In this document: in pieces, positions 1-64,000 of the stretch
How positions within the stretch are numbered: the first letter of the stretch is position 1
How the letters are laid out: each line of letters opens with the position of its first letter
Source of the DNA: Desulfobacterales bacterium
Lineage (GTDB): Bacteria > Desulfobacterota > UBA8473
NCBI GenBank assembly: GCA_016209225.1
Contig: JACQWO010000025.1
Span: 14,548 to 78,547, forward strand
Length of the DNA stretch: 64,000 nt
Direction: 5' to 3'
Translations under genes and position numbers: made by a program
Notes under the pieces: generated by a model
Told to the model about the DNA's origin: nothing
Databases searched by the model: none
The model's input: the letters and a program-made list of their open reading frames with translations, nothing else

Positions 1-206
1 CACATGGTACCATAATTCTCCGGATAGATTGGGAATACATCCATCGTATAGCAAACTTCAACAGGTGCTACAGACGAAAGCCATGCCACAGGCTTTTTTT
101 GCGCCTTTACCATAGCGGATTCCGTGTAGTAATCGGCCATCAGTTTACCCAATTTTTCAGCTGTCTTCAGCCTCTTCTTTTTTTCAGGTTTTTTATCGCT
201 CATTTT
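1..206 (-). CDS. 2-hydroxyacyl-CoA dehydratase / benzoyl-CoA reductase family subunit (HGD-D family), N-terminal fragment; the gene runs off the window start
   Basis: Minus-strand ATG near 204-206 reads MSDKKPEKKKRLKTAEKLGKLMADYYTESAMVKAQKKPVAWLSSVAPVEVCYTMDVFPIYPENYGTM. This resembles the N-termini of HgdA/BcrC-type subunits. It lies directly upstream of, and on the same strand as, the HGD-D gene 265-1371. Confidence 0.45.
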
Positions 207-264
207 ATAATCCTTTCTTCTTTAAAAGGTTATAAGAGATTACCGTATCTCGTCAGTTAAATAC

Positions 265-1371
265 CTACCTCAACATCTCGATAAATGCTTGAACCCTGGT
301 CTTGAATTGTCCCTCTTCGCCCAACCTGTCTTCTGTTTCCAGGTACAGGAAGGGTATGTCGTTTTTCTGTAGGACATCCTTCATATATGGATATTCGAAC
401 AAATGGGTGTCACAGTACTTCTGTACGATAGAGATTACTCCCTCTACTCGGTGTTTTTTGACCTCTTCCAGTATCCTTTCCATCCTCTCCTCGGATGGAT
501 GTTTGCAGGGGCAGGCTATTCTCATCTGGTAACGGTCTGCCAAAGACCTTATAGGATCGGAAGCAGGCTCCACAAGATCCCAGAAATAACGGCTGCCAAT
601 GCAAAGGTCATCAGCAACAATGCTTCCACCTACCTCTTCTATCATTTTAAGTATATTTACATCCTCAAAGGTTGAACCAGAAACCAGAAAACGTACCTTC
701 CCATCCTTGGAAGACTTAGAAGAGATCAATTCACTCTTGAGAGAGGAAAGCATTTTATTGTATTCTTTTTTAGGTGTCACAAAACCGGCCCTGACAACAT
801 GATAGAAATCACTGCCAGATAAAGGAGAGTTGTCTTTTCCCCTTATCTCATAAAGTTCCTTAAGCAGCTTGCGGCTTTCATTATATGTTTCTATAGACTG
901 ATTTATCGAGTCATCGTCTATAGACTTCCCAATGAATTCCTCTAATTTCGATCGTAGAACCTTAAACTCCTCTATTAAACACTCCCTGGCCGCTTTAGTC
1001 CTTTTTGCCGGCGCACCAATGTAGCCAACAAAAGGAATCTCAATATTCCTTGACCATATCCCTGGCATATTCCTCATAATATCACAGGTCTTAGAGGTTA
1101 CCATTCCATCCAGATAGTTATAAGTGCCTTTCAGTCCCTGATCCAGGCAGCTTCTGCCAAACGCACATATGAAGCTCTGGAGATGTGAATCCGCGAGAGT
1201 AACTTTATCCAGCGAGCCCAATATCCTGACAGGTATAATGCCGGCAGCATCTATTAACTCCTCCGGGGCATAACCACAGAAATAACCGAAAATCCTTTTA
1301 CCTTCTTTCTTCCACCTTTTCGCCAACTCGTGACGTTTTGCGTATCGTTCTTGGAAATCTGCAATCATCAT
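265..1371 (-). CDS. 2-hydroxyacyl-CoA dehydratase / benzoyl-CoA reductase D-component family subunit (HgdB/BcrB-like)
   Basis: 368-aa ORF. The N-terminus FGYFCGYAPEELIDAAGIIPVRILG, the cysteine pattern and the length are typical of the HGD-D family (PF06050). It is paired with the partial upstream paralog at 1-206. Confidence 0.7.
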   Translation of the reverse strand: MMIADFQERYAKRHELAKRWKKEGKRIFGYFCGYAPEELIDAAGIIPVRILGSLDKVTLADSHLQSFICAFGRSCLDQGLKGTYNYLDGMVTSKTCDIMRNMPGIWSRNIEIPFVGYIGAPAKRTKAARECLIEEFKVLRSKLEEFIGKSIDDDSINQSIETYNESRKLLKELYEIRGKDNSPLSGSDFYHVVRAGFVTPKKEYNKMLSSLKSELISSKSSKDGKVRFLVSGSTFEDVNILKMIEEVGGSIVADDLCIGSRYFWDLVEPASDPIRSLADRYQMRIACPCKHPSEERMERILEEVKKHRVEGVISIVQKYCDTHLFEYPYMKDVLQKNDIPFLYLETEDRLGEEGQFKTRVQAFIEMLR

Positions 1372-1436
1372 GGTTCAGTCCTTTCTTCATAATTAATAAT
1401 TAACCCATAGAGTAGGGGTAGGCTTAAAACCTGCCC

Positions 1437-3299
1437 CTACGATGCAAACGACTCCTCAGCTATCTCGACTACACTCTTATCCCCTGATTTTATCGCCCTG
1501 ACCTTACTGATCACCGTAGGAAGAACCGTATTAGCATAGAACTTGGCAGCAGCGATCTTACCGCTGTAAAAAGCGGCATCTTTGTTGCCAGATATGAGTT
1601 TTCTTATGCTCTCCTGATCCAAAGCCCCCTCTTTTGCCATAATCTCCTTGAGTTTCTTATCTGCTATAGTTGCCTGCCAGAGTAGCATCCATCCAAGGGC
1701 AACCATGCCGAAGACTTCCAGATATGGGTACGCGTTGATAATGGGGATAATGAAATCCGGGCCTCTGGCGATCTGGCCAAAGTGCATGCTCACTTCTGCC
1801 AGTGAATTCTTGGCCTTTTCAAACCCCTCTATATAACTCTTGAGTGTTTCGTTTGATTTATTAGCTTCAATGAAACTATTCATGTCAGTCAAGAAATTCA
1901 TTAAGACGCCGCCTTTTTTCATCCCCAACTTCCTGGCCACGAGATCCAGCGCCTGGATACCATTTGCCCCTTCGTAGAGAGATGCAATCTTATTGTCCCT
2001 GAGGAGTTGCTCCACCGGATATTCGGAGCAGTAACCGTATCCACCGTACACCTGGATGGCCTCCTTTATTATATAAAAGGACATATCACTGAAGAATGCC
2101 TTGCACACAGGGGTAAACAGGGCTATGTAATCCGCGTATTTTTCCCTTTCGTTCTCATCTTTTGCCGTAACCTCTTTATCCTCACAATAGGCTATATAGT
2201 ATGCAAACGCCCTCATGCCTTCCACGTAACTCTTCATCCATAGAAGCATTCTTCGGACATCCGGATGATTGATTATGGGAACCTGGGGTGCGTTGGGGTC
2301 CTTCATGCTCATAATACTGGCCCCTTGAAGCCTCTCTTTTGCATAGGCAACGGCATTGAGGTATGCGGAGCTGGCCTGTCCCAAGGATTGGAGTCCCACT
2401 CCCAATCTGGCCTCGTTCATCATGTGGAACATGATCTTCATGCCTTCGTTCTCTCCCCCTAAAAGCTCACCGATGCATCTGCCATTGTCTCCAAAATTCA
2501 GGGTAGTCGTTGCCGAACCGTTAATCCCAAGCTTATGCTCTATACCGCTGCAGAAGACGTCATTGTCTTCACCAAGACTTCCATCTTCATTAACCCTGAT
2601 CTTTGGAACCAAAAACAGGGATATCCCTTTTGTTCCCGGGGGTGCCCCCTGAATCCTGGCGAGAACAGGATGTATTATGTTTTTCGTCAGATTATGTTCC
2701 CCTGCCGTGATAAAGGATTTGGTGCCCATTATAGTATACGTGCCATCTTCGTTCTTTTTTGCAATTGTCTTGGTAGCGCCCACATCGCTTCCTGCACCCG
2801 GCTCAGTAAGGCACATGGTGCCTGCCCATTCACCGGAATACATCCTCTCCATGTATTTCTTCTTCTGCTCTTCCGTACCATATATCTCTATGAGCTTGGC
2901 CGCTCCATGAGTAAGCATTGCATACCCTCCCAGTGCACCATTTGCCGCGGCACAGTATTCTTCTATCGGTGCAAATATGGTAAAAGGCAACCCCTGTCCG
3001 CCTATCTCAGGATCCTCGGTAGGGGTAATCCACCCTCCTTCTTTATAGAGTCTGAATGCCTCATGAAAACATTCAGGCACCGTCACCTTGCCATTTTCAT
3101 ACTTGCAGCCTTCCCTGTCCCCTTTTTCTCTTGTAGGCAGTAACACATTTACCGCCAGCTTCCTCGCCTCCTCAATAACCATATCAAAGTCCTGTTTTGT
3201 AAAATCCTTATATTTCTCAGTCTTACACAGATCCTCAACGCATAACTGTTCGTGCAATACAAACTCTACATCTCTCTCATCGACTAATAGATTTCCCAT
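1437..3299 (-). CDS. Acyl-CoA dehydrogenase, long form with C-terminal extension domain
   Basis: 620 aa. The ACAD N-terminal, middle and C-terminal regions are all recognisable (YEGANGIQALDLV, GGYGY motifs). The roughly 200-aa C-terminal extension is as in FadE/AcdA-type long ACADs. Confidence 0.85.
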   Translation of the reverse strand: MGNLLVDERDVEFVLHEQLCVEDLCKTEKYKDFTKQDFDMVIEEARKLAVNVLLPTREKGDREGCKYENGKVTVPECFHEAFRLYKEGGWITPTEDPEIGGQGLPFTIFAPIEEYCAAANGALGGYAMLTHGAAKLIEIYGTEEQKKKYMERMYSGEWAGTMCLTEPGAGSDVGATKTIAKKNEDGTYTIMGTKSFITAGEHNLTKNIIHPVLARIQGAPPGTKGISLFLVPKIRVNEDGSLGEDNDVFCSGIEHKLGINGSATTTLNFGDNGRCIGELLGGENEGMKIMFHMMNEARLGVGLQSLGQASSAYLNAVAYAKERLQGASIMSMKDPNAPQVPIINHPDVRRMLLWMKSYVEGMRAFAYYIAYCEDKEVTAKDENEREKYADYIALFTPVCKAFFSDMSFYIIKEAIQVYGGYGYCSEYPVEQLLRDNKIASLYEGANGIQALDLVARKLGMKKGGVLMNFLTDMNSFIEANKSNETLKSYIEGFEKAKNSLAEVSMHFGQIARGPDFIIPIINAYPYLEVFGMVALGWMLLWQATIADKKLKEIMAKEGALDQESIRKLISGNKDAAFYSGKIAAAKFYANTVLPTVISKVRAIKSGDKSVVEIAEESFAS

Positions 3300-3328
3300 T
3301 TGTAACCCCCTAATCCTTGTTTAAAAGT

Positions 3329-4432
3329 TTACAGGCTTCCAAGACGAATAAAATCCTCTGCTTGTAAAAAACTATATTCACTAATTCCTAAACCCTCTTC
3401 GATTAGATCCAGGACGACTCCTTTTTCTTCAGGGAGTTTATAACCATCATAGTCCTGTTTTAATAGATGGATAAGATTTCCAGTCCCTGTCCGATAAGCA
3501 GGGTTCCTGAAGTGGTCGAAACAAATCCTGCTGGTTACATCCAACCCCTCTACCATTATTTTCATCTCTTCCAGAATCTCATGGGGAGAAAGAAGCTCCA
3601 TTTTATTTTTTTCGTATTCATCCAGCATGGGTGTTCCAGGCAAAGGGGTAAAGGGTCTTGATCGTATGAAATCAGGATTTATCTCGTTTAACACATTTGC
3701 AGTATTCACGGCATGCTGTTTAGACATCGCCCTTCCACCCAGACCAGGCATTATATATTCTGAAAGTTCTATACCGGCTTCCATCATCTTTTTTCCTGCA
3801 AGGATATGTTCCTCTGCCGTTACCCCTTTCTTGATCTTCCATAATAATTCATCGTCTCCTGTCTCCAATCCTATATGCAATCTCGACAGACCTGCCTTGC
3901 CCAGTTGTTTTAGTTCCCCCGGTTTCTTTTTAAATATGGTCTTCGCCCTGGCATAAGAGGTTATCCTGTTCAGGGCAGGAAACTTCTCCTTTAAATATAC
4001 GATAATTTCAACCAATTGGGGAGTGGGAATTACAATAGAATCAGCATCCTGCAAAAACACCGTCCTTGCCCCAGAATGCAGCCAGTTAAATACATTGACA
4101 AAACTGTGATTGTTGTTGAGTTGGGGGATACTTCTTATAAGGGCGGCACCTACTGCATTGTTTATATCACCGGCATAGCCCAAATCCCAGGACAACTTTC
4201 TTGTCTCATCACTGATAGCGCTCACCGTATCGATATCGGCTTTAACATCATCTACGGACCTCTTCTTGAATTTCTCGTGATTATATGGTCTGCCATAGCA
4301 AAAGGCGCAGTGATTCCAGGGGCAATTCCTCGTAACCCTTATCAGCAAGGAATAGCTTCCACCTTCACTTGGTGGGCGTATGGGCCCCATCTCAAAGGAA
4401 AGTTCGTTAAGTTTGCTGTGATGAATTAGCAT
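3329..4432 (-). CDS. Radical SAM protein with non-canonical CX4CX2C cluster motif
   Basis: 367 aa. The sequence RVTRNCPWNHCAFCYG sits near the N-terminus, where radical-SAM proteins carry their Fe-S cysteine triad. Here the first gap is 4 residues rather than 3. Function unknown. Confidence 0.65.
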   Translation of the reverse strand: MLIHHSKLNELSFEMGPIRPPSEGGSYSLLIRVTRNCPWNHCAFCYGRPYNHEKFKKRSVDDVKADIDTVSAISDETRKLSWDLGYAGDINNAVGAALIRSIPQLNNNHSFVNVFNWLHSGARTVFLQDADSIVIPTPQLVEIIVYLKEKFPALNRITSYARAKTIFKKKPGELKQLGKAGLSRLHIGLETGDDELLWKIKKGVTAEEHILAGKKMMEAGIELSEYIMPGLGGRAMSKQHAVNTANVLNEINPDFIRSRPFTPLPGTPMLDEYEKNKMELLSPHEILEEMKIMVEGLDVTSRICFDHFRNPAYRTGTGNLIHLLKQDYDGYKLPEEKGVVLDLIEEGLGISEYSFLQAEDFIRLGSL

Positions 4433-4468
4433 CTCCTATACCACCATTGACGAGATTTCCGAACCCTT

Positions 4469-4984
4469 TCAAAATTCCTCATCCATCATCTTCTTTGATG
4501 CCTCCTGGCCAATTATTCCATCGGCACTGCCGGTTAAGCTAAAGTAATCTCCAAACTTTTTATCTTGAGGCCATCCCACAAAACAATCAACCTTATCCCT
4601 ATCGGGGTTTACAAGCCACATCATAAAAGAGTGATCCTTAACTGTAAACCACCATTCTTCTTCCCTTATTAGGAATGCAAGGAAAAAATACTCGCTCACC
4701 GGAGGAAGTATCAAGGCATAATCTACCTTGCTGCCCAAAACACACTTAGCAGCGGCCAGCTCTCTGAATCCTTCTATTGCCTCGCTAATATCTTTCTTTA
4801 TCACCCCTATTACTTCGTGTTTCTTGTTCCCTTCTTTTCTCTCCACATGAATATCAGGCAAGGCAAAACCGATGTACTTAGTCTCCAAGATAGTATAGCC
4901 TACATACTTCAGAAAATCCTCTACCCCCTTCTTAATCTCTTCTTTTGTAAACCTCTCTTCTTTTTCCTCATACATATTCAACAT
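4469..4984 (-). CDS. Hypothetical protein (171 aa)
   Basis: Clean ORF with no recognisable motif. It lies downstream of the conserved leader-like element at 5222-5332. Confidence 0.35.
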   Translation of the reverse strand: MLNMYEEKEERFTKEEIKKGVEDFLKYVGYTILETKYIGFALPDIHVERKEGNKKHEVIGVIKKDISEAIEGFRELAAAKCVLGSKVDYALILPPVSEYFFLAFLIREEEWWFTVKDHSFMMWLVNPDRDKVDCFVGWPQDKKFGDYFSLTGSADGIIGQEASKKMMDEEF

Positions 4985-5221
4985 CCTCCCACAACTGTAT
5001 GAAATACAAATTATATCCAGTGTCTTTTATCTTATTTAAACTAACCTCGTCAGATAAGTCAAACAAAAAAATTTTTTTGTATTCCTAGTTTTTCAGGCGT
5101 TTCAAGGACGTGAGATATCGATTGGCCCAATAGGTCCAGAAGGTTAAGCTTTTTTTCGGTACGAGCTTTCGTGAAAGCAGATATTACTGAAAATCGGGAA
5201 GTGTTTGTAAAGGTAATGTTT

Positions 5222-5332
5222 TCTCTCATATAAGCTCCTGCCTGCGACATAGGGATTCTGCATAATATGATATTATGAACTATTTACGGCAGTTAAGAAG
5301 ATTTTTCTTCAAAAATTATTGTTGTCAACAAA
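5222..5332 (-). repeat. Conserved promoter/leader-like block, copy 1 of 2 (roughly 110 nt, reads on the minus strand), ending in an RBS and an ATG (MREN...)
   Basis: Near-identical to 51228-51338 on the opposite strand. The shared core is TTTACGGCAGTTAAGAAGATTTTTCT...ATAATATGATATTA...GGATTCTG...CCTGCC..AGGAGCTTATATGAGAGA. Conservation stops 2-3 codons after the ATG. Confidence 0.5.
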
Positions 5333-6159
5333 TAGAATTGTCCGATTTTGTAGCAAATGAATTGTCCATTTTTTACTATTCCGGTAGAGCATTGTGAGAA
5401 ATGTTCTTAAGGTTCTTTTCTGGAATAGATGGCGAGCGGTGGACTTACGCTGCTTTTTCTTTTTTGGTATTTCTCAAGTTTCCTTGTGCATTATAGTCAG
5501 CCAACTTGCGCGGGCTATGAAAAACTGCGAGAGATCCATCCTCCATATGCCTCTTCAAATCTCATCTTCTGAACTTCCTGTTAATGTCTACTGTCCGTCT
5601 CATACATCATCCCCATTGGTGACCATTGTAAACCGGACAGTTTATGTGCTACAACACCGGACAGTTTACTTGCTTCTAATACTATATGACAATTTATATC
5701 AATAAATAATATCATATGATATTACATTATATCCATCAAGAAGGTCTATGCTGACAAGGGATATTATTCAGGGGATCAAAGATCATTCCAGCAACATAAA
5801 CCAAGGGAGAGGTGTGCCTGGATAGCAAAACCAGGGTAAAACACCTCATAATAATCAACTTTAAGGCACAAAATGCTTCAAAAAAAGAGATTCCGATCAT
5901 ATTAAGATACGATTGACAGAAACAAACCCCTCTGATTTCTAAAAGTTTGATAGAAAACATGAACTTTAAACAGTTAAAGGAAAATTCAAAGGTCTCAGGG
6001 GGCATTGGATGCCCTCTAGATACTGACGTCTCTGTTGGTGATGTTTTGCAGGTTAGATTTGATATAGGGAAAACAAAGGTTGCACAAAAATGTAGAGTAA
6101 GGTGGATTAGGCTTAAATTTGATCAGATGGGCTTAGAATTGTTAGATTTGTCATGCTCA

Positions 6160-6948
6160 TTACCCTCCCTGAAACTTGGCTTTTCTCTTTTTCATAAAGG
6201 CAGCTACACCTTCCCTGTAATCCTCACTCTCAACACAACGGACAGCCAAAGTCCGAACCTTTTCCATGTTCCGCTGCGAGGGAGGTTTCAGAATCTCACG
6301 AATAGAGACCTTGTGGGCAGCTAGACTTAGAGGCACGTTTTTGGCCAGTTCAAGAGCATATTCTCTAGTGTAACTTTCCAGCTTGGCCTTGGGGATTATC
6401 CGATTGATAAGGCCCATGTGATAGGTTTCTTCGGAATTGTAGGTCCGAGCTGTAAGCAGAATCTCAGCAGCGTTGGCTGGACCAACGAGATGAACCAGTC
6501 TTTCTGCCCCTCGCTCCAGAGAATAGGCAATGCCCAGGTGGGCAGCAGGGATGCCGAACTTAGCATCATCCGCAGCCAGACGTATATCACACATCATGGC
6601 TACTGAGCACCCACCACCCATACAAAAGCCATGGATCATAACAATCACGGGCTTTTCCATCTGACTCAAGCTAACCAGCGCCCTCTCGGCGGCTTGGTCA
6701 TATTCACCGCATGAGACCCCAAATCGCACTTTTTCAAACCGGGATATGTCAGCCCCTGAGACAAACGCTTCCTCTCCCGCCCCCCGTATGAGAAGAACCC
6801 TCAGAGTGGTATTCTTCACCACCTCCTCGACTAGCTTGGGCAGGGCCTGCCACATCTCCAGGCTGACAGCATTACGCATCTTGGGTCTGTTAAAAACGGT
6901 CCATGCCAAAGGGGGTTCCTTCTGAAGGTAAATGGGTTGATCTATCAT
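6160..6948 (-). CDS. Enoyl-CoA hydratase/isomerase (crotonase family)
   Basis: 262 aa. FVSGADI, the GGG oxyanion-hole region and MMCDIRLAA are canonical crotonase-fold motifs. Confidence 0.85.
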   Translation of the reverse strand: MIDQPIYLQKEPPLAWTVFNRPKMRNAVSLEMWQALPKLVEEVVKNTTLRVLLIRGAGEEAFVSGADISRFEKVRFGVSCGEYDQAAERALVSLSQMEKPVIVMIHGFCMGGGCSVAMMCDIRLAADDAKFGIPAAHLGIAYSLERGAERLVHLVGPANAAEILLTARTYNSEETYHMGLINRIIPKAKLESYTREYALELAKNVPLSLAAHKVSIREILKPPSQRNMEKVRTLAVRCVESEDYREGVAAFMKKRKAKFQGG

Positions 6949-7073
6949 TACATCACTCCTTTAACAGATCGATACAAGTCTGATGGACTTTTTGCGAAGC
7001 CATAAAGTTTCGGTAAACAACCATTGTAACTTCTGCTATAACTTCAGAAAACATAATACTACTTTTATTGAAG

Positions 7074-7112
7074 ATATGCCATCTATATGTCCCTTTGGTA
7101 ACATTGTCAATA
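7074..7112 (-). promoter_or_regulatory. Candidate sigma70 promoter for the crotonase gene
   Basis: Minus strand reads TTGACA (complement of 7107-7112), a 17-nt spacer, then TATAGAT (complement of 7083-7089). It lies about 125 nt upstream of the ATG at 6948. Confidence 0.3.
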
Positions 7113-7245
7113 ATTGCTTGTAATTGCATGATAATTTGAGAACCGTTTCTACTACGTAACCTATTACGTCAAGAATAGGCAAAGCTCCTTTATTCGTTTG
7201 AAAGAGAGACAGCAGGGAGTCAGAGAGAATTACTAAAAAATTTTC

Positions 7246-8514
7246 TCATACACACTCCTTCATCTCCCACCCGCCATTTTTTCTAACCAGTAAAATCAAC
7301 AAAAGCCCAACAGCAGCCATAGCGGCACTAATCACGAAGGCATAATCATAGGTACCTGTCCTGTCCCGAAGTATACCGGTAACCCAGTGAACCAGGATGG
7401 CCCCCAGGCCATAAAAGGGCGTCCATGCCCCTATAACGGTACCCATCATTTTCCTTGGGAAATAGTCCCCTGCACAAGCCCCATAGATGGGAAATGTTGC
7501 TCCGTAAAAAATTGCCACCCCTCCCACAAGGGCATACAGCATTACCCATGAATCTCCGGTGAAGAGGATTCCCGACATAAAGGCAGCGATAAAGGAGTTG
7601 GAAATAATGATAGTCCTTTTTCGACCGACATAGTCGGACAGGGGTAAGATCGTTAAAACTCCTGCCACCTGACAAATACCGTGCACTGTTGCCAGAAAGC
7701 TTGCCTTTTCCAGAGACAGTCCAATCTGGTATTTAGCATAGTCCACCATAAAAGTAGTAAGGCCGTAGAGGCTGTAAGATATGCAAAAATAGGAGAACCC
7801 AATAAGCCAGAACCTGCTATCCTTTAAAACTATAGAGAGAGAACCGCCCCTGGATTGTGCCAACACGTCTATGGTGTTGACTTGGGATGTTTCCCTCTGT
7901 CCCCAGGGCAAGTGCCCGCAGTTCTCGGGGTCACTTCTAAGTAACAGACCGTTGATAATCACCATCACCAGCGCCCCGGCTCCTAAAAAATACCAGCCAT
8001 AACGCCAGTTGAAGTTGAGCACTATCCATGGAAAGGATACTCCCATGGTTGCGAACCCAAACCCGTATCCTGTGGAGAGTATGCCCAGAGCCAGCCCTCT
8101 GCGGTTTGGAGAGAACCATCGCTGAACTACGGTAATTACCGGTGTCCACATCCCCGTGGCACCAAGGCCGGCTATGGCGTAAAAGAGGCAGGCCTCCCAG
8201 AGGGTTTTTGCCGTTCCCATCAGGAGGACGCCAAGGCTGAGGATGAGACAGCAGGCTGTAATCACACGACGTGCTCCAAGTCTGTCGGTCAGATAACCGG
8301 TAAGGGGGGTCAGGGCGATATAGGAGAAGAGGTAGGAATTATAGATAGATCCGCCGGCAGTTCGATCGAAACCAAGAGTGCGAATCATCTCTGGAAGAAC
8401 AACTCCGTATCCGAGGCGGACAGAATAGTTGATAAAAAGATTGACAAAGCAGGTTGCCAGGATGATCCATGCCCAGTGAAAAGTTTCTCCTTTTTCTACA
8501 ACTTTTTTCAACAT
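7246..8514 (-). CDS. MFS transporter
   Basis: 422 aa with about 12 predicted TM segments. The MFS signature region GYLTDRLGARRV sits between TM2 and TM3. Confidence 0.8.
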   Translation of the reverse strand: MLKKVVEKGETFHWAWIILATCFVNLFINYSVRLGYGVVLPEMIRTLGFDRTAGGSIYNSYLFSYIALTPLTGYLTDRLGARRVITACCLILSLGVLLMGTAKTLWEACLFYAIAGLGATGMWTPVITVVQRWFSPNRRGLALGILSTGYGFGFATMGVSFPWIVLNFNWRYGWYFLGAGALVMVIINGLLLRSDPENCGHLPWGQRETSQVNTIDVLAQSRGGSLSIVLKDSRFWLIGFSYFCISYSLYGLTTFMVDYAKYQIGLSLEKASFLATVHGICQVAGVLTILPLSDYVGRKRTIIISNSFIAAFMSGILFTGDSWVMLYALVGGVAIFYGATFPIYGACAGDYFPRKMMGTVIGAWTPFYGLGAILVHWVTGILRDRTGTYDYAFVISAAMAAVGLLLILLVRKNGGWEMKECV

Positions 8515-8547
8515 TTTATATTACCTGATTGGATAGTTGGCACATCT

Positions 8548-8595
8548 TAGAATTCAGAAGTCAGGAGTCAGAATCCAGATTGGTTAATTCGCTCC
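8548..8595. repeat. Heptanucleotide-periodic repeat element (AGTCAGG/AGTCAGA/ATCCAGA family), short copy
   Basis: cagaagtcaggagtcagaatccagattggttaa is near-identical to 52500-52550, except that the latter carries two extra heptads. Confidence 0.4.
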
Positions 8596-8813
8596 CAGGG
8601 GACTTCTTCAAAGCTCTCGGCAGGTTGTGCAAAGATCTCATTTTAAACAATATTACTGTGGAATTGAGTTTATCACAAGAAAAAAGGGAAGATGATCGGG
8701 AACATCGTTAAAAATATGATCTGAGATGAAAAAGAACTGGATTTAAGTTGATAATTAAGGTATAGATAACTGAGTAGTTAAATGATAGTCCTGAGTTTGC
8801 AAACCCAAATCAA

Positions 8814-9284
8814 GTGGGGGGTAATTTGATTGATCTGGTAAAAAAATTTTTCGGGAAAAGCGCACAGGTTGATACTGGGAATCAAAAAAGAGAAAATTAT
8901 CATGATATCAGGGTGGCAACCTGTGCCATTCTCCTGGAGATGGCTAATATAGACGGTGAGTTTAGTGACGCAGAGCGAGAAGATATTATCTCTATTTTGA
9001 AAAAAGACTATCAATTGTCTGATGAATATACTGCCGAGCTTCTTGAAGCTTCAAATAAGGAGTTGAAACAGAGTATAGACCTATGGCAGTTTACAAACCT
9101 TATCAATCAGAATTATTCAACGGAGGAGAGAATCCATATTATTGAGATGATATGGAAGATTGTTTATGCCGATGGAAAGCTTGATAAACATGAGGATTAC
9201 TTAGTTCACAAACTTGCCAATCTGCTACGTCTTAACCACAAACAACTCATTGATGCCAAAGTAAAGATACCCCACATTGGTTAA
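8814..9284 (+). CDS. TerB-like (tellurite resistance / DjlA N-terminal domain) family protein
   Basis: 156 aa. ATCAILLEMANIDGEFSDAEREDI and a second IHIIEMIWKIVYADGKLDKHEDYLVHKLANLL repeat match the two-lobed TerB fold pattern. Confidence 0.55.
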   Translation: MGGNLIDLVKKFFGKSAQVDTGNQKRENYHDIRVATCAILLEMANIDGEFSDAEREDIISILKKDYQLSDEYTAELLEASNKELKQSIDLWQFTNLINQNYSTEERIHIIEMIWKIVYADGKLDKHEDYLVHKLANLLRLNHKQLIDAKVKIPHIG

Positions 9285-9595
9285 AATCTCCGAGAGCTAA
9301 GGCGGTGTGCCTAATATGATCAATCTGGTAAAAAAGTACCGTGAAACTATACCGTGACTTTTGAAATCCGAAGCACGAAATTTAAAACAAATTCAAATCC
9401 CAAAATTCTAATGTTCTAAACTGTGTTTTGAATTATGGTCATTCGATATTAGGATTTGTTTAGGATCTCGATATTTTATATTCGAATTTATCAATTCTGA
9501 ATATCGAATAATAACTGTTATCGATTAATTGTAAGTATCTTACTGAAACGATATCCTAGAATGATAGATATAGACAAAGGAAAGGAGGAGGGGAG

Positions 9596-10777
9596 ATGAA
9601 CTTCAGATTTACGCCTGAGCAGGAAGCATTAAGGGTAGAGTTTATGGAGTTTTGTAAAGAAGAGGCAGAAAGAGCTCCCACAGGTTGGATAGGTGGCCTG
9701 GCAGCCGAGGAAACAGATGAAGGGTGGGCATATCACCAATCCGTAGTAAAGAGGGTAGCAGCAAAGGGATGGCTATGCTTGCCCTGGCCAAAAGAATATG
9801 GAGGGAAGGGGCATGGACCTGTTGAGCAGCTCATCTTCAACGAGGTAATGGCATACTATAGGGTGCCCGCTATCCCTTTCCACTTTATGACAGTAGCCGC
9901 GGGCATTATGGTGTACGGAACCGAGGAGCAGAAGAAAGAGTGGCTGCCGAAGATAGCCGGAGCAGAAATAAATTGGGCTGAAGGTTTGAGCGAGCCTAAT
10001 GCCGGTTCAGACCTTGCCTCCCTTACTACCACAGCAGTGGCAGATGGTGCTCATTATGTCATCAACGGGCAGAAGGTGTGGACCAGCGGTGCCCACCGTG
10101 CCGACCATATTTTTATCCTGGCAAGAACAGACCCTAACGAGCCAAGGCACAAGGGACTGACCTTCTTCATCAATAAGATTGGGCCTGGCATAGAGTTTCG
10201 TCCCTTAATCTTTATGAATGGAAGCCATTTCTACAATGAGACATTCATAGATGATTTCCGTGTACCCAAGGAAAATGTAGTGGGAAAGGTAAATCAAGGG
10301 TGGTATGTTATGATGGCAGGAAGAAACTTTGCCCGTGCCAATATAGCTTTTGCCGCCGGAGGAAAGCGAGACTTAGAGGATCTGATCTTATATTGCAAGG
10401 AGACACAAGAAGGTGGTGAAATCCTGGCGAAAAAAGCCTTGGTTCGCCACAGGCTTGTCGAACTGGCCATTGATTTTGAAGCGGCCCAAAGATTCGCTTA
10501 CTATGTAGGCTGGCTTCAAAGCAAGGGTAAGGATGTTGCAGTCGAGGCTGCTGCTTGCGGTTATTACGCCAGCGAGCTTAACCTGCGCCTTGCCAACACC
10601 GCGATAGAGATCATGGGGCTCTACGGTACGGTAACAAGAGAATCCAAGTGGGCTCCCCTCTGCGGTAAGTTTCAAGATCTTTGCCAGTGGGGCTCAGGTT
10701 TCACTATCGCCGGGGGTACTACAGAAATAAGGAAAAATATAATCGCCTGGCAGGGGCTCAAACTGCCCAGGAATTAG
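9596..10777 (+). CDS. Acyl-CoA dehydrogenase
   Basis: 393 aa with ACAD N/M/C domains. The RBS GGAGGAGGGG precedes the ATG. Confidence 0.85.
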   Translation: MNFRFTPEQEALRVEFMEFCKEEAERAPTGWIGGLAAEETDEGWAYHQSVVKRVAAKGWLCLPWPKEYGGKGHGPVEQLIFNEVMAYYRVPAIPFHFMTVAAGIMVYGTEEQKKEWLPKIAGAEINWAEGLSEPNAGSDLASLTTTAVADGAHYVINGQKVWTSGAHRADHIFILARTDPNEPRHKGLTFFINKIGPGIEFRPLIFMNGSHFYNETFIDDFRVPKENVVGKVNQGWYVMMAGRNFARANIAFAAGGKRDLEDLILYCKETQEGGEILAKKALVRHRLVELAIDFEAAQRFAYYVGWLQSKGKDVAVEAAACGYYASELNLRLANTAIEIMGLYGTVTRESKWAPLCGKFQDLCQWGSGFTIAGGTTEIRKNIIAWQGLKLPRN

Positions 10778-10821
10778 AAGAGTGGAGGCGTATTTAATGA
10801 CTTCCATTGAAAGGGGGAAAT

Positions 10822-11952
10822 ATGGAGTTAGCTTTTACAGAAGAGCAGGAAATATTAAGAAAGATGGCTCATGACTTCTTGGCAAGGGAATTTCCCAAGA
10901 CATTGGTGAGGGAAATGGAGGAGGATCCGATCGGATTTCGCCCCGACATCTGGAAGAAAATGGCGGAGTTGGGATGGATGGGGTTAATTATCCCGGAGGA
11001 GTATGGCGGCAGCAGTTGCGGCTTAGTGGATTTGATTGTCCTTCTGGAAGAGATGGGACGGGCTTGCCTTGCCTCCCCGTTTTTTTCAACCGCTATCTGC
11101 AGCTTCCTTCTTTTGGATGCCGGTAGTGAAGATCAGAAGAAGGAATGGTTGTCAAAGATAGCATCCGGGGAAAAGGTATTTACCCTGGCTTTAACCGAAC
11201 CCAGTGCCAGCTATGATGCCGGCGGTGTCTCCACAAAGGCTACAGAGGATAAAGACGGATATATTATCAATGGTACCAAGCTATTCGTTCATGATGCCCA
11301 GGTGGCTGATTATTTTCTCTGCGTAGCCAGGACGAATCTCTGGTCGCCGTCAGAGGAAGGCATTACCATCTTTCTGGTGGATGCTAAGAGCCAGGGGATA
11401 AAGATCACCCCTCTGCCTACCATTGCGGATGATAAGCAAAATGAAATTTTATTTGAGGGAGTGATGGTACCAAAAGGGAATATGGTCGGTGGATTAAATG
11501 CTGGATGGCCGGCAGTAAAGAAAACCCTTGACAGGGCTGCCGTAGCAAAATGCGCTGAGATGATTGGTGGTGCCGATTGGACGGTAGAGAACTGTGTGGC
11601 TTATGCTAAGGAGAGGACGCAGTTTTATAAGCCAATTGGCAGCTTTGGGATTATTCAGCACTACCTGGCTGAGATGTGGGCAGAAATCGGCCATGCCAAG
11701 AGACTGGTCTATTACGCAGGTTGGCTTGCAGAACAAGAACTCCCCTGTGCCAAGGAGGCAGCCATGGCAAAGGCACGAATGAGCGAGGTATACAGGCACT
11801 GCACCCGCATGGGTGTTCAAATCTTTGGTGGCATTGGCACCACCAGAGAGCATGATATGGGGCTTTATTACCGTCGTGCCAGACAGTCACTGCCCCTTTT
11901 TGGATCTCCCGATTTTTGTCGGGAGAGGGTGGCTTGTGAGATGGGGCTTTAA
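10822..11952 (+). CDS. Acyl-CoA dehydrogenase (paralog, same operon)
   Basis: The ACAD fold is recognisable. Start set at MELAFTEEQ, with the RBS AAAGGGGGAAAT just upstream. The track ORF begins 15 nt earlier. Confidence 0.85.
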
Positions 11953-11954
11953 GT

Positions 11955-13631
11955 ATGATCAACTTCATTCGCAATATCATAGCGGAGGATTTGAAGGCAA
12001 ACAAGAATGGCGGTCGGGTCCATACTCGATTTCCACCGGAACCAAACGGCTATCTGCATATCGGACATGCCAAGTCTATCTGCCTTAATTTTGGTCTTGC
12101 CGCTGAAAGCCACGGTCTTTGCAATTTACGATTCGATGATACCAACCCCAGTAAAGAAAGCACTGAATACATTGAATCAATAAAATCGGATATCAAATGG
12201 CTTGGTTTCGATTGGGGTGATGGACTCTTTTACACATCTGACTATTTTGAGAAGCTATACCGGTATGCTGTACAGTTAATCAAAAAGGGGAAGGCGTACG
12301 TTTGCGACTTGAGTCCAGAGGAGATTAGAGAGTACCGTGGCACCTTGACCGAGCCTGGCAAAGACAGTCCTTATTGTAAGCGTTCCGCAGAAGAGAACCT
12401 TGACCTGTTCGAACGCATGCGGGCAGGAGAATTCGAGGAAGGCTCCCGGGTGCTTCGAGCAAAAATCGATATGTCATCCCCAAATTTAAATATGCGTGAT
12501 CCGGTACTTTACCGTATCCTTCGCATACCACATCACCGAACGGGCGACAAGTGGTGCATATATCCCATGTATGATTATGCCCATTGCCTTTCTGATTCCA
12601 TTGAAGGGATTACACATTCTATTTGTACGCTGGAATTTGAAGATCATCGTCCGTTATACGATTGGGTGCTTGACCAACTGAACGTCGATTGCCATCCGCA
12701 GCAAATCGAATTCGCTCGTCTCAATCTGAACTACACAGTGATGAGTAAACGTAAGCTTCTGGAATTGGTGGAAAACGGACATGTCAGCGGATGGGACGAT
12801 CCACGGATGCCTACACTATCGGGTCTGCGGAGACGCGGATACACACCAGAGTCAATCCGAAACTTCTGTGAACGCATCGGAGTAGCAAAGAGGGATAGTG
12901 TGGTTGATGTGGCATTACTCGAGCACTGTATTCGTGAAGACCTAAATCAAAGCGCCCCACGGGTTATGGCCGTGTTGCGTCCACTCCGGGTAGTCATTGA
13001 TAATTATCCGGAAGGTAAAATAGAAGAGCTGGATGCACCTTATCATCCGGATGACCCAAGTATGGGGTCACGGAAGATTCCGTTCTCACACGTGCTGTAT
13101 ATAGAACAAGAGGATTTTCTTGAGGATCCGCCGAAAAAGTTCTTCCGTTTGGCCCCTGGCCGTGAAGTGCGCCTACGATATGCTTATTACATCACGTGTG
13201 TAGATGTGGTAAAGGATAAACGAACCGGAGAAGTGGTCGAATTGCACTGTACTTATGATCCTGAGACACGCGGCGGTTGGTCTCGAGATGGACGCAAGGT
13301 TAAGGCTACGCTGCACTGGGTTTCTGGATTCCACTCTATCCCGGCTGAGGTACGCCTCTATGATCATCTGTTCACGAAAGAAAACCCAAACGAAGAAAAG
13401 GACAACATTGACTTCAAGACTTATTTAAATCCGAACTCGCTTGAGATTTTGACTTCGTGCCGTGTTGAACCAGTCCTTGCAAATGCCACACCGGGGAGTC
13501 GGTACCAGTTTGAAAGGATCGGCTATTTCAGCGTCGATTCAGTTGATTCATCCGATGGAGCGCTGGTGTTTAACCGGACTGTGACGTTACGTGATTCGTG
13601 GACAAAGATCGCTAAAAGGGAGAAGTTTTAG
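11955..13631 (+). CDS. glnS: Glutamine--tRNA ligase
   Basis: 558 aa. Contains the HIGH motif ([12 protein letters not shown]), KMSKS motif (VMSKRK), and colinear similarity to E. coli GlnRS throughout ([36 protein letters not shown]). Confidence 0.95.
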
Positions 13632-13651
13632 AATGGCTGGGAGATTTTTAA

Positions 13652-13725
13652 TGGCTGGGAGACCAGGATTCGAACCTGGGTTGACGGAGTCAGAGTCCGT
13701 AGTCCTGCCGCTGGACGATCTCCCA
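13652..13725 (-). tRNA. tRNA-Gln (anticodon CUG), CCA encoded
   Basis: The reverse complement folds as a cloverleaf. It has a U1-A72 acceptor pair, a GGTTCGAATCC T-arm, the anticodon loop CTCTGAC (anticodon CTG), discriminator G and a 3' CCA. It closely resembles E. coli tRNA-Gln and sits next to glnS. Confidence 0.85.
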
Positions 13726-13870
13726 GTAAGATATGTTTACTGCATCTTTGCTTCTTAATTTATATACAAAGGCATAAAAAAGTCAACAAAAAAAACCTGC
13801 CCCTTTGTTTCAGTTTCCAATAAGATTTATACCTATTCTGTTAGATGCAATAATTATAATAGGGGGAAAC

Positions 13871-14452
13871 ATGAGAGGAAAAAATATAATTATCAGCATG
13901 GCAATCGTTTTTTTCTTGTTTTCCTTGCTGTTAAAGCCCACCGTTGCGTCCGAAGAAAATATTTCTAGCTATCATGAAACAATTTCTGTCCTTCGAGAAC
14001 TATATAAAGATGAGACTACTGCCTACAAGACTTATTCAGTATTTGCAAAGAAGGCCATGGAAGAAAAATATGATAGCGTTGCTCGACTTTTTAGTGCATT
14101 AAGCGAATCTGAATCAGTTCACGCACGTAATTTCAAAAGTATTTTGGAGGAAATAGGTGTTACATTAGAAGAATTTCCAGAACCCGATATTAAAGTAAAG
14201 ACCACGAAAAAAAATCTAAAATTTTCTCTAAACACGGAACTTTCCGAGATTGACACTACGTATCCAGGATTTATTGAAAGAATAAAGCCAGAGGGCAATG
14301 AAAGGGCTTTGGTAGATATAACTTATGCATGGAAAGCAGAGATGCAGCACCGGGATTTGATAAAAGGGGGAAAGTCAGCCATTTGGCTTTTATTTGGGAA
14401 GATTGCCGAGGACGATTTGGGGACGTTGTTACTTACGTTGCAAAACTCTTGA
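13871..14452 (+). CDS. Secreted ferritin-like / rubrerythrin-family diiron protein
   Basis: Signal peptide MRGKNIIISMAIVFFLFSLLL. Two E..H-type ferritin-like motifs (ALSESESVHARNF and AEMQHRD). Start chosen at the ATG with the RBS GGGGGAAAC. Confidence 0.5.
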   Translation: MRGKNIIISMAIVFFLFSLLLKPTVASEENISSYHETISVLRELYKDETTAYKTYSVFAKKAMEEKYDSVARLFSALSESESVHARNFKSILEEIGVTLEEFPEPDIKVKTTKKNLKFSLNTELSEIDTTYPGFIERIKPEGNERALVDITYAWKAEMQHRDLIKGGKSAIWLLFGKIAEDDLGTLLLTLQNS

Positions 14453-14483
14453 CAGCGCTGTCAGAAGTTGGTAGAATTACGTT

Positions 14484-15455
14484 ATGCCACGCCAAGCCCG
14501 CTTAGATATCCCCGGCGCCCTGCACCATATCATGGTACGGGGGATCGACAAATCAAACATCTTCCGCGATACTCAGGACAAAGCCCGGTTCCTTGAATGT
14601 CTCGGGCAGAACGTCCAGGACGCCAAATGTTCTGTTTACGCATGGGTGCTCATGGACAACCATGTTCATATACTGTTCCGGAGCGGACAAGGCGGCATCT
14701 CATCTGTCATGAGAAAGCTCCTTACCTGGTACGCCCAATACTTCAACCGCAGGCACGGCCGAAAAGGACATCTCTTTGAAAACCGTTATAAATCCATCCT
14801 GTGCGACGAAGATAATTACCTCCTTGCCCTTGTCCGTTACATCCATCTCAACCCCGTTCGGGCAGAGATCATTCAGACCATGACAGAGATGGACAAATAC
14901 CCATGGAGCGGCCATCCAGCTATTATTGAAAAGGCAAAATACCCATGGATGGATACTGCAACGGTATTGGCGCAATTCGGAGGCATGAAAAGAAAAGCCA
15001 CTGCAGAATACCGGCGGTTTATGCAGGAAGGCATGAATCAGGGACATGAGCCCCAATATTCCGGTGGCGGGCTTGTACGGAGCCTCGGAGGGTGGTCCAA
15101 TGTCCTCTCTATGAGACGGAAAGGCCGGAAGGAAGAGACAGACGAGCGGATCCTTGGGAGTGGTGATTTCGTGCAGCAAGTAATAACGGAGGCAGAAGAC
15201 AAGTCGCTTCGGCAGATGAAGCTCAAAAGATCAGGATTGACGCTGATAAAAATCATCGAACAAGAATGCAAGAAAGGGCAGATCAGCCGGATAGAGCTGG
15301 AGAGCGGCAGTCGCCGGTCAAAGGTAAGCTGGACGCGTGGACAGATCGCCCGACGCGGCATTGAAGAGATCGGCCTCTCAGCGGCTGAGATTGCGCGACA
15401 TCTCGGCGTAGCCACGTCAAGCATAACGCGGGCGATTGCAAAGATGGAAGTCTGA
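14484..15455 (+). CDS. IS200-like Y1 (HUH) transposase domain fused to a DnaA domain-IV-like HTH; RayT/REP-associated tyrosine transposase-like
   Basis: The N-terminus PGALHHIMVRG...AWVLMDNHVHIL (HuH motif)...RYIHLNPVRA matches the Y1 transposase fold. The C-terminus GLSAAEIARHLGVATSSITRAI resembles the DnaA C-terminal HTH. It is the first gene of the GC-rich island. Confidence 0.7.
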   Translation: MPRQARLDIPGALHHIMVRGIDKSNIFRDTQDKARFLECLGQNVQDAKCSVYAWVLMDNHVHILFRSGQGGISSVMRKLLTWYAQYFNRRHGRKGHLFENRYKSILCDEDNYLLALVRYIHLNPVRAEIIQTMTEMDKYPWSGHPAIIEKAKYPWMDTATVLAQFGGMKRKATAEYRRFMQEGMNQGHEPQYSGGGLVRSLGGWSNVLSMRRKGRKEETDERILGSGDFVQQVITEAEDKSLRQMKLKRSGLTLIKIIEQECKKGQISRIELESGSRRSKVSWTRGQIARRGIEEIGLSAAEIARHLGVATSSITRAIAKMEV

Positions 15456-15506
15456 ACTACAACGCAACGCAACGTAAGTAACAACGTCCCCAAAGTCCTT
15501 ATTTAA

Positions 15507-15659
15507 GCGGCGGTAGATGCGGATTGGTTCCTTTCGCAAGAGAAAGCGATTACAGCCGTTCCAACATTTGTGATGAATCATGATAAGTTGGTTGGTGCGC
15601 AGCCCTACGAGATGCTGGAAAGACTTATGGAAGCTCATGGGGTTAAAAAAAGGAAATAA
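15507..15659 (+). pseudogene. DsbA-family (FrnE-like) thiol-disulfide oxidoreductase, C-terminal roughly 50-aa remnant
   Basis: The open frame reads ...AITAVPTFVMNHDKLVGAQPYEMLERLMEAHGVKKRK* with no start codon or N-terminal domain. It follows the Y1/DnaA-IV gene directly. Confidence 0.45.
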
Positions 15660-15732
15660 ACATAGATCAGAAACTAAAAAGCAATCCATTTTTTTGACAT
15701 AGCCATCTGCCACACCAGACAGGACAGGGCTG

Positions 15733-15766
15733 CTCTCTGGTGAGCAGCAGGTTTTTTCTGATTGGA
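15733..15766 (+). terminator. Rho-independent terminator-like hairpin followed by a T-run
   Basis: GCTGCTC-tctggt-GAGCAGC followed by aggTTTTTTct. It sits just downstream of the DsbA remnant. Confidence 0.45.
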
Positions 15767-16056
15767 TATTCCCTGTGCTCTGCATCACATCATGTGGTGC
15801 GGGGGGATCAATAAAGCCAACATCTTTTCATAAATCCGGCCTTCTCTCCATGAACCGAATTCCTTCCTGCTTCCCACCTGCCCGGCGCTCGGTGCGGACA
15901 GGTGTCCCCAAACCCTTGTCATGACGGGTGTCGAAAACGGCGGCTTGTTTGGCTCGCTTCTTGCGTTAAATACTTTCCGCGCCTCCGTGCCTCTCTCTGT
16001 GGAAAGAGCCGATGCCTTTCCACTGCCTGAGAATTGCGGCGCAAAAGGAGTTTCCT

Positions 16057-16851
16057 ATGTGGAAAGGTCTGATGACCTCAGTACTGCTTGCTTTTATCTT
16101 CCTCGCCCTTCCCCCTGCGCAAGGGGCGATGCAGCAAGTGACGGCGAATAGTGGACGGTACAAAGTCCCGATTCTACTCTATCACCGCTTCGGACCCGCT
16201 GTGGCTGACGGGATGACCTTGACCACGCAGGTGTTCGCGTCCCATCTGGAATACCTCGCTAAAAACGGCTACACCATTATCCCTCTGAGGAAACTGATTG
16301 ATTTCTATCTCAGGAAAGTCCCTGATCTCCCTCCCAAATCAGTGGTGATCGTTGTTGACGACGCTCACAAATCGGTCTATACCGATATGTTGCCGCTGGT
16401 CAGGAAATATTCCATTCCGGTCACGCTCTTCATCTACCCGTCGGCGATCTCGAACGCGACCTACGCCATGACCTGGGATGAGTTGAGAGCGTTGAAGAAG
16501 ACCGGATTCTTCGATTTTCAGTCGCACACCTATTGGCACCCAAACTTTCTGAAGGAGCGCCGAAAGCTGGGGCCGGCGGATTTTGAAAAGTTCGTGGATA
16601 CGCAGATGAAAAAACCACTCATCAAGATCGAGAAGGAACTGGGCATCAGACCCGACATGCTCGCCTGGCCCTTCGGCATCTATGACGACTATCTCATCGG
16701 AAAGGCCAGGGAGGCGGGATATATCGCCGCCTTCACCATCGAACGCCGGCGCGTGTGCAACCGCGACGGCCTTCTGAAGCTCCCGCGCTACCTCTTGATC
16801 AATGCGGACACGGGGAAAAAATTCGAGAACATTCTCGCAGGGAAAGGATAA
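16057..16851 (+). CDS. Polysaccharide deacetylase (NodB-homology, PgaB/IcaB-like), secreted
   Basis: Signal peptide MWKGLMTSVLLAFIFLALPPAQG. IVVDDAHKSVY and WPFG are NodB-homology motifs. Confidence 0.8.
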   Translation: MWKGLMTSVLLAFIFLALPPAQGAMQQVTANSGRYKVPILLYHRFGPAVADGMTLTTQVFASHLEYLAKNGYTIIPLRKLIDFYLRKVPDLPPKSVVIVVDDAHKSVYTDMLPLVRKYSIPVTLFIYPSAISNATYAMTWDELRALKKTGFFDFQSHTYWHPNFLKERRKLGPADFEKFVDTQMKKPLIKIEKELGIRPDMLAWPFGIYDDYLIGKAREAGYIAAFTIERRRVCNRDGLLKLPRYLLINADTGKKFENILAGKG

Positions 16852-16858
16852 TTGCAAC

Positions 16859-18178
16859 ATGAAACTTCATAATCACCGGGCAGCCATGTTTCTTGTATTT
16901 CTAGGCTTTTTGTTTGCCGTCCCGTTCCCGGCCTTTGCGGACGGATATGCCACGGGAAGGGTGGTCGATTTCGAGACGAAAAGACCGATCGCTGGGGCAA
17001 TCTTGACACTCCCGAACGAGGTGGTCCGCACGGATGAACAGGGCATGTTCACCATGAAATCCCCTGCGGCAAAGGTCGGCGTGCGGGCATGCGGGTATCG
17101 ACGGGGAGAGGTCACGCTTCCCGCTCTTGCACCGAAGAGCCCCTTGCAGATCGCTCTCCTGGCATTCACTCCCAAGGCACTCTATCTCACCTATTACGGG
17201 ATCGGGGACAGGAAACTGAGAAACTCGGCGCTCAAGCTCATCGACGAGACGGAGCTCAATGCGCTTGTGATCGATGTGAAGGGCGACAGGGGCGTGGTCA
17301 CCTATAAGACGGAAGTCCCTTTCGCTAATCAGATCGGCGCGCAGAAGCTGATCATCGTGAAGGACATAAGAGAACTGATCCGTTCCCTGAGAGAGAGGGG
17401 GGTTTACACCATCGCCCGGATCGTCGTCTTCAAGGACAATGTGCTTGGAACGGCGCGTCCCGACCTTACCATCCGGACCCAGGACGGAAGTGTCTGGCGC
17501 GACCGGGAAAATCTCGTCTGGGTTGATCCTTCGAAACAGGAAGTCTGGGAGTACAACATCAGCCTCGCGGTAGAGGCCGCCAGAAACGGTTTCGACGAAA
17601 TCCAGTTCGACTATGTGAGATTCCCGGACAGGAAGGGATTGAAATTCGCGGTACAGAACTCTGAAGAGAACAGGGTGAAGTACATATCAGGTTTCCTCAA
17701 GGAAGCAAAAAGGCGGCTTGCCCCCTACAATGTTTTTCTCGCCGCCGATATCTTCGGGTATGTGTCATGGAACCTCGACGACACCCAAATCGGGCAGAGG
17801 CTCGATGCGGTCGAGCCGCATGTCGATTACATCTCTCTCATGCTCTACCCATCGGGGTTCCAGTTCGGGATCCCCGGTTACCGGAATCCCTTGGCTCATC
17901 CCTACGAAATCGTCTCGCTTTCGCTGAAGAAGGCACAGGAAAGGACTGCTATTCCAGCGGTCCGTTTTAGGCCGTGGCTGCAAGCCTTCAGGGATTATGC
18001 CTTTGATCGGAGGCATTTCACGGGAACCGAGATCAAAATGCAGATAAATGCCTCCAAGGACTTCGGTTCCGGAGGATGGATGCTCTGGAATCCGCGGAAC
18101 GTCTATCTCGCCGACGGACTGAAGCCGCGTGAGAAGGTCATGCGAATGGGGGCCAGGATTCATGATCCTCAGGGGTAA
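16859..18178 (+). CDS. Secreted putative glycoside hydrolase (DUF4015/GHL-type TIM barrel)
   Basis: Signal peptide followed by ALYLTYYGIGDRKL...ALVIDVKGDRG...DEIQFDYVRFP, which is typical of the DUF4015 (YngK-like) family. Confidence 0.5.
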   Translation: MKLHNHRAAMFLVFLGFLFAVPFPAFADGYATGRVVDFETKRPIAGAILTLPNEVVRTDEQGMFTMKSPAAKVGVRACGYRRGEVTLPALAPKSPLQIALLAFTPKALYLTYYGIGDRKLRNSALKLIDETELNALVIDVKGDRGVVTYKTEVPFANQIGAQKLIIVKDIRELIRSLRERGVYTIARIVVFKDNVLGTARPDLTIRTQDGSVWRDRENLVWVDPSKQEVWEYNISLAVEAARNGFDEIQFDYVRFPDRKGLKFAVQNSEENRVKYISGFLKEAKRRLAPYNVFLAADIFGYVSWNLDDTQIGQRLDAVEPHVDYISLMLYPSGFQFGIPGYRNPLAHPYEIVSLSLKKAQERTAIPAVRFRPWLQAFRDYAFDRRHFTGTEIKMQINASKDFGSGGWMLWNPRNVYLADGLKPREKVMRMGARIHDPQG

Positions 18179-18182
18179 GGCA

Positions 18183-20573
18183 ATGCAGTGCCCGGCGAAA
18201 CCGCTCCATTCTGTGCTCCTGTCTGTGCTGGTCGTGCTTGCGTTCCTCCTGTGCGGGGCGGCCTCCCAGCCGATCTATAAACCCCTCTCTTTACCCTCCC
18301 TGAGCGGGGAACAGCTTACGGGTCTCGACTCCCTCGTGGAAACCGCGATCAGGGAAGGAAAAACCCCGGGCGCCGTTGTCCTTATCGGCAACCGGGAGGA
18401 AATCCTTTACTCCCGCGCCTTAGGTTTCCGGTCACTTGATCCGGAGAAGGTAGCCATGAGCGAGGACACCATTTTCGATCTTGCCTCGCTTACCAAGGTG
18501 ATTGCTACCTCGACCGCGGTCATGCAACTAGCCGAGAAAGGAATCCTCAATATTGACGCTCCGGCAGCGAGGTACTGGCCCGCCTTCGGTAAGAACGGCA
18601 AGAAGCGGATCACGATTCGCCAGCTCCTTACCCATTATTCCGGTCTCCGGGCCAACCTGAAGCTGAAACCGGGCTGGTCCGGATATGAAGCCGCCATGAG
18701 GAAAATCATAGCGGAAAAGCCCTTGCGTCCTCCTGGATCGGGTTTTATCTACAGCGATATGAATTTCGAGGCCTTGGGAGAGATCGTACGCCATGTATCG
18801 GGATTGCCGCTCGATCAGTACTGCGCGCGGCATATCTTCACGCCGCTCGGGATGAAGGAAACGGGATTTAAGATTTCTGCCGACCTCAGGAACCGCATCG
18901 CACCCACGGAGTATCGGAAAAACAGGCTTATCTGTGGAGAGGCACACGATCCCGTATGTTACTTAATGGGAGGGATCGCCGGGCATGCCGGCCTGTTCTC
19001 CAGCGCCGCCGATCTCTCGATCTTCGCGCGTATGCTCCTGCAGGGAGGCGAATACGGAGGTGCCAGAATTCTCTCCCCCCATACCATCGAGACGATGACC
19101 ATCCCCCAGTCTCCGGGAGTCAGGAACGCACGGGGGCTGGGATGGAATATCGAGGCGCCCTTTGCCTCGAACAGGAACGAGCTTCCCTCGGCGGGCGCGT
19201 TCGGACATCTGGGGCACACCGGGACCTCGCTCTGGATTGATCCGGTGACGGGAGTCTACGTGATTTTGCTCACCAACCGGGTACATCCCGACGGCAAGGG
19301 GGACGTGAAGGAGCTCAGGGTGCAGATCAGAGGCCTGATCTCCAGTGCCCTCGGGCCGCTCTCGGAGACGCAGATCCTTGCCAAAAGACCTACCCTTTCC
19401 CGATACTTCGAAAAGATTGGTCACGGGACCTCCGGCCGGCGGGCAGAGATGGTTGCTACGGGTATCGATGTCCTCAAAGAGAGCGGATTTCCCCTCTTGA
19501 AGGGAAAACGTATCGGGCTCATCACGAACCACACGGGTCTTGATTCCTCAGGGACCCGCACGCTCGACCTGCTGCGCAGGGCAAAAGGGATAAGACTAGC
19601 GGCAGTCTTCAGTCCTGAGCACGGCCTGTACGGAGATGCCGACGCAAAGATTGCCTCGCAGCGGGATCCGGCAACGAACCTCACTGTCTACAGTCTTTAC
19701 GGAGACCAGCGGCGGCCCACGCCGAAAATGTTCGCGGGGCTAGACGCCATTGTCTTTGATATTCAGGATGTGGGGGTCCGCTTCTACACCTATATCACCA
19801 CCATGGGATATGCGTTGGAAGCCGCGGCCAAGGCGCGGATTCCTTTCTATGTCCTCGACCGGCCCAACCCCCTTACCGCCATCCGGGTACAGGGGCCGGT
19901 GATGGACAGGGAGATGAAGTCCTTTACCGGATATTTTCCCATGCCGGTGCGCCACGGTATGACCGTAGGAGAGCTGGCAGGACTCTTCAACGGCGAGTAC
20001 GATATTGGGGCGGAGCTGCATGTCGTGAAGATGAAGGGATACCGCCGGGATGCCTGGTTTGACGAGACGGGACTGATGTGGGTAAACCCTTCGCCCAACC
20101 TTAGGAGTATCACGGAAGCCGCTCTCTATCCCGGGGTCGCCATGGTAGAGGGCGCGAATGTGAGCGTCGGCCGGGGGACCAGCACCCCCTTCGAGCTTTT
20201 CGGCGCGCCATGGGTCCGCGGACGGGAGCTTGCGGATTACCTCAATCTCCGGAAAATTGAGGGCGTCGAGTTTCTTCCCGTCGAATTCACACCCGAGAGT
20301 TCCCTCTACAAAGGAAGTACCTGCCGCGGCACGCGCATCCTCCTGAAAGATCGCGGCACACTGGACTCTGGGCTTCTCGGGATCGAGATCATAAGCGCGC
20401 TTTACCGGCTCTTTCCGCAGGATTTCAAGATCGACGAGACGCTCGCCTCGATAGGCTCGCAGCAGATTCTGGAGGCAATCAAGGACGGAGTGAATCCGCG
20501 GACGATTGCGCTCCTGTGGAAGGAGCCGCTCAAACATTTCCTCGGGCTGAGGGAAAAGTACCTGCTTTATTGA
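18183..20573 (+). CDS. Serine hydrolase (beta-lactamase/PBP4-like fold) fused to DUF1343 (NamZ-like exo-beta-N-acetylmuramidase) domain
   Basis: Signal peptide, then the SxxK motif ASLTKVIATS and the YSDMNF region. The C-terminal about 400 aa carry the conserved DUF1343 sequence (GLITNHTGLD, VFDIQDVGVRFYTY, GEYDIG). Start set at 18183 to avoid overlap. Confidence 0.7.
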   Translation: MQCPAKPLHSVLLSVLVVLAFLLCGAASQPIYKPLSLPSLSGEQLTGLDSLVETAIREGKTPGAVVLIGNREEILYSRALGFRSLDPEKVAMSEDTIFDLASLTKVIATSTAVMQLAEKGILNIDAPAARYWPAFGKNGKKRITIRQLLTHYSGLRANLKLKPGWSGYEAAMRKIIAEKPLRPPGSGFIYSDMNFEALGEIVRHVSGLPLDQYCARHIFTPLGMKETGFKISADLRNRIAPTEYRKNRLICGEAHDPVCYLMGGIAGHAGLFSSAADLSIFARMLLQGGEYGGARILSPHTIETMTIPQSPGVRNARGLGWNIEAPFASNRNELPSAGAFGHLGHTGTSLWIDPVTGVYVILLTNRVHPDGKGDVKELRVQIRGLISSALGPLSETQILAKRPTLSRYFEKIGHGTSGRRAEMVATGIDVLKESGFPLLKGKRIGLITNHTGLDSSGTRTLDLLRRAKGIRLAAVFSPEHGLYGDADAKIASQRDPATNLTVYSLYGDQRRPTPKMFAGLDAIVFDIQDVGVRFYTYITTMGYALEAAAKARIPFYVLDRPNPLTAIRVQGPVMDREMKSFTGYFPMPVRHGMTVGELAGLFNGEYDIGAELHVVKMKGYRRDAWFDETGLMWVNPSPNLRSITEAALYPGVAMVEGANVSVGRGTSTPFELFGAPWVRGRELADYLNLRKIEGVEFLPVEFTPESSLYKGSTCRGTRILLKDRGTLDSGLLGIEIISALYRLFPQDFKIDETLASIGSQQILEAIKDGVNPRTIALLWKEPLKHFLGLREKYLLY

Positions 20574-20731
20574 ACCCGGCAGCCACCGGTTCCTTCATCG
20601 GCGAGATACTGCACCAGTGCTTTTTCTTTTGTCCTTGCAATTTATGGCTCAGGGTGTATACTTATCCAAAAGAGGAAGGCAGGTTTATAATGCCATGACC
20701 TTTTTAAATTTACAGTTAATGAAAGTGAAAA

Positions 20732-21154
20732 ATGAAAAGTCTTAGACGTGGTGGTAAGTTTGGCAAAAAGGATTCAAATATGTCCGATAGAGGGGTTTCA
20801 AAAAGGCCTTCTCGGGGAGGTTTTAGCAGGGGCGGAGGAAGGGATTCGGAAAGGCCTGCTTTTGACAAGCAGATGTACAAGGCTACCTGCCAAAAATGCG
20901 GGGACAACTGCGAGGTTCCGTTTAAGCCTACCGGAGGTAGACCCATCTACTGCCGGGATTGTTTTAGGACAATGGAAGGTTCCGAATCGCCAAGACCAAA
21001 ACAGTTTGGAAAACGCGAATATCCCAGATCAAGGCGTCCCGACAATTTTAAGAAAAGTGAATACTCCGAATCAGCAAGGCCCGATCAATTCAAGAGGGAA
21101 CTGGACCAGATAAACTCAAAGCTGGATAAGATTTTAAGAGCACTGGAAGATTAA
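20732..21154 (+). CDS. Arg/Gly-rich zinc-ribbon protein (CxxC-x16-CxxC) with a C-terminal coiled coil
   Basis: RGGFSRGGGRDSERPAFD...CQKCGDNCEVPFKPTGGRPIYCRDCF, then low-complexity RP/K-rich repeats. Confidence 0.5.
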   Translation: MKSLRRGGKFGKKDSNMSDRGVSKRPSRGGFSRGGGRDSERPAFDKQMYKATCQKCGDNCEVPFKPTGGRPIYCRDCFRTMEGSESPRPKQFGKREYPRSRRPDNFKKSEYSESARPDQFKRELDQINSKLDKILRALED

Positions 21155-21322
21155 TAAATCTTATTTTATGACCAAAAAGAAAAGCTTGACGGCTTGTTGC
21201 CCAAACCCATTCATAGCCATATATCTGTTGCACCAGACAGGCCAGAACCGCTCGCTGATGAGTAGCAGGTTGGGCCTAAAATATATTTAATTAATGCCCA
21301 AAATAACATATAATACACATAC

Positions 21323-21571
21323 ATGGTTAAAACCGGATACAAATTCACCGAATACTTTGAGAAAGAGGTTCTGAGAAAACGGCCGTATATAAAAAAAGAA
21401 TGGTGTGTCAGCGTGATAGAACGACCGCTCAGAGTTGAGCCGCAAGAACATAACCGCTTCCGGTTCTGGGGTGTGATTCCAGAACTTGAGGGCCGAATAA
21501 TACGAGTTATTACGTTAAGCGACAAGAAAACCATTCACAATGCATTTCCAGATAGGGGGTTCAAATCATGA
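21323..21571 (+). CDS. DUF4258-family small toxin-like protein
   Basis: 82 aa, overlapping the DUF2283 gene by 4 nt. The family assignment rests on size and gene arrangement. Confidence 0.45.
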   Translation: MVKTGYKFTEYFEKEVLRKRPYIKKEWCVSVIERPLRVEPQEHNRFRFWGVIPELEGRIIRVITLSDKKTIHNAFPDRGFKS

Positions 21572-21783
21572 AATTAAACTACTATCCGGAGACCGATTCT
21601 CTATATATAGACCTATCAGAAAAATCAAGTGTAGAGAGTCGCGAGATTTCCGAAGGTGTTGTCCTTGACTATGATGCAGAAGGTATTCTGGTGGGTATCG
21701 ATATCGACAATGCCAGCACAAAAGTCCAGCTAAAAGAGTTAAGCCTTCGAAAACTGCCAGCAGATATAAAGGCAGTGGCATAG
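21568..21783 (+). CDS. DUF2283-family protein (antitoxin-like partner)
   Basis: MKLNYYPETDSLYIDL...GVVLDYDAEGILVGIDIDNAS is the canonical DUF2283 signature. Confidence 0.6.
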   Translation: MKLNYYPETDSLYIDLSEKSSVESREISEGVVLDYDAEGILVGIDIDNASTKVQLKELSLRKLPADIKAVA

Positions 21784-21829
21784 CCAATCAATCCAGCGAA
21801 TCGGCCTTAAATCCGGCCTCCCGCTGATT

Positions 21830-21925
21830 GCTTCGTTTCCCCCCTCGCTCCGCTCGGGGGGAATGCGGCGCTGAGCGGTTGTGCCTGCCCTCCGCTTCGC
21901 TCCGGGAGAACCAGGCACAGGAGAC
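21830..21925 (-). repeat. REP-like structured element, 5'-truncated copy in inverted orientation
   Basis: The reverse complement equals the right two-thirds of the 125-bp unit: GTCTCCTGTGCCTGGTTCTCCCGGAGCGAAGCGGAGGGCAGGCACAACCGCTCAGCGCCGCATTCCCCCCGAGCGGAGCGAGGGGGGAA. Confidence 0.6.
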
Positions 21926-21929
21926 AAAG

Positions 21930-22304
21930 ATGAAAGTTTCGGAACTGTTCGATCCTGCCATCAAGGGAAAGAAATCGGGAACGGAACGGCATCACCTTTT
22001 CCCCAAGAATTATCTGAAGAAAATGAATATAACCGAAATCCGCGATACGAATCAGATCGCCAACTATGCCTTAGTCGAATGGTCCGATAATATCGAAATC
22101 TCCGACAGCTCGCCTGAAGAGTACTTGCCGCAGTATATTGACCGCTTCAGCCTGGATGAACTGAAAGACATGTACTACTGGCACGCTCTGTCGGATGGTT
22201 GGGAAAACATGGCCTATGAGAAATTTCTTAAAACCCGTCGAAATGGGATGGCAAAGGTAATTCGTGACGGATTCCAGAAGTTATGCGACTTGTCCGATCA
22301 ATGA
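21930..22304 (+). CDS. Stand-alone DUF1524-like (GmrSD C-terminal HNH-type nuclease) domain protein, probably a truncated remnant
   Basis: ERHHLFPKNYL...IANYALVEWSDNIEIS resembles the DUF1524 H..P and N motifs. No DUF262 half is present. The RBS AGGAGA and ATG sit immediately after the REP-like fragment. Confidence 0.4.
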   Translation: MKVSELFDPAIKGKKSGTERHHLFPKNYLKKMNITEIRDTNQIANYALVEWSDNIEISDSSPEEYLPQYIDRFSLDELKDMYYWHALSDGWENMAYEKFLKTRRNGMAKVIRDGFQKLCDLSDQ

Positions 22305-22419
22305 GGAGGTAAAACATGGAAACCAAGACGTACTTGGGGCCGTTGTTCCTATTTGATCTTTTTCTTGTGTGAGAGGTGGCATATACGAACGCAGAGATCG
22401 GAGAGATTTTTGGAAATAA

Positions 22420-22824
22420 TCAAAACTTTGTAAAGGCTCCTGATATGCTTATCTCTTTCTGTATTCCGTATTTCTCCATCCTCCGACGGAGGCTGTTTCT
22501 GTTTATACCCAGTAATGTAGCTGCTTTAACCTGATTCCCTTTTGTTTTTTCCAGTGCCTTTATTACCAGTATCTTTTCCAGATAAGAGAACGTGTCTAAA
22601 TCTTCTTTTGTCGAGAGGGAAGATGCCACTTTGAGAAGTCTATCTAAAATCCCATTCAACCCATAGTCCAGATTCTCCTCTTCCCTTAAGGAATAAACTC
22701 CGTTCGTATCCTCCTCAAAAGAGATGTCTTCAGGGATGATAATATTACTCTTACATCTAATAATAGCCTTCTTGACAACATTCTCAAGCTCTCTGACATT
22801 GCCGGGCCAATGATAACCCATCAA
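22420..22824 (-). pseudogene. Sigma54-dependent activator, C-terminal fragment (134 aa): end of the AAA+ domain plus the Fis-type HTH
   Basis: About 80% identical to the C-terminus of the intact regulator gene 27840-29285 (YHWPGNVRELENVVKKAIIRCKS...LLGINRNSLRRRMEKYG). There is no receiver or Walker region, so I call it a remnant. Confidence 0.6.
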
Positions 22825-22893
22825 CAGTATTTGGGGTCAGGCTTCGGTAATTAGGTATTGACATTCTTATCGTTCTTTGATAGACAGTTATTT

Positions 22894-23868
22894 ATGGCTC
22901 GTAGACCTCGAATTCATTTTCCAGGAGCTTTGTATCATGTCATCACTAGAGGGAATCGAAGACAGGGGATATTCCTTGATGAAAAAGATTTGGAGAAGTT
23001 CCTTGCCTATATTGTGGATTATAAGTCCAGACACTCTTTCCATCTTTATGCTTACGCTTTGATGAAAAATCATCTCCACCTTCTTGTGGAGGTTGAAGAG
23101 ACACCTTTGAGCAAAATCATGCAATCTCTCTTGTTTCGTTATACGCGTTATTTTAATAGGCGATATGGTGAGGTGGGGCATCTTTTTCAGGGACGATATA
23201 AGGCGATTGTGTGTGACAAGGATGCTTATCTTTTAGAATTGGTTCGCTATATTCATTTGAACCCCGTTCGGGCAAAAATTGTGAATATGCCTGAAGATTA
23301 TGGGTGGACTGGTCACCTCAGTTATTTGGGAAGAGGTAGGAATGATTTAATTGATGAGGGTTTTATGTTAGATCAATTGAGCAGGGACATATCTTTGGCG
23401 AGGCGGAGATACCGTCAATTTGTATGGGAAGGGATTGCAAGTGGGCACCAGGAGAAATACTACGAGGTCAAAGATCAGCGGTATCTTGGAGAGGACAGTT
23501 TCATTAATCAGATCGAAGTGGGAAGGAACAAGCCTGAAAGCTGGGTTTATGATGTTCCACTGGAAGCTATATCTCAGGAGGTGAGCAGAGTTACAGGGAT
23601 TACGGAAGAGAGGTTGTACTCTGGGACGAGAGATCGCGAAGGGGCGCGTGGGAGGGGCTTAGTGGCATACTTGGCCAAGACGGTATCGAATTATATGGTG
23701 AAAGATATAGCCAGCCATTTCAAGCGGAGTCCTGTTACTATAGGAGAGGCAATCATCAAGGTTGAAGATATTCTGAAGAGTGATAGTTCATTCGAGAAGG
23801 AGCTAACACGCATGGGGGAGAATCTGATCCAGGGGAGGAAGAGAAAATACCGTATTTCCGTTGCCTGA
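22894..23868 (+). CDS. IS200-like Y1 (HUH) transposase domain fused to a DnaA domain-IV-like HTH (second, low-GC copy)
   Basis: MARRPRIHFPGALYHVITRGNRRQ...YALMKNHLHLL...RYIHLNPVRA. The C-terminus LVAYLAKTVSNYMVKDIASHFKRSPVTIGEAIIKVEDIL resembles DnaA domain IV. The track ORF starts at a TTG at 22858. Confidence 0.7.
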   Translation: MARRPRIHFPGALYHVITRGNRRQGIFLDEKDLEKFLAYIVDYKSRHSFHLYAYALMKNHLHLLVEVEETPLSKIMQSLLFRYTRYFNRRYGEVGHLFQGRYKAIVCDKDAYLLELVRYIHLNPVRAKIVNMPEDYGWTGHLSYLGRGRNDLIDEGFMLDQLSRDISLARRRYRQFVWEGIASGHQEKYYEVKDQRYLGEDSFINQIEVGRNKPESWVYDVPLEAISQEVSRVTGITEERLYSGTRDREGARGRGLVAYLAKTVSNYMVKDIASHFKRSPVTIGEAIIKVEDILKSDSSFEKELTRMGENLIQGRKRKYRISVA

Positions 23869-23932
23869 CCCCATTCTTCTGGACCCCATTCTTCTGCATT
23901 CTTCCTTGACCCCATTCTTCCTAAATTTTTCA
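23869..23932 (+). repeat. Three direct repeats of GACCCCATTCTTC immediately 3' of the Y1/DnaA-IV gene
   Basis: tgACCCCATTCTTCtggACCCCATTCTTCtgcattcttccttgACCCCATTCTTCc. Confidence 0.5.
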
Positions 23933-24029
23933 ATATGTTATGATTCCTCTTTGGCTAACTTTAATAAAGTCCAAAAATCCTTTAAAAATGTGGGGTTACG
24001 TTATTACTTAACGTAGTAGTATTAGTTAA

Positions 24030-24233
24030 TTGCCCGATTCCAGTAAAATGACAAGAAGAGAAACAAAGAATATAACAGGTCTTACCAGGATTGAAGGCAT
24101 TCCCTATCACGATGCGTGGGTAGGTTTTATCTGTCTTTCTTGCGGCTTACTCAATAACATTCGAATCGGGCTTCAGCTTTTAGACCCTAAAACCACATAC
24201 GAAACTGCTGAAATCATACTGGAAGCAATGTAA
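24030..24233 (+). CDS. Small ORF with a CxxC pair; possibly the frameshifted N-terminal part of the HNH endonuclease
   Basis: ...GFICLSCGLL... The +1 frame stays open across the ORF's stop codon and encodes further CxxC pairs (CNACGRILP...CRSCKG) that lead into the HNH ORF. Confidence 0.25.
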   Translation: MPDSSKMTRRETKNITGLTRIEGIPYHDAWVGFICLSCGLLNNIRIGLQLLDPKTTYETAEIILEAM

Positions 24234-24249
24234 TGCTTGCGGCCGAATT

Positions 24250-24879
24250 TTGCCCTTTGCTGCATTTAGCAAACATTCAGGGTGGGGGCCACTTGAACGG
24301 CAAATGGAATGCAGGAGCTGTAAAGGCGCAATAAATGCAGTGCTGAATCCGAAACGAACCAGAGAGCAATTACACGAATCATCGGTCAGGAGAAGGATTG
24401 CGGATTTATTGCTGGAAGGGGAAAACGAAACAGTTGATATAGCGGATTTGTTTAAAAGATTTGGCAGTCGTTGCTTTAAGACAAAGCAACTGCTTGATAT
24501 TAAGAAAAGAGATTCTTGGGCGATTGACCATATCTTGCCTTCAAGATGGCTCTATCCCTTGACAAAAGAAAATGCAGCATTGTTATCAACTGAAGCGAAC
24601 AACAATAAACGAGATAAATGGCCAAGTGAGTTTTATACCAACAACGAATTGATTGAACTTGCCAAAATAACTGGAGCAGATTTAGGATTGTTATCCAGCA
24701 AAACCCCTATCATCAATACCGATATCAATGTCGGTAAATGTGTTGAACGGTATTTGCAAGTCAGGGAAAGGTCTCATTTGCCAAAAAGAATTAATGAGTT
24801 GAAGAAAATTCTGAAAGATTACAATCTTGTTGATAAACTCTCTCGAAGGAATAAAAAATTGTTGGGATTTACTAAGTAA
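24250..24879 (+). CDS. HNH endonuclease (putative restriction nuclease), probably disrupted at its 5' end
   Basis: WAIDHILPSRW...STEANNNKRDKWP is an HNH motif. Zinc-ribbon CxxC pairs lie upstream. There is no in-frame ATG until residue 18; the track start is a TTG. It converges on the methyltransferase gene with a 3-nt gap. Confidence 0.5.
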   Translation: MPFAAFSKHSGWGPLERQMECRSCKGAINAVLNPKRTREQLHESSVRRRIADLLLEGENETVDIADLFKRFGSRCFKTKQLLDIKKRDSWAIDHILPSRWLYPLTKENAALLSTEANNNKRDKWPSEFYTNNELIELAKITGADLGLLSSKTPIINTDINVGKCVERYLQVRERSHLPKRINELKKILKDYNLVDKLSRRNKKLLGFTK

Positions 24880-24882
24880 ATT

Positions 24883-27543
24883 TTACTGCAAAACTAAATA
24901 CTGGTGTGAAGTAACGGTTCCCTTATCACGTATTCCGTGCGATTCGCAATGCTCCACATTTTCCACAAACAAATCAACGATATTGAACCAGCGTTTGCTT
25001 ACCTTTTTTAATTCTTCTGCCATATCGCATTTAATGCTTTTTCCTAAATGCAAAACGCAAACGCCGCCTCGTTTCAGCCGCTCTCTGGATTGTCTGAAGA
25101 TACCTTCATAAATTGCAAAGTCCTTTTTCTGCTTTTCCTCAATATATGAGTTTATCTGATATTTAAAATCATTTTCTGACCATCCGCTAAACCAAATTCT
25201 TATCCAGTTTGCAAGATAAAACCTTGTGCTGTCAAAGAATGGAGGAGAAGTAATAACCGCGTCAAGATTATTTATCTCTTGCGGCCAGATAGATGTTGAA
25301 TCTTGATTATAGATTTTCCCTGGAATAAAATTCAAAGGCAATTCCACTTTCAATGTTCTTTCAACTTTGTCGGTGAGATTTTTGATTAAGTTTTTATAAA
25401 CAAATTCTCCTTGCGGTGCATAAGGGACAATCGGGTGCGACCGTCTGCTCAAGGCATACGGCCTGTTGCCGTGTAGAATATGAAGCAGAGAAGATATTAC
25501 AAGCATTTGGCTTGGATTTTCAGGATAATTAAGTTTTAAAAACCTCCTTGCCAGCAAAATTTCTTTAAGTGTTTTTTCCTCATAATATTCAGCAAGTGTT
25601 TTGTTAAAGCCAAAATGCTTTGCTTCATTCAATTCTTCTTTTGTGCATTTATTTTGCTCTATGAATTCTGCCATCTGCTGAATGTAATTTAAACACTCGT
25701 TTTTTTTATGTATGCTAACCTTAGCAGTTGAAATATAGTAAGCGGGTATGCTGATGTCAAACCCATAAGATCTCCTTCCGTTTAATGCTGCCTCAAAAGG
25801 AACCGTCCCTACTCCCGAAAATGGGTCAAGAACACTGCCGTTTTCCGGGACAAATGTTTTGACAAGGTGATGGGCGATAGATGCCTTTAATTTCCCTTGA
25901 TAAGAGCAAAGGGAATGAAGCGGATTGCCCCAGTTTCTTTTGGAGTATGGGAGTTTTTGGTAGGGCAGGTTATCTTTAAAATGCTCCCAATTCCCCGGAT
26001 TGAAGATTTTTATCTTCTGTTTTTCCTCTGGCATGTATGTTGATTTATTAAATTCTAACACCAGCAGCGTTTGGCTCAATACTTCCTTATTTCTTGACCT
26101 CCGTTTTCTTAAAAGTTTTTTCTCCTTTAATTCATATCCAAGTGCAGCCAATATTTCAATCAGAATATCATCGGTCTTAATGTGAACATCAGCAAAAATA
26201 GAGTCGCCAATATCAATCAAAATTTTTGCTCGGTCTCTTAAGTGTTCTCGCAGATTGGAAAAAATGGCATACATTTCTTCAAAATAACTTTTCGCCATTA
26301 TCGGAATACGTTGGTCATACGATTTTTTATACAGTTTTACAATGGTGTCCTTTAGTAATTTATTTTTAATCATTATGTCCGTTCCGCTGCTGCCCGAAGC
26401 TGCTTTTTTCACATCGTTAATTCCGCTGGTAAGTGCTTGGTCGCGGAAAAGTCGCAAGTCGTCTCCAGACTGGATGTATCGCAGAAACCACAACTCCAGT
26501 TTGGTGTTTCTAAAATAATTTGTCCCGTTAAGATAGGGCGGGCTTGTAATAATAGCGTCAATATTTAAATCATTTACCATATCAATATATTTTGCATTGG
26601 AAAGAATCATCTCCGGTGCCGCCTTTAACACAAATTCCAAATTGAGAATGTCATTGGCTATCTCTTTCAATTTATTTGGTAAAAATTTTCCCAATTCAAC
26701 CTTTGCTTTTTCCAGTTCATTTTTGGTCTTAAACCTAACATCACCCGCCTTTTTCAGAAATGAAACAGGAATTAAGGCAGCCAAAATAGCGATGGTAATA
26801 GTATCCGCCAAAAGTTCATCTTCCAATTTTACAATGTCAATAAATGAGCGTAGACGGAGAATCCGGGTAAAAACATCGTCCTCAAAATATCTGCTGTTGC
26901 CGAAAATGAGACCGTAACTTTTTTTCAAATACTTGTCTTCCTCAAAGTTTTCAATCTTCTCAACGAGTTGCCCTGCAATTTGGGTTACCTTCTCTGCTAA
27001 CTGTTTTCGTATTGTAAAACTTGATTTCAGAATTTTGATTTTTGTATGTATAAGAAATTGAAGAAGTGGATTGATTTCTGAATAAACAGTCTTTATATTT
27101 AATTGGGAGGCGGCAAAAATGGTGGTTCCGGTTCCAATAAATGGATCGTAAATGCAAGCTGCTTTTTTACAATAATTGTTAATAAGAGATTTTACAAACT
27201 CGGGAGAATAACCTTCAATGAAAGGATACCATCTCTGAAAAGGAATTGACTTGCTGCCAATAAAGGTTACATCACGGGGATTAATGATAGAAAATCCGTT
27301 AAGGTTCTTTTTGATTAAGCGTTTGACAACCTGGTTGAGCGACCTTTCCTCTTTCTCAGAAAACAGTGCTAATTGCTTATAACTTTTAATGCCGATTAAT
27401 TCTCTTAACTCCTCGCTGCTCAATTCTTTTATTTTCGTGTAATAGGGCGCTTCCGGCTCGTTGAATGCCAATGTGATTGATTTTTCTTTTGAGTCATCTG
27501 ACGGATAGTCGTCAAAGTAAATGGATTTGAAGTATTGTCCCAT
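24883..27543 (-). CDS. Tandem two-domain DNA methyltransferase (amino-MTase; two FxGxG ... SPP[YF] modules), Type IIS-like
   Basis: 886 aa. The first half carries DPFIGTGTT and ITSPPYLNGTNYF. The second half carries LDPFSGVGTV and ITSPPFFDST. The SPPY/SPPF catalytic motif is the N4-C/N6-A amino-methyltransferase type. Confidence 0.75.
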   Translation of the reverse strand: MGQYFKSIYFDDYPSDDSKEKSITLAFNEPEAPYYTKIKELSSEELRELIGIKSYKQLALFSEKEERSLNQVVKRLIKKNLNGFSIINPRDVTFIGSKSIPFQRWYPFIEGYSPEFVKSLINNYCKKAACIYDPFIGTGTTIFAASQLNIKTVYSEINPLLQFLIHTKIKILKSSFTIRKQLAEKVTQIAGQLVEKIENFEEDKYLKKSYGLIFGNSRYFEDDVFTRILRLRSFIDIVKLEDELLADTITIAILAALIPVSFLKKAGDVRFKTKNELEKAKVELGKFLPNKLKEIANDILNLEFVLKAAPEMILSNAKYIDMVNDLNIDAIITSPPYLNGTNYFRNTKLELWFLRYIQSGDDLRLFRDQALTSGINDVKKAASGSSGTDIMIKNKLLKDTIVKLYKKSYDQRIPIMAKSYFEEMYAIFSNLREHLRDRAKILIDIGDSIFADVHIKTDDILIEILAALGYELKEKKLLRKRRSRNKEVLSQTLLVLEFNKSTYMPEEKQKIKIFNPGNWEHFKDNLPYQKLPYSKRNWGNPLHSLCSYQGKLKASIAHHLVKTFVPENGSVLDPFSGVGTVPFEAALNGRRSYGFDISIPAYYISTAKVSIHKKNECLNYIQQMAEFIEQNKCTKEELNEAKHFGFNKTLAEYYEEKTLKEILLARRFLKLNYPENPSQMLVISSLLHILHGNRPYALSRRSHPIVPYAPQGEFVYKNLIKNLTDKVERTLKVELPLNFIPGKIYNQDSTSIWPQEINNLDAVITSPPFFDSTRFYLANWIRIWFSGWSENDFKYQINSYIEEKQKKDFAIYEGIFRQSRERLKRGGVCVLHLGKSIKCDMAEELKKVSKRWFNIVDLFVENVEHCESHGIRDKGTVTSHQYLVLQ

Positions 27544-27746
27544 AGAAGATTTTCTCTCTGTAATTATGAAAAAACTGATATATTATGATAGTTGTTTCAT
27601 AAAATTTTGTCAACAGTTTTTATTCTTATTCTTGGTGGTGAAAAAAATGGGGGGGTAGAGTGGGGGGTCGCATCTTAGAAAGTTTAGGGACGGTGTCCAA
27701 AATTATCACTTAACAAAACACTTAATTGAGATAAAAAGGTATTATT

Positions 27747-27839
27747 ATGCCCCGACAAGCAAGATTGGATGCGCAGGGAACCCTTCACCATGTGATGATC
27801 CGCGGTATTGAGAGAGGCACGATATTTTGTAATAAATAA
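27747..27839 (+). pseudogene. Y1/IS200-like transposase-like gene, N-terminal 30-aa remnant
   Basis: MPRQARLDAQGTLHHVMIRGIERGTIFCNK*. The first 20 aa are homologous to the N-terminus of the 14484 gene. The stop abuts the stop codon of the sigma54 regulator. Confidence 0.5.
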
Positions 27840-29285
27840 TCAAAACTTTGTGAAAGCTCCTAATATGCTTATCTCTTTCTGTACTCCGTATTTCTCCATC
27901 CTCCTACGGAGACTGTTCCTGTTTATACCCAAAAGCTTTGCTGCCTTCACCTGATTGCCTTTTGTTCTCATAAGCGCCTTTATTACAAGCATTTTCTCCA
28001 GAAATGAGAACACATCCTTATCCCCGGTTAGCGATAAGGGGATTTCTTCAAGAAGTCTATCTAAGATTCCATTCAACCCTGAAACCAGCCCCCCTTCTTT
28101 TTCCAGGGTATGAGCCCTATTTGTTTCCTCCTCAAAAGAGAGGTCTTCCTGGACAATGACTTCCGACTTACATCTAATAATAGCCTTCTTGACAACATTC
28201 TCAAGCTCTCTGACATTGCCGGGCCAATGATAACCCATCAATACCTTGATCGCCGATGGAGCAATATCTTTTATTTCTTTATTCAACTCCGGGCTTGACT
28301 TTTTTATGAAATACCTCACTAAATCCGGTATGTCGCCCTTCCTTTCCCTTAAGGGGGGGAGGTAAATAGAGACTACGTTCAAACGGTAATAGAGGTCTTC
28401 CCTGAACCTTCCCTCAGCGACTTCCTTTCTCAGATCCTTATTGGTGGCGGCTATTACCCTGATGTCAACCTTTATTGTTTCATTTCCTCCCAATCTTTCA
28501 AACTCCATCTCCTGTAATACACGAAGCATCTTGGCTTGAAGAAGAAGGGACATGTCCCCTATTTCATCCAAAAGTATGGTGCCCCCACTTAACTGTTCAA
28601 GCTTCCCGATCTTTCTTAGCCGGGCGTCGGTAAATGCCCCTTTTTCATAACCAAAAAGCTCCGACTCCAGTAGATTGTCGGGTATGGCAGCACAGTTTAT
28701 TGCCATGAAGGGTTTGTCCCTTCTTGTGCTGTGTTTATATATAGCCCTGGCAACCAGCTCTTTTCCAGTGCCACTTTCTCCAGTTAAAAGAACCGTTATA
28801 TCTTTCCCGGCCACCTGCCCTATGTACTTATATACCTTCTGCATTTCAGGCGAGTTTCCAACCATGATGTCCCCGTTTAGTTCCCCCTCTTGGGAAGGGG
28901 ACAGGGCAACCTTTCTCTTCATCATCTCTGTTACGGATAAGGCGCTGGATATGGTTGCCTTCATCCAATCGATATCAAAGGGTTTCAGGGTGTAGTCGTA
29001 TGCTCCTAACCTCATGGCCTCCACCGCGGTTTCCATAGTTCCATACGCCGTCATAATTATAATATGGAGTTTGGGATCTATATTCTTGATTTTTCTCAGG
29101 GTGGTGATTCCATCTATCCCGGGCATCCTGATATCCATTATTACCAGGTCTGGGGTATCCCTGCTGATGATGTCTACGGCCTCTTCTCCGGACGAGGCAG
29201 AAAGGACAACATAACTCTTGGAGAAGACCTTTTTAAAAGAGTAATGAACATTGGGCTCATCATCAACGATCAGTATCTTTTTCAT
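27840..29285 (-). CDS. Sigma54-dependent Fis-family response regulator (NtrC-like)
   Basis: Receiver domain (DDEPNV...DLVIMDIRMPGIDG). AAA+ sigma54-interaction domain with Walker A GESGTGKE and a GAFTDA variant of GAFTGA. C-terminal Fis HTH. Confidence 0.85.
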   Translation of the reverse strand: MKKILIVDDEPNVHYSFKKVFSKSYVVLSASSGEEAVDIISRDTPDLVIMDIRMPGIDGITTLRKIKNIDPKLHIIIMTAYGTMETAVEAMRLGAYDYTLKPFDIDWMKATISSALSVTEMMKRKVALSPSQEGELNGDIMVGNSPEMQKVYKYIGQVAGKDITVLLTGESGTGKELVARAIYKHSTRRDKPFMAINCAAIPDNLLESELFGYEKGAFTDARLRKIGKLEQLSGGTILLDEIGDMSLLLQAKMLRVLQEMEFERLGGNETIKVDIRVIAATNKDLRKEVAEGRFREDLYYRLNVVSIYLPPLRERKGDIPDLVRYFIKKSSPELNKEIKDIAPSAIKVLMGYHWPGNVRELENVVKKAIIRCKSEVIVQEDLSFEEETNRAHTLEKEGGLVSGLNGILDRLLEEIPLSLTGDKDVFSFLEKMLVIKALMRTKGNQVKAAKLLGINRNSLRRRMEKYGVQKEISILGAFTKF

Positions 29286-30952
29286 TGTACTGCCTCTATG
29301 GGCAGACTTACAGTAAATGTAGTGCCAATATCCGGGGTACTCTCCACTTCGATCGTCCCTCTATGTTCTTCAACAACCCGATGGACTATGGCCAGCCCCA
29401 ACCCCAGTCCTTTGGCCTTTGTGGTTACAAAAGGCTGAAATATCCTTTCCTTTATTGACTCCGGGATGCCAGAACCGCTATCCTTTATCTTGACCTGGAT
29501 AAAACCTCCGATAGCCCCTGAGGAGACTTCCAGCTCTCCGCCATCTTCCATAGCGTCTATGGCATTAAGAAACAGGTTGAGAAATAGCTGAGCTGCCTTC
29601 TCAGGATAACAGGATATATAGGGGAGTGGTAAAAGTGTCTTTTTGAGTTTCATCCTCTGTTGAGAAAGACGGTGCTCTATGAGAAGAAGGGTGTTTTCTA
29701 AGACCTGGTTTATATCCATTTTCTGCCGCTCTGGCTTTTCTCCCCGGGCGTAGTTCAAAAACTGGGTCACTATTCTATTCATGCGATCCAGTTCATTCTC
29801 GATTATAGTCGCATCCTTTTTGTCGGGGATAGACAGGGAGTGGAAAAGCATCTTGACTATGGTAAGGGGGTTTCTAATCTCGTGGGCCACCTCGATTGCC
29901 ATCTCTCCCAATACCCCGAGTTTCTCTGTCTCACGTATTCTCTCTTCCAGGCCTATCATCTGTTCATACAACCTGGCATTCTCAATAGCAATGGCAGATT
30001 GGTCGGCAAGGCTGGAAAGGAGCTGGATTTCTTCTGAGGTAAACCTGTGTTGTGCAGCCGTATAGGTGTTAATAACGCCTATTATTCTCTCTTTCACCAT
30101 CATGGGAACAGAAAGGAGGGAACAGAGGCCCACTTTTTTTGCCAGATCAAGATGTCTGTATCCCTTCTCTTTTCGAACATCCAGGATCATCAGAGGTTTT
30201 TTAGTCCTGACCACCTGACCTATTAAGCTCTCATCCACTTTAAGGTTGGGCTTCAATGTATAGTCCATACCCCCTCCATGGACGGCTTTAATCACTAATT
30301 CGTCTCTATCCGGATTCAGCAGCATGAGTGAAGAGACTTTGGTGTTCATCAGATGTGAGGCTTTCTCCACGATTGTCTCAAGAACCTTCTCTAAGTTCAG
30401 TGTCCCGGTAATGACCTTTCCTATGTCAAATAAGGCTGAAAGCTCTTCTACTCTCCATTTCAGGGTCTCATAGAGCTTGGCGTTCTGAATGATTTTAGCC
30501 GATTGGCCGGCCAGGGTGAAGATCAGTTCCATATCTTCCTGGGTGAAGGCGGATGTCCTTGTGCTGTCCACATTCACCACCCCGATAACCTGGTCTTCCA
30601 ATATCAGGGGAACTGCCAGCTCTGATTTTACGTCTTTATCTATCTTTACGTATCTTTCATCTTTTGTCACATCAGGCACCAGGACCGGTTTCCCCTCTTT
30701 TGCCACCCAGCCTGTAATGCCTTCACCTATCTTGAGTTTGGTGTCACTAACCACCCGGGGAGAGAATCCACGGGCTACCTCGATATTCAAGACCCCGGAA
30801 TCCCTGTCAATCAACATCAACGAGCCTGTTGTGGCCTTGGTAATCTTTACTGCGGCATCTATAATCAGATTCAGAACCTCTTGGGGCTCCAGGGTTGAAC
30901 TGATGACCCTCGACAGGTTGTAAAGTTCGGTCAGTCTGGAATTCTTAAGCAT
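29282..30952 (-). CDS. Cytoplasmic sensor histidine kinase with two GAF domains (NtrB-like partner)
   Basis: Two GAF regions, a HisKA H-box (AHEIRNPL), and HATPase_c G-boxes (DSGSGIP, GLGLGL). No TM segment. Overlaps the regulator gene by 4 nt. Confidence 0.85.
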   Translation of the reverse strand: MLKNSRLTELYNLSRVISSTLEPQEVLNLIIDAAVKITKATTGSLMLIDRDSGVLNIEVARGFSPRVVSDTKLKIGEGITGWVAKEGKPVLVPDVTKDERYVKIDKDVKSELAVPLILEDQVIGVVNVDSTRTSAFTQEDMELIFTLAGQSAKIIQNAKLYETLKWRVEELSALFDIGKVITGTLNLEKVLETIVEKASHLMNTKVSSLMLLNPDRDELVIKAVHGGGMDYTLKPNLKVDESLIGQVVRTKKPLMILDVRKEKGYRHLDLAKKVGLCSLLSVPMMVKERIIGVINTYTAAQHRFTSEEIQLLSSLADQSAIAIENARLYEQMIGLEERIRETEKLGVLGEMAIEVAHEIRNPLTIVKMLFHSLSIPDKKDATIIENELDRMNRIVTQFLNYARGEKPERQKMDINQVLENTLLLIEHRLSQQRMKLKKTLLPLPYISCYPEKAAQLFLNLFLNAIDAMEDGGELEVSSGAIGGFIQVKIKDSGSGIPESIKERIFQPFVTTKAKGLGLGLAIVHRVVEEHRGTIEVESTPDIGTTFTVSLPIEAVQ

Positions 30953-33605
30953 TCCACTCTTCCAGCCCGTCTTCCGCTATGGTCTCTCCCCTTTTGGGCT
31001 GTACCTTTCTGTAGACTTCGATAGGGTCTTTCCTCTCTCCGCTAACCTTTAAGAGGTCATCTTCGATTGAAATCCCAAACAACCGTTCATTCTCTTGCAG
31101 GTAAGGAAGGATCAGCTCCCAGTCTCTCCGTTCCAGAGGCACGATTTCTCCTCCATTTAACTGCTGATCGTCCACCGTACGGTGAGGATCACGAACATAA
31201 ATCGCACCGCCCGATGCCAGGGAAAAGAGGTTGGAACCCGGATACGAAACAGATTGAGGTATGACGGTTCCGTCATTGTTGAATTCCATACCGTTCAACA
31301 CTACAAAGCCGCCTCCGTTATGAGGGTCGCCGGCCATAAACGATTCGGCAAGGTAATCGAGGCAAGTCCCGTTTATGACCACCCGTGGCCGGCCCACTGC
31401 ATTGATAAGCGGCCGGCCGGCTGCGTTGCCCATAACATAGACTTCGCCTCCCTTAGCACCATACATGAAGGTCTGACCGGTGTCCCCGTAAATGACCATC
31501 TTCCCTGATTTCATAATCTGTCCAACCTGGTCTTGTGCATTACCATGGACATAGATGGAGAGCCCGTCAATCCCGGAGCCAAGATAATCTCCCGAACTGC
31601 CGTAGATATCGATCCGCACATCCCCGGAGTCGGGGCCGATACCGCATCCGTGAAAACGCTGCCCCTTCAGCCCAAATACGATAAACCGGCGCCAACCCAT
31701 ACAATAGGCATCTACAATCAGGCGGCTTTCACAGTCCTCTCCTTCCGGCGGGAAGAGAGAACCGTCAATAATCAAGGTGTCTTCCCCTTCAACCGGCCCC
31801 CTGAGAAGATCTCTGCTATCCCAATCTATCAGTCTGCATGACACTCCATTGTTTTCCCTGTTCCTGCTGCTATCCGGTGTCTCAAGAGAAGGGAAACTGC
31901 GGAATATACTATCAAGTGTACGGTCTATCATTTGAAGGATAGACCGTCGCTTCTTGTTATATGTTGGGTAACGCCTGTCTATCAGTCTGCTCAGAGCATC
32001 GAGTGCCGTCTCAAAGCAGTCATTTCCCCTTGATGCCCATGTCTTCACCTCCATCAGGGAATCAAAGAAGTCTTCGTAGCTAAAGTCCTTGATTCTGTCT
32101 TTCAGATATTCATACAGGAGATCAGGCTGCTTTTTATGGAAAAAAACGGACAGATCAGCCCCTGATTTCTCCTCCTTATCTCTTAGGGAATATCCCTTAT
32201 CGGTTATATAGGCGGATTGATTGGTCGGAATAGTAATCTCATTCCCGAACTTGTCAGCGCAGGTCAATTTGCGCTCAAGATAGTTGCCATCGCTTTCTTC
32301 TAGATTGAATACAAATGCCCCTCCATCGGTATAGCTTCCCCCGCGTGCATTCCAGTATCGATCCGCCACCGTACCAACCCTTGGATCTTCCTCTGCCAGG
32401 CTCTTCAATGTAGCATCGATAGCCTGTTTCTCAGAACATACCAGCCCTATCTGAACTTCCCCGTCATGCAGGGCAAAGACCTGGGGTCTGAGCATCGAGG
32501 TATCGGTAATACCAATGAGCTGTAAACGCTTATTCTCCGTGTCATTCCTCGCAATAATAAAAAACCAGGGGCCGTCCGGGGATCCGTGAATATGGGTCGC
32601 CTGAATAGCCCGGTAGATCTTCTGTTTTTCTATAGGCAACTGATCAAAATCCCTCTCCATGGTGGGAGCGAGCGCTTCAATAACATATTCCAGAGGATAA
32701 TCGTAGGTTCTGCTATATAAATCGAAAAGAAGAGCAGATACCTCCGTATCGGTCAAAAAGAGAGGGTAGATATTCCTCTGTCTCAAATATTCCGCAACTG
32801 AGCGGTAGTTTGCAAAATCTCCGTTGTGGACAAGTGCCTCATTAAGACCGACAAAGGGATGGGCGCCACCCGGATGCCAGACCCTTCCTTTGGTGGGATA
32901 GCGTTGATGAGCGATCCAGACATGTGCCCTGAAATCTTCGAGTTTGTAGTATTGCACCACTTCCTCAGCATAGCCGACAATCTTAAGTATAATGAAGTTC
33001 CTGCCATGGGAAACAACAAAGGCATGCTGCTTTCCAAAGGCATCATAAAATGTCTTGTTTATATTAAAGCTGTTTCTGTAAACAAACTCATCCTCGGCCT
33101 TCCTTCTGTCCAGACCCTTTAAGCCTGTTTCATTTACAAAAGCATCGAGGACATTGGACTTTACACGGACAAAATAACGCCGGATTTCCGGAGGGCGCAC
33201 TATCATACCGGGAATGTCCCTGTAATCATCTATATGAGACAAACGTTCCGAAAAATCTACCCTGAAGCATGGCTTTATAAAACGATTCTCAAGGTCACTC
33301 ATAACCCCTTCTTCCAGCACAGCGATCTGAAGGATATAATCCTCTTCCAGTACCTCCTTAGTCACCCCCAGAGCGTTGTGGTCGAACCCCATAGCCGCGA
33401 TTCCTCCTCCGCGGCCGTTCCCCCTGTTGTGCATCTGTTTTGAAGGCTCAAAGATATGCTTCCCCCTGACCGGCACGCTACAGGCAAATCCGGTAACGCC
33501 GCAGCCGCCTTCGGCTTCTATCTCATAATTTATCCTTCCGGGCAGATCCTGCACCAGCGGCTTTCTCGATTCTATAATCCTTGAAATGACTTCCTTTCTT
33601 TCCAT
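30945..33605 (-). CDS. Glutamate-synthase-like fusion: class II glutamine amidotransferase (Ntn) domain plus GXGXG (GltB C-terminal) domain, lacking the FMN/synthase domain
   Basis: An N-terminal region with Cys in EGGCGVTGF is preceded by a 34-aa extension. The C-terminal roughly 250 aa carry GXGXG-domain repeats (IVFGLKGQRFHGCGIG...VMGNAAGRP...). Confidence 0.75.
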   Translation of the reverse strand: MERKEVISRIIESRKPLVQDLPGRINYEIEAEGGCGVTGFACSVPVRGKHIFEPSKQMHNRGNGRGGGIAAMGFDHNALGVTKEVLEEDYILQIAVLEEGVMSDLENRFIKPCFRVDFSERLSHIDDYRDIPGMIVRPPEIRRYFVRVKSNVLDAFVNETGLKGLDRRKAEDEFVYRNSFNINKTFYDAFGKQHAFVVSHGRNFIILKIVGYAEEVVQYYKLEDFRAHVWIAHQRYPTKGRVWHPGGAHPFVGLNEALVHNGDFANYRSVAEYLRQRNIYPLFLTDTEVSALLFDLYSRTYDYPLEYVIEALAPTMERDFDQLPIEKQKIYRAIQATHIHGSPDGPWFFIIARNDTENKRLQLIGITDTSMLRPQVFALHDGEVQIGLVCSEKQAIDATLKSLAEEDPRVGTVADRYWNARGGSYTDGGAFVFNLEESDGNYLERKLTCADKFGNEITIPTNQSAYITDKGYSLRDKEEKSGADLSVFFHKKQPDLLYEYLKDRIKDFSYEDFFDSLMEVKTWASRGNDCFETALDALSRLIDRRYPTYNKKRRSILQMIDRTLDSIFRSFPSLETPDSSRNRENNGVSCRLIDWDSRDLLRGPVEGEDTLIIDGSLFPPEGEDCESRLIVDAYCMGWRRFIVFGLKGQRFHGCGIGPDSGDVRIDIYGSSGDYLGSGIDGLSIYVHGNAQDQVGQIMKSGKMVIYGDTGQTFMYGAKGGEVYVMGNAAGRPLINAVGRPRVVINGTCLDYLAESFMAGDPHNGGGFVVLNGMEFNNDGTVIPQSVSYPGSNLFSLASGGAIYVRDPHRTVDDQQLNGGEIVPLERRDWELILPYLQENERLFGISIEDDLLKVSGERKDPIEVYRKVQPKRGETIAEDGLEEWNA

Positions 33606-33620
33606 GACTTCAGCACTTCC

Positions 33621-35108
33621 TTACATATAGTCTAGGTGTATCAGACAATCTGTCCTTCCTACAAGCTCTTTTATGCTTTTCATACCCAGTTTCTTGAGTA
33701 TCCTGATCAGTTCTCTTAGCCAGGCCAGGTACATATTGATTATCCGCTGAGTTCCCCACTCAATATTCATCAATTCTGACAATTCAGGATCTGTTGTGGC
33801 AATTCCACGGGCACACCCTCTCCCGCTTTCGCAATTCTGACATCGCACACACTCCAATGCCACCAGATCCGCCGTGCCTATACAGACCCCATCGGCCCCC
33901 AGGGCTATAATCTTTGCTACATCATGAGGTGTCCTTATACCGCCACTGGCAATAACTGTCATCTTGTCCCTTACGCCTTCTTCCTGTAAGAACCGGTGAA
34001 CCTTGGGTACCGCATATTCAATAGGCATGGCAATATTCTTCTTGGCAATATCAGGGGCAGCGCCAGTGCCTCCATAGCTCCCGTCGAGATGTATGATATG
34101 AGCACCGGCGTAATAGCTCCCTACAGCCACCATATCAACGTCGGTGGGCGTAGATACCTTTACCGATACGAGCGCTTTTGGATTTATCGCTTTAATCCAG
34201 TCAACATGTTTCTTGTGATCCTCTACGGAATATACGCTGTGAAAGGGAAAAGGCGAAAAAAGAGGATATCCGACCACAGCCTCCCGCATACGCGCAACGC
34301 CTGGGGTCACCTTATCCCCCAGGAGATGTCCGCCAAGACCCGGTTTTGCACCTTGGGCATATTTAAATTCAACAATCTTGACCCGCTGTATGGTCTCCTC
34401 TTTTACCCCGAAAAGGCCTGTTGCAACCTGGGTGATCATATGGTCATCATAAGGCTTCAACTCATCCGGATATCCGCCCTCACCTGTACATGAAAAAGTG
34501 CCGAGTGCCGCGGCTGCCCTGGCCCTGCTCACCATAGTTGTAACGCTAACAGAGCCATAGGACATCCCTCCTCCGTAGACAGGTATCTCAATCCTTATCC
34601 TGTGAGCGTTATCATCCCTCCTGTTCAATTCAAGGCTCACATCAATATCATCATCCGTAATATCCTCCAAGCATGACCTGGTGCCCTTAAAAATCAGACG
34701 GAGTTTATCGAAGCCTCCTCCGGAGTTTCCCACCTTGTATTCTAAGCCCGCAAGAGGTCTCTCCCCAAATTCTGCCATATACCAGGTACCGGCAAGTAGT
34801 TCATTTGTCCATCTAAAATCCCCCAGTGTATCGAAAACAGGGTTCCTCCGGACAGAAAGGGCCTGCACCGGACAGGCTTTGTAACACGGTTCAGGGCACC
34901 CGGTTCCTAAACACAGGTAATTATTCTCAACAAAAACCTGCCCCCTTCTTTTCACGTGTACTCCATAAGGACATATCTCCACACATTTTCCACAGGCTAT
35001 GCAGTCACCTGTCCTGTTTACCCTGAATTTTCCAATAGGGTTTCTAAAACGAGACCGCGTCCGCACAGCTTCCGGAAATTGAAAAACATTCGGATTACTC
35101 AAGCTCAC
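33621..35108 (-). CDS. Fe-S plus FMN glutamate-synthase central-domain-like protein (archaeal-type GltB domain 2), paralog 2
   Basis: N-terminal ferredoxin-like cysteines (CIACGKCVEICP). Glu_synthase FMN-domain motifs follow (GEGGYP, ASGGIRT). Start set at a GTG with RBS GGAGGG just after the upstream stop; the track ORF would otherwise overlap by 68 nt. Confidence 0.7.
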   Translation of the reverse strand: MSLSNPNVFQFPEAVRTRSRFRNPIGKFRVNRTGDCIACGKCVEICPYGVHVKRRGQVFVENNYLCLGTGCPEPCYKACPVQALSVRRNPVFDTLGDFRWTNELLAGTWYMAEFGERPLAGLEYKVGNSGGGFDKLRLIFKGTRSCLEDITDDDIDVSLELNRRDDNAHRIRIEIPVYGGGMSYGSVSVTTMVSRARAAAALGTFSCTGEGGYPDELKPYDDHMITQVATGLFGVKEETIQRVKIVEFKYAQGAKPGLGGHLLGDKVTPGVARMREAVVGYPLFSPFPFHSVYSVEDHKKHVDWIKAINPKALVSVKVSTPTDVDMVAVGSYYAGAHIIHLDGSYGGTGAAPDIAKKNIAMPIEYAVPKVHRFLQEEGVRDKMTVIASGGIRTPHDVAKIIALGADGVCIGTADLVALECVRCQNCESGRGCARGIATTDPELSELMNIEWGTQRIINMYLAWLRELIRILKKLGMKSIKELVGRTDCLIHLDYM

Positions 35109-36492
35109 ATCCCTCCTCGACCTGTCCCATAGATTCAAAGGCGGCTCTATCCATATCCTCAAAAAACATGGCGCGTCCTACCTCTCCCCTCAATCGGCGG
35201 GCATCCCTGATACCCATTGCTCCCATCACTTCGATTAGTTGATTGTGCCATGCCCCGATCAGGTTTACGACACGGGAGGCAACCCAGCCAGGTGAGGCTG
35301 TATCTATCTCTACAGGACACGAGAGCCCTTTGGTGCATCTGCGACACATACGGCATTCCAGGGCTATGAGAATAGGGAAGTCTACAAAGACAGTGTCTGC
35401 CCCGCATATTATTGCCTTAGCCACATGCTCTGCCATGGCCAGTCCACCGCTGGCAAGGAGAGTAACCCCATCCCGGATGTTCTCTTCAACAAGTTTCATA
35501 TGGACCAATCTAATCCCATCTTTAAGATTACGGGTGTTATCATCCATAAACCGAGACATCGAGCTTCCTTCCAGATGGATAATGGATATACCGCCTCTTG
35601 CCAGAGAAAGCGCCTTCTCCTCCATCCCTTCAGCCATAGGTATCCTTACCGACACAAAGAGGTTCGGGATGTATCCTTTGATATCCTCAACAACTCCCTG
35701 CCATTCTTCTGTCCAGGGAATCTCTATAATTTTTGCATTCTTCGGGATATTGCCAATTGAAGTTCCTCTGGGCAAAACCAGCGGCATCAAGCAGCCGCCC
35801 ATGTCCTCCAATGCTGAATCGATCTTCTCCATGGGAAGGGCTATAAGAGTCCCAAGACGCCGCGCACCCATTGCCCATCCTTTTATTGTGTTTGGGCTGA
35901 TTGTGCCAAAGGAAGGCATCTTCAAGATTATAGGCAGAGGAATGTCAATAATGGAAGGGACCTCCCCTTCAAGTGTATCGCTGCCATTGAACATCAAATG
36001 TTCCGGAGTTTTACCCATGTCCACTGCAGTGCTTATATATTCACGACCGTGGATACCGTCCCTCGTCGGACGGACTATCTCTGACATATCCGTCCACATG
36101 GAATCAAACCCGGGGCCGCTGAAAGGACCGGGATATCCGGCGCCTGAAACCGGTATCTTTCCCGTTTGAGACTGGTTCCACAACCTCACAATAATCGGCG
36201 GTGACCAATGAGAATCCCCCATGGCATTAAACTCGGGATTCAAGGATTTATGTATCAGCTCCTTAGGGCAATTCTGAACGCACCTGTAACAGTTCATACA
36301 GAGGTTGTCAATGGATTCGATCATGTGACGGGAATCAATGCCCCTTTTATCATAGACGTTGTAAACACACCTCTTCTTCACGCAGACGGCGCACTTCAAA
36401 CAACCCTCTTCCCATGCAATAATCCCCGATTTGCTTACAGGCTGGAAGCGATTAGTCACGGTTTTTGTGTGTATCATGTATTTGGACGGCAT
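35095..36492 (-). CDS. Fe-S plus FMN glutamate-synthase central-domain-like protein, paralog 1
   Basis: CAVCVKKRC, CMNCYRCVQNCP, then LASGGLAMAEHVAKAIICGADTV, an FMN-domain signature. Confidence 0.75.
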   Translation of the reverse strand: MPSKYMIHTKTVTNRFQPVSKSGIIAWEEGCLKCAVCVKKRCVYNVYDKRGIDSRHMIESIDNLCMNCYRCVQNCPKELIHKSLNPEFNAMGDSHWSPPIIVRLWNQSQTGKIPVSGAGYPGPFSGPGFDSMWTDMSEIVRPTRDGIHGREYISTAVDMGKTPEHLMFNGSDTLEGEVPSIIDIPLPIILKMPSFGTISPNTIKGWAMGARRLGTLIALPMEKIDSALEDMGGCLMPLVLPRGTSIGNIPKNAKIIEIPWTEEWQGVVEDIKGYIPNLFVSVRIPMAEGMEEKALSLARGGISIIHLEGSSMSRFMDDNTRNLKDGIRLVHMKLVEENIRDGVTLLASGGLAMAEHVAKAIICGADTVFVDFPILIALECRMCRRCTKGLSCPVEIDTASPGWVASRVVNLIGAWHNQLIEVMGAMGIRDARRLRGEVGRAMFFEDMDRAAFESMGQVEEGCELE

Positions 36493-36514
36493 ACGTTTAC
36501 CCCTTGTAACTACG

Positions 36515-36592
36515 CAGGTGTTTAGGCTGAAGGCTGAAGGCTGAAGTGTCCTAACAGTCTTCCACCTTCAGTCTATCCACCTGAGGTGTTAC
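36515..36592. repeat. Heptad-repeat element (GCTGAAG x3) with conserved terminus GGTGTTTAGGCTG
   Basis: caggtgtttaGGCTGAAGGCTGAAGGCTGAAGtgtcctaacagtcttcCACCTTCAGtc. Lies between metF and the gltB-like operon. Confidence 0.4.
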
Positions 36593-36604
36593 CCCCCCTT
36601 ATTT

Positions 36605-37531
36605 CTAATCGAAGACAGGTCTCGGCAGAAGCCCGGCCCTCTCCACGATTTCACCAACCACCTCTTCCCACTCGATGGCCATGATATGAACCCCTTTTAT
36701 ACCAGGTACCTCTCTCAACCTCCGGATTGTCTCTACACAAATATTAATACCTTCCTCCCGTTGTTTGTACTTAGGTACCCCCTCCATCCTCTTTATAATT
36801 TCATCCGGTATATCCATCCCTGACACCTTGTTCTTCATGTATTTCGCCATGCCGGGCGACTTTAGAGGTGTGACCCCACCAAGGATGTAGGCCTTGTCGG
36901 TAAGCCCCCTGTCTCCGGCCATTCCCATCCACCTTTCGAACCTATCAAGGTTGTAGATACACTGGGTTTGGATAAAATCAGCGCCTGCCCTTATCTTCTT
37001 GGCAAGGCGTATCACTCTGAAATCGAACGGATCGGCAAAGGGATTAGCAGCTGCCCCGATAAAAAGATCCGGGGGCTGACTCAGGTCATCGCCTCCGAGA
37101 ATCTTCCCCTCATCCCGCATCGTTCTCACCACCTGAACAAATTGTATGGAGTCCAGGTCAAAGACGCCCATCGCCTGGGGCTGATTTCCAAAGATGTGAT
37201 GATCACCTGAGAGACATAAAACATTCCTTATGCCAAGTGCAGATGCACCCAGAATGTCAGACTGCAAGGCGATTCTATTACGATCCCGCACCACCATCTG
37301 GAGCACAGGGTCAAGCCCCGCTGTTTTCAACAGGCTGCAAGCCGCAATACTCGACATCCTGACTATGGCAGTCTGATTGTCTGTAACATTAACGGCATCC
37401 ACATTGTTTCGCAACATTTCAGCTTTCTTTAGCACAACATCGGAGTTTGCCCCTCTGGGGGGACCACACTCTGCTGTAACTGCAAAACCGCCTCCCTCAA
37501 GCACTCTTTTTAACTTGCTGCTATTGTTCAC
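36605..37531 (-). CDS. metF: Methylenetetrahydrofolate reductase
   Basis: 308 aa. FAVTAECGPPRG and LCLSGDH are MTHFR motifs. Overlaps metV by 4 nt. Confidence 0.8.
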   Translation of the reverse strand: MNNSSKLKRVLEGGGFAVTAECGPPRGANSDVVLKKAEMLRNNVDAVNVTDNQTAIVRMSSIAACSLLKTAGLDPVLQMVVRDRNRIALQSDILGASALGIRNVLCLSGDHHIFGNQPQAMGVFDLDSIQFVQVVRTMRDEGKILGGDDLSQPPDLFIGAAANPFADPFDFRVIRLAKKIRAGADFIQTQCIYNLDRFERWMGMAGDRGLTDKAYILGGVTPLKSPGMAKYMKNKVSGMDIPDEIIKRMEGVPKYKQREEGINICVETIRRLREVPGIKGVHIMAIEWEEVVGEIVERAGLLPRPVFD

Positions 37532-38196
37532 TTTTGTTGGTCCTCCCTGACTATCTTTCTCGGTCCCCCGCCCTGCTTTCTCGACCAGTCCTTAGGCGGG
37601 TAGATATTTTCAAGCCTGTCAAGTGCCCCGAACTTTGTTAAACGATCAACAATCAGATGCCAGGCGCACTTGACATCAGGATTGATCTCACACCTGCCGT
37701 CCATCGAACCCCCACACGGTCCGTTTAAAAGCTGTTTAGAACATCGAGCCACAGGGCAAATGCCCCCGAAGTGGTGAAGCATGCAGTCACCACATCCCAG
37801 ACAGCTCTCTACCCAATAGCCTTGATCCCTTGTCTCACCTAGAAACTCGGTGTTTATTGCAGGTATTATAGGCACTTCCGTAAACATCTCGGCAACAGCC
37901 TGAACTCCTGCCCCGCATCCCAGAGAAAGTACTGCATCATATTTCTCGATTATGTCATCGAGAAGGATGACAAAGTCCCTCACACATTGGCGGTCAAGGG
38001 TTTTTTCTTCAATAAGCACATCTTCTCCCTTCATCTTGGCTGCCATACGTAAAGTAGACGCAAGCATTGCCGTCTCTTTTTCCCCTCCGGCCGCACATTC
38101 GGCTACACAAGAGGCACAGCCAAGGACGAGGATTCGTTTGTAAGGGGCGATCATCTCCCTGATCTCGTCTATGGGCTTTTGTTCTCCGGTAATCAT
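37528..38196 (-). CDS. metV: MTHFR-associated Fe-S/zinc subunit MetV (MTHFR_C domain)
   Basis: 222 aa. CASCVAECAAGG ... CLGCGDCMLHHFGGICPVARCSKQLLNGPCGG is the typical MetV cysteine pattern. Confidence 0.7.
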   Translation of the reverse strand: MITGEQKPIDEIREMIAPYKRILVLGCASCVAECAAGGEKETAMLASTLRMAAKMKGEDVLIEEKTLDRQCVRDFVILLDDIIEKYDAVLSLGCGAGVQAVAEMFTEVPIIPAINTEFLGETRDQGYWVESCLGCGDCMLHHFGGICPVARCSKQLLNGPCGGSMDGRCEINPDVKCAWHLIVDRLTKFGALDRLENIYPPKDWSRKQGGGPRKIVREDQQK

Positions 38197-38422
38197 AGGT
38201 TGTCTCCTCTCTCCAATTCAGATACTGAACTCCAGACGTCAGACACCAGACTTTTCTGTAACTGTTCACGGTTTACGGTAATTACAACAGCAGGCTTAAG
38301 CCCGCTGTTATATAAAGCTTGGAGCATTTTTGCCAACTGTTAACTGCAAATCGTAAACTGTAAACAGATACCCCAAGTCTAATGTCTTAGGTCTATAGTC
38401 TTACTGTCTGAATCACGGTTAC

Positions 38423-38836
38423 TTAATTGTGTACAGGGGATGGAGGTAATTTCAAAGTTCTTTCCATTGCGGCCCTGGCATGATCGGCTAATGATATTGG
38501 GTTCTCTTTTGAACCGATTATCATACCTATCCGTTCTACCTCCAGCCCGATGCTTGCAATGATTGCCCTGGTCTTCTCCACCCGCTTTTTTGCCCTTTTA
38601 TTTCCTTCAGAATATCTACATACCCCTTCAGGGCATGTAATTATAAAGACAACGTCAGCAAATTCCTCCAGCGCCAGCAGCAGATGAATAGGTTCCAGCC
38701 TTCCACTGCAAGGAACAGTAAAAAGCCTTATGCCTCTCCCATACTTCTCCTCCAAATCCTGTCTTTCCCTTTCGCCACTTGCGGGAACATTCTGACAATA
38801 ATAAAGAGCAAGTGTCCGTTTCTGTTCGCTGGTCAT
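38423..38836 (-). CDS. MvhD/FlpD-like hydrogenase iron-sulfur subunit family protein
   Basis: 137 aa. LFTVPCSGRLEP...FIITCPEGVCRY is the MvhD-family cysteine pattern. Confidence 0.65.
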   Translation of the reverse strand: MTSEQKRTLALYYCQNVPASGERERQDLEEKYGRGIRLFTVPCSGRLEPIHLLLALEEFADVVFIITCPEGVCRYSEGNKRAKKRVEKTRAIIASIGLEVERIGMIIGSKENPISLADHARAAMERTLKLPPSPVHN

Positions 38837-38849
38837 TTGTAATAAACCC

Positions 38850-39010
38850 CTTTCAGTGACTGCTTAGGTTGTTTAGACTGTAGGCTGTTAGTCTACAGTC
38901 TACAGGCTACAGGCTAACAGTCTACAGGCTACAGGCTATCCGTTCAGGTCGCACATGATTTCCTCCCACAGGCTAACTGCCTACAGCCTAAACACCCGAG
39001 TAGTTACCAT
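38850..39010. repeat. Heptad-repeat element (CTACAGG family) flanked by inverted termini (GGTTGTTTAGACTGTAGGCTGTTAG and CTAACTGCCTACAGCCTAAACACC)
   Basis: ctacaggctacaggctaacagtctacaggctacaggcta between roughly 24-bp inverted arms. The terminus resembles that of element 36515-36592. Confidence 0.45.
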
Positions 39011-39166
39011 CCTGAACCCAAAAAAAAAGGTGCCCTCTTTGATCAGACACCTTTGTCCCTTTTTAGTATTACAGTACCCCATCGTACTGTACTAACTTTT
39101 CACTGCGCTAAAGTTCCCATAGTATTTGGGCAATAGCCTTTGTCATCTTTTACGAGTTTTTTGACA

Positions 39167-39361
39167 TTAGACTTTATAATAAAGTAATTCTAATATCCTG
39201 GCAGTCTCAAGTTGATTGCCTTTGTTTTTCTCCATTACTTTTTCTGCCAGAGGCCTTCCCAAAACTTCTTGAATAAAGGTATACAAGTCCTTGTCTGTCC
39301 TGCTCAAAAAAAAGTCTTCGACTATTTTTACCGCCTGTTCTTGAATATTCAAGCTTTCCAA
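39167..39361 (-). pseudogene. Third, degenerate copy of the sigma54-activator C-terminal (Fis-HTH) segment, 64 aa
   Basis: DKDLYTFIQEVL...KNKGNQLETARILEL aligns with DKDVFSFLEKML...RTKGNQVKAAKLLGI of gene 27840-29285. It lacks the end of the HTH. Confidence 0.4.
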
Positions 39362-39399
39362 AATTCTACAACCTTCCGTTATTCCCTACCCCCCTAAAA

Positions 39400-39760
39400 C
39401 AAATTTAAGGAACTTTCCACAAGAAGGGTGGAATTAGCGTTTAGGGTTAAATTAATATGAAATATGTTAAATATTGCTTAACTTAATCCTTGTTTAGAAA
39501 AATAAATAAATCGCTTATGCTTTAGCAATGATTAATATTTTAATCATGCTTAAATTAAATGTCAAGATAAAAATTGCGCCCAATAAAAATATTTACATAC
39601 TAATTAAGCACTGCTTAATTAGTTGAATTTGCAAAACTTATGAATTAAATTATTAAAAACAAATTGTTTTGACTTTTCCCTGTATTTAGTTACACTGAAT
39701 AAATTAATAAAAGAACCTTAGAAAAGTATCCCTTTTTAGCTTAAGCATCCATTTTTTGAG
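39400..39760. promoter_or_regulatory. AT-rich region with TTAAGCA-type palindromes upstream of the KaiC-like/HTH gene
   Basis: Perfect palindrome TTAAGCAcTGCTTAA. Related sites: ATTGCTTAA, ATGCTTTAGCAAT, ATGCTTAAATTAAAT, AGCTTAAGCAT. Confidence 0.3.
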
Positions 39761-39769
39761 GTGGGTCTT

Positions 39770-40846
39770 ATGAAAGAATTTTATAGCAGCGGAATTCCGT
39801 ATTTAGATGATCTCATGGGAGGGGTTTTACTTGGGGATAATGTAGTTTGGGTATTGGGGCCAGGGACGTATTATGATTATTTTTTGGAATGTTTTTTGAC
39901 TGTAAGGGAGGATAACCCTTTCAAGAATATCTATGTGAGCTTTGATTTCCCTCCTCAAAAGATATACACACGTTATAAGGAGTTTTTCGATAAAGAGGAT
40001 TTTATACTTGTGGATGCCTTTACATTCGGAAAGGCAAAGGGCGATGAGTTCTTTCAATCCTTTTACAAAAGTGAAACTACCGGATCCGAGTCGTTTCGTG
40101 TACACTGCATAAAAGACCTGTCTGACCCTATCGAATTTATAAAAGTCATTCGTGAATTGCAAAATGAATTTAAAGAGGGTAGCTTGTGTAAATATGCCTT
40201 TGATAGCCTGACGGGAATGCAAGAACTATGGGGTGAAAAAGAGACCCTTCATTTCTTTACATATACCTGTCCCAAACTTTTTGAGCTAAAGGCATTGGCT
40301 TACTGGCCCCTGGCTAAGGATGCTCATTCTAAAGCGTTCTTGGCAAATATAAGCCATATAACCCAATTGGTAATTCATTTAGATTCTCAGGGAGACAGTA
40401 CCTGTACGGCAGGATTTTTAAAGATGGATGGCAGGCCTTCTCAGTTGTTGAACGGCGTTCATTACTATAATTTTCAAGACAATGAGATAAATTTTCTAGA
40501 ACCCTCTGAACAGGCAGATGAACGAAGATTTAAAACATATGGATTGTCTTATCAAGGGAGAGATTCGGAAAGAATTCCGAGTTTTTTACGCAATAAAGAC
40601 CGGATAAATATAGGAGGCCGTATCAAGGATTTTCGACTGAAAAAAAACATTTCACAGGTAGAATTAGCCAGAATATTGGATATTACACCAAGTGCGTTAT
40701 CTCAAATAGAGAGCAATCAGAGCCTTCCATCACTTAAACTCTTCGTGGATATTGCCCGATGTCTTGAAAAATCCCTGGATTCTTTCTTTATCGATTCTCA
40801 TGCTCCCCTTAAAAATCAAAGGCAAAACAGAAGAGAACGAGGGTAG
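39770..40846 (+). CDS. KaiC/RecA-superfamily-like domain with degenerate Walker A, fused to a C-terminal XRE-type HTH
   Basis: GIPYLDDLMGGVLLGDNVVWVLGPGTYYDYF, with no GKT/S. The C-terminus LKKNISQVELARILDITPSALSQIESNQSLPSLKLFVDIARCL is the HTH_XRE pattern. RBS GAGGTGGG before the ATG at 39770. Confidence 0.55.
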   Translation: MKEFYSSGIPYLDDLMGGVLLGDNVVWVLGPGTYYDYFLECFLTVREDNPFKNIYVSFDFPPQKIYTRYKEFFDKEDFILVDAFTFGKAKGDEFFQSFYKSETTGSESFRVHCIKDLSDPIEFIKVIRELQNEFKEGSLCKYAFDSLTGMQELWGEKETLHFFTYTCPKLFELKALAYWPLAKDAHSKAFLANISHITQLVIHLDSQGDSTCTAGFLKMDGRPSQLLNGVHYYNFQDNEINFLEPSEQADERRFKTYGLSYQGRDSERIPSFLRNKDRINIGGRIKDFRLKKNISQVELARILDITPSALSQIESNQSLPSLKLFVDIARCLEKSLDSFFIDSHAPLKNQRQNRRERG

Positions 40847-40859
40847 GTTCTTAGTGTTC

Positions 40860-42053
40860 TCAGTACATCTCGTATTTAACCAGCCTGCCGTCAAGCCCGC
40901 CGGCTTTGATCGGTTTTTTCCATGATGCTTTAAGCCCGATTTTTTTGATATACTTCCGTTCTCCGAAATAAACAAAAGCGGCCGAGCCTTTGCATTTCTG
41001 TTTCAGAAAATCGCCGAGATTTTTATAAAACATTTCAAGGTTCTCATTTCCCCCCATCCGAATGCCATAAGACGGATTGGTCACAATTACATGCTCTTCA
41101 AGGGCAGGCAGCTTTCTGAAGTCCGCCCTTTCAACGCTTACGTTATTTCCGAAATGGAGCCCCATCAGGTTTGTCCTCGACGCCCTAACAGCCTCCGCGG
41201 ACACATCACTACCTGCAATCAGCCCTTTCGGGAGTTCCCGGATGTGTCCGTCGGCCTCTTTTTTTACCTGCTTCCAGACAGCGCCATCAAAGTCGGGCAG
41301 AAATTCAAAACCGAATTGATTCCTGAAAACACCCGCAGGAATATTGCTATACCGCATGAGCGCTTCACACAAAAGGGTTCCCGAACCGCACAAAGGATCA
41401 TATAAAGGAACAGAACCGTCCCATTCGCTGAATCGAATAATCGCGGCGGCGACGGTTTCCTGCATCGGTGCCGAAACGGTCTCTTCTCTGTATCCTCTCC
41501 GGTGAAGCGCGCCGCCTGAGGTATCGAGGCTTATCACTGCCTCATTGTTCCTGATATGAAGGTTCAGCAGGATATCCGGATTCCTTACCGACACATTTGG
41601 ACGCCGACCGGTTTTTTCTTTAAAATAGTCTGCAACCGCATCTTTAAGTCGGAGGGCAGCGTACTTTGAATGCGAAATCGAACTGTTGGAAACATTCCCC
41701 GATACGGCAAAGGTATTGCCTTTTGCAAAAAAATCTTCCCAGGAGATTTGTTTGGCCTTCTGATACAGAGTATCGGGATCATGACAAGGGTATGATATTA
41801 ACGGCGCCAGGCACCGTGAAAGAAGCCTGGTCAAATAATTAATTCGATACAGGGTTGATTTGTCCGCCCTGAAATGAATTCCGCTGAATTCCGGCCTTAC
41901 ATCTTCAGCGCCGAGTTCAGCAAGTTCCTCCGCACCGGCTTCTTTTAAACCGTCGGCTATCTGGGCAAAATAACGGCAATCCTTCTGATACTGATATACC
42001 GCCGTTTGCCGCTTTTCTCTTCTAAGGCATTTGACCCTATCGGCTGATGCCAT
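40860..42053 (-). CDS. THUMP-domain class I SAM methyltransferase (RlmL/YpsC-like)
   Basis: 397 aa. The N-terminus is THUMP-like. DPLCGSGTLL (motif I) and VTNPSYGIRM (an NPPY-type motif) are typical of RlmL-family RNA methyltransferases. Confidence 0.7.
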   Translation of the reverse strand: MASADRVKCLRREKRQTAVYQYQKDCRYFAQIADGLKEAGAEELAELGAEDVRPEFSGIHFRADKSTLYRINYLTRLLSRCLAPLISYPCHDPDTLYQKAKQISWEDFFAKGNTFAVSGNVSNSSISHSKYAALRLKDAVADYFKEKTGRRPNVSVRNPDILLNLHIRNNEAVISLDTSGGALHRRGYREETVSAPMQETVAAAIIRFSEWDGSVPLYDPLCGSGTLLCEALMRYSNIPAGVFRNQFGFEFLPDFDGAVWKQVKKEADGHIRELPKGLIAGSDVSAEAVRASRTNLMGLHFGNNVSVERADFRKLPALEEHVIVTNPSYGIRMGGNENLEMFYKNLGDFLKQKCKGSAAFVYFGERKYIKKIGLKASWKKPIKAGGLDGRLVKYEMY

Positions 42054-42317
42054 TTATCACCGCTTTCGTTTCAATCGGAGCAGGAAAGAACGGTCGAGAT
42101 ATTGCTTGACCATTTCAAACCTTTTGCAGTATTAGTTGTAACACGCCTGAATGAACTCTTTCGTTGCCGCATCAGGGTATATTGCAAGAGTTTGGGTATA
42201 AAATCAACTGAATTGTGCGTAAGTCCGTTCTTTGGTGGGAAGAATGCGAGCGCGCAGCCGGAGGAAAATTTTTACGGGTATTGATGTTGGGTAAACAGGA
42301 AGGGGGAGGCCTGCAAA

Positions 42318-42593
42318 ATGGATACGGATTATAAAAGCAGAACCCGGAAAAAAAATGAAGACAAGGCACTACAGCGCCTGGGCGAACAGTTGGTCGCCCT
42401 GCCGTTAGGCCAGCTTGAGACCATGGGGCTGCCGGATGAGCTTCTGACTGCCATCGAATTAGCACGCAGAATAAGGAGCCATAGCGCCAAGCGCAGGCAG
42501 ATTCAGTACATCGGCGTCCTCATGCGGCATATCGACCCGCAACCCATCGAAACCGCCCTCGATCGCATCCGGTCAGGAAACTTACGGAAATAA
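42318..42593 (+). CDS. YjgA/DarP-family (DUF615) ribosome-associated protein, short form (N-terminal half only)
   Basis: ALQRLGEQLVALPLGQLETMGLPDELLTAIELARRIRSHSAKRRQIQYIGVLMR is colinear with E. coli YjgA residues about 20-90. It stops at 91 aa. Confidence 0.5.
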   Translation: MDTDYKSRTRKKNEDKALQRLGEQLVALPLGQLETMGLPDELLTAIELARRIRSHSAKRRQIQYIGVLMRHIDPQPIETALDRIRSGNLRK

Positions 42594-42768
42594 CCCGGCG
42601 CCCGCCGAAAACGCGGAATTTTAACCCCGTACCCTTATAACGGTGCAATTTTCGGGTTAACTCTGCCTTCAGTGGCCCAATATCCGAGATAAGCCGCCGC
42701 GCGGCGGGAACAAGGTCGAATGCAACGTGTGTGGTCAGGGGATTCATTTGCTTCAGCGCATCGGCTGG

Positions 42769-43839
42769 TTATTCATTCAGTTTCACATTGCCGAGAAACA
42801 CGATAAACTTCTTGAGCAGATCTCTGTCGAAGCATCGTCTCATGCCCATATCGCGATCATCCTGCTTCGGATCCTCATCCTCTTCTTTATCTTCAGGCAT
42901 TCCGATCATGATCTGCGCTGCCTTCATGGGGGGCATGGGATCTTTGTAGGACCGGCGGGACGTCATGGCGTCAAACACGTCGATAATCCTCAATACACGG
43001 GCCAAGATGTTTATGTTCTGTCCTTCCAGGCTCATGGGATATCCTCCACCTTCGAAATCCTCATGATGATGCAACACCGCTTTTTTCACGAACGTGGGGA
43101 TTTCCGTATCGATAAGCATCGCCATACCGTTGAGCGGATGGCGTTTCATGATTTCCCACTCTACCTCGTTGAGGGGTTCGTTTTTTGTGAGTATATCTTG
43201 CGAAACAAAGGCTTTGCCGATGTCGTGCAGCAGGGCACCGATGCCGCATTGTTTCATCATATCCATTCTCCGGGTTTCATCGAGTAGCTGATACCCCGGC
43301 TCGATCTGTTCCATGATGTACGGGTTAAGTTGGAGAAACGCCACGGTAAACCAGAGGACCTTGGTTGAATGTTCATATGTCCGGTAGTCATGGCCGATCA
43401 TTTTCGCCAGCGCCTGAAGGGATTTTGCTTCCTTTATGAATATCAGGGCATTTTCAATAAATTGCTGCGTCCGCTGGATAGCTGCGGTGCCCATAGTGCC
43501 CAGCCCGTAGGACGTTTCAAAGGCTACCTTGAGGACATTGGTGGAAACTTTACTGAATACCTCTGCTTTATGGTCGTCCGCCATCGATTGATTACCCAGG
43601 ATATTCCCCAGATTGCTCTCAAGATAAAGTTCGTATTTGAACTGTTCTTCGAGGGCGATAAATACCTCGATGGTTCCGCTCTCGGAAAGTTTGGCGAGTT
43701 GTTCTGTAGTGACTTTTTTGCCTTCCAACGCCCAGAGGACATGTTTCCCCTGCGGCGTGACGACATAAATTCTAAAATCTGGTAAGGCCCCTGGTATAAT
43801 CGCACCAGGTGGGACGGCTATGTACCTGCTGTCTGTCAT
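42769..43839 (-). CDS. HD-GYP domain protein (candidate c-di-GMP phosphodiesterase)
   Basis: HDIGK and HHHEDFEGGGYP motifs. The N-terminal roughly 150 aa are unassigned. Confidence 0.75.
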   Translation of the reverse strand: MTDSRYIAVPPGAIIPGALPDFRIYVVTPQGKHVLWALEGKKVTTEQLAKLSESGTIEVFIALEEQFKYELYLESNLGNILGNQSMADDHKAEVFSKVSTNVLKVAFETSYGLGTMGTAAIQRTQQFIENALIFIKEAKSLQALAKMIGHDYRTYEHSTKVLWFTVAFLQLNPYIMEQIEPGYQLLDETRRMDMMKQCGIGALLHDIGKAFVSQDILTKNEPLNEVEWEIMKRHPLNGMAMLIDTEIPTFVKKAVLHHHEDFEGGGYPMSLEGQNINILARVLRIIDVFDAMTSRRSYKDPMPPMKAAQIMIGMPEDKEEDEDPKQDDRDMGMRRCFDRDLLKKFIVFLGNVKLNE

Positions 43840-43971
43840 CCGATATGCTCTCTACTGTTCGATTTTCTCCCGCGTAAAAGGAGCCGGTTATATTAGCTCA
43901 ATAATTTGGTAACTTTTTGGAGTTTATCAAAAGGTGTTTCATAATTCAACCCTCCACGACAGGATTAAATT

Positions 43972-44334
43972 CTATGTACCTTGCAGCAACCGGAAGATAG
44001 GTTTCATCCAATAGGGCATGATGAAAACCTCCCCTGCCAAAGATAACCGCCATCCCTTGAGAAAGTTTATGTATCGGGTATATCGGTGTGCCTCTCCAAT
44101 TGCCCTTCTCAAGTCATCTTCCGAAGCCGGAATGGCAATAAGATGAACGTGGTTGGGCATCAGGCAGTAAGCCCATATCTCCACATTACACCGTTTGCAC
44201 CATTCAGACATGAGGGCTATATATTCCCTGTAATCTTCCTCTCTGAAAAAGGTCCGCTGTCTTCGATTGCCACGTTGTGTTATATGGTGGGGAAGCCCAG
44301 GTGAAACTACACGACCTATTCTCGCCATAGTCAA
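43972..44334 (-). CDS. IS200-like Y1 (HUH) transposase, short stand-alone form (RayT-like)
   Basis: PGLPHHITQRGNRRQ...AYCLMPNHVHLI...HRYTRYIN. It lacks the DnaA-like tail. About 350 nt from REP-like copy A. Confidence 0.6.
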   Translation of the reverse strand: MTMARIGRVVSPGLPHHITQRGNRRQRTFFREEDYREYIALMSEWCKRCNVEIWAYCLMPNHVHLIAIPASEDDLRRAIGEAHRYTRYINFLKGWRLSLAGEVFIMPYWMKPIFRLLQGT

Positions 44335-44442
44335 ATAATACTATCGCAAATCTCTCTTGTCAATAATTAGGTATTGAGTCCCCGGAATTCTGTTAAGGAC
44401 CGAGTCCCGAGATCGGATACAGTTCCCGGATCAATCCGTGCT

Positions 44443-44652
44443 TTACGAAGTTTTTTTCGGTTGATTATCCGACTTCTTTTTATCCTTTTGATCCTGTTTG
44501 CTTTTTTTCTGTTTTTGACTCTTGTCCTTATCCTTCTTTCCGCCTTTGTCTCCCATTGTGCACTCCTTTCCTTTTATCAATCCCGTTCTTGCCGCAAAGG
44601 GCGCTCTGTCGTAAGTTATAGCTTTTCGTGTCTTCATTGACCTTTCGGTCAA
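44443..44652 (-). CDS. Small hypothetical protein with an extremely Lys-rich tail
   Basis: TTG start. GDKGGKKDKDKSQKQKKSKQDQKDKKKSDNQPKK. Low-complexity; coding status uncertain. Confidence 0.25.
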   Translation of the reverse strand: MTERSMKTRKAITYDRAPFAARTGLIKGKECTMGDKGGKKDKDKSQKQKKSKQDQKDKKKSDNQPKKTS

Positions 44653-44688
44653 TTATACTACACACTGAAATAATGTTTTATAATGTAT

Positions 44689-44800
44689 AATGCGGCGCTG
44701 AGCGGTGTCCCGAAGGGACATCCGTCTCCTGTGCCTGGTTCTCCCTGAGAGAAGCGGAGGGCAGGCACAACCGCTCAGCGCCGCATTCCCCCTGAGGGTT
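44689..44800 (+). repeat. REP-like structured element, copy A
   Basis: AATGCGGCGCTGAGCGGTGTCCCGAAGGGACATCCGTCTCCTGTGCCTGGTTCTCCC...GAGGGCAGGCACAACCGCTCAGCGCCGCATT, with a variant 3' hairpin. Confidence 0.6.
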
Positions 44801-44874
44801 GAGCCGCCGAGTTTACGAGGTAGGCTCCACCCTCTTGTTGGGCCGGAGCGCTAGCGATCGGCTGTATTGATTTG

Positions 44875-45048
44875 TTATGCCAATTCTTTTATTATATGCT
44901 TTGCAAGGTTCTCATCAATCTCGCCATGTCTTGGAACAGGTTGTTTCTTGCCTGTTTTAGGATTCGCATAAAGATCGTGGCGGCCGCCGTGCCTCACAAG
45001 CACACACCCTACAGACAATATTCTCTTCAGCAATTCTTTTCTTTTCAT
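44875..45048 (-). CDS. hicA: HicA-family mRNA interferase toxin (57 aa)
   Basis: Hand translation of the minus strand gives MKRKELLKRILSVGCVLVRHGGRHDLYANPKTGKKQPVPRHGEIDENLAKHIIKELA. It forms an ATGA start/stop overlap with hicB. It is not in the ORF track because it is under 60 aa. Coordinates may be off by about 1 nt. Confidence 0.65.
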   Translation of the reverse strand: MKRKELLKRILSVGCVLVRHGGRHDLYANPKTGKKQPVPRHGEIDENLAKHIIKELA

Positions 45049-45242
45049 ACATTTATGGCAAGTTCTTTGATTTCGTGCTGCTCCGGGACATCTTCCAGTG
45101 TCATCATCGCGTAAGCGTCCTTCATGTTATCTTCAAGTTCTTCCAACGTCCCGCCTTGCGTCATTATTTCTGGATGTTCTAGGAGTTTCCCCACCCAAAA
45201 CTTTTCGCCTTTCCAATAGATCATTTTTAGCTTTGTTTCCAT
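45045..45242 (-). CDS. hicB: HicB-family antitoxin, short form
   Basis: KMIYWKGEKFWVGKLLEHPEIMTQGGTLEELEDNMKDAYAMM matches the HicB N-domain. Confidence 0.6.
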   Translation of the reverse strand: METKLKMIYWKGEKFWVGKLLEHPEIMTQGGTLEELEDNMKDAYAMMTLEDVPEQHEIKELAINV

Positions 45243-45529
45243 GCTGCAACCTCCTAAGCTTGGTATTTCTTTATCAATATAATATCACATGAAGTGAGGA
45301 TAGGAAATATCTTTTATAATCCTTGCCCAACGAGTCTGTAGAAAAAGTCCTTTTACAGGGGAGTAGTTTCCTGACCAAGACCGATTTTTTTTAGACTTTT
45401 AACTTAGCATAGACGATGCATTTTCCCGGCGGAGCATTATTGCCCTTCCTTCAATCTGTGAAGATATCGAGTGGCGTTGCTTTGTTAAGCTTCATCCCTG
45501 CTTTATCCGGTCTTCATCCTTTGGGTATA

Positions 45530-46137
45530 TCAGGCAAATCCCAAACCATACCTGTGTATCTTCTTCACATTGTGAATAATACAGAACAGATTCCACTGCA
45601 TGTTTACCTTTTTTTTACCCCGCAATGTGAAACGGTTAAGGCCAATAGCTGATGCGATATGGTCAAACGGCGGCTCACTTATTGCCGGCCGCATCCCGTA
45701 AAGAACTCTACCTGAAGCAGAGTCAATCTTCCGCTTCATTCTCTCTGTAAAGGTAATCTCGCCTTTTGCCGACCTTCCCACAAAATAAGCAACCTGCCGT
45801 ATCTCTGTACGCTCCGGATACCGCAGGCATTGGGAACGAAGGGCACATGGAAGGCAGACCGACTTGGGTCCCTTAAACTTATATGCCCGAAAGTTCTTCA
45901 CTACAACGTTGGCGCCGCTGCGGTAGAGTCGTTTACCTGCCGGGCATAAACAATAACGCAACTCTTTGTCAAAGATGAAGTCTTTGGTACTAAAAAGTGG
46001 AGTGTGTCCCTTCCGACCAGCTCGTTATCGATGAGATGATTCAGAGAGTATTCAAAGGTGCAGGGAAGGATTTGTTTCTCGAAATGGATGGGGATGAATT
46101 TACCTTGTTCGTATGAATAGGGTTTGTAACGTGCCAT
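45530..46137 (-). pseudogene. IS1182-family transposase remnant (N- and C-terminal pieces, frameshifted and internally deleted)
   Basis: The N-terminal piece MARYKPYSYEQGKFIPIHFEKQILPCTFEY and the C-terminal piece ...FTLRGKKKVNMQWNLFCIIHNVKKIHRYGLGFA match IS1182 transposase ends. Total coding is about 220 aa versus about 450 expected. Confidence 0.6.
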
Positions 46138-46253
46138 GCAACACCTCGGTAAATGGTTAAGCGGTTACCAACTCCAATGTTGCAGCAATATTACAATAAA
46201 ATGCTCATGGTTACAATCATTTTACCTCTATATCACCCTTTTCCTACAGATTC

Positions 46254-46380
46254 AACGCGGCGCTGAGCGGTGTCCCGAAGGGACATCCGTCTTCCTGTGC
46301 CTGGTTCTCCCGGAGCGAAGCGGAGGGCAGGCACAACCGCTCAGCGCCGCGTTCCCCCTGAGCGAAGCGAAGGGGGAATG
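46254..46380 (+). repeat. REP-like structured element, copy B
   Basis: AACGCGGCGCTGAGCGGTGTCCCGAAGGGACATCCGTCTTCCTGTGCCTGG...CAGGCACAACCGCTCAGCGCCGCGTTCCCCCTGAGCGAAGCGAAGGGGGAA. Confidence 0.65.
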
Positions 46381-46447
46381 ATAAAGTCACCTGCCAGTGT
46401 GAAGCGTAGCGAAACACCGGTCAGGTGGACTGACAGGTTGGGCGGGC

Positions 46448-46777
46448 TCAAAATGCAAATAGCCGTTGTAAGAGAGAAATAACCTCCAACTGAGTTTCTG
46501 AATCAATAGAACCAAGCTTTTTTATGAGTCGTGTTTTATCTATTGTTCGAATCTGATCCAAGACGATTTGCCCTTTTTTCTTTTTAAATTTGCATGATAT
46601 CCTTGTGGGATAGTCCTTGCCGGCAGTAGTCATCGGGGCAACTATAACGGTGCGGATATGCCGGTTCATTTCATCTGGCGAAATAATCACGCAAGGTCGC
46701 GTTTTCTGTATTTCAGAACCAACAGTAGGATCAAGATTGATCAAATACACATCGAATCGATTCACTACCATTGCCAT
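46448..46777 (-). CDS. mazF: MazF/PemK-family endoribonuclease toxin
   Basis: FDVYLINLDPTVGSEIQKTRPCVIIS is the canonical PemK/MazF motif. Confidence 0.8.
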   Translation of the reverse strand: MAMVVNRFDVYLINLDPTVGSEIQKTRPCVIISPDEMNRHIRTVIVAPMTTAGKDYPTRISCKFKKKKGQIVLDQIRTIDKTRLIKKLGSIDSETQLEVISLLQRLFAF

Positions 46778-47019
46778 TCCTCTTCATCCCAGGAATTTGA
46801 AATATTATCGTTTCCGTCTATCAATGTGTCATGACCGTTTTGAGCCATTGTTCTAAAAGCATTATCCCAACCTGGCCTTGGATTTGAGATCGGGCGAATA
46901 ATGATTTGGTTTTTCTCTACTTCAAGCTCAACGTCCTCGATAATTCCTGTTTGCTCAAGTATAGGTTTTGGAATACGGACACCTTGGGAATTGCCAATTT
47001 TTACAACACGTACTCTCAT
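46765..47019 (-). CDS. mazE: MazE/AbrB-SpoVT-family antitoxin
   Basis: VKIGNSQGVRIPKPILEQ is a swapped-hairpin AbrB/MazE motif. Overlaps mazF by 13 nt. Confidence 0.7.
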   Translation of the reverse strand: MRVRVVKIGNSQGVRIPKPILEQTGIIEDVELEVEKNQIIIRPISNPRPGWDNAFRTMAQNGHDTLIDGNDNISNSWDEEEWQW

Positions 47020-47050
47020 GGTTTACCTCCTTGACTTGATAGGTGTCTAC

Positions 47051-47079
47051 ATTGTAATTACATCGGGATTGAATGTCAA
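47051..47079 (-). promoter_or_regulatory. Candidate sigma70 promoter for mazEF with an operator-like palindrome TGTAATTACA overlapping the -10
   Basis: Minus strand reads TTGACA, a 17-nt spacer, TACAAT, then RBS AGGAGG and ATG. Confidence 0.5.
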
Positions 47080-47360
47080 GGATTTATTGTATTTTTCCCC
47101 AGTTTTTGCCGCCCAACGGGCAGCGAGATGAGCCGCCCCCCAACCGACCAAGCGGAGTAATTACTCAAAAATTTCCTCTTTACCTAAAAGAAATGGAATT
47201 TCGTTACAATAATAGGCATCGTTCGATATTTATGTTTAGCCATTCGGAATTCTCCTTATATTATTGTTAAGTAAAAATTGTAAAAATGAAAGCAATGGGG
47301 ATCAAGTCTGCGTTTGACTCTTAATGGGAATATTCAAAGGTCAAACGTAGACCTGAGCCT

Positions 47361-47663
47361 TTATCCCACTTTGTGGAATTGCTCAAAGTGATGCACCCAA
47401 CATTCCTTAACATATTTTTCCATTCCATGTGGTATTAGGGCTCGTTCCCAAGCCTCACCACAAAATGCAACCAATGCGTCTTGATTTTCCCATGTGGTTA
47501 TTAAAACATACTCATCTTTATCTTGATCCATTACCTTACCAGCCGACAAGGAAACTAATCCTTTTTGTGCTTTTACTAACGGGATAGAAATTTGGTTAAA
47601 ATCATTTTCGAAATCTTCTTTCAATCCTTTATTAATCCTAACTCTAAAAATCCTTACTATCAT
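47361..47663 (-). CDS. Hypothetical protein, ABM (antibiotic biosynthesis monooxygenase / Dabb)-like fold
   Basis: 100 aa. EYVLITTWENQDALVAF is ABM-like. The N-terminus MIVRIFRVRI could alternatively be a displaced ParE C-terminal piece. Confidence 0.35.
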   Translation of the reverse strand: MIVRIFRVRINKGLKEDFENDFNQISIPLVKAQKGLVSLSAGKVMDQDKDEYVLITTWENQDALVAFCGEAWERALIPHGMEKYVKECWVHHFEQFHKVG

Positions 47664-47691
47664 TTAATGTCTCCAATCTTGATTGGTGAAT

Positions 47692-47856
47692 TCATCCTAT
47701 ATTTCCAATGAATGGAAAATCCTTAACACTTCTCGCTACATCAAGAATTTTCGTAACAACTGCACGTGCATAAAACTCAGAATCCCTTGTAATATAATCT
47801 GAAATTGATTCAATATCTTCAATGGCTTCTGGGGACCAGACTACTTTATAGGTCAT
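47692..47856 (-). pseudogene. RelE/ParE-family toxin, truncated at 54 aa
   Basis: MTYKVVWSPEAIEDIESISDYITRDSEFYARAVVTKILDVARSVKDFPFIGNIG* matches ParE/RelE N-terminal halves. The C-terminal catalytic half is missing. An 11-codon ORF follows (MNSPIKIGDIK), joined through ATGA overlaps. Confidence 0.45.
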
Positions 47857-48029
47857 CTGCTGAATCTCTTCTCTACTTCTTCTTGGCTCATCGTTCCCTC
47901 TTTCTCTGCCCTATCGATTCCACGTTGAATCTTCTCGATTACATATAGGTGGTATTGGATATCTTCAAACGTGCAACTATCTGGCAGCTTATCTATTAAT
48001 GATACGGCTTCTTCTTTCGCAGTGTTCAT
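47853..48029 (-). CDS. ParD/RelB-like antitoxin partner (58 aa)
   Basis: Hand-translated as MNTAKEEAVSLIDKLPDSCTFEDIQYHLYVIEKIQRGIDRAEKEGTMSQEEVEKRFSR. It forms an ATGA overlap with the toxin ORF. Confidence 0.5.
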   Translation of the reverse strand: MNTAKEEAVSLIDKLPDSCTFEDIQYHLYVIEKIQRGIDRAEKEGTMSQEEVEKRFSR

Positions 48030-48058
48030 ACTTGTCTCCTTTCTATGATTTTACACAT

Positions 48059-48184
48059 AATGCGGCGCTGAGCGGTGTCCCGAAGGGACATCCGTCTCCT
48101 GTGCCTGGTTCTCCCGGAGCGAAGCGGAGGGCAGGCACAACCGCTCAGCGCCGCATTCCCCCCGAGCGGAGCGAGGGGGGAATG
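48059..48184 (+). repeat. REP-like structured element, copy C (most complete consensus-like copy)
   Basis: AATGCGGCGCTGAGCGGTGTCCCGAAGGGACATCCGTCTCCTGTGCCTGGTTCTCCCGGAGCGAAGCGGAGGGCAGGCACAACCGCTCAGCGCCGCATTCCCCCCGAGCGGAGCGAGGGGGGAATG. The outer 18-bp inverted repeat is perfect. Inner hairpins: GTCCCgaaGGGAC and TGTGCCTG...CAGGCACA. A 3' hairpin follows: CCCCCC...GGGGGG. Confidence 0.65.
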
Positions 48185-48253
48185 TTTTGCATAACTGGCT
48201 GGCAATGGAGCACAGCGGAATTGCCAGCCCGAGTTGATGCGGTTGTTATGCTT

Positions 48254-49450
48254 TTATTTTAACAAGTTTCTAATTGCATTTCCCAGTTTCCGGATTCCAA
48301 TCTGAATGGTTCCTTCATCTACGCATGAGAAATTAAGTCGCAAAGTTCGTGTTCTCATCTTCTTGACATAAAAAGGATCACCCGGCACGAATACAACATT
48401 GTCTTTCACTGCCAGATCAAATAAATCAAGTGATGCTACATTTTGCGGTAATTCAGCCCATAAAAACATTCCACCCTCTGGTTTGGTATAAGTTACACTT
48501 GGGGGGAAATAATTTTGTATACTATTCAACATGGCCCGGCATTGATTCCCATATGCCTCTCTGATTCTGCTTATATGTTTATCAATATCATTATCTTTTA
48601 AGTACTGATAAATAATACTCTGCGTAAAATGGCTTGTGTGGAGGTCAGCTGCCTGTTTTGCAATAATAAGTTTCTCCATGATGTGTTTTGGAGTAACAAT
48701 CCACCCTAACCGGAATCCGGGAATAATAGTTTTGGAAAAAGAACCCAACAGTACAGTATTATCCGGTAATAAATCCTTGAAGGACTGTTTGCTTTCACCA
48801 GTAAATCGTAAATCACCATATGCATCATCTTCAATTAATATTATATTGGTTTCTTGGAGTATTTCCGAAACCTCAAGTCTGTTTTCTTGGGAATAGGAAA
48901 TGCCGGACGGATTTTGGAAATTTGGAACTGTATACATCAGTTTTGGTTTATGAGAGGATATTATTTTCCGCAGTCTCTGTGTATCCATTCCTTCTTCGGA
49001 GACCGGAACAGGGAAAAACTCCGGTCTGTATATTGAAAATGCCTGGATAGCTCCCAAATAGCCGGGTTCTTCTATTATCACACCATTGCCGTCGTTAAGA
49101 AGAATTTTTCCCAGAAGATCTAATCCTTGCTGAGAACCGCTTGTAATCAGTATGTTTTCTACAGGTATATCAAGATTTTTCGTTTGATGATACCGCTCTG
49201 CGATATATTCTCTCAATTTCAGATAACCTTCTGAATTGCTATATTGGAAAATATCCTTCCCATGCATACTAAATACCTTATTTGTCGCCTTCTTAATTTC
49301 CTCAGCGGGGAAAAGCTCTCTGTTGGGAAGTCCGCCAGCAAAAGAAATCACTGCAGGATCCAAAGCAACCTTGAGTATTTCACGAATGAATGAACGTGGA
49401 ACGTCCGTAATTCTATCAGAAAATATGCTATCCATATTATTTTCCTTCAT
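48254..49450 (-). CDS. PLP-dependent aminotransferase (class I/II; LysN/2-aminoadipate aminotransferase-like)
   Basis: DVPRSFIREILKV N-terminal motif and the SFSKT PLP-lysine region. Start set at MKENNMDS with RBS AGGAAAC. The track ORF extends into REP-like copy D. Confidence 0.8.
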   Translation of the reverse strand: MKENNMDSIFSDRITDVPRSFIREILKVALDPAVISFAGGLPNRELFPAEEIKKATNKVFSMHGKDIFQYSNSEGYLKLREYIAERYHQTKNLDIPVENILITSGSQQGLDLLGKILLNDGNGVIIEEPGYLGAIQAFSIYRPEFFPVPVSEEGMDTQRLRKIISSHKPKLMYTVPNFQNPSGISYSQENRLEVSEILQETNIILIEDDAYGDLRFTGESKQSFKDLLPDNTVLLGSFSKTIIPGFRLGWIVTPKHIMEKLIIAKQAADLHTSHFTQSIIYQYLKDNDIDKHISRIREAYGNQCRAMLNSIQNYFPPSVTYTKPEGGMFLWAELPQNVASLDLFDLAVKDNVVFVPGDPFYVKKMRTRTLRLNFSCVDEGTIQIGIRKLGNAIRNLLK

Positions 49451-49465
49451 GTTTCCTATTTGCAT

Positions 49466-49596
49466 AATGCGGCAGTTGAGCAGTGCCCGAAGGGCATCTG
49501 TCTCGAACTCCTGGTTCTCCCCGCAGCGGAGCGAAGGGGAAATCAGGAGTTCGCTGCTCAACTGCCGCATTCTCCCCGAGCGAAGCGAGGGGAGAA
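49466..49596 (+). repeat. REP-like structured element, copy D (divergent, with compensatory stem changes), plus an extra GC hairpin to about 49650
   Basis: AATGCGGCAGTTGAGCAGTGCCCGAAGGGCATCTGTCTCGAACTCCTGG...CAGGAGTTCGCTGCTCAACTGCCGCATTCTCCCCGAGCGAAGCGAGGGGAGAA. Every stem retains complementarity despite substitutions. Confidence 0.55.
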
Positions 49597-49787
49597 CGCC
49601 TGAATTAAGCCGCGCCGCGAAGCGGCGTCGGCTTGAATGAATTGTTAGGCCTGCCTGAGACAGGCCTTTCTGTTGATTGCACGGATAACCAGACCATAAG
49701 AAATGAATTCAGGCGCAATCACATCTTGACGAGCCACCAGCTGTTGCGCGGCACAGCCGTTGACGATCCGCCGGATGCGCCAACGCA

Positions 49788-50534
49788 TCACCGCGGCATC
49801 AGCGCGAACACACCCCAGCCCAGGTATTCACGCGTGTAAGCGGCGTAGCGCTCGGGTTCCGAGGTCAGTTTGGCTCGAACATCTTTCGCGAACTCGTCGT
49901 CAGGATTGGCTTCAAGCCATCGGCGCATGGTGAGCCATTTGGTCGCCTCGTATCTGTCCCAGCCGTCTTGGTCAGCCAGAACCATTTCAACGACGTCGTA
50001 GCCAAGGTGGCCGAAAGACGCGAGAAGTTCTGGAAGCATGAGAAAATCGGAGATTGAGTTGGCAAGACACCCCTTGGCAACATCTTCCGTCGGCGGTAAC
50101 TGCCGCCAGTAGGGCTCGCCGATGAGGATGATCCCTCCGGTGCGCAGGCTCCGCGTCAGAAGCTCGATAGTGCCGATGACTCCCCCGGCGATCCAAGTGG
50201 CACCGACACAGGCTGCCACACTGGCCTTCTCGTCAGAGACATAGCCGGAAGCATCGCCATGGATGAACTTGACTTGATCGGCGACGCCGAGTTCTACAGC
50301 ACGGAGTTTCGCTTGCTCGGTGAACAACTGGCTCATGTCGATGCCGGTGCCGATGACGCCGTGATCGCGTGCCCAGGTGCACAGCATCTCCCCCGAACCG
50401 CTGCCGAGGTCGAGCACTCGGGCCCCCGATTCCAGACGCAGCGCCGCGCCGAGAGTGGCGAGCTTTTCGGGTGTGATCGGGTTGTGGATGCGGTGAGCAC
50501 TTTCAGTGATGTTGAATATCCGTGGGATGTCCAT
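49788..50534 (-). CDS. Class I SAM-dependent methyltransferase (GC-rich, likely acquired)
   Basis: VLDLGSGSGEM is motif I. This single gene is about 60% GC, against about 45% background. Confidence 0.75.
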   Translation of the reverse strand: MDIPRIFNITESAHRIHNPITPEKLATLGAALRLESGARVLDLGSGSGEMLCTWARDHGVIGTGIDMSQLFTEQAKLRAVELGVADQVKFIHGDASGYVSDEKASVAACVGATWIAGGVIGTIELLTRSLRTGGIILIGEPYWRQLPPTEDVAKGCLANSISDFLMLPELLASFGHLGYDVVEMVLADQDGWDRYEATKWLTMRRWLEANPDDEFAKDVRAKLTSEPERYAAYTREYLGWGVFALMPR

Positions 50535-50642
50535 TGTGAAAAATTTCCTTACGGGTGTGAATAGATTCGGTCATGGCCTAACGATTTGAACTCACTGGTG
50601 GCGGGTAGCCATCCAGTGGAGTGATTGGTTGTGTGAGGTGTT

Positions 50643-51083
50643 TCATTTATGTTTAGCAACTTTAAGCAATTTCTCAATATTTGCAATAGCCATATCCGTA
50701 CATTCTTTTACTGTGTTGTTTCCCAAATAGGGGGAATATTTAAAAAGAAACTCTGTCGTCTCCTCTCCTTCATAATCATCTTGTGCATAATAGTTGCGCC
50801 ATGCTTGGTTAAATTCTCTTTTGCGGGGTTCTTCCAAAAAATGTCGGAAGGTAGTTGCGGCAGTCCTATGTTTATTGAAAGCATCGGTGAGCAATTTATG
50901 GGGGTCAACAGTTTTGTTGTAAGTGGGGTTTTCGAGGGTAGAGAGTTCAGAAGCAAAGGCTTCATGCAAGGTATTATAAGCGATATTAAAGCGTTCTTTG
51001 TCTTTATATTTTCTAGTGACGATGCTAGTGATCAATACACCAATCAAGACAGGAAAAATGCCGAGGAGGATTTTTTCAATCAT
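50643..51083 (-). CDS. Hypothetical membrane-anchored protein
   Basis: An N-terminal TM segment (ILLGIFPVLIGVLITSIV), then a soluble domain. Confidence 0.4.
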   Translation of the reverse strand: MIEKILLGIFPVLIGVLITSIVTRKYKDKERFNIAYNTLHEAFASELSTLENPTYNKTVDPHKLLTDAFNKHRTAATTFRHFLEEPRKREFNQAWRNYYAQDDYEGEETTEFLFKYSPYLGNNTVKECTDMAIANIEKLLKVAKHK

Positions 51084-51227
51084 ATGTTTTACCCCATTTG
51101 TGCATTTGTTACTATATGGCTGGTGGTAGGATTACCATTTTATTTATTATTCTTCACACAACGATGATTATACTGAACCGGTTTATTCCTTCGATTTATG
51201 CTTAACCATAGTATAGTTTAACCAAAG

Positions 51228-51338
51228 AAACAAATATTTTTGTAGAAAAATCTTCTTAACTGCCGTAAATTATCCATTAATATCATATTATACAGAATCC
51301 GTATATCGTAGGCAGGAACTTTATATGAGAGAGAATTT
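51228..51338 (+). repeat. Conserved promoter/leader-like block, copy 2 of 2 (reads on the plus strand, ends in an RBS and ATG that point antisense into the 3' end of fba)
   Basis: TTTACGGCAGTTAAGAAGATTTTTCT shared with 5222-5332. Then ...ATAATATGATATTAATGG..GGATTCTGTAT..CGTAGGCAGGAACTTTATATGAGAGAGAAT. Confidence 0.5.
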
Positions 51339-51339
51339 A

Positions 51340-52335
51340 TTAGTATCGATCTGCGCTGCCCAGCACATTTTTGTTCTTTTCAATGATCATCTTCATAAGC
51401 TCATCGCGGGCAGGACCTAAGTATTTGCGCGGGTCAAATTCAGCCGGCTTTTCTTTGAATATTTTCCGGATCATGGCTGTAATAACCAAACGCCCATCGG
51501 AATCTATGTTGATCTTGCAGACAGCAGATCTTGCCGCCTTTCTCAACTGATCCTCGGGAATGCCAACAGCGTCTGCCAGAGCTCCACCATTACTATTGAT
51601 AAGGTCAACGTATTTGAGCAGGACGGAACTGGCTCCGTGCAAAACAATGGGGAAGCCGGGAATTCGCTTTTCGATTTCCTCAAGGATGTCAAAGCGCAGT
51701 GGCGGAGGAGTAAGGATGCATTCTTTGCTGAGGGTGCACTGCTCTGGCTTGAATTTATAAGCGCCATGAGAGGTGCCTATTGAAATTGCAAGAGAGTCAA
51801 CGCCGGTCTTCTTTACAAAGTCTTCAACCTCTTCAGGCTGAGTATAAGTAGACCTGGCTGCAGCTACGTCGTCTTCGATGCCTGCCAGTATACCGAGTTC
51901 TCCCTCAACAGTGACATCGTGCCTGTGGGAGTACTCGACGACCTTCCTGGTCAGTTCGACGTTTTCCTGATAGGACAGGTGGGAGCCGTCGATCATTATT
52001 GAAGAGAATCCGCTTTCAATACAGGAAACACAAAGTTCATAGCTGTCGCCATGGTCCAGGTGAAGAGCGATGGGAATACTGTAGCCAAGCTCACGGGCCA
52101 TTTCCACAGCGCCTTTTCCCATGTTGAGGAGAAGGGTGGCGTTAGCGTAATTGCGGGCGCCCTTAGAGACCTGAAGGATTACCGGGGATCTGGATTGACC
52201 ACACCCGTTGATAATGGCCTGAATCTGCTCCATATTGTTAAAGTTATAAGCAGGGACGGCATATCCGCCATCCATGGCTTTTTTGAACATTTCACGCGTG
52301 TTGACAAAGCCTAGTTCTTTATAGCTGATAGCCAT
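51340..52335 (-). CDS. fba: Fructose-bisphosphate aldolase, class II
   Basis: MAISYKELGFVNTREMFKKA...AYNFNNMEQIQAI and the metal-binding His regions are typical of class II FBA. Start set at MAIS with RBS GGAGG. The track ORF begins 19 codons upstream. Confidence 0.9.
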   Translation of the reverse strand: MAISYKELGFVNTREMFKKAMDGGYAVPAYNFNNMEQIQAIINGCGQSRSPVILQVSKGARNYANATLLLNMGKGAVEMARELGYSIPIALHLDHGDSYELCVSCIESGFSSIMIDGSHLSYQENVELTRKVVEYSHRHDVTVEGELGILAGIEDDVAAARSTYTQPEEVEDFVKKTGVDSLAISIGTSHGAYKFKPEQCTLSKECILTPPPLRFDILEEIEKRIPGFPIVLHGASSVLLKYVDLINSNGGALADAVGIPEDQLRKAARSAVCKINIDSDGRLVITAMIRKIFKEKPAEFDPRKYLGPARDELMKMIIEKNKNVLGSADRY

Positions 52336-52496
52336 GATAACCCTCCTCTCTTTTTTCTGCGTATTATCAAATAAATTTCTTAAAAAATACAATATAACAC
52401 CAAAAATATCAAGGAATTTTACCTGTTTCTGTCAAAAAATTTCCGCTACCAAAAGTTCCTTGACAAAAATGCAATCTATAAGATAAAACATAACTA

Positions 52497-52625
52497 AGTC
52501 AGGAGTCAGAATCCAGAATTCAGAATAGAGATTGGTTAACCTTATGCCTTGAGTCCCAAACAAAACAAGGAAGGATTGTCTTTTTATTCTGACTTCTGAC
52601 TCCTGACTTCTGACTCCTAGATTAT
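52497..52625. repeat. Heptad-repeat element (AGTCAGG family), long copy, with a partially complementary right arm (TTCTGACTTCTGACTCCTGACTTCTGACTCC)
   Basis: aAGTCAGGAGTCAGAATCCAGAATTCAGAATAGAGATTGGTTAA ... attctgacttctgactcctgacttctgactcct. Lies between the divergent fba and GGDEF-like genes. Confidence 0.45.
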
Positions 52626-52638
52626 TGAGGTCTATCGG

Positions 52639-53964
52639 ATGAAGCTGACCATAAAGCGAAAGCTGCTCTTTAGTTATATGGCTATGGTTCTATTGACTGT
52701 TCTGGCCAGCACCTATGCTGTAATCAGTTTGCAGAACCTCAATAAGCTGGCATACACCATAATCAATCAGGATTTTATGGCACTTGAAACCAGCAAGGCG
52801 ATGATGGATGCCCTGCTTGCCCAGGAAAGCGCCGAAAAAAAATATCTGATCCTTAAAGACCCATCCCTTGCAGAGATATTCTGGACACGAAGCCAGGGAT
52901 TCAGTAACAGAATGAAGAATCTCAAAAAAAATCGTCTTTACGGTATGACTATTATGCTTTCAAAACTATCATCGCTCCATACTCAATATGATGATCTCTT
53001 CCATCAGGAAATAGCGCTGGTCCAAGAAAATCGTGTTGAGGATGCGTTAAATGTCTCTGAGGGGAATGGCAAAAAATTGATAGATGATATGGCATCGTAT
53101 CTGCGTGGTATCCAGAATAAGGCTGAAAAGGACATTGATACGCGGATGAACCTGATTAAGTCACGGGGCATCGAGGCATCCAGGATGACAGCCATTCTCA
53201 GCGGTATAAGTCTTATTGCAGGATTGTCTCTTGCCTTTCTGATTACCCATAATATTTCCATGCCCCTCAAGAAGCTCGAAAAAGGGACAGGCATGATTGC
53301 CGAAGGACGGTTCGATTATGACCTTACCATTAACCGCCGTGACGAAATAGGCAGCTTAGCCAGCGCCTTTACTTTCATGGCTGGGCGTCTCAAGATACTC
53401 GAGGCACTCAATCTCGATGCGTCTCCTCTGACCCGGCTTCCCGGTAATATAGCGATAGAGAAAGAGATTGAAAAACGACTGTCAGAGAAAAAAAGTTTTT
53501 CCCTCTGCCATGTGGATCTTGATAACTTTAAGCCCTTTGCGGATAAATACGGTTATGCCTGGGCCAGTGAGGTTATCAAAGAAGTCGCCGATATCCTGAC
53601 GAATCAGACAAAGACATCAGTCCAGGAAGATGACTTCATCGGGCATATCGGGGGTGATGATTTTGTTTTTATTTCCGAACCTAAGAGGTCAGAACAGATA
53701 TGTAAACAAGTTGTCTTAGAGTTTGATCGGCATATCTCGAGATTTTACAGCGATAAAGACAGAGAGAAAGGTTTCATTGTCGGGAAGGACAGAAAAGGTG
53801 CTCAGCAAAAATTTCCTCTCCTCACTGTGACGATTGCTATTGTGACCGATGACGGGACCCGTTTTAAAAACCCCCTTGACATGGCAAAGATGGCTGCAGA
53901 GTTAAAGGAATATGGAAAAACATTACCTGGCAGCAACTATGTGAAACTCCCAGAACATGCCTGA
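52639..53964 (+). CDS. Membrane sensor with HAMP domain and a GGDEF-like domain (degenerate GGDDF motif)
   Basis: N-terminal TM plus a 4-helix sensory region, a second TM, HAMP, then LTRLPGN...CHVDLDNFKPFADKYGYAWASEVIKE...IGHIGGDDFVFI. Confidence 0.65.
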   Translation: MKLTIKRKLLFSYMAMVLLTVLASTYAVISLQNLNKLAYTIINQDFMALETSKAMMDALLAQESAEKKYLILKDPSLAEIFWTRSQGFSNRMKNLKKNRLYGMTIMLSKLSSLHTQYDDLFHQEIALVQENRVEDALNVSEGNGKKLIDDMASYLRGIQNKAEKDIDTRMNLIKSRGIEASRMTAILSGISLIAGLSLAFLITHNISMPLKKLEKGTGMIAEGRFDYDLTINRRDEIGSLASAFTFMAGRLKILEALNLDASPLTRLPGNIAIEKEIEKRLSEKKSFSLCHVDLDNFKPFADKYGYAWASEVIKEVADILTNQTKTSVQEDDFIGHIGGDDFVFISEPKRSEQICKQVVLEFDRHISRFYSDKDREKGFIVGKDRKGAQQKFPLLTVTIAIVTDDGTRFKNPLDMAKMAAELKEYGKTLPGSNYVKLPEHA

Positions 53965-53980
53965 TACAAGGAACCATGAT

Positions 53981-54496
53981 ATGGATAGAAAAAGATGGTT
54001 TGTCCTTTTCCTAGCAGTTATGTTTTTAACGGCATGCGCTTCTGCTGTGCCAACCTTTCCCGACAGAGATATTCACCCTCCGAAGGGGGTTCCGATAACT
54101 AAAGATAAGACCGTAGTCAAAGATAAGGCCATAGTCGATAGATCGATGTCAGACACGGATCTTTTTCATGACGCTGTTTCATATCTGGGCAACCCTGAGG
54201 TAACGGTTGACTATTTAAGAGCGAGATCGGCATTTGAACTATTAGTAAAAACCTATCCTAAGAGCAAATGGCGCAACCTTTCTGAAACATTTATCAGGAT
54301 CATTGATGACATAAAGGCATACCAGGCAAAGAGTATATCTGATCAATTGTTGCTTGATAAAGCCCAGGCAGATAAGGGCAGGCTTTTTCAGGAGAATGAG
54401 CAGTTAAAGAAAGATAGCGAGCAGTTAAAGAAAGATATCCAGCTTTTGAAGAATCTGGAGATTCAATTAGAAAAAAGGGAGAGGACGCTCCGATAA
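53981..54496 (+). CDS. Lipoprotein with a C-terminal coiled coil
   Basis: MDRKRWFVLFLAVMFLTAC is a lipobox. The C-terminus QENEQLKKDSEQLKKDIQLLKNLEIQLEKRE shows heptad periodicity. The track ORF begins 8 codons upstream, overlapping the previous gene. Confidence 0.45.
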   Translation: MDRKRWFVLFLAVMFLTACASAVPTFPDRDIHPPKGVPITKDKTVVKDKAIVDRSMSDTDLFHDAVSYLGNPEVTVDYLRARSAFELLVKTYPKSKWRNLSETFIRIIDDIKAYQAKSISDQLLLDKAQADKGRLFQENEQLKKDSEQLKKDIQLLKNLEIQLEKRERTLR

Positions 54497-54531
54497 ATAG
54501 TTTATCCATGTACCTCGTTCATCTGTACACA

Positions 54532-57105
54532 CTATCTCTCCCTGGGTGGACTAACCACAGCAAGGGAATACCGATCCAGATCAATGTATTTCCTCGCTAC
54601 CCTTAGAACATCATCAGCCGTTACCTCGGATATCTTTCCCGGATACTCCATAAAATTAGAGAATCCCAGACCATATCTTTCACCAAATGCCATAGTGGAT
54701 GCCTTGGCAGAGTTTGTCTGTAAACCGATCTCGAAACTGCCTAGAAGATATCTCCTTGCTCGTTCTAACTCCGCAGAGTCTATTTTCTCCTCTCTAACCT
54801 TTTTAAGCTCCTTTTTTATGCCATCGATGGCCGTATCTAGTTTTTCAGGGCTGGTACCGATATAAACCCCCATAAAACCAGGATCTATACCATCCTGGAA
54901 GAAAGAGGTGACGGCATACGCCAGACTCAGTTTATCCCGGAGCTCCATAAAGAGCCTTCCTCCCTGTCCTGACAAGACTGTGTTCAGAACTTCCAGAGGG
55001 TACCTATCAGGGCTATATATTGTTGTTCCCAAAAATCCCAGGACAATATGTGCCTGTTTTTTATCCTTGTATGCCTCCACATTTTTGATGGACTCTGGGG
55101 GAACCTCCTTCAAGATTTTTGGGATTTTAAAGTTAGTGGCTGCAAAATCCTGAAAGGACTGTTTCACCTTTTTAATTGTGTCTTCTGCCCTGACATCGCC
55201 TACTATACTTAAAACCAGGTTTTTTGGACTGGCATAAGTTCTATAATAATCTGTCAAATCATCCCTGGCCATATTGATTATGGATTTCCTGTTGCCCAGT
55301 ATATTCATCCCATAAGGGTGATAATTGTATAGAGTTTTGGCAAAGATGTTAAAGGTGTAGGAGGCAAGATTGTCTTCTTGCTGCTTCAGGGCTGCGAGTA
55401 TATCCGCCCTCTCCTTCTCTAATTCATCCTTATCAAAGGTGGGATTGATTATGATGTCTGCGAAGAGTTTTAACCCCCTGTCAAAGAATCTGCTCAAAAT
55501 TTCAGAGGTTAACCCAAAACTGTTCCTGCCTGAAAATCCATGGATACCCCCGGCCATGGATTCAATCCTTTGGGCGATCTCAAGGGCATTATGACCCTTG
55601 GTTCCCTTGGTAATCATCTCTGCTATGAAGTTATTTACCCCGTTCAATTTCTTCTTTTCAAATCGCAGCCCTCCTAAAAAAACTGCTCTCATTGCAACAA
55701 TGGGGGTAGAATGATCTTCCTTAATCAAAAGGGTCATACCGTTTTCCATAGTTATTTTTTCTATCTGTTCTACCCCTTTTGTGCAGGGTTTTGAATAGTG
55801 ATGCCTCAATCTACTCTCTTCTTTTGCGGCGATATCCTTGATTGCGTCTTTGTTTATGTCGTCTCCATCTCCATCAGGCAGTAGAAACACGGCCGTTAGG
55901 TTTTTATTGTTTAGATACCTTTTTGCCACTCTCATAATGTCCTGGCTTTTAACCTTAGATATCAGGCTGATATATTCCTTTTCAAAATCTATGTTCTCTG
56001 CAACTACGTCAAAATGCCCTAATTGTCTGGCCTGCCCCTGGACTGTTTCCTTGCCATATAGAAATTCACTCTCGATATTTAATTTGGCCTTTTCTAATTC
56101 ATCATCGTTTATCTTTTCGGATTTTAATCTATATGTCTCTTCTAATATAGCTGCCAGGGCATCCCTGGATTTCTCCCTTTCCAGTACGCCGGTTATAGCT
56201 AAAAGCCCCGGTTCTCTAGGGATAAAACTATAGGAATATATGGTATATACAAGACCCCGTTGGTCTTTTACCTTCCTGAATAACCGTGAAGAGTCACCAT
56301 TGCCCAGTATAAAGGAGAGGACATCGAGGGCTGGCGTATCTTTGTGGTTGATGCCGGGGATATGGAATGCCGCGCTCATGTAACCTTCCATTACGTTATC
56401 AATCATAACGCTGCTTCTTATGGTTTTCTGAGGCAATTCCTGAACTCTGCTCTGACTGGCTCCTTGATTTGATGTAAAATCTTTAAATGCCAGTTCTATT
56501 TTAGGAGAGATAGCAGTATTGTCAATATCTCCAACTACTATAAGGGTAATATTGCTCGGGGTATACCATCTTTTATAAAAATCCAGAAGATTGTCTCTGG
56601 TGAAACTCTTTAATGTATTTTCGAAACCGATTATAGGGCGACGATATGTATGTAACTTATAACTGGTGGAGAAGAGGGCTTGCGTCAACTTTACCATAGG
56701 CTGGTCCTCGCACCGCTTAATCTCTTCCAGGATTACTTCCTTCTCCTTTTCCAGCTCTATCGCGTCAAAAGAAGGATGCATCACAGCATCGGAGAGTACG
56801 TCAAGCCCCATGTCGAAGAATCTGCTGGCTATTACTATATGATAGACCGTTTCATCAAATGATGTGTAGGCATTGATCTCTCCACCCGATGCCTCTATCT
56901 CATAGGCAATTTCTCCCACTCCCCTCTTCTCTGTACCCTTAAAGAGCATGTGCTCTATTACATGGCAGATACCGGCTTCCTCATCCGTCTCATCACTACT
57001 GCCAACCTTTATCCAGACCTGGATGGCAACTACAGGGGCCGAACGGTTTTCTTTCAAGATAACCGTCATACCGTTTTCCAATTTGGATTTTTGATAATCT
57101 TTCAA
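54532..57105 (-). CDS. M16-family zinc peptidase, duplicated (two-unit, PqqL-like)
   Basis: 857 aa. HVIEHMLFKGT is the inverted zincin HxxEH motif in the first half. The second M16 unit is inactive-type. Confidence 0.8.
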   Translation of the reverse strand: MKDYQKSKLENGMTVILKENRSAPVVAIQVWIKVGSSDETDEEAGICHVIEHMLFKGTEKRGVGEIAYEIEASGGEINAYTSFDETVYHIVIASRFFDMGLDVLSDAVMHPSFDAIELEKEKEVILEEIKRCEDQPMVKLTQALFSTSYKLHTYRRPIIGFENTLKSFTRDNLLDFYKRWYTPSNITLIVVGDIDNTAISPKIELAFKDFTSNQGASQSRVQELPQKTIRSSVMIDNVMEGYMSAAFHIPGINHKDTPALDVLSFILGNGDSSRLFRKVKDQRGLVYTIYSYSFIPREPGLLAITGVLEREKSRDALAAILEETYRLKSEKINDDELEKAKLNIESEFLYGKETVQGQARQLGHFDVVAENIDFEKEYISLISKVKSQDIMRVAKRYLNNKNLTAVFLLPDGDGDDINKDAIKDIAAKEESRLRHHYSKPCTKGVEQIEKITMENGMTLLIKEDHSTPIVAMRAVFLGGLRFEKKKLNGVNNFIAEMITKGTKGHNALEIAQRIESMAGGIHGFSGRNSFGLTSEILSRFFDRGLKLFADIIINPTFDKDELEKERADILAALKQQEDNLASYTFNIFAKTLYNYHPYGMNILGNRKSIINMARDDLTDYYRTYASPKNLVLSIVGDVRAEDTIKKVKQSFQDFAATNFKIPKILKEVPPESIKNVEAYKDKKQAHIVLGFLGTTIYSPDRYPLEVLNTVLSGQGGRLFMELRDKLSLAYAVTSFFQDGIDPGFMGVYIGTSPEKLDTAIDGIKKELKKVREEKIDSAELERARRYLLGSFEIGLQTNSAKASTMAFGERYGLGFSNFMEYPGKISEVTADDVLRVARKYIDLDRYSLAVVSPPRER

Positions 57106-57108
57106 GTT

Positions 57109-57975
57109 CTATAACCTCAACAGTCTTTTGGCGTTCTCACCATATATCTTGTCAATCTCCTCCTTGGAAAGACCGCAGTTCTCTATCTGTTTCCTGTATC
57201 TCCTCTGGTCTATCAGAGGATAGTCAGTGCCAAATAGGATTTTATCGGGACCGATTGTCTTTACCGCAACAGGATATATTTTGTGAGTGTATAAAAATAT
57301 AGACGCTGCAGTATCGTAATAGACCCTTTCTGCAGCCTTTGCTACCTCTGGCATCAATTCATAAAAGAGGAATCCACCTCCCCAGTGGGCCATAATAATA
57401 TCTATGTCAGGATAAGAAAGGATAAAATCATAATACTGCCTGATCTCTGTTTTCGCCTTTCCCACATAGTAATGACCTACGGTCTCATTGGTATGCAGCA
57501 TGATTGGGACATTGAGACCCTTTACAACCTCTACAATCGGACGCATAACCTTTTCGTCATCTATCGCTACCCTGTGAGCCTCTGTAACTATCTCACCAAC
57601 GCCTTTCAAGCCCAATCCAACACACCGCTCAATCTCTTTAATCGTTTTGCCCCTATCCTTTAATTGAATAGAAGCGAAACCTATAAGTCTGTCAGGGTAT
57701 CTCTTAATAGATTCCAGGAGGTAGTCATTCCCATCCCTACAGAGTCCTTGATCTGACCATGTAAACCCACACACTACACTTTTATCCACCCCTGATTGGT
57801 CCATTGCGGCTATCAATTCTTCAGCACCTATCATGCCGGCATTCTTTGATTCTCCCAGCATATTGGACCGCTGTCCGCCAAATAACAAGCGGAAAAGAGG
57901 GTCCTTTTTCCGATACTTATCCAGATTGTTCCTCACCTCTTTGGAGAATATATGGGTATGGAAGTCTATTATCAT
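57109..57975 (-). CDS. Amidohydrolase-2 family metal-dependent hydrolase (TIM barrel)
   Basis: MIIDFHTHIF is the N-terminal metal-binding motif. The rest matches the Amidohydro_2 pattern. Confidence 0.7.
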   Translation of the reverse strand: MIIDFHTHIFSKEVRNNLDKYRKKDPLFRLLFGGQRSNMLGESKNAGMIGAEELIAAMDQSGVDKSVVCGFTWSDQGLCRDGNDYLLESIKRYPDRLIGFASIQLKDRGKTIKEIERCVGLGLKGVGEIVTEAHRVAIDDEKVMRPIVEVVKGLNVPIMLHTNETVGHYYVGKAKTEIRQYYDFILSYPDIDIIMAHWGGGFLFYELMPEVAKAAERVYYDTAASIFLYTHKIYPVAVKTIGPDKILFGTDYPLIDQRRYRKQIENCGLSKEEIDKIYGENAKRLLRL

Positions 57976-58502
57976 ATACCCCCTCCATCCGGTGATTCTT
58001 CATAGCGGGCCAAAGTGAATATCAAATCTGCCGATCTATTAAGGTATGCCAGTATCTTATCGTTGAGCAAAATATTATCTTCCTTTAACCCTACAGCCCT
58101 CCTTTCTCCCCTTCTGATTATGGTACGGGCCATATCCAAAGAAGCAGAGACCATGGATGCCCCTGGAATGATAAAGCTTTTAGGGAGCTTTACCTTGTCT
58201 TCTATCTCTTCAATAAGGTTTTGCAATTCCTGAACGTCATCTTCTTCAATCTTCTTCTTTAATTTTCCATAATCCTTCGGATCGGTGGCCAGTTCTCCCC
58301 CTATCACAAAGAGCATTTCCTGAACCTTATAGATAATCTCCTTAACTCTCTCATTCTTGGAAAGGGCTCTGGCAAAACCCAGTGTAGAATTGGCCTCGTC
58401 CAGGGTGCCGTAGGTTTCAGGTCTCGGATCGGATTTGCGTATTCTCTGACCATACAGCATACTGGTGTATCCTTCATCGCCTTTTTTATTAAACAGCTTC
58501 AT
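57972..58502 (-). CDS. PduO-type ATP:cob(I)alamin adenosyltransferase
   Basis: KKGDEGYTSMLYGQRIRKSDPRPETYGTLDEANSTLGFARA matches the Cob_adeno_trans N-terminal signature. Confidence 0.75.
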   Translation of the reverse strand: MKLFNKKGDEGYTSMLYGQRIRKSDPRPETYGTLDEANSTLGFARALSKNERVKEIIYKVQEMLFVIGGELATDPKDYGKLKKKIEEDDVQELQNLIEEIEDKVKLPKSFIIPGASMVSASLDMARTIIRRGERRAVGLKEDNILLNDKILAYLNRSADLIFTLARYEESPDGGGI

Positions 58503-58582
58503 AAATCCTCCCTATTTTACACTTAAATACGGAAGTCGTAAATCGTAAATCGTGAATGAGTTTTTTATTTTCGACTCACGAC

Positions 58583-59797
58583 TCACGAGTTCTTCCCTTG
58601 CATACTGATCTTTCCATAAACACCATCATACCCTGGTGTAATATCCAATTTTCCTTCTCTTACCTTCATGATTCCCTCTAAGATATTTGGTTGGGTAAGC
58701 CCGACCAGTTCATCCCTGGATATATCTAAGAGGATGTTAAACTCATTTCCCCCCTTTGCTATCATCTTTCCATACTCTCTTCTCACTTTGGCTGTATTTA
58801 CACCGCATCCCAGCACTTCAGCGATAATTTCCTCCAGTGGAACCAGATGCCTGGCAGGGATCGCCCCCTCTGGCACAAAACCCTCAGTGCGATCCGAGAG
58901 GGCCTCTACGCGGTGCATTACCCCGATAGTAAGCCTTTTTTTGCACACCGGACATATATTATCGTTGTTTCTGCTCTCAGATGGAGAAAAGAGAATACCA
59001 CAGTTTCTGTGTCCATCATAGTGATATTTCCCCTCTTCAGGAAAGAATTCAACAGTAAAGAGCAGCTTACTGCGATCCTTTTCTCTCAGACACTTCATGA
59101 TTTGATTATAGTTCAAATCACAATTAAAGACATTTGCCTCCCTGCCTATTTTGGCGGGTGAATGAGCATCGGAGTTGGAAATAAGGGCGATTCTGTCCAA
59201 GGCAGAAAGCCTCCAGTTCATTGCCGGGTCCGAAGATAAGCCGGTTTCAATAGCATGTATATGCTCAGATTGATCCCCGAAACACTCCTCCAGGGAATCA
59301 AAACCTGAGTTAGCCCCGAAGAGAGAGAACCAGGGAGTCCATGCGTGTGCAGGTACTAGAAAACACTCTTCTGATGTATCCAATACCAGCTTGACCAGAT
59401 CTTTGACATGGAATCCGAAGGTGGGTCTGCCGTCGGAACCAAGCTTGCCTCTTCTCCCCAATTTTGCGTTTACCTTCTCCACTACCTCTAAAGTAGGGGC
59501 AAAGATAAGTGTATGAACCTTATGGAGCTTCCCCGCCTGAGAGAAGATATTGCTTACCTCGGCAGTCAAGACAAAGCGAACGTTTTTGCTTCCGTTCTTT
59601 AAGGTTAGAAGGTTACCATCAGAAGGTTCAAGTTTCGTTTTAAGTTCAGCAAAGTATAGGGGATGGGTAAAGTCTCCTGTTCCCAACAGGGTGATTCCCT
59701 TAATCTCTGCCCATTTGCTCAGGGTTTCAACTTCCATATCCTTGCTTGTTGCCCTGCTATATCTGGAATGGACATGGAAATCTGCTATGAATCTCAT
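58583..59797 (-). CDS. PHP-domain protein, endonuclease Q (EndoQ/TIGR00375)-like
   Basis: ADFHVHSRYSRATSKDM...LLGTGDFTHP, PAHAWTPWFSLFG and SNSDAHSP follow the EndoQ PHP motif order. The zinc finger CPVCKK is in the C-terminal half. Confidence 0.55.
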   Translation of the reverse strand: MRFIADFHVHSRYSRATSKDMEVETLSKWAEIKGITLLGTGDFTHPLYFAELKTKLEPSDGNLLTLKNGSKNVRFVLTAEVSNIFSQAGKLHKVHTLIFAPTLEVVEKVNAKLGRRGKLGSDGRPTFGFHVKDLVKLVLDTSEECFLVPAHAWTPWFSLFGANSGFDSLEECFGDQSEHIHAIETGLSSDPAMNWRLSALDRIALISNSDAHSPAKIGREANVFNCDLNYNQIMKCLREKDRSKLLFTVEFFPEEGKYHYDGHRNCGILFSPSESRNNDNICPVCKKRLTIGVMHRVEALSDRTEGFVPEGAIPARHLVPLEEIIAEVLGCGVNTAKVRREYGKMIAKGGNEFNILLDISRDELVGLTQPNILEGIMKVREGKLDITPGYDGVYGKISMQGKNS

Positions 59798-59819
59798 ACA
59801 CCTTTTCCCAGGGTTACTG

Positions 59820-60215
59820 TTATATAATCTTCACCAAAAACTTTCTGTTTCTTGGGCCATCGAACTCGCAGAAGAATACCGACTGCCATGTTCCTAAAAC
59901 CAGCCTTCCGTCCTCTACAATGATAGTTTCGGAAGACCCCACAAGGCTGGCCTTTATATGGGCGTCTGAGTTTCCTTCGGTATGGCGATAGTTATCATCA
60001 AAGGGGATAACCTTTCCAAGCCCCATAATGATATCCCTTGGAACATTGGGATCAGCATTCTCATTTATAGTGACAGCCGCTGTGGTATGGGGAACAAAGA
60101 CACAACAGATTCCATTTCTCACCTTACTTTCAGTAACTGCCTTTTGAATCTGATGGGTAATGTCCAGCATCTCTGTCCGTTGGCCGGTTTTAACTGAAAA
60201 TGTCTGCATTTCCAA
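59820..60215 (-). CDS. YjbQ/UPF0047-family protein (secondary thiamine-phosphate synthase-like)
   Basis: VPHTTAAVTINENADP...HTEGNSDAHIKASLVGSS matches YjbQ throughout. Confidence 0.75.
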   Translation of the reverse strand: MEMQTFSVKTGQRTEMLDITHQIQKAVTESKVRNGICCVFVPHTTAAVTINENADPNVPRDIIMGLGKVIPFDDNYRHTEGNSDAHIKASLVGSSETIIVEDGRLVLGTWQSVFFCEFDGPRNRKFLVKII

Positions 60216-60610
60216 TAATCTCCACTTATTCTACTTTCTGCCATTTAACTCAAGGCTATTTTTCAGCATAACTTTTAGACAAGGGTTAGTCAAACCTTTT
60301 TTGATTGTGTCAAGTTTAACCATATGCATTCTTATACTGCCTGATGTCCAACCCCCCTATATTTTTGGGCTATTTGACTCTTGACATACAAGCCCCTTTC
60401 CACTATATTAATGTCCTTCCTTCTAAGGGAGGAGTTTAAGGGGAATTCAGAAGGGCTTATGAAAAAAATTATTGTTTGAGATTCTTGTTCCCATGCTCTG
60501 CATAGGAATGCAGAGCATCGCTGGTTATTGCAGATGAAAAGCCCCAGATTTTTGTGCAGATGGGAACCAAAAGTGATATAATACAAACAAATTTAAAACT
60601 GGAGTTTATT

Positions 60611-60802
60611 ATGAAGGTGGTTATAGAAGTTGAAAACGAGGAGGAAATAAAGAGGGTTAGAGGGATTCTAAAAGGGGAACATATTACAGTAGTTAAGACA
60701 CGAAAAGAGAGAGATATGATATTGGAAGATATTTTCAATAAGTTTAATATAAGACTGCCTAAAGACTTCAAACTTGACAGGGAAGAATTACATGCAAGAT
60801 AG
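60611..60802 (+). CDS. VapB-like antitoxin (small; partner of the PIN gene)
   Basis: MKVVIEVENEEEIKRVRGILK..., with RBS GGAG. Its end overlaps the PIN gene start by 11 nt. An extended -10 (TGATATAAT) lies about 30 nt upstream. Confidence 0.45.
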   Translation: MKVVIEVENEEEIKRVRGILKGEHITVVKTRKERDMILEDIFNKFNIRLPKDFKLDREELHAR

Positions 60803-61156
60803 GGTCTTTATAGATACAAATGTTCTCATCTATTTTATAAGCGATGACATAAAAAAGAAGATAAAGGCAAAAGAAATACTATTTTTAAGAGGCGAACCTG
60901 TCATCAGTTCTCAAGTTATAAGTGAATTTGTTAATGCCTGCCTGACAAAATTATGGATGCTCTGGAATTTTCTTTAATAGAGGAAACCACCATAAAGAAA
61001 TCCCTTCAAATAAAGAAAACCTATAACTACTCCTATTGGGATTGCCTGATAATAGCCTCTGCCTTAGAAAACAACTGCACGATTTTATACACCGAAGATA
61101 TGCAGGATGGACATACCATTGAAAATAGATTAAAGATTGTTAATCCATTTGTTTAA
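60792..61156 (+). pseudogene. VapC PIN-domain toxin, split by a frameshift in an A4 run around 60950
   Basis: MQDRVFIDTNVLIYF...SSQVISEFVNACLTK shifts frame into ...SLIEETTIKK...YWDCLIIASALENNCTILYTEDMQDG. Together these give a complete roughly 121-aa PIN domain with the conserved D, E, D and D positions. Confidence 0.6.
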
Positions 61157-61212
61157 GGTGATTTTGTATGCCTTAACGGGTAATATAGAAATCGCTGTTA
61201 GGAGGCTTATAA

Positions 61213-61425
61213 ATGCCTGTTTTAAAGTATAAGACGTTTGAGGCTGCAGAGAAGAGTCTCTGGAATTTTATGCCTGATGATAATTATTTTAAGATGGTTC
61301 TGTCTTTAAACAACACGATGTTTAAGAAAACAATAGTCAAAGATTTTCCTCACGGCGTTCACAAATATAAATCTCTGAAAGACGCTCAAAAGGACATAGA
61401 AAATTGGCTGATGAAAAGAGCATAG
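61213..61425 (+). CDS. Small hypothetical protein (70 aa) preceding and overlapping the NTase-fold gene
   Basis: No recognisable motif. Overlaps the next ORF by 22 nt, suggesting translational coupling. Confidence 0.3.
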   Translation: MPVLKYKTFEAAEKSLWNFMPDDNYFKMVLSLNNTMFKKTIVKDFPHGVHKYKSLKDAQKDIENWLMKRA

Positions 61426-61886
61426 ATGAAATTCTGCTTAATATCTGCAAGGCATTCAATTCCGAAGGCGTTTCATACGTCCTTATTGGCGGATGGGCAG
61501 TAATAATTCACGGATTTCCCCGCCTTACAAACGATATAGATTTTCTGATAGACAGTTCTGAAGAGAATATATCAAAGATAAAACTCGCACTGAATAAGGT
61601 GTTTAATGATAAATCTATTGATGAAATCGGGCTGAAGGATGTCGCTGAATATTCTGTTATAAGATACGTTTCTCCTGATTGGGTAACAATAGACTTAATG
61701 GCGAAGATCGGCGAGGTTGCAGAATATAAGAGCGTAACCGGGCATATAGTTGTATTTGAGATTCTTGGGAATGAGATTCCTGTTTTAGATGTGGAGGCTT
61801 TAATTAAGCTAAAAGATACAGTCAGAGATAAAGACAAAATGGACTTGGGTTTTCTGAAAGAAAAACTCAAAAAGGGAAAAACGTAA
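61404..61886 (+). CDS. Nucleotidyltransferase-fold protein (AbiEii/NTP_transf_5-like minimal NTase)
   Basis: VLIGGWAVIIHGFPRLTNDIDFLID matches the G[GS]x9-13Dh[DE]h NTase signature. 160 aa. Confidence 0.5.
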   Translation: MADEKSIDEILLNICKAFNSEGVSYVLIGGWAVIIHGFPRLTNDIDFLIDSSEENISKIKLALNKVFNDKSIDEIGLKDVAEYSVIRYVSPDWVTIDLMAKIGEVAEYKSVTGHIVVFEILGNEIPVLDVEALIKLKDTVRDKDKMDLGFLKEKLKKGKT

Positions 61887-61928
61887 TATCAAAAGTTGAT
61901 GCAAACCCCCGAATTAAGGAGGGTGAGA

Positions 61929-64000
61929 ATGAAAATATTCAATAAAATAACCCTGCCGGGAATTTTGATTATTTTTGCAATCCTATTTCTTGCATCATGT
62001 ACGACAACACCTAAACTTAATCTTATTAAAAGCTCCGGGGTTTCCATGGAGTTAACAAAACCAGCATCTTATGTTTTTTCTGTACTTTTTTCTCCAGATG
62101 GCAAATATGCGTTATCAGGAAGTTTGGATAACAACGTCACCATTTGGGACATTAAAACAGGGAACAAAAGCAGAACTTTAAACTTACTATCTGGTGACGT
62201 TCCCGGCGTTTCCGCTCTGTCGATGTCCCATGATGGTAAATATCTGCTTGCCGGGATGAAAGGCGGCGGATGGGTCAAACTGTGGAACGTTGAAACAGGG
62301 AAAGAAATAAGGAGTCTGCCTGGGCATTCTTTTACCGAGGCAATGGAAGCGCTGGCTTTTTCTCCGGACGGCAAGTATGCAGTCACAGGAGGATCATATC
62401 TCATTAAACAGTGGAATGTGACAACAGGAAAAGAGTTGGGAACCATCGAACATGCAACTTTTTTCGAGAGGAACCAGCCTTATGCCATGGCTTTTTCCCC
62501 TGATAGAAGATATGCATTCGCCAAGGGGTTAGCTGGTTTTATCAGTCTTTGGGATATCCAGGCCAGAAAAAGGCTTTGGATCTACGGCGCAAACACCGGG
62601 CACTACCCACGGGGCGGCCTTTTTAACACTTCTGTACAATTTTCCCCTGACGGAGAATATATTCTGTCGGGGGAGGGAGAAAAACTGAAGCTCCGGGATG
62701 CCGCTTCCGGGCAAACCATCAGGACTTTTGTCGATGAAGCTTCCGGCCGAATAGATGCCGTGGCATTTTCCTCCGATGGGAAATATGCCCTTTCAGGTTC
62801 TATGGATGGAAACATAAGACTCTGGGATGTTCAGACAGGAGTAAAGTTAAAGAAATTTGCCGGGCACTCGGACGAGGTATCTTCCGTTGCTTTTTCCCCT
62901 GATGGGAAGTACGTTCTTTCCGGTGGAGACGCATCAACAAGGTTGTGGGATGCATCAACTGGTGCAGAGATAGCAACAATGATGCAATTTGACGAAAGAG
63001 AATGGCTTGTAATCACATCGGAAGGTTATTACAACTCATCTGAGAAGGGCGCACAGTATCTGAATGTTAAATTTGAGGGGAAAGACTACACTGTAGAGCA
63101 ATTTTACGACGTTTTTTACCGCCCAGACATAGTAGCAGCAAAGCTAAGGGGAGAAGACATAAGCGGTTTGATAACTATTACGATGAAAGACGCAATAAAA
63201 AGTCCACCACCTGTTGTTGAGATAAGCCCAGTCACACCATCCCCAACCTCTCCAAAGGCAAAGGTCTGCTATAACATAAAAAGCACAGGAGGAGGCATTG
63301 GAGAGATAAGGCTATTCCATAACGGAAAACTCATAGAATCAGACGGATACTACAAAGAGGCGGCAAAAACATCTGATAAGATGCAATTAGCTTCCCTTAC
63401 AAGCAATAAAATCTATGAAGATATGAGAAGCGTGAAGATTAAAGGTGTTGGTGAAATAAGCCCAATAACAAGCAAAACAAAGGGAGAGGTTTTTGAAGAC
63501 TGCAAAGAGGTGGATGCGATACACGGGGAAAACGAGATAAGTATAACAGCCTTTAACAAAGACAACACAGTGCAGGGCTACATGCAGACAGCAAAATTCA
63601 ACTCAACAATAAAACGAGAAGAACCGCATCTCTACATTCTTTCTGTAGGCATTGATAAATATAATGACAGCACCGTAACGCTCAAATATGCCACTAAAGA
63701 CGCAACCGATATCGAGCAGAAACTACTCAAGCAAACGGCTACAGTGTATAAGCCCCAGAACATTCATTATGAACTCTTGACAGATGATAAAGCCAGTAAA
63801 GGAAGCATCATCAACAAGATCAACGAGCTTTCCCGTGTTGTTAAGCCGAATGACGGTTTTATCTTCTTTGTGGCAGGTCACGGCGTGCTTCTCCAGAGCC
63901 AGTATTACATGCTTACCCATGAGTATAACGGCACGGCCAATGAAAACGCCATGATCAGCTCCAACGAGATAGTGGAGATGTCAAAAAAGATAAAGTCCTT
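61929..64000 (+). CDS. Lipoprotein with WD40 repeats and a C-terminal caspase-like (peptidase C14) domain; partial, runs off the window end
   Basis: Not in the ORF track because there is no stop in the window. MKIFNKITLPGILIIFAILFLASC is a lipobox. At least 7 WD repeats of the form FSPDGKY..SGS.D..I.LWD follow. The C-terminus HLYILSVGIDKYNDSTVTLKYATKDATD...DGFIFFVAGHGV carries the caspase H and G dyad region. Confidence 0.75.
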   Translation, partial: MKIFNKITLPGILIIFAILFLASCTTTPKLNLIKSSGVSMELTKPASYVFSVLFSPDGKYALSGSLDNNVTIWDIKTGNKSRTLNLLSGDVPGVSALSMSHDGKYLLAGMKGGGWVKLWNVETGKEIRSLPGHSFTEAMEALAFSPDGKYAVTGGSYLIKQWNVTTGKELGTIEHATFFERNQPYAMAFSPDRRYAFAKGLAGFISLWDIQARKRLWIYGANTGHYPRGGLFNTSVQFSPDGEYILSGEGEKLKLRDAASGQTIRTFVDEASGRIDAVAFSSDGKYALSGSMDGNIRLWDVQTGVKLKKFAGHSDEVSSVAFSPDGKYVLSGGDASTRLWDASTGAEIATMMQFDEREWLVITSEGYYNSSEKGAQYLNVKFEGKDYTVEQFYDVFYRPDIVAAKLRGEDISGLITITMKDAIKSPPPVVEISPVTPSPTSPKAKVCYNIKSTGGGIGEIRLFHNGKLIESDGYYKEAAKTSDKMQLASLTSNKIYEDMRSVKIKGVGEISPITSKTKGEVFEDCKEVDAIHGENEISITAFNKDNTVQGYMQTAKFNSTIKREEPHLYILSVGIDKYNDSTVTLKYATKDATDIEQKLLKQTATVYKPQNIHYELLTDDKASKGSIINKINELSRVVKPNDGFIFFVAGHGVLLQSQYYMLTHEYNGTANENAMISSNEIVEMSKKIKS

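Follow-up and report, generated by a model that had tools for sequence, protein, structure and literature searches.

The window analysed here, a 64,000-nucleotide stretch of DNA from a Desulfobacterales bacterium, carries a predicted transcriptional regulator whose gene is separated by an AT-rich tract from a divergently oriented small gene and, beyond it, an operon of glutamate-synthase-type genes. The regulator is composed of the following parts:

39770..40846, plus strand: regulator gene, 358 aa, consisting of an inactivated KaiC (iKaiC) domain, a disordered linker and an XRE HTH (ORF, orthologues)
39770..40519, plus strand: iKaiC domain, residues 1-250 (AF2, Foldseek, profile against PDB, invariant columns)
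39848..39883, plus strand: P-loop remnant WVLGPGTYYDYF, residues 27-38, with KaiC GKT replaced by YYD (HMMER alignment to KaiC and PH0284)
40529..40603, plus strand: disordered linker, residues 254-278 (pLDDT below 50)
40610..40789, plus strand: XRE/Cro-C1 HTH of five helices, residues 281-340 (Pfam, PDB XRE matches, AF2)

The regulator ORF ends at 40846 on the plus strand and has two candidate starts, GTG at 39761 and ATG at 39770. Because its homologues uniformly begin MKEFYSSG... and a GAGGTG ribosome-binding site precedes the ATG at 39758-39763, we take ATG 39770 as the true start of a 358-aa protein; this ATG is kept in 18 orthologues. The gene is monocistronic and convergent with a THUMP methyltransferase gene (40860-42053, minus strand), and an identical protein is present in four metagenome contigs. 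An ORF on the opposite strand that lies wholly within the regulator gene (39827-40222) is presumed to be spurious. The original prediction, a degenerate KaiC/RecA-like domain fused to an XRE-type HTH, was built on the motifs GIPYLDDLMGG, VLGPGTYYDYF and LKKNISQVELARILDITPSALSQIESNQ, all of which are present in the translation.

The predicted N-terminal fold was borne out by structure modeling and by family profile searches, with no match to a different sensor domain. The AF2 model of the regulator has a mean pLDDT of 83.5, with block means mostly of 85-97 across residues 1-250, one block at 63 and lower values from about residue 220. Foldseek aligns this model to KaiC (7s65_B, E 2.4e-12) and to the small KaiC-like chains PH0284 and Sso2452 (TM 0.74-0.75), with FlaH (4yds) also among the structural matches, and the N-terminal domain thereby has a RecA-like alpha/beta core. 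In single-sequence searches the likeness to KaiC is weak: Pfam PF06745 is matched with E 0.037 and 13.8 bits, below its gathering threshold of 26.6, and PH0284 with E 0.0033. Searching PDB with a family profile makes the similarity significant (KaiC E 1.7e-8, PH0284 E 2.4e-7). PF06745 is matched at E <= 0.01 by 39 of 111 relatives, the best at 2.2e-8, and a sigma54-type relative (P0129) reaches 31.3 bits. Pfam DUF7090, a model for the inactivated KaiC groups described in archaea, stays below threshold for the regulator (E 0.015, 15.4 bits vs 27) and gives E 6.4e-4 for another relative (P0201).

The ATPase motifs of this domain are disrupted. Walker A is absent, the regulator's GPGTYYD being aligned by the profile with GTSGTGKT, and the family pattern G-T-(Y/A/P)-(Y/V)-(D/E) falls exactly on G-T-G-K-T of KaiC. 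The lack of GKT/S, first noticed in this one protein, extends throughout the family, since G....GK[ST] was found neither in any of the 111 relatives nor in any of the 145 representatives that the search newly listed. The catalytic glutamate pair after beta2 is also missing, with family sFDFpP or NFNYSP standing against tFEESP in KaiC, whose EE falls on d-f. Judged from these motifs, the predicted ATPase-dead state is family-wide. A hydrophobic strand ending in Asp, as in Walker B, is found at KYAFD145-SLTG, where F144, S146, L147 and T148 are nearly invariant and Asp145 is kept in most members, with few Glu/Gly exceptions. This Walker-B-like segment, FDSLTGMxELW, is one of a series of conserved motifs in the domain that further includes GIxYLDxxxGGxxxGDNVVW, DAFTxGKG, CPKL, AYW, AH(S/T) and ITQ.

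The C-terminal XRE HTH was likewise confirmed, with Pfam HTH_3 (PF01381) covering residues 285-338 at E 2.2e-13 (50.5 bits vs a cut-off of 23) and matching all 111 relatives. The AF2 model resolves it as a five-helix bundle (281-291, 296-302, 307-314, 322-331 and 336-340) with block-mean pLDDT of 86-94. The regulator ends 18 residues past the HTH and a cupin domain is absent; the linker at 254-278 is specific to this cupin-less subfamily and is an insertion relative to cupin-type relatives (alignment A1).

The AT-rich tract upstream of the regulator (39362-39769, 408 bp) has 27% GC, and its 300-base segment 39400-39699 has 24%. Together with the small gene at its far end, it contains:

39167..39361, minus strand: small gene, 64 aa, resembling a sigma54-activator linker plus the first HTH_8 helix and ending before the recognition helix
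39467..39481, no strand: S1, TTAAATATTGCTTAA, within the minus-strand transcript leader
39521..39535, no strand: S2, TTTAGCAATGATTAA, covering the putative minus-strand transcription start (about 39530)
39537..39565, minus strand: predicted divergent sigma70-type promoter TTGACA-17-TAAAAT (11/12 matches), driving the small ORF and the operon
39540..39553, no strand: S3, TTAATCATGCTTAA, a TTAA-N6-TTAA variant overlapping the minus-strand promoter spacer and the first -10 bases
39599..39623, no strand: S4, perfect 25-bp palindrome (12+1+12) ACTAATTAAGCAcTGCTTAATTAGT with core TTAAGCAcTGCTTAA at 39604-39618 (palindrome search)
39669..39696, plus strand: predicted regulator promoter TTGACT-16-TACACT (motif, conservation)
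39741..39747, no strand: half-site TTAAGCA in the regulator 5' UTR, about +38 to +44

Both predicted promoters are supported by conservation. That of the regulator recurs as TTGAC(T/A)-16-TA(A/C)ACT at three orthologous loci (L001, L011 and L012), and 12 of 18 orthologous upstream regions have a comparably placed TTGAC(T/A) box, which in most of them lies at about -70 to -120. For the minus-strand promoter, many orthologous loci keep the TTGACA box at about -200 to -225. The small ORF beyond it had been described as a degenerate remnant of a sigma54-activator HTH. The ORF and its likeness to sigma54 activators hold: BLASTP against the window's own sigma54 response regulator gives E 3e-6 over the C-terminal linker and the first HTH_8 helix, and the likeness to this NtrC-like protein stops at ...ARILE, before the recognition helix. 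A complete helix-turn-helix is absent, with Pfam HTH_8 (PF02954) scoring 13.7 vs 22 bits. Mere decay, however, does not fit the orthologues found at five loci (L001, L012, L017, L018 and L019, of which L018 and L019 end even earlier) or a pN/pS of about 0.2-0.3. We therefore regard the ORF as a conserved small gene under purifying selection, with its conserved part lying before the HTH.

The palindrome that drew attention to this tract is real and perfect, but it is a 25-mer, larger than originally noted, and its predicted functional core is TTAAGYA-N-TRCTTAA. Of 5000 dinucleotide-preserving shuffles of this region, 10 produced a palindrome arm of 12 nt or longer. The related half-sites that had been reported around it also stand up, being statistically unusual in shuffles and phylogenetically conserved: TGCTTAA is present five times in 408 bp vs 0.21 expected (0/5000 shuffles), and half of the ten occurrences in the whole 64-kb window fall in this tract. 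The two divergent -35 boxes flank S4, which stands at about -92 relative to the putative transcription start of the regulator and at about -81 relative to that of the operon. At L012 its orthologue reads TTAAGTAtTACTTAA, in which the perfect palindrome is kept despite changes in both arms, and S1 is identical in L001 and L011.

Unbiased dyad enumeration returned mainly TTAA repeats, and a spacer-resolved shuffle test was needed for an informative result. Upstream of 14 other orthologues, TTAA-N6-TTAA is present 22 times vs 2.6 expected and TTAA-N7-TTAA 15 times vs 2.5. In relatives of 35-40% identity, the spacers between the regulator and Glu_synthase contain TTAA-N7-TTAA eight times vs 1.3 expected, including TTAAGCAATACTTAA (L056 and L069) and TAAAGCAATGCTTAA (L061). 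For cupin-type regulators enrichment is confined to this spacer, which separates the regulator from the Glu_synthase gene downstream; none is seen over the 300 bp preceding the regulator (3 vs 1.4). A degenerate pattern allowing up to two mismatches, which was refined after some sites had been seen, gave 45 matches in 71 kb of regulator-flanking zones vs 8 in 1190 kb elsewhere. Without the window's close relatives, 37 were observed vs 1.47 +/- 1.18 in shuffles. The tests of the window-derived core and of TTAA-N7-TTAA are independent of this refinement. The core TTAAGYA-N-TRCTTAA thus recurs beside homologous regulators in other phyla, and we regard these dyads as predicted operators conserved next to the regulator gene across phyla, although AT-rich sites such as these could be occupied by another factor.

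Two other roles for these sites were considered. Since the palindrome lies upstream of both putative transcription starts, a function as an RNA hairpin was rejected; Rfam contains no RNA family matching 38700-41000. Enhancer sites for the NtrC-like regulator are unlikely because the minus-strand operon has no sigma54 promoter (TGGCAC-N5-TTGCW), the sole nearby match having two mismatches and lying on the wrong strand.

The genes on the far side of the small ORF are as follows:

30945..38836, minus strand: putative target operon (Pfam, NCBIfam; conserved linkage with the regulator)
38423-38836, minus strand: MvhD/FlpD, in the putative target operon
37528-38196, minus strand: MetV, in the putative target operon
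36605-37531, minus strand: MetF, in the putative target operon
35095-36492, minus strand: Glu_synthase protein, 465 aa, with a sub-threshold Fer4_10 match, in the putative target operon
33621-35162, minus strand: Glu_synthase, 513 aa, in the putative target operon
30945-33605, minus strand: class-II amidotransferase plus GXGXG protein, 886 aa, in the putative target operon
29282-30952, minus strand: GAF histidine kinase, at the distal operon end
27840-29285, minus strand: NtrC-like sigma54 response regulator, at the distal operon end

With MvhD-MetVF joined to glutamate-synthase-like subunits that are split, the operon may encode an unusual redox-coupled enzyme complex. The GAF kinase and NtrC-like regulator (27840..30952) may belong to the same regulatory unit, and the pair is also linked at L004/L019, L014 and L015. 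Linkage of the regulator to glutamate synthase is widespread: a Glu_synthase, GXGXG or GATase_2 gene lies within 10 kb, mostly within 1 kb, at 57 of 83 distinct loci and at 16 of 19 in the close subfamily. The 26 of 83 loci with no glutamate synthase neighbour are mostly from Leptospirales and other Spirochaetota, and at L008 AMP-ligase, ACT and POR genes take its place.

A KaiC-like domain attached to an HTH had been thought unusual in bacteria. It is not a one-off, as relatives of the regulator occur in at least 563 species genomes. The family is bacterial, widespread and unstudied, with members in Thermodesulfobacteriota, Nitrospirota and Spirochaetota, and in 72 of the 111 relatives a separate Cupin_2 domain follows HTH_3. 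The same P-loop-less domain is also found at the N-terminus of GAF-sigma54 activators, GAF-histidine kinases, GAF-ANTAR, PAS-GGDEF-EAL and PPDK_N proteins, so that its signaling partners in relatives comprise GAF, PAS, sigma54 AAA+, HisKA_3/HATPase_c, ANTAR, GGDEF-EAL and PPDK_N. Grouped by output, these are XRE HTH, sigma54 activator, histidine kinase, ANTAR, GGDEF-EAL and PPDK_N. Where their context was seen, proteins of other architectures adjoin glutamate synthase, glutamine synthetase (GS) or glutamate dehydrogenase (GDH) genes: Glu_synthase, GS and CPSase at L092, GDH and Glu_synthase at L097, and GDH at L103, L104, L107 and L108. The suggestion that the domain works as a sensor or oligomerisation module is consistent with its heading so many other signaling proteins.

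Domains of this kind have a precedent in archaea. Makarova, Galperin and Koonin reportedly described archaeal iKaiC in 2017 (mBio) as inactivated KaiC-like ATPase domains in signal-transduction proteins. They have been named in archaeal signaling proteins in combination with PAS, REC and other domains (Galperin et al. 2018, PMC5847659). The regulator family shares with them the KaiC-superfamily fold, the disrupted ATPase motifs and the union with signal-transduction domains. Archaeal iKaiC proteins are, however, chiefly haloarchaeal, whereas the present family is bacterial, carries an XRE HTH that in some members is followed by a cupin, and is encoded near glutamate synthase, GDH or GS genes. 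Since the principle is already known from archaea, what is new is the bacterial variant. We found no relevant literature on a KaiC-like regulator with XRE, cupin or glutamate synthase association, on pseudo-ATPase KaiC domains, or on DUF7090. CsmR and CirA of Haloferax are separate proteins rather than a fusion.

Among better-known relatives, PH0284/UPF0273 (TIGR03877 thermo_KaiC_1, PDB 2dr3), from the single-domain ATPases of Thermococcales, is one of the best structural matches (E 2.7e-12, TM 0.74, rmsd 3.7 A), with the highest target TM-score among the top-ranked Foldseek hits, and is a top profile sequence match. Common to both proteins are the GIPxxDxxLxGG motif at the opening and the vDAFTxGxGk loop. 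In PH0284 the P-loop GPGTGKT is intact and a DNA-binding domain is absent, in contrast to GPGTYYD and a C-terminal HTH in the regulator. KaiC and ArlH/FlaH share the RecA-type core with the N-terminal domain; KaiC differs as a double-domain autokinase and ATPase hexamer of the cyanobacterial clock, ArlH keeps Walker A, and neither has a DNA-binding domain. A KaiC-like protein can act by binding rather than by hydrolysis, as ArlH/FlaH exemplifies. On the DNA-binding side, PuuR-type proteins, with an XRE HTH followed by Cupin_2, resemble the HTH_3 and Cupin_2 module that lies C-terminal to iKaiC in cupin-type relatives: the PuuR model matches the HTH region of the regulator (E 2.5e-5) and PDB 1y9q (HTH_3 plus cupin) matches the profile. 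PuuR, however, has no KaiC-like domain, and the window's regulator has lost the cupin. The 434 and P22 repressors, SinR and CylR2 likewise combine a five-helix HTH with short dyad operators that show conservation in the outer 4 bp, those of 434 being ACAA-N6-TTGT (compare TTAA-N6/7-TTAA here). They have small C-terminal dimerisation domains, whereas the regulator has a 250-residue pseudo-ATPase before its HTH. NtcA, GlnR/TnrA, NrpR, NtrBC and AmtR control GS/GOGAT-type genes by 2-oxoglutarate or glutamine. The linkage of the regulator to Glu_synthase, GS and GDH genes makes them functional analogues only, as their sensor parts have no sequence or fold relation to it, and the regulator's motif differs from published consensus sites such as GTA-N8-TAC, TGTNA-N7-TNACA and GGAA-N6-TTCC.

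We propose that the protein is probably a repressor of glutamate-synthase-type genes, with the iKaiC domain as its sensing or oligomerising input. The XRE HTH would bind the 15-bp dyads TTAAGYA-N-TRCTTAA, presumably as a dimer inside a larger oligomer, and three full candidate sites, the N6 variant and the half-site would serve it in the 400-bp AT-rich region between back-to-back sigma70-type promoters. The regulator would most likely repress the operon, whose strong minus-strand promoter has S2 and S3 lying across its core and start site, and it probably also modulates its own promoter via S4 and the 5'-UTR half-site. The position of S4, the best site, upstream of both promoters is equally compatible with activation or looping. 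The N-terminal 250 residues, a predicted pseudo-ATPase of KaiC/RecA fold, would act as regulatory input and oligomerisation scaffold, most likely sensing glutamate-centred nitrogen status (2-oxoglutarate, glutamate or glutamine) and altering DNA binding in response. Which protein binds the sites, with what sign of regulation, in which oligomeric state and with which effector are the points that we infer here.

It is unlikely that the iKaiC domain binds no effector and only builds a ring or oligomer from which several HTH pairs bind the site array and loop the promoter region. KaiC-like proteins are hexamers, and the entries for the nearest structures, PH0284 and KaiC, contain at least six chains each; the four to five sites span 280 bp with centres 54 (S1-S2), 83 (S2-S4) and 137 bp (S1-S4) apart, near whole helical turns, and nine members show weak similarity to PAXNEB/Elp4, a ring subunit of RecA fold that is inactive. 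The signal would then come from elsewhere, such as from the GAF kinase and NtrC-like regulator or, in relatives, from the separate cupin, which could be a ligand sensor. Against a pure scaffold, D13, N24, D82, K88 and H186 do not vary even at 33% identity and T85, K169 and R222 hardly do, and this many invariant polar residues is more than a scaffold usually needs. Moreover, the window's subfamily has lost the cupin yet retains a highly conserved iKaiC domain, and in other architectures the domain takes the N-terminal input position. That the domain is instead a non-canonical nucleotide sensor, reporting energy charge and not nitrogen status, appears improbable. ATP or ADP would be bound without a Walker A lysine, for example by K88 in DAFTxGKG and the Walker-B-like Asp. 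The KaiC-like ArlH/FlaH, which binds ATP but hydrolyses it little or not at all, offers a precedent (4yds is among the structural matches). The Walker-B-like YxFDSLTG is kept in most members, G32 is nearly invariant (26-sequence alignment A1), T33 persists in the window's subfamily and the loop after beta3 contains an invariant GK. Neither the Lys nor the Ser/Thr of the P-loop is retained, however, and the acidic residue conserved in place of the Ser/Thr would repel phosphate. Active PH0284 has the DAFTxGxG loop as well, so that this loop is not a substitute P-loop, and the more distant members lack it altogether, their profile match coming in two stretches that skip it.

We disfavour, as very improbable, the reading that the protein is a generic XRE repressor of phage, mobile-element or antitoxin type and owes its neighbourhood and palindromes to chance. 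The best NCBIfam matches to the HTH are RstR, MqsA, HipB and PezA-type models, all far below cut-offs, and the regulator gene, at about 38-40% GC, is lower than its neighbours. Yet no toxin, integrase or phage gene is nearby, the other window genes examined are ordinary metabolic and housekeeping genes, the operator motif is conserved, and linkage to glutamate synthase is conserved across phyla. With partner genes absent nearby, identity as an antitoxin or phage repressor was rejected.

Beyond the repressor proposed for this locus, we tentatively suggest that the P-loop-less domain may be an unrecognised bacterial sensor of glutamate-centred nitrogen status with at least six kinds of output, and that its XRE form may, through TTAAGYA-N-TRCTTAA, provide the local control of glutamate-synthase-type genes for which a regulator has been missing in Thermodesulfobacteriota, Nitrospirota and some Spirochaetota. 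The domain is found in about a thousand 50%-identity clusters, with many outputs and repeatedly near GOGAT, GS and GDH genes. How nitrogen assimilation is controlled is well known for proteobacteria, firmicutes, cyanobacteria and methanogens, but hardly known for the uncultured anaerobes that carry this regulator family. If the proposal is true, a regulator family, its operator and its target genes would be provided together, and the family would be an example of a pseudo-enzyme in which a KaiC/RecA ATPase core has been turned into an input domain.

We place the start of the regulator, a + strand ORF listed as 39761-40846, at the ATG at 39770, giving a protein of 358 aa, because a GAGGTG ribosome-binding site (39758-39763) lies 5' of this codon and the same start is shared by 18 orthologues, whose N-termini read M-K/G-E/K-x-Y/I-S-S/C-G-I-P-Y-L-D. 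The gene (39770-40846) has ~37-41% GC versus ~47-52% in most neighboring genes, which could reflect an AT-rich lineage of the gene or its codon usage. All three peptide strings quoted in the original prediction are found in this ORF. The C-terminal XRE-type helix-turn-helix (HTH) that it proposed is borne out by Pfam (HTH_3 at residues 285-338, E 2.2e-13, 50.5 bits; cut-off 23 bits) and by a confident five-helix HTH at residues 281-340 of an AlphaFold2 model built from 111 homologues (mean pLDDT 83.5). In this model, a disordered linker (residues 254-278) separates the HTH from an alternating beta/alpha domain, residues 1-250, which lies mostly well above pLDDT 85, with one ten-residue block at 63 and confidence declining from about residue 220. 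Searches with the regulator sequence returned sub-threshold Pfam matches for its N-terminal part (KaiC PF06745, E 0.037; DUF7090, E 0.015), the NCBIfam model thermo_KaiC_1 (E 0.012) and, in the PDB, PH0284 (E 0.0033). A sequence profile built on the N-terminal domain alone matches KaiC with E 1.7e-8 and PH0284 with E 2.4e-7, and 39 of 111 relatives match Pfam KaiC at E <= 0.01. The top Foldseek matches of the model in the PDB are exclusively KaiC-superfamily chains.

Foldseek matches of the regulator model
KaiC, 7s65_B: E 2.4e-12
PH0284, 2dr3: E 2.7e-12, TM 0.74 on target, rmsd 3.7 A
Sso2452, 2w0m: TM 0.75
PH0186, 2zts
FlaH, 4yds

By model and by sequence profile, the N-terminal domain is thus KaiC-like, as had been proposed from the sequence; structure prediction and searches gave neither a fold other than RecA-like nor a different sensor domain.

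The protein combines this KaiC fold, flexibly linked to the XRE HTH, with loss of the ATPase motifs. In the HMMER alignment, the family sequence G-T-(Y/A/P)-(Y/V)-(D/E)-x-F falls at equal length on G-T-G-K-T-V-F of KaiC, so that the P-loop lysine is absent and the magnesium-ligating Ser/Thr position is a conserved acidic residue. The pattern G....GK[ST] occurs in 0 of 111 relatives and 0 of 145 representatives newly listed by profile search, and the missing P-loop noted in the original prediction therefore holds for the family. The catalytic Glu-Glu after beta2 of KaiC (FEESP) aligns with F-D-F-P-P in the regulator and N-F-N-Y-S-P in its relatives; a Walker-B-like strand, YAFD-SLTG, is retained. 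D82, F84, G87 and K88 are invariant in a loop, vDAFTxGKG, which the family has in common with the active PH0284 (mvDAFTaGiGk), and we therefore derive the family from the UPF0273-type branch. This loop was rejected as a substitute P-loop since the active protein has it too.

A word-indexed search found 323 relatives in two groups. The close group (55-95% identity, ~350 aa), from Thermodesulfobacteriota and Syntrophales MAGs, has the architecture found in the window. The larger group (33-43% identity, ~420-440 aa) carries an extra C-terminal Cupin_2, its HTH and cupin forming a PuuR-like module placed behind the KaiC-like domain. Scanning one genome per species, we found a relative in at least 563 genomes, belonging to Thermodesulfobacteriota, Nitrospirota (including Thermodesulfovibrionales), Spirochaetota (including Leptospirales) and a few others. 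Four metagenome contigs carry the identical regulator among the same neighbors. Databases label these relatives merely as 'helix-turn-helix transcriptional regulator', one JGI entry adding 'KaiC/GvpD/RAD55 family RecA-like ATPase'.

Divergent from the regulator lies a putative operon, preceded by a small ORF, that is rich in glutamate-synthase-type genes.

Genes divergent from the regulator, in order
Gene 1, 39167-39361, - strand: small ORF of 64 aa
Gene 2, - strand: MvhD/FlpD
Genes 3-4, - strand: MetV and MetF (methylene-tetrahydrofolate reductase)
Genes 5-6, - strand: two Glu_synthase (FMN-domain) proteins, 465 aa and 513 aa
Gene 7, - strand: 886 aa, class-II amidotransferase region and GXGXG domain
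Genes 8-9, - strand: GAF histidine kinase and NtrC-like sigma54 regulator

Together, the two Glu_synthase proteins and the amidotransferase/GXGXG protein provide all three components of a split glutamate synthase of the archaeal type; the 465-aa protein matches Fer4_10 below threshold, and ferredoxin-type NCBIfam models match the N-terminus of the 513-aa protein. Linkage of the regulator to such genes is conserved. They adjoin it in all close homologues with sufficient flank, and the cupin-type regulator of locus L010 sits within the same kind of gene cluster. By tblastn, 57 of 83 distinct loci, and 16 of 19 from the close subfamily, have a Glu_synthase, GXGXG or GATase_2 gene no more than 10 kb away, and mostly no more than 1 kb; upstream sequence is absent for two of the three exceptions in the close subfamily. 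The 26 loci lacking such a neighbor are mostly from Spirochaetota. The cupin-type regulator of Leptospirales and other Spirochaetota is usually without one, and in a Leptospiraceae MAG (L008, regulator at 4466-5767) the divergent genes encode an AMP-dependent CoA-ligase, an ACT-domain protein and a two-subunit 2-oxoacid:ferredoxin oxidoreductase (POR). The regulator family may have other targets in this clade.

The clustering of MvhD/FlpD, MetV-MetF, two Glu_synthase proteins and amidotransferase plus GXGXG at 30945-38836 (- strand) is seen also, in full or in part, in loci L039, L010/L033, L030, L032, L083 and L086. The MvhD, Glu_synthase and GXGXG portion is found again in distant phyla; L039 keeps the complete gene order of the window, MetV and MetF included. 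This suggests a conserved redox complex in which MvhD/MetFV-type electron transfer would be coupled to an archaeal-type split glutamate synthase. The gene just past the sigma54 regulator (24883-27543, - strand) encodes a protein of 886 aa that has an N6_N4 DNA methylase domain and a UPF0020-like region.

The tract between regulator and operon (39362-39769) has 27% GC versus ~47-52% in most flanking genes. The upstream palindrome and related half-sites of the original prediction are present: a perfect 12+1+12 palindrome, ACTAATTAAGCA-c-TGCTTAATTAGT, lies at 39599-39623 (when the region was shuffled by dinucleotides, 10 of 5000 shuffles gave an arm of such length), and the half-site TGCTTAA occurs 5 times against 0.21 expected (0/5000 shuffles), the tract holding half of the window's 10 copies. 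Full 15-bp sites were defined by <=2 mismatches from the core, and promoters by consensus scan.

Candidate operator sites and promoters in the tract
S1, 39467-39481: TTAAATATTGCTTAA, 15-bp site
S2, 39521-39535: TTTAGCAATGATTAA, 15-bp site
S3, 39540-39553: TTAATCATGCTTAA, 14-bp variant
S4, 39604-39618: TTAAGCACTGCTTAA, 15-bp site
Half-site, 39741-39747: in the regulator's 5' UTR
Minus-strand promoter, - strand: TTGACA 39565-39560, 17 nt, TAAAAT 39542-39537; sigma70-type, 11/12 matches
Regulator promoter, + strand: TTGACT (39669), 16 nt, TACACT (39696)

Both promoters keep their position in many orthologous loci. Two sites overlap the strong divergent promoter, S3 within its spacer and -10 and S2 spanning its inferred start at ~39530, while S4 lies between the two divergent -35 boxes. 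Such a layout would be expected if the protein repressed the divergent transcript and acted at its own promoter as well. The center spacings (S1-S2 54, S2-S4 83, S1-S4 137 bp) are arithmetically near whole helical turns and would suit an oligomer touching several of these putative sites.

The dyad motif accompanies the regulator gene across phyla. The tract can be aligned in the three closest loci, L011, L012 and L001; the S4 counterpart of L012 is also a perfect palindrome with substitutions in both arms, which argues for selection on dyad symmetry. Upstream of 14 other orthologues, TTAA-N6-TTAA occurs 22 times versus 2.6 expected and TTAA-N7-TTAA 15 times versus 2.5 (each 0/300 shuffles). 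In distant cupin-type loci, the motif is found not 5' of the regulator but in the spacer to the downstream Glu_synthase gene (TTAA-N7-TTAA 8 versus 1.3 expected, 0/200 shuffles), with sites that almost match the window's core.

Related sites in other loci
S4 counterpart, L011: TTAAGCGtTACTTAA
S4 counterpart, L012: TTAAGTAtTACTTAA
S4 counterpart, L001: TTAAATAtTACTTAA
Spacer site, L056 and L069: TTAAGCAATACTTAA
Spacer site, L061: TAAAGCAATGCTTAA
Spacer site, L041 and L049: TTAAGTATTGCTTTA

The degenerate pattern TTAAGYANTRCTTAA (<=2 mismatches), whose degenerate positions were picked after the sites had been seen, gives 45 matches within the 71 kb of zones that flank regulators versus 8 in the other 1190 kb fetched, and 37 versus 1.47 +/- 1.18 in shuffles (maximum 5 in 200) once near relatives of the window are removed; the tests with the window-derived core and TTAA-N7-TTAA are independent of that choice.

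The small ORF at 39167-39361 (- strand) had been taken for a sigma54-activator HTH remnant. The resemblance stands, as it matches residues 410-454 of the window's NtrC-like regulator (E 3e-6), ending before the recognition helix and below the HTH_8 threshold; it is similar to the linker that precedes the HTH in sigma54 activators, with a complete HTH absent. Its relatives (47-80 aa) are conserved only over the first ~40 residues, QEQxVxIxEDFFL...DLYxFxxEVLxxPL, and two (L018, L019) lack the HTH part entirely. Values of pN/pS of 0.10/0.37 and 0.04/0.21 (~0.2-0.3) indicate purifying selection. The ORF is a real small gene and not mere debris. A second small ORF of ~53 aa (MPEVxVYENGEFTD...RGVHRIIIDMEY) directly precedes this Fis-like one in relatives and is lost from the window at ~39362-39400. 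The 330-bp spacer between small ORF and MvhD (38849-39015, 39070-39091) contains an A9 run and an inverted repeat with an 8-bp stem, TACAGTAC...GTACTGTA; Rfam matches there are at chance level only.

Small ORFs in related loci
First small ORF: L001 5059-5301, L012 9120-9338, L017 553-747, L018 3294-3437, L019 9241-9384
Second small ORF, - strand: L001 5357-5518, L012 9448-9609, L017 857-1024, L018 3438-3635

An exhaustive HMM search with the N-terminal domain profile gave 1065 representatives at E <= 1e-3, of which 432 reach E <= 1e-10. The P-loop-less domain is also N-terminal in GAF-sigma54-activator-HTH_8, GAF-ANTAR, PAS-GGDEF-EAL, PAS/GAF and PAS-DUF835 proteins, in GAF-HisKA_3-HATPase_c kinases, and in ~865-aa proteins with PPDK_N.

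iKaiC plus PPDK_N (pyruvate phosphate dikinase nucleotide-binding), ~865 aa: L103, L104 (3516-6125), L107, L108 (1215-3803), L110, L111; P0213, P0231, P0240 and others

A sigma54 form (P0137, iKaiC-GAF-sigma54; region L092 8001-14803) lies directly 5' of Glu_synthase, glutamine synthetase (GS) and the carbamoyl-phosphate synthase small chain, and a kinase (P0229, iKaiC-GAF-HisKA_3, with a NarL-type regulator; region L097 635-6355) directly 3' of glutamate dehydrogenase (GDH) and a Glu_synthase-like gene. The PPDK_N form is immediately 3' of GDH in four loci and may be an uncharacterized GDH-linked regulatory kinase. When metagenomes were scanned with a short version of the domain, GDH, Glu_synthase or GS adjoined it in 12 of ~20 distinct loci. 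In this small sample with many short contigs, there is a strong hint that the other architectures adjoin glutamate-centered genes.

PMC5847659, citing Makarova et al. 2017, describes an inactivated KaiC-like ATPase (iKaiC) domain in archaeal, chiefly haloarchaeal, signaling proteins and gives the proposal that KaiC-like ATPases serve archaea as signaling hubs. The regulator belongs, by fold and profile, to the KaiC superfamily, lacks its defining ATPase motifs and falls below the Pfam KaiC threshold; we therefore file it, on the model and the profile, as a probable new bacterial variant of iKaiC and not as a KaiC ATPase. A literature search, whose incomplete coverage makes it weak evidence, turned up no account of the bacterial family, the XRE HTH fusion, the operator or the glutamate synthase link.

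In its working, the regulator would resemble classical XRE repressors equipped with a large regulatory domain: it would bind the dyads, repress the divergent operon and modulate its own expression, while the iKaiC domain would oligomerize it and sense a signal. That domain could instead be a ligand-free scaffold or a non-canonical nucleotide sensor, and a generic repressor in a coincidental neighborhood is poorly supported. For a signal-sensing iKaiC domain, the most economical guess would be 2-oxoglutarate, glutamate or glutamine, because GOGAT, GS and GDH keep company with all architectures and such a metabolite is common to these enzymes. The original observation is confirmed and its interpretation supported with corrections. 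The N-terminal domain is a candidate new input domain, and the regulator, its putative operator and its putative target form a triple, ready to test, that bears on how poorly studied anaerobes assimilate nitrogen.

Follow-up and report, generated by a model that had tools for sequence, protein, structure and literature searches.

A multicopy folded repeat in a Desulfobacterales cassette array is probably an integron attC-type site packaged as a gene-less mini-cassette

Introduction

What is the highly structured repeat that recurs between the toxin-antitoxin genes of this Desulfobacterales locus? The repeat was described in an earlier note on the window (the whole 64-kb stretch of DNA analysed here), which offered several identities for it: a REP/REPIN or MITE-like element, a small RNA, or a terminator or insulator. 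Here, the copies, their fold and their genomic context were compared with those of related loci (L numbers), and we consider it very likely (probability about 0.85) that the repeat is a mini-cassette of about 125 bases with no gene, in essence an integron recombination site of the attC type.

Results

Copies and fold of the repeat unit

The four same-orientation copies reported previously (44689-44796, 46254-46372, 48059-48184 and 49466-49596) are all present, together with the fifth, truncated and inverted one at 21836-21925. The 64 kb were scanned, with filters off, using a covariance model of 32 family members; this recovered exactly these five copies, with nothing further above E=0.1. The 18-nt outer arms are, as had been claimed, 100% complementary in all four full copies, and the 16-mer arm occurs seven times against an expectation of 0.19. 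The nested hairpins are also real: folded as ssDNA (z-scores of −4.5 to −8.7), the unit forms a small hairpin followed by a long stem that bears two internal hairpins. Mini-cassette D, for example, runs from the companion hairpin (TTCTCCCC-loop-GGGGAGAAT) into the long stem with its two inner hairpins and ends in ...GCCGCA↓TT (the arrow marks the crossover point), while the truncated copy has lost the linker, inner hairpin 1 and the 3′ arm after GGAGAC.

Copy D has changed in both arms and in the long inner hairpin stem with all pairing kept, confirming the compensatory changes noted earlier. Across the 32 family members, 11 pairs have changed on both sides (40 cells), a level reached by none of 500 shuffles, and slid controls gave 0–5 pairs. 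The family comprises at least five sequence subfamilies with mutual identities of 54–86% and one common folded architecture. Covariation and shared architecture thus bear out the view that structure, not sequence, is conserved in the repeat, and point to a functional folded nucleic acid.

The surrounding genes form a cassette array

The minus-strand genes at 44.4-51.2 kb are an integron cassette array without an integrase, that is, a CALIN, the term for a cluster of attC sites lacking an integron integrase (IntegronFinder; PMC4889954). All genes between 44.8 and 51.1 kb lie on the minus strand with hairpin sites between them (Table 1), and neither intI nor an intI pseudogene was found within the 64-kb window. 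As in other CALINs, at least five attC-bounded cassettes, including toxin-antitoxin cassettes, are present with no intI within reach; the array itself is an ordinary CALIN that nothing essential sets apart. The repeat copies do sit among HicAB, MazEF and ParE-like modules, and the toxin-antitoxin modules described as recurring every 1.5-2 kb are indeed there; what they are, however, is integron gene cassettes. A repeat unit follows about two thirds of the array's cassette junctions. The attC of the methyltransferase cassette is ~90% identical to the psp/aadA2-junction attC of class 1 integrons and has matches in more than 5000 plasmid records; that of the hicBA cassette, to whose truncated end mini-cassette A is joined, resembles the attC that precedes the unit in L007.

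Table 1. Positions of the repeat units, attC sites and cassettes in the window.
Feature	Position	Strand	Details
First cassette (c0, 146-aa ORF) attC	50582..50634	-	R″ ACACAAC, R′ GTTAGGC; R″ complements cassette start TTGTGT 51161-51156
Methyltransferase cassette body, start TTAGGC	49651..50581	-	Pfam
Methyltransferase cassette attC	49597..49650	-	Canonical; R″ GCCTAAC
Mini-cassette D, divergent subfamily	49467..49596	-	96.5 bits (covariance model)
Aminotransferase cassette body	48252..49466	-	Pfam Aminotran_1_2
Aminotransferase cassette attC	48195..48251	-	R″ GCATAAC, R′ GTTATGC; R″ complements cassette start TTATGC 49466-49461
Mini-cassette C	48061..48182	-	116 bits (covariance model)
Cassette(s): ParE-like toxin, 58-aa partner, ABM-domain ORF	47117..48060	-	Pfam; internal attC(s) degenerate
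mazEF cassette	46444..47116	-	Own promoter TTGACA-17-TACAAT
mazEF cassette attC	46373..46443	-	R″ GCCCAAC complements cassette start TTGGGC 47116-47111
Mini-cassette B	46256..46372	-	108 bits; stem base AAC/GTT
hicBA cassette	44834..45330	-	
hicBA cassette attC, 3′ end truncated	44797..44833	-	R″ GCCCAAC complements cassette start TTGGGC 45330-45325
Mini-cassette A	44691..44796	-	109 bits; companion hairpin without 5′ arm
Truncated mini-cassette	21836..21925	+	47 bits; in second, + oriented cassette cluster
attC-like hairpin ending ...CTTCG↓TT, upstream of truncated copy	21784..21835	+	

The unit has the layout of a complete cassette

The unit starts with TTC(C/T)CCCC, immediately behind the crossover base of the attC that precedes it. 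When the class 1 attC is aligned in cassette orientation, its crossover G↓TT falls at G↓TTCTCCCC, the first base of the unit, and the first base of mini-cassette D directly follows the G of the class-1-like attC crossover; the preceding base is G in 43 of 48 unique contexts. The cargo is 11–13 nt long and consists of nothing but a hairpin loop. It is followed by an R″-like box, GGGG(G/A)GAAY, a perfectly paired stem of 15–16 bp and a three-way junction made up of inner hairpin 2, the invariant linker GGAGACGGAT and inner hairpin 1, and the unit ends in ...GCCGC-R↓TT, the point at which the next cassette starts. The 3′ flank past ...GCCGC is variable yet reads R-T-T-R-K-R-Y in 57 copies (first base G in 25, A in 32), and its base R covaries with the Y of AAY (26 AAT/ATT, 22 AAC/GTT, 4 discordant).

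The first bases of the unit pair with its own R″ box to give the small C-rich hairpin. Exact 6/6 complementarity between the start and the cassette's own R″, for which the chance is 1/4096 per cassette, was found for c0, for the methyltransferase, aminotransferase, mazEF and hicBA cassettes and for mini-cassettes B, C and D. With this layout, its start complementary to its own R″, the unit is a complete cassette.

Comparison with L007 locates the boundaries in a second array. The methyltransferase cassette is 94.5% identical to that of L007 and 91% to that of L045; the unit stands before it, not after it, in L007, and the reverse holds in the window. Homology between the window and L007 begins exactly at TT 50581 and stops at GTT 49597-49595.

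Features of the fold also distinguish the two strands. On the bottom strand every hairpin loop is GCGNAGC or C-GAA-G, with N free, and this strand is more stable than the other in 9/9 representatives. The canonical attCs of these arrays are capped by the same GCGNAGC and C-GAA-G loops.

The family spans several phyla and adjoins an integron integrase in one locus

The family is present in about 80 related loci, which belong to several phyla. Identical or near-identical copies come from MAGs of Nitrospirota, Desulfobacterota, Omnitrophota and Pseudomonadota and from a contig binned as Bathyarchaeota, with copies 100% identical across MAGs of different lineages; mini-cassette C is 100% identical to the L012 copy except for the downstream R′ hexamer. 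In L004, an integron integrase (TIGR02249, 375 bits against a cutoff of 265) is encoded about 400 bp from the unit and divergent from it, with three CTAATAAC direct repeats in between. Integrase remnants were found in eight further loci, including L002, L007, L010, L021, L025, L039 and L075, and in L014 the N-terminal domain of intI adjoins the first cassette. The unit lies directly at attI-like sites in 17 of 50 unique contexts. Cassette-type integration would account for the occurrence of the unit behind many unrelated attC and attI-like sites.

In about 3 of the 80 loci (two or three) this type of site is attached to an ORF. The first ORF cassette of L014 and of L039/L049, beside intI remnants, has as its attC the three-way-junction part lacking the companion hairpin, and these junction-type attCs have canonical R″ boxes upstream (GGCTAAC and GTCTAAC in L014 and L039, compared with GGGGAAY in the mini-cassettes).

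Departures from canonical attC sites

In canonical attCs of these loci the fold contains two bulges of one base each, separated by 6 bp, and such bulged bases are thought to be needed for attC function. In contrast, folding of the main family showed neither bulged bases nor an unpaired central spacer in the long stem of the unit, which is perfectly paired over 15–19 bp. A single conserved T.C mismatch interrupts the stem of the L023/L010/L033 subfamily, and a spacer (AA/CGC) occurs in the forms from L014 and L039. The unit differs from canonical attCs in further respects. The attC triplet AAC/GTT, conserved in canonical sites, is AAT/ATT in half of the copies; the three-way junction and its 10-nt linker are sequence-invariant within the main family; and the unit is almost always ORF-less, which is unusual for an attC family.

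Discussion

Alternative identities of the unit

The unit could alternatively be a MITE-like, non-autonomous element derived from an IS or from another element that targets attC or attI, such as relatives of IS1111-attC or group IIC-attC introns or the neighbouring IS1182-family element, and not itself a substrate of the integrase. Such an origin would fit the fixed position of the unit within attC and attI-like sites, its lack of the bulged bases of canonical attCs and the IS1182-family end (CTGTAGAA...) that abuts its 3′ boundary in the window (46249) and in L012, L013, L025 and L073. However, the unit has no IS-type terminal inverted repeats and no similarity to the IS remnant, and like every cassette it starts with bases complementary to its own R″. 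In L014 and L039, ORF cassettes use this structure as an ordinary attC. The MITE identity raised in the earlier note is further disfavoured by ends that coincide with integron crossover points and by flanking bases that differ and thus show no target-site duplication (for copy D, G↓TT upstream and A↓TT downstream). We regard this origin as highly improbable.

Just as improbable, in our judgement, is that the unit is mainly an RNA element (an intercistronic terminator, insulator, mRNA stabiliser or small RNA) whose position in the array is secondary. In favour of such a role, the unit is a very stable structure that lies in the 5′ leader of the genes in the next cassette downstream, and attC sites affect the expression of downstream cassettes. 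Gene-less cassettes of Vibrio act as promoters (PMC11014356). No U-tract terminator or sigma-70-like promoter was found in any copy of the unit, nor did any unit match Rfam, which has no attC family and whose only match in the window is a tRNA; the small RNA and terminator identities proposed previously are disfavoured by these results. The conserved triloops moreover read GNA, a loop type that is stable in DNA, on the non-coding bottom strand and UNC on the transcript, and conservation ends exactly at the recombination crossover points, not at transcript features.

Least probable of all is a REP/REPIN-type element moved by the neighbouring RayT-like Y1 (HUH) transposases: although the earlier note rightly placed Y1 genes near the repeats (in the present analysis at 43972-44334 and 22858-23868, with another at 14484-15455) and rightly called the neighbouring ones RayT-like (70–78 bits against NF047646, 35–78 bits for the window's three genes or fragments, with a cutoff of 80), although the unit has Y1 genes or fragments downstream of it at both array ends in the window and in about six loci (L012/L062, L021, L034, L043 and L083), and although a GC-rich palindromic unit would fold as the ssDNA type of substrate that HUH enzymes use, the intact Y1 genes are each bracketed by their own unrelated inverted repeat (23 bp around 14484-15455; GGGGTCAGGC/GCCTGACCCC around 22858-23868), all five copies in the 64 kb are confined to the two cassette clusters, the unit behaves as an independent cassette whose ends are integron crossover points (R↓TT) obeying the cassette complementarity rule, it adjoins a true integron integrase in L004, unlike vertically inherited REPINs it has copies with 100% identity in MAGs from other lineages, and a Y1 gene is missing from most of the roughly 80 loci (on contigs that are short). 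Neither a GTAG-type 5′ motif nor the inverted-pair arrangement of REPINs was seen in the units. The likeness to REP/REPIN and RayT is thus one of multicopy GC-rich palindromes with RayT-like genes nearby; unit boundaries, genomic context, cross-lineage identity and the Y1 genes' own flanking repeats all speak against the unit belonging to that group.

Relation to known integron elements

Like integron attCs, the unit occurs at the cassette boundaries of co-oriented ORFs, has its crossover between R and TT, carries AAC...GTT-type triplets, AAT/ATT in half of the copies, at the base of an imperfect palindrome and has a cassette start that complements its own R″; structure is conserved over sequence, folding features favour the bottom strand, and related loci contain an integron integrase and attI-like repeats. 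Among integron attCs (59-base elements), the closest are long chromosomal types such as the Vibrio cholerae repeats of 123–126 bp, which have branched, variable terminal structures. ORF-less integron cassettes of non-coding DNA with promoter activity are found in Treponema and Vibrionaceae (PMC6557892; PMC11014356). The unit resembles these in being a complete cassette with its own attC and no protein gene, located among ORF cassettes. In contrast to them, its cargo is an 11–13 nt closing hairpin with no promoter-like site, and a single unit is multicopy within arrays and common to several phyla. A widespread family of 'empty cassettes' with such an unusual three-way structure appears to be undescribed.

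Proposed mode of action and implications

If the unit acts like attC sites, its bottom strand (the window's + strand, in the orientation of the earlier note) would fold as ssDNA, an integron integrase supplied in trans would bind its stem and carry out strand exchange at R↓TT, and the unit would be excised as a circle of about 125 nt and re-inserted at attI or at another attC. Unless the genome encodes an integrase at another place, the copies in the window are probably immobile relics. The unit may be purely selfish or may in addition modulate the array, for example by sequestering the R′ box of the attC upstream of it or by acting at the RNA level as a structure between cassettes.

A broader proposal, which we put forward tentatively and hold to be possible but doubtful, is that the companion hairpin and the three-way junction together define an autonomous lineage of 'empty' integron cassettes, each an attC with essentially no cargo, that comprises at least five subfamilies of one architecture, dispenses with bulged bases and has spread across bacterial phyla and archaeal bins. 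If the unit is a self-propagating parasite or a form of integron punctuation, it could lock the upstream attC through sequestration of its R′ box, and it could provide new genes with a portable attC to join to, with a bearing on how cassettes are made, a question that is still unsolved.

Results

The earlier note had described a folded repeat of about 125 bp with four copies in the same orientation and one truncated, inverted copy; all of these are borne out in the window (see table), and a covariance-model search of the 64 kb (R1, filters off) returned these five copies and none besides. The outer 18-nt arms are 100% complementary in 4/4 copies, and copy D is still completely paired, although its two arms and its long inner hairpin stem have changed. 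The arm 16-mer occurs seven times in the window, versus 0.19 by chance expectation. Folded as ssDNA, the units (z-scores −4.5 to −8.7) form a small C-rich hairpin, here called the companion hairpin, and then a long stem bearing two inner hairpins, the three-way-junction part. A small ORF from GGAGACGGATG within the unit was considered and rejected because its ATG is unconserved, being replaced by ATA or ACC in L004, in L009 and in the L045 subfamily (L-numbers denote related loci in other genomes and metagenomes).

All of the genes between 44.8 and 51.1 kb lie on the minus strand and, read in that direction, a variable hairpin precedes every repeat. The hairpin adjoining copy D has ~90% identity to the psp/aadA2-junction attC of class 1 integrons and, in cassette orientation, has matches in >5000 plasmid records; the class 1 attC crossover (G↓TT, with the arrow marking the crossover) aligns to G↓TTCTCCCC, at the opening base of the repeat. 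Cassettes and attCs were mapped by hand, as two crude AAC...GTT constrained-fold scans were swamped by the large units. Every mapped ORF cassette opens with a hexamer exactly complementary to the R'' box of the attC that it carries, which is an integron cassette signature, and neither Pfam (37 ORFs) nor tblastn (E up to 5) found an integron integrase gene (intI) or a remnant of one in the window. The array region is therefore a CALIN, an attC cluster without an integron integrase, which is a recognised category (PMC4889954); as a CALIN with toxin-antitoxin cassettes, the array itself is ordinary.

Coordinates of the features in the window and at related loci
Feature	Location	Strand	Details
Repeat copies A–D	~44689, 46254, 48059, 49466	minus (cassette orientation)	same orientation
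Truncated repeat copy	21836–21925		inverted
Array genes	44.8–51.1 kb	minus	hicBA, IS1182-family remnant, mazEF, ABM-domain ORF, ParE-like pair, aminotransferase, methyltransferase, 146-aa ORF
c0 cassette (146-aa ORF)			start TTGTGT; R'' ACACAAC
Methyltransferase cassette	49595–50581		start TTAGGC; R'' GCCTAAC
Aminotransferase cassette			start TTATGC; R'' GCATAAC
mazEF cassette			start TTGGGC; R'' GCCCAAC
hicBA cassette			start TTGGGC; R'' GCCCAAC
Hairpin adjoining copy D	49650–49597		class 1-like attC
Imperfect palindromes	47199–47274, 47299–47359		downstream of ABM-domain ORF
IS1182-family element	45336–46249	minus	decayed
Y1 genes/fragments	14423–15493, 22833–23875, 43972–44400, 27747–27827		
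~400-bp duplication	22414–22824, 27834–28241		80–84% identity
Sigma-54 response-regulator gene	27840–29285		3' end within duplication
Methyltransferase cassette, L007	6707–7694		94.5% identity
Methyltransferase cassette, L045	6842–7992		91% identity
First integron cassette, L039	1353–2513		386-aa TIR-domain protein (defence-like), three-way-junction attC
Short unit, L023	3182–3263		
Short unit, L026	8575–8645		
Short unit, L061	10513–10593		
Short unit, L060, L065, L067			
~95-nt upstream sequence, L010	5584–5700		
~95-nt upstream sequence, L017, L050, L064, L075, L081, L083			

The two imperfect palindromes, one with an R''-like ACTTAAC and the other a 20-bp inverted repeat, are probably degenerate attC sites inside the ParE/ABM cassette region. 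The IS1182-family element (transposase fragments of 78 and 143 aa; ends CTGTAGGAAAAG.../...CTTTTTCTACAG) lies 6 nt beyond the crossover of repeat copy B, and at L012, L013, L025 and L073 the same IS1182 end adjoins the 3' boundary of the unit (RTTGARN, then CTGTAGAA), which suggests that an IS of this family targets or co-travels with this attC.

In cassette orientation, the unit reads R↓TTC(C/T)CCCC, a loop of 11–13 nt, GGGG(G/A)GAAY, GCG and GCGCTGAGCGGT, followed by inner hairpin 2, NGGAGACGGAT, inner hairpin 1, ACCGCTCAGCGC, CGC and R↓TTRRRY. As in the ORF cassettes, the opening bases are complementary to the unit's own R''-like box (GGGGAAY), and their pairing generates the companion hairpin; the unit thus amounts to a full cassette in which the only cargo is the hairpin loop. 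Conservation ends exactly past ...GCCGC-R, and the seven bases after the conserved end are variable, with the pattern R-T-T-R-K-R-Y in 57 copies. The R after GCCGC and the Y of AAY covary (AAT/ATT in 26, AAC/GTT in 22, discordant in 4). Of the 48 unique contexts, 43 have G immediately 5' of the unit. We consider it highly probable (roughly 85%) that the repeat is an integron attC-type, gene-less mini-cassette in a CALIN, a reading that replaces the REP/RayT interpretation. Gene-less cassettes are already known (PMC6557892) and are able to carry promoters (PMC11014356). The sharing of attCs among Archaea, Nitrospirota and Desulfobacterota is likewise on record, and among the papers and supplements searched for the unit sequence none contains it, the only matches being to unrelated primers.

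The methyltransferase cassette recurs in L045 and in L007, a 1.0-Mb contig from a bin of Candidatus Bathyarchaeota, where its presence may mean either that cassettes are shared across domains or that the contig is mis-binned. In L007 the unit lies 5' of this cassette, and past the cassette's attC come G↓TTAGGC and then another cassette; in the window an ordinary attC lies 5' and the unit 3'. Homology between the two begins exactly at TT (50581) and stops at GTT (49597–49595). The placement of the unit on opposite sides, with homology breaking at the crossovers, thus shows it to be a discrete module with crossover points at both ends.

Scanning species-representative genomes for the arm yielded 16 true loci, hosted by Nitrospirota, Desulfobacterota, Omnitrophota and Pseudomonadota MAGs and one archaeal bin, and a central-motif scan of metagenomes gave ~58 further loci. 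Rejected matches comprised 5 of the 21 from genomes (L003, L006, L011, L018 and L019), which are an unrelated palindrome with only a 12-nt arm in common, and L047, L070 and L072, which are matches by chance within coding DNA. The former belong to the Gammaproteobacteria MAG CAVYYU01, where palindromes of 74–79 nt, (GTA)GGTTGGCGCTGAGCGGTAGCGAAGCCCAAC...GTTGGGCTTCGCTACCGCTCAGCGCCAACC(TAC), are present in at least five copies with GTAG-like flanking bases, so they may be a true REP-type family.

Two kinds of sequence lie upstream of the units: varied canonical attC hairpins with ...G↓TT at their ends, and stretches lacking a hairpin, which terminate in ...ATAAC-N2-4-G↓TT and account for 17 of the 50 unique contexts. 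The hairpin-less stretch of L004 carries CTAATAAC three times as a direct repeat; on its far side from the unit is a divergently oriented gene with a score of 375 bits against TIGR02249, an integron-integrase model (cutoff 265). Eight loci besides L004 have integrase remnants. The three-way-junction part is present without the companion hairpin in L014 and L039/L049, directly 3' of a 172-aa ORF (L014) or of a TIR-domain ORF (L039). These sites adjoin intI remnants and their R'' boxes, GGCTAAC and GTCTAAC, are canonical; the three-way-junction part is here the attC of the first cassette.

In short forms of the unit, everything from the companion hairpin up to the apical part of inner hairpin 2, which is nearly identical to that hairpin, is missing, the long stem's 5' arm with it; these forms too start exactly at G↓TT. 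This arrangement is consistent with a deletion between two direct repeats, the companion hairpin and the apex of inner hairpin 2. At other loci (L010 and those listed with it) a conserved ~95-nt sequence lies 5' of the unit and ends ...GGAGATATACAGAAACCATAGAATAACTTG↓TT; its opposite strand holds a conserved 20-codon ORF (M-x-x-KVC-x-x-E-x-VPFLI-x-[YW]-L-x-S), and in L021 its final 27 nt are in inverted orientation.

The proposal that structure, not sequence, is conserved holds across the family. Among 32 members, 94% of cells are paired and 11 pairs have changes on both sides (40 cells), a level reached by 0/500 shuffles, with slid controls giving 0–5 pairs. The covariance-model search also yielded further subfamilies with other arms and inner stems; as the cross-subfamily MAFFT alignment was out of structural register, sequences were folded individually, and nine representatives with mutual identities of 54–86% each fold separately to the same architecture. 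Conservation of structure over sequence is a classical attC property. On the plus strand of the window, which is the cassette bottom strand, the unit loops are all GCGNAGC, with all four bases occurring at N, or C-GAA-G. Both d(GCGNAGC) and GNA triloops are unusually stable DNA mini-hairpins, and a GAA loop of this type is present in the class 1 aadA-type attC. In 9/9 representatives the bottom strand folds more stably than the other, even under an energy model without a triloop bonus. These strand features fit function as folded ssDNA and do not fit an RNA role, because the transcript-side loops are UNC.

The repeat had previously been read as a REP/REPIN element associated with Y1 (RayT-like, IS200-type) genes, which are indeed RayT-like, scoring 70–78 bits against the RayT model NF047646 (cutoff 80), and are found repeatedly near the unit. 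However, each intact Y1 gene lies within its own inverted repeat, distinct from the unit. The ends of the unit are integron crossover points and identical copies occur in different lineages, and the REP/RayT identity is accordingly given up. The suggested MITE identity is not supported, as both IS-type terminal repeats and a target-site duplication are absent; a duplication model with RTT at each side was rejected because the two flanking bases are frequently unequal. A terminator, promoter or sRNA is not supported either, since an Rfam gathering search of the window gave tRNA only and promoter and terminator scans placed zero sites within the units.

The RayT-like Y1 genes have a C-terminal DnaA-type HTH. 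One of their inverted repeats is 23 bp long (GGGGACGTTGTTACTTACGTTGC) and the other is GGGGTCAGGC/GCCTGACCCC; the second gene is followed by three direct repeats of GACCCCATTCTTC. Both cassette clusters have Y1 fragments at their distal end, and in L012 a Y1 3' end (91% identity) abuts an attI-like sequence at the expected place of intI. A Y1 gene or fragment also adjoins both copies of the ~400-bp duplication.

Discussion

What is new in the mini-cassette is its departures from the canonical attC, and given these departures its assignment to the attC class is not clean. Canonical attCs of the same loci, when folded, have an unpaired spacer together with two bulges of one base each, separated by 6 bp, whereas the 15–19 bp stem of the unit is perfectly paired, with a conserved mismatch in one subfamily only. 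AAT/ATT is found in half of the unit copies. Neither the linker GGAGACGGAT nor the 3' arm of inner hairpin 2 (GGGGAGAAC) varies, although the arm that pairs with the latter does, and the unit site type is joined to an ORF in only ~3/80 loci.

Extrahelical bases and an unpaired spacer are held to be key to strand choice by the integron integrase. As a natural, widespread attC-type site with neither, the unit provides a ready-made test of the strand-choice rules. Repeats of this type also give rise to spurious ORFs and may be misread as REP elements. The locus in the window joins environmental arrays to clinical integrons, through one attC ~90% identical to a class 1 attC, and bears on cross-domain cassette sharing, through the 94.5%-identical methyltransferase cassette on an archaeal-binned 1-Mb contig. 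A ~125-nt cassette consisting of a recombination site alone is a near-minimal mobile unit of the integron system, and could be a selfish element, an array stabiliser, or a portable attC with a bearing on how cassettes arise.

Follow-up and report, generated by a model that had tools for sequence, protein, structure and literature searches.

The 64-kb stretch of DNA that we analysed (the window) contains a cluster of toxin-antitoxin (TA) genes, which lies at the centre of a candidate array of about 7 gene cassettes (~44.4-51.2 kb, minus strand, ~7 kb). The features are listed below, where R1 scores refer to a model of the 125-bp repeat that recurs between the genes and R2 scores to a covariance model of attC sites.

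21323-21968, plus: separate single cassette site with an 82-aa ORF, DUF2283, an attC and a repeat copy
21778-21841, plus: attC of the DUF2283 site (R2 31.2 bits)
21829-21968, plus: fifth repeat copy, 3' end cut short (R1 68.5 bits)
43972-44334, minus: truncated RAYT / IS200-like Y1 transposase ORF (Y1_Tnp, E 2.7e-8)
44683-44811, minus: repeat copy 1, leader hairpin partly deleted (R1 105.4 bits)
44812-44880, minus: attC of the hicBA cassette, by sequence reading; R'' GCATAAC overlaps the hicA stop codon
44875-45048, minus: hicA (Pfam HicA_toxin, E 1.6e-10)
45045-45242, minus: hicB, 65 aa, by homologue names only
45332-46253, minus: IS1182-family element, internally deleted, about 922 bp (profile matches and inverted repeats)
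45901-46137, minus: N-terminal piece of the IS1182 transposase
46248-46386, minus: repeat copy 2 (R1 142.8 bits)
46373-46443, minus: attC of the mazEF cassette, R'' GCCCAAC (R2 41.7 bits, E 1.3e-8)
46448-46777, minus: mazF (PemK_toxin, E 1.1e-31)
46765-47019, minus: mazE (MazE_antitoxin, E 5.9e-9)
47051-47079, minus: mazEF promoter, TTGACA-17-TACAAT, 11/12 matches
47111-47117, minus: R'-type box GTTGGGC, start of the mazEF cassette, with no recognisable attC upstream
47361-47663, minus: ABM-domain cassette ORF, 100 aa (Pfam ABM, E 1.9e-8)
47660-47695, minus: 11-codon leader ORF
47692-47856, minus: ParE toxin, N-terminal half, 54 aa (ParE_toxin profile positions 1-48 of 89)
47853-48029, minus: 58-aa antitoxin, family unassigned, partner of ParE; cassette starts TTATGTGTAAAATC...
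48053-48190, minus: repeat copy 3, A type (R1 145.6 bits)
48177-48251, minus: attC of the aminotransferase cassette, hairpin, R'' GCATAAC (R2 19.5 bits, E 0.012)
48254-49450, minus: aminotransferase cassette ORF (Pfam Aminotran_1_2, E 1.8e-39)
49466-49597 (also delimited as 49460-49604), minus: repeat copy B, divergent variant (R1 149 bits)
49591-49650, minus: attC of the methyltransferase cassette, R'' GCCTAAC (R2 57.1 bits, E 1e-12)
49788-50534, minus: methyltransferase cassette ORF, 248 aa (Pfam Methyltransf_31/25/11)
50576-50634, minus: attC of the 146-aa cassette, R'' ACACAAC, R' GTTAGGC (R2 39.2 bits, E 6e-8)
50643-51083, minus: cassette ORF of 146 aa from the ORF list, function unassigned
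51156-51162, minus: first cassette boundary, G|TTGTGT
51340-52392: class II aldolase gene, upstream neighbour of the first cassette boundary

Toxin-antitoxin genes and their neighbours

A preliminary description of this DNA had listed hicBA, an IS1182 remnant, mazEF, a ParD-like antitoxin with a truncated ParE and an ABM-like ORF, and these genes do all share the minus strand. Of the profiles that it named, HicA_toxin, PemK, MazE and ParE_toxin (for the N-terminal half) were recovered, but the 65-aa hicB product matched nothing in Pfam or NCBIfam; its 1798 homologues are named HicB-family antitoxin by NCBI and JGI, and hicB and hicA overlap by ATGA. The strong promoter and palindrome reported for mazEF were also found, the palindrome TGTAATTACA covering the -10 element. 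The 58-aa antitoxin, in contrast, is not detectable as ParD, since searches of Pfam, NCBIfam, PADLOC and PDB profiles returned nothing for it. The 146-aa cassette ORF gave zero Pfam or PADLOC matches.

Copies of the 58-aa antitoxin that are 98-100% identical occur in >10 contigs and are followed there by a ParE of 102 aa, and the toxin in the window is cut to 54 aa, as had been noted. Homology to a full-length locus (L055) stops at position 47703 and homology to a native ABM cassette (L069) begins at 47702, and this junction is 100% identical in independent assemblies. Judged from these alignments, the truncation is a real deletion that fuses ParE codon ~51 to the ABM cassette and that removed the 3' half of ParE together with its attC and 8 nt from the start of the ABM cassette. 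The junction lies between two cassettes and reflects no sequencing frameshift or simple stop codon. The 11-codon ORF is chained to the ABM ORF by ATGA as described. Its sequence also precedes ABM in L069, behind another cassette there (HicA plus attC), and it is thus a native part of the leader of the ABM cassette and not a by-product of the truncation.

It can be seen that the IS1182 element is indeed a remnant, with its transposase in two pieces and an internal deletion. The C-terminal piece (45530-45961) matches DDE_Tnp_1_6 (E 4.5e-19) and positions 366-487 of the 488 of the NCBIfam IS1182 profile, and both terminal inverted repeats (GAGYCTGTAGRAAAA) are kept, bracketed by GTT...GTT. At the equivalent site in L055 there is a ~105-bp MITE with the same ends. 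The RAYT-like ORF, which has its own promoter (TTGACA-17-TATTAT), lies at the array's distal end or immediately past it. Elsewhere in the window two further TA pairs had been suggested; DUF2283 was supported (E 1.3e-17) but DUF4258 had no match, and the vapBC pair found no support, its PIN toxin being split into two ORFs.

Recombination sites and cassette boundaries

Model R2 was built from 19 sites, none of them in the window, and describes an L box that is 96% paired, with 8/10 pairs covarying and two conserved bulges. With filters off it identified five sites in the window and 62 in related loci; the five lie on the gene strand, each directly behind a cassette ORF. The ordinary attC sites here are diverse and range from 57 to 130 nt. 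That at 50576-50634 forms an imperfect hairpin with a bulge, while the one at 49591-49650 is 91% identical to the class 1 integron attC that lies between psp and aadA2, beside intI1, a search that matched >5000 plasmid records. The hicBA attC was missed by the R2 scan; its R' has been deleted along with the first half of the leader of the adjoining repeat, and it folds weakly. No attC was recognisable by folding or R2 between ABM and mazE, where region 47105-47240 has no significant fold, nor after the last small ORF.

Each unit would consist of an ORF or operon followed by its attC, with neighbouring units joined at a G|TT crossover. Just downstream of the class II aldolase gene the boundary GTTGTGT is the exact complement of R'' ACACAAC in attC 50576-50634, and the methyltransferase cassette then starts with TTAGGC (50576-50581) and ends in an attC whose R' is a GTT fused to copy B. 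Directly after copy B the aminotransferase cassette starts TTATGC, complementary to R'' GCATAAC of its own attC, the R' of which (GTTATGC) lies at 48186-48192. Over 10/11 nt the start box of mazEF complements the R'' region of its own attC (GCCCGCCCAAC), whose R' is an ATT fused to copy 2, and the hicBA cassette starts G|TTGGGC (45325-45331). The same units are found in other settings. A methyltransferase cassette with 92% amino-acid identity occurs in L011 among different neighbours, with the repeat upstream and an attC then intact GTTAGGC, the reverse of the arrangement in the window. The antitoxin-ParE cassette has the same TTATGTG... 5' start in 7 contexts, always with a G|TT junction, although what stands before it varies between the repeat and four different sites, canonical or other.

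We consider it likely that the TA cluster belongs to an array of mobile gene cassettes of the integron kind, in which the 125-bp repeat is a gene-free mini-cassette. What had been described as a TA island punctuated by REP-like elements is better read as a set of integron cassettes bounded by canonical attC sites, of which hicBA, mazEF and the antitoxin-parE' pair are TA cassettes. The window contains neither intI or any other integrase nor a clear attI, and so offers no sign that the array is active today; lacking an integrase, the array is of the CALIN type. It is also decaying, as seen from the truncated ParE, the IS1182-family element at a GTT junction and the one attC whose R' box is gone. 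If the TA cassettes work as they do in the chromosomal integrons of Vibrio, they may be addiction modules, so that losing the array or excising too many cassettes would carry a penalty.

Structure and distribution of the proposed mini-cassette

We read the 125-135-bp repeat as a mini-cassette that has no gene but carries a recombination site. Upstream lies an attC or attI, whose G is directly followed by the 5' end of the repeat, TTCCCC or TTCTCC, and its 3' end, ...GCCGCR, directly precedes the TT that opens the next cassette. Since it starts at the upstream G|TT crossover and ends in its own attC-like site it occupies a cassette slot, so that it is an additional cassette inserted at the attC crossover point and not itself the separator, as had been thought. 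The 3' half is an attC of canonical type, with R'' GGAGAAC followed by a spacer of 5 nt, an L box in which three bases are bulged, the hairpin CCCTTCGGG as variable tip, L' and an R' of RTT; the 5' half, a leader, is a second version of the R''-spacer-L'' half that lacks the bulges. Short forms of ~85-90 nt, comprising a 13-nt loop plus the attC only, are present in L008, L019, L031 and L032. Model R1 identified five copies in the window, in an orientation antisense-consistent with the flanking genes. The statement that one copy separates each module is not exact: besides copies 1-3, copy B lies outside the cluster first delimited, as does the plus-strand fifth copy, and there is none between ABM and mazE.

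Folding z-scores of the repeat, at -6 to -8, are far beyond chance (copy 3: -45 kcal/mol as DNA and -84 as RNA; z -6.7 and -7.9). Compensatory changes affect 14/38 pairs in an alignment of 34 copies, and the stem changes of copy B relative to the A-type copies are likewise compensatory. Pairing in the alternative attC fold reaches 96.3%, with 7 doubly changed pairs, as against 29-61% in slid controls, and 13 copies have an inner attC that scores 26-38 bits with the canonical attC model (copy B, 49462-49520: R2 25.9 bits, E 2e-4). G.T wobbles are located on the cassette bottom strand. The 6 nt after the mini-cassette are complementary to the downstream R'' 7-mer in 22/48 copies (6.2 expected). 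In two complete integrons elsewhere, whose integrases pass TIGR02249 with 375 and 362 bits (cutoff 265), the mini-cassette is the first unit and starts at the attI crossover. Its distribution covers several phyla of bacteria as well as some archaeal bins, and we found no description of it in the literature.

From these features we propose that the mini-cassette moves, most likely, by integron-integrase recombination. Perfect pairing between the leader and the attC 3' half is possible and gives a far more stable Y-shaped fold that competes with the recombination-competent one. An inserted copy would replace the R' partner of the upstream attC, and so might, more speculatively, damp excision of its neighbours. 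Several observations run counter to an integron origin. Most copies have AAT/ATT where canonical sites have the AAC/GTT triplet, the outer stem has no unpaired spacer, the R boxes are GGAGAAC/GTTCYCC and not RYYYAAC/GTTRRRY, and the R2 training sites were drawn from the same family of arrays as the window. Moreover, no attC or attI could be recognised upstream of ~15 of the ~50 copies, which often follow YTTGTT. IntI can insert cassettes at secondary GWT sites, which would explain copies outside attC.

Alternative explanations and related systems

The preliminary description took the repeats to be REP-like. On this reading they would be REP/BIME-like palindromes, spread by a REP-associated tyrosine transposase (RAYT) in a TA-rich genomic island and acting as RNA stabilisers or terminators. 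They are indeed intergenic, GC-rich and strongly folding, a RAYT-like ORF lies 350 nt from copy 1, and RAYT or Y1 genes recur within a few kb of the repeat (L009/L026, L012, L048 and L056), which makes another mobilising enzyme possible; in addition both ends follow RTT, and an IS200/IS605-like insertion 3' of its target would look alike. However, the ORF is truncated and below the family cutoff (REP_Tyr_transpos, 35 vs 80 bits, profile positions 2-83 of 146), no inverted copies of the repeat flank it, and RAYT-like genes at other loci occupy cassette positions like other cargo. The repeat is 125-135 nt long with one half of canonical attC type, it is placed exactly at attC/attI crossovers even beside true integron integrases, and no U-tract follows the structure on the gene-sense strand. 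We regard this explanation as unlikely. A cis-acting RNA leader (5' UTR) of the downstream cassette, controlling processing, stability or translation and not independently mobile, would fit the constant sense orientation 10-30 nt upstream of the RBS and start codon, the C(UUCG)G tetraloop on the gene-sense strand, the nearly invariant ATG after GAGAC in the single-stranded linker and, in copy 3, a short ORF from that ATG whose stop overlaps the start of the antitoxin gene as ATGA. It is nevertheless quite improbable, as the same cassettes occur with and without the repeat at a junction that is exactly G|TT, and the downstream cassette begins with a TTNNNN that matches its own R'', showing that it starts after the repeat; the wobble pairs favour the bottom strand, the short ORF shifts frame between A and B types, and no Rfam family reached threshold.

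Finally, the repeat might be a non-autonomous element with its own attC/GTT targeting, independent of IntI, comparable to IS1111-attC insertion sequences or group IIC-attC introns. It is found at GTT in attC, in attI and also in non-attC YTTGTT sites, and the IS1182-family remnant and the L055 MITE are likewise at GTT, so that these junctions are hot spots for several kinds of element. Yet the repeat encodes nothing, tblastn with the window proteins revealed no recurring adjacent transposase or reverse transcriptase besides IntI and RAYT-like genes, the ends are not intron-like (no GUGYG 5' end, no domain V), and the attC-type site is placed and oriented as an IntI substrate. We consider this very improbable.

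As a cassette array, the locus resembles the Vibrio superintegron and CALINs in its co-oriented small cassettes that each end in attC (PMC4889954, PMC13108822), and like sedentary chromosomal integrons and CALINs it has several type II TA operons, of which at least one carries a promoter; the lack of a neighbouring integrase makes it a CALIN by definition. TA cassettes in integron arrays are already known (Cury et al., 2016, PMC4889954; Richard et al., 2024, PMC13108822), and TA is the commonest annotated cassette function, archaeal integrons included (PMC9668308). Unlike the Vibrio superintegron the host is a Desulfobacterales-like MAG and the array is short and visibly decaying, and in comparison with Vibrio TA cassettes the link between TA and array stability is drawn by analogy.

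VCRs are the highly conserved ~123-126-nt attC sites of the Vibrio cholerae superintegron. The repeat is similarly a conserved, structured ~125-nt sequence between cassettes in one orientation, which is what had first been seen, but it is an additional unit after the attC, branched and with two competing folds, whereas the ordinary attC sites are diverse. With REP/BIME and RAYT systems it shares GC-rich intergenic palindromes and a nearby RAYT-like remnant; on the other hand it is 3-5 times longer than a REP, does not surround the RAYT as inverted pairs and includes a site of attC type.

Like ORF-less cassettes (Blanco et al., 2024, PMC11014356; oral metagenome, PMC6557892), the mini-cassette lies between coding cassettes, is bounded by cassette junctions and has its own attC. 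Unlike them, its cargo is about 13 nt (short form) or about 75 nt (long form) and is a bulge-free inverted copy of half of its own attC, no sigma-70-like promoter was found in it, and its sequence is conserved across phyla and recurs within one array. It had no match in Rfam even at E <= 5. The multistem DUF1874 motif, found in consecutive intergenic regions and proposed to be an unusual attC (Weinberg et al., 2017, PMC5737381), is likewise a branched complex structure between consecutive ORFs that may act as single-stranded DNA; unlike in that case, canonical attC sites are also present beside the mini-cassette.

Toxin–antitoxin genes and attC sites of the minus-strand array

The preliminary description had proposed a toxin–antitoxin (TA) cluster, all features of which do lie on the minus strand. 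Profile searches agreed with it on HicA (44875-45048 (-); HicA_toxin PF07927, 41.3 bits against a cutoff of 27, E 1.6e-10) and on mazEF, where the gene for a PemK/MazF toxin (46448-46777, E 1e-31) overlaps that for an AbrB-fold MazE antitoxin (46765-47019, E 6e-9). It can be seen that this pair has the strong promoter of its own that had been reported, TTGACA-17-TACAAT, with the palindrome TGTAATTACA spanning the -10 element. The ABM-like ORF (47361-47663 (-); Pfam profile, E 2e-8) was likewise recovered, as were the ATGA overlaps that join hicB to hicA, the truncated ParE (ParE') to an 11-codon ORF, and this ORF to ABM.

The 65-aa ORF upstream of hicA matched no Pfam or NCBIfam profile; it has 1798 close homologues, named HicB-family antitoxin by NCBI and JGI, and its best PDB sequence match is the HicB-like TTHA1013, which is weak (E 0.84). 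The 58-aa ORF had been called ParD-like, but it found no match in Pfam, NCBIfam, PADLOC or a profile search against the PDB, so that this name is unsupported as a family assignment; we regard the 58-aa protein as the probable ParE partner by conserved gene linkage only. PDB sequence searches gave no class for either the 65-aa HicB candidate or the 58-aa antitoxin, and none of the small proteins was matched by PADLOC. A 100%-identical copy of the 58-aa antitoxin is annotated in a Desulfobacterales MAG.

Variable hairpins, shorter than the structured, gene-free repeat of 125-135 bp found in this cluster, directly adjoin the repeats. More than 5000 plasmids contain a sequence with 91% identity to the hairpin at 49591-49650. 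In an annotated example this plasmid counterpart is flanked by the psp and aadA2 cassettes of an intI1 integron; the plasmid sequence is therefore a class 1 attC. One attC family is common to environmental anaerobes and clinical class 1 integrons. Sites were located with a covariance model (the attC model) of 19 aligned sites, all from loci outside the window in related arrays, which was run with filters off and replaced a first heuristic scan that performed no better than on shuffled sequence (25 versus approximately 14 matches). In the 19-site alignment an R'' box ending in AAC is followed by a 5-nt spacer, GTT stands at the 3' end, and the L box shows 96% pairing; 8 of 10 pairs covary, and two bulged bases are conserved. 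Five matches were obtained in the window (E 1e-12 to 0.012), all on the gene strand and directly after ORFs.

Table. Matches to the attC model in the window
49591-49650, minus strand, attC, 57 bits
46373-46443, minus strand, attC, 42 bits
50576-50634, minus strand, attC, 39 bits
21778-21841, plus strand, attC, 31 bits
48177-48251, minus strand, attC, 19.5 bits

A sixth attC can be read in the sequence after hicA, where the R'' box GCATAAC overlaps the stop codon and R' is lost.

In the IntegronFinder definition, a CALIN (a cassette array without integrase) has at least two attC sites, each made up of R'' RYYYAAC, a spacer, a bulged L box, a variable tip and R' GTTRRRY (Cury et al., PMC4889954). 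At least two sites are present here, as judged with our own attC model trained on related arrays. A tblastn search of the window with IntI1 found no integrase, and the set of intI, attI and Pc that marks a complete integron does not accompany the array within the window; two related loci outside it, L006 and L007, are complete integrons with the same repeat. We conclude that the array, by its sequence features, is CALIN-type. TA cassettes are well known in CALINs and chromosomal integrons, and attC sequences common to Nitrospirota, Desulfobacterota, Archaea and class 1 integrons have already been described (PMC9668308). Once seen as an integron cassette array, the TA cluster is an ordinary one.

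The array begins with G|TTGTGT (51156-51162), just after an aldolase gene. In a synteny comparison of the island boundary, the closest aldolase relatives in metagenomes were at most 82% identical and did not share the neighbouring genes. The plus-strand GC skew is negative throughout 28000-60000; if negative skew is a sign of the lagging strand, the leading-strand template would contain the attC bottom strands. In the Vibrio superintegron the attC bottom strands lie on that template, which limits excision.

Cassette junctions and the gene-less repeat

The same cassettes are found in different contexts, joined at G|TT. In all seven contexts of the antitoxin-ParE cassette its 5' end is TTATGTGTAAAATCATAGAAAGGAGACA and the junction is G|TT, and upstream of it lies either the repeat or one of four different canonical or other sites. 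The methyltransferase cassette (49788-50534) has 92% protein identity to a copy at locus L011, where the repeat is upstream and the attC ends in an intact GTTAGGC, the reverse of the arrangement in the window; at L069 the ABM cassette has a HicA cassette and the attC of the latter upstream. Cassette 5' ends complement their own R'' boxes (TTAGGC and GCCTAAC; TTATGC and GCATAAC; TTGGGCGG and CCGCCCAAC; TTGTGT and ACACAAC). The way the array is built, its junctions and the repeated use of cassettes as modules can all be seen in these loci, and we infer that excision and integration of cassettes by IntI at G|TT assembled the array.

A related array (L062/L063) contains MazF, a 62-aa antitoxin, ParE, an aminotransferase and VapBC, all in one orientation, so that aminotransferase cassettes beside TA cassettes recur; positions 1-100 of L063 (public contig ERZ1742236 NODE_534) carry an Illumina adapter, AATGATACGGCGACCACCGAGATCTACAC...ACACGACGCTCTTCCGATCT, at the contig end and are an assembly artefact. 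In the window, a 37-aa lysine-rich ORF (MGDKGGKKDKDKSQKQKK...; 44443-44555 (-)) with a good RBS lies 3' of the repeat copy at 44683-44811; it has no family match, and no attC is recognisable after it.

A covariance model of the repeat built from 34 copies (R1) finds exactly five copies in the window.

Table. Copies of the repeat in the window (model R1)
49460-49604, minus strand, repeat copy B (divergent)
48053-48190, minus strand, repeat copy 3 (A type)
46248-46386, minus strand, repeat copy 2
44683-44811, minus strand, repeat copy 1
21829-21968, plus strand (the other strand), repeat copy beside a plus-strand TA-like pair

All copies have the same orientation relative to the flanking genes. 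The repeats do lie between modules, as had been described, but there is none between ABM and mazE, and the statement that one copy separates each module is therefore inexact. The predicted fold has z-scores of -6 to -8 with compensatory changes in 14 of 38 pairs. A scan found no sigma-70-like promoter inside the repeat. Rfam at the gathering threshold returned only tRNA over the whole window, and at E <= 5 the 44.6-49.75 kb region gave only weak GA-cis matches, taken as chance at 23 bits against a gathering score of 34.7.

Searching 185,579 species-representative genomes with a 21-base pattern of the repeat gave 53 loci, all in MAGs and on at most seven contigs per MAG. The hosts include Nitrospirota/Thermodesulfovibrionales, Desulfobacterota, Nitrospinota, Omnitrophota, Armatimonadota and some archaeal bins, assignments which, particularly the archaeal ones, may reflect binning errors. 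The pattern was absent from IMG/VR viral contigs and PLSDB plasmids. An identical copy of the repeat is present in a Desulfobacteria MAG (L027).

In gene sense the repeat starts with TTCCCC or TTCTCC right after the G of the upstream attC and ends with ...GCCGCR right before the TT of the next cassette. At L007 and L006, where it is the first unit beside true integron integrases (TIGR02249, 375 and 362 bits, cutoff 265), its start follows the G of attI. The 6 nt that follow it match an R'' 7-mer farther downstream in 22 of 48 copies, against 6.2 expected; this enrichment test replaced a strict fold test for the downstream attC, which was too stringent. From the exact boundaries together with these matches we conclude that the repeat fills a cassette slot. 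It ends with an attC of its own and contains no ORF, the frame of the short ORFs inside it not being conserved, and so has the make-up of a gene-less cassette.

This inner attC, at the 3' end of the repeat, scores 25.9 bits with the attC model in copy B and 26-38 bits in 12 copies elsewhere.

Table. Parts of the inner attC
R'', GGAGAAC, the reverse complement of the invariant CCTGGTTCTCC
first spacer, CAGGA
L'', GTTcGAGaCAGaT, with three bulges
variable tip, the hairpin CCCTTCGGG
L', ACTGCTCAAC
second spacer, TGCCGC
R', RTT

With GGAGAAC as R'', the repeat departs from the canonical R-box consensus (RYYYAAC/GTTRRRY) with its AAC/GTT triplet, and an outer stem AAT...ATT is present in 24 of 34 copies; the site is an attC variant, not a textbook attC. 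On the 34-copy alignment, pairing in the inner attC fold reaches 96.3%, compared with 29-61% for slid controls, and 7 pairs are doubly changed. Its G.T wobbles fall on the strand that corresponds to the bottom strand of the cassettes, which is the strand that integron integrases recombine.

In its 5' half the repeat has a hairpin, TTCCCCCC-GAGCGAAGCGA-GGGGGGAAY, and a second copy of R''-spacer-L'' that has no bulges. The latter pairs perfectly with L'-spacer-R' in an outer stem of 18-22 bp, giving the Y shape that had been noticed in the preliminary description, and the element thus holds two competing, co-varying folds. Short forms of approximately 85-90 nt (L008, L019, L031 and L032) have the first hairpin and the attC only, and the long form in the window looks like the short form with an internal duplication of approximately 45 nt.

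The single-stranded linker of the repeat (48026-48091 and 49478-49495 (-); columns 37-50 of alignment A2) has a nearly invariant ATG after GAGAC. In copy 3 the stop of the short ORF that begins at this ATG overlaps the antitoxin start in ATGA, and the frame of the short ORF differs between the A and B types. The plus-strand copy belongs to an isolated TA-like cassette (21323-22304 (+)) with an 82-aa ORF, a DUF2283 gene and its own attC; the DUF4258 assignment proposed for the 82-aa ORF is unsupported. In place of the last approximately 45 nt of this copy there is the beginning of an ORF whose HHLFP motif would suggest a DUF1524/GmrSD-type C-terminus.

Possible nature of the repeat

The repeat is most likely moved by IntI. 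We tentatively put forward, as something that could well be the case without our calling it probable, that the repeat is a new class of minimal integron cassette, a mini-cassette of 85-135 nt made up of a recombination site and a masking sequence only, and acting as a parasite or a regulator of integrons. Such a unit would be moved by IntI and spread between the arrays of several bacterial phyla and archaeal bins, landing at attI or attC and replacing the upstream R'. It would toggle between a locked Y fold and a recombination-competent attC fold, and so tune the mobility of neighbouring cassettes, those for TA systems included. Speculatively, the masking leader may lower attC folding, and the replaced upstream R' may weaken the neighbouring attC and so stabilise the local order. 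From established integron biology, TA cassettes, among them mazEF with its own promoter, would be expected to penalise array loss or too much excision, an effect demonstrated in Vibrio (PMC13108822; see also PMC9668308).

The preliminary description had named the repeat REP-like. That it is a REP/BIME sequence spread by a RAYT would fit with the RAYT-like remnant 350 nt from a copy and with the recurrence of RAYT-like genes near the element, but we consider it unlikely: the repeat is 125-135 nt long whereas REP palindromes have 20-40 nt, the RAYT-like ORF of the window scores below threshold (35 bits against a cutoff of 80), is truncated and has no inverted repeat copies flanking it, and at other loci RAYT-like genes occupy cassette positions. 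These Y1 transposase (RAYT/IS200-like) genes appear to be cassette cargo (window 43972-44334 (-), which has a strong promoter, TTGACA-17-TATTAT; L012 3495-3686; L048 819-1082; L009/L026 5078-5347; L056 1733-2173).

An RNA leader of the downstream cassette is a very unlikely explanation: both the occurrence or lack of the repeat at exact junctions and the strand carrying the wobble pairs contradict it. Approximately 15 of some 50 copies follow YTTGTT with no recognisable attC, as might be seen with an independent mobile element that targets attC; IntI is, however, reported to act at secondary GWT sites as well, and this would explain these copies, so that we give such an element hardly any chance of being the answer. 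A group II intron fragment was rejected on sequence: the repeat lacks both a GUGYG 5' end and a hairpin resembling domain V, and its orientation and insertion point are unlike those of IIC-attC introns.

Gene-less cassettes are already known, some with promoter activity (PMC11014356, PMC6557892). The searchable literature, which is incomplete, yielded gene-less cassettes and odd attC motifs, and no description of a conserved, self-masked cassette consisting of little more than attC. If IntI moves the mini-cassette, few known mobile DNA units would be smaller, and it would be a natural attC that carries its own competitor sequence to control folding. It would then offer an experimental handle on attC folding in relation to cassette dynamics and on the question whether selfish passengers exist in integrons. 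In MAGs, REP-like repeats beside small co-oriented genes call for a check for attC before they are named REP.

Decayed cassettes and insertions

The array is an additional CALIN, of Desulfobacterales type, whose TA cassettes have decayed to different degrees. The toxin of the antitoxin-ParE cassette is truncated, as had been described, to an N-terminal half (47692-47856 (-)), covering positions 1-48 of 89 of the ParE_toxin profile where approximately 90-100 aa would be expected of a full-length protein. Elsewhere, antitoxin copies of 98-100% identity are followed by a full 102-aa ParE (PF05016, positions 1-88 of 89). Nucleotide homology to the full-length locus extends from the repeat as far as ParE codon ~51, ending at 47703, and homology to the native ABM cassette of L069 begins at 47702, 8 nt inside that cassette; a deletion therefore took the 3' half of ParE, its attC and the start of the ABM cassette. 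Because the ParE'/ABM junction is 100% identical across independent assemblies (L066-L068), a sequencing error is ruled out.

The 11-codon ORF (47660-47695 (-)) is the native leader of the ABM cassette. Coupled to ABM by ATGA, it is presumably similar to the ORF-11 found in attI1 of class 1 integrons, an ORF that raises the translation of a cassette downstream.

The IS1182 element is a remnant, as previously noted, and only N- and C-terminal pieces of its transposase are left. Measured against the family, in which a DDE transposase of approximately 490 aa lies between terminal inverted repeats, the C-terminal DDE domain (45530-45961 (-)) covers positions 366-487 of 488 of the NCBIfam IS1182 profile (67 bits, cutoff 270). 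Both inverted repeats survive in the remnant (45332-46253), which sits between GTT triplets (GTT...GTT) at the junction preceding hicBA; the GTTGGGC that follows it complements the R'' of the mazEF attC. At an equivalent place in locus L055 (3622-3725) there is a MITE of approximately 105 bp with the same ends. The position of both the IS1182-family element and the derived MITE at GTT cassette junctions, flanked by GTT...GTT, suggests that this IS lineage may also prefer attC R' sites.

Elsewhere in the window, the PIN (VapC) toxin of vapBC (60774-61156 (+)) is split into two 67-aa ORFs, matching positions 1-45 and 66-111 of the PIN profile, and, after ParE', is the second toxin found in decay. 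Two direct repeats unrelated to the mini-cassette, 178 and 196 nt long and 80-84% identical, lie 5.4 kb apart at 22414-22824 and 27834-28241.
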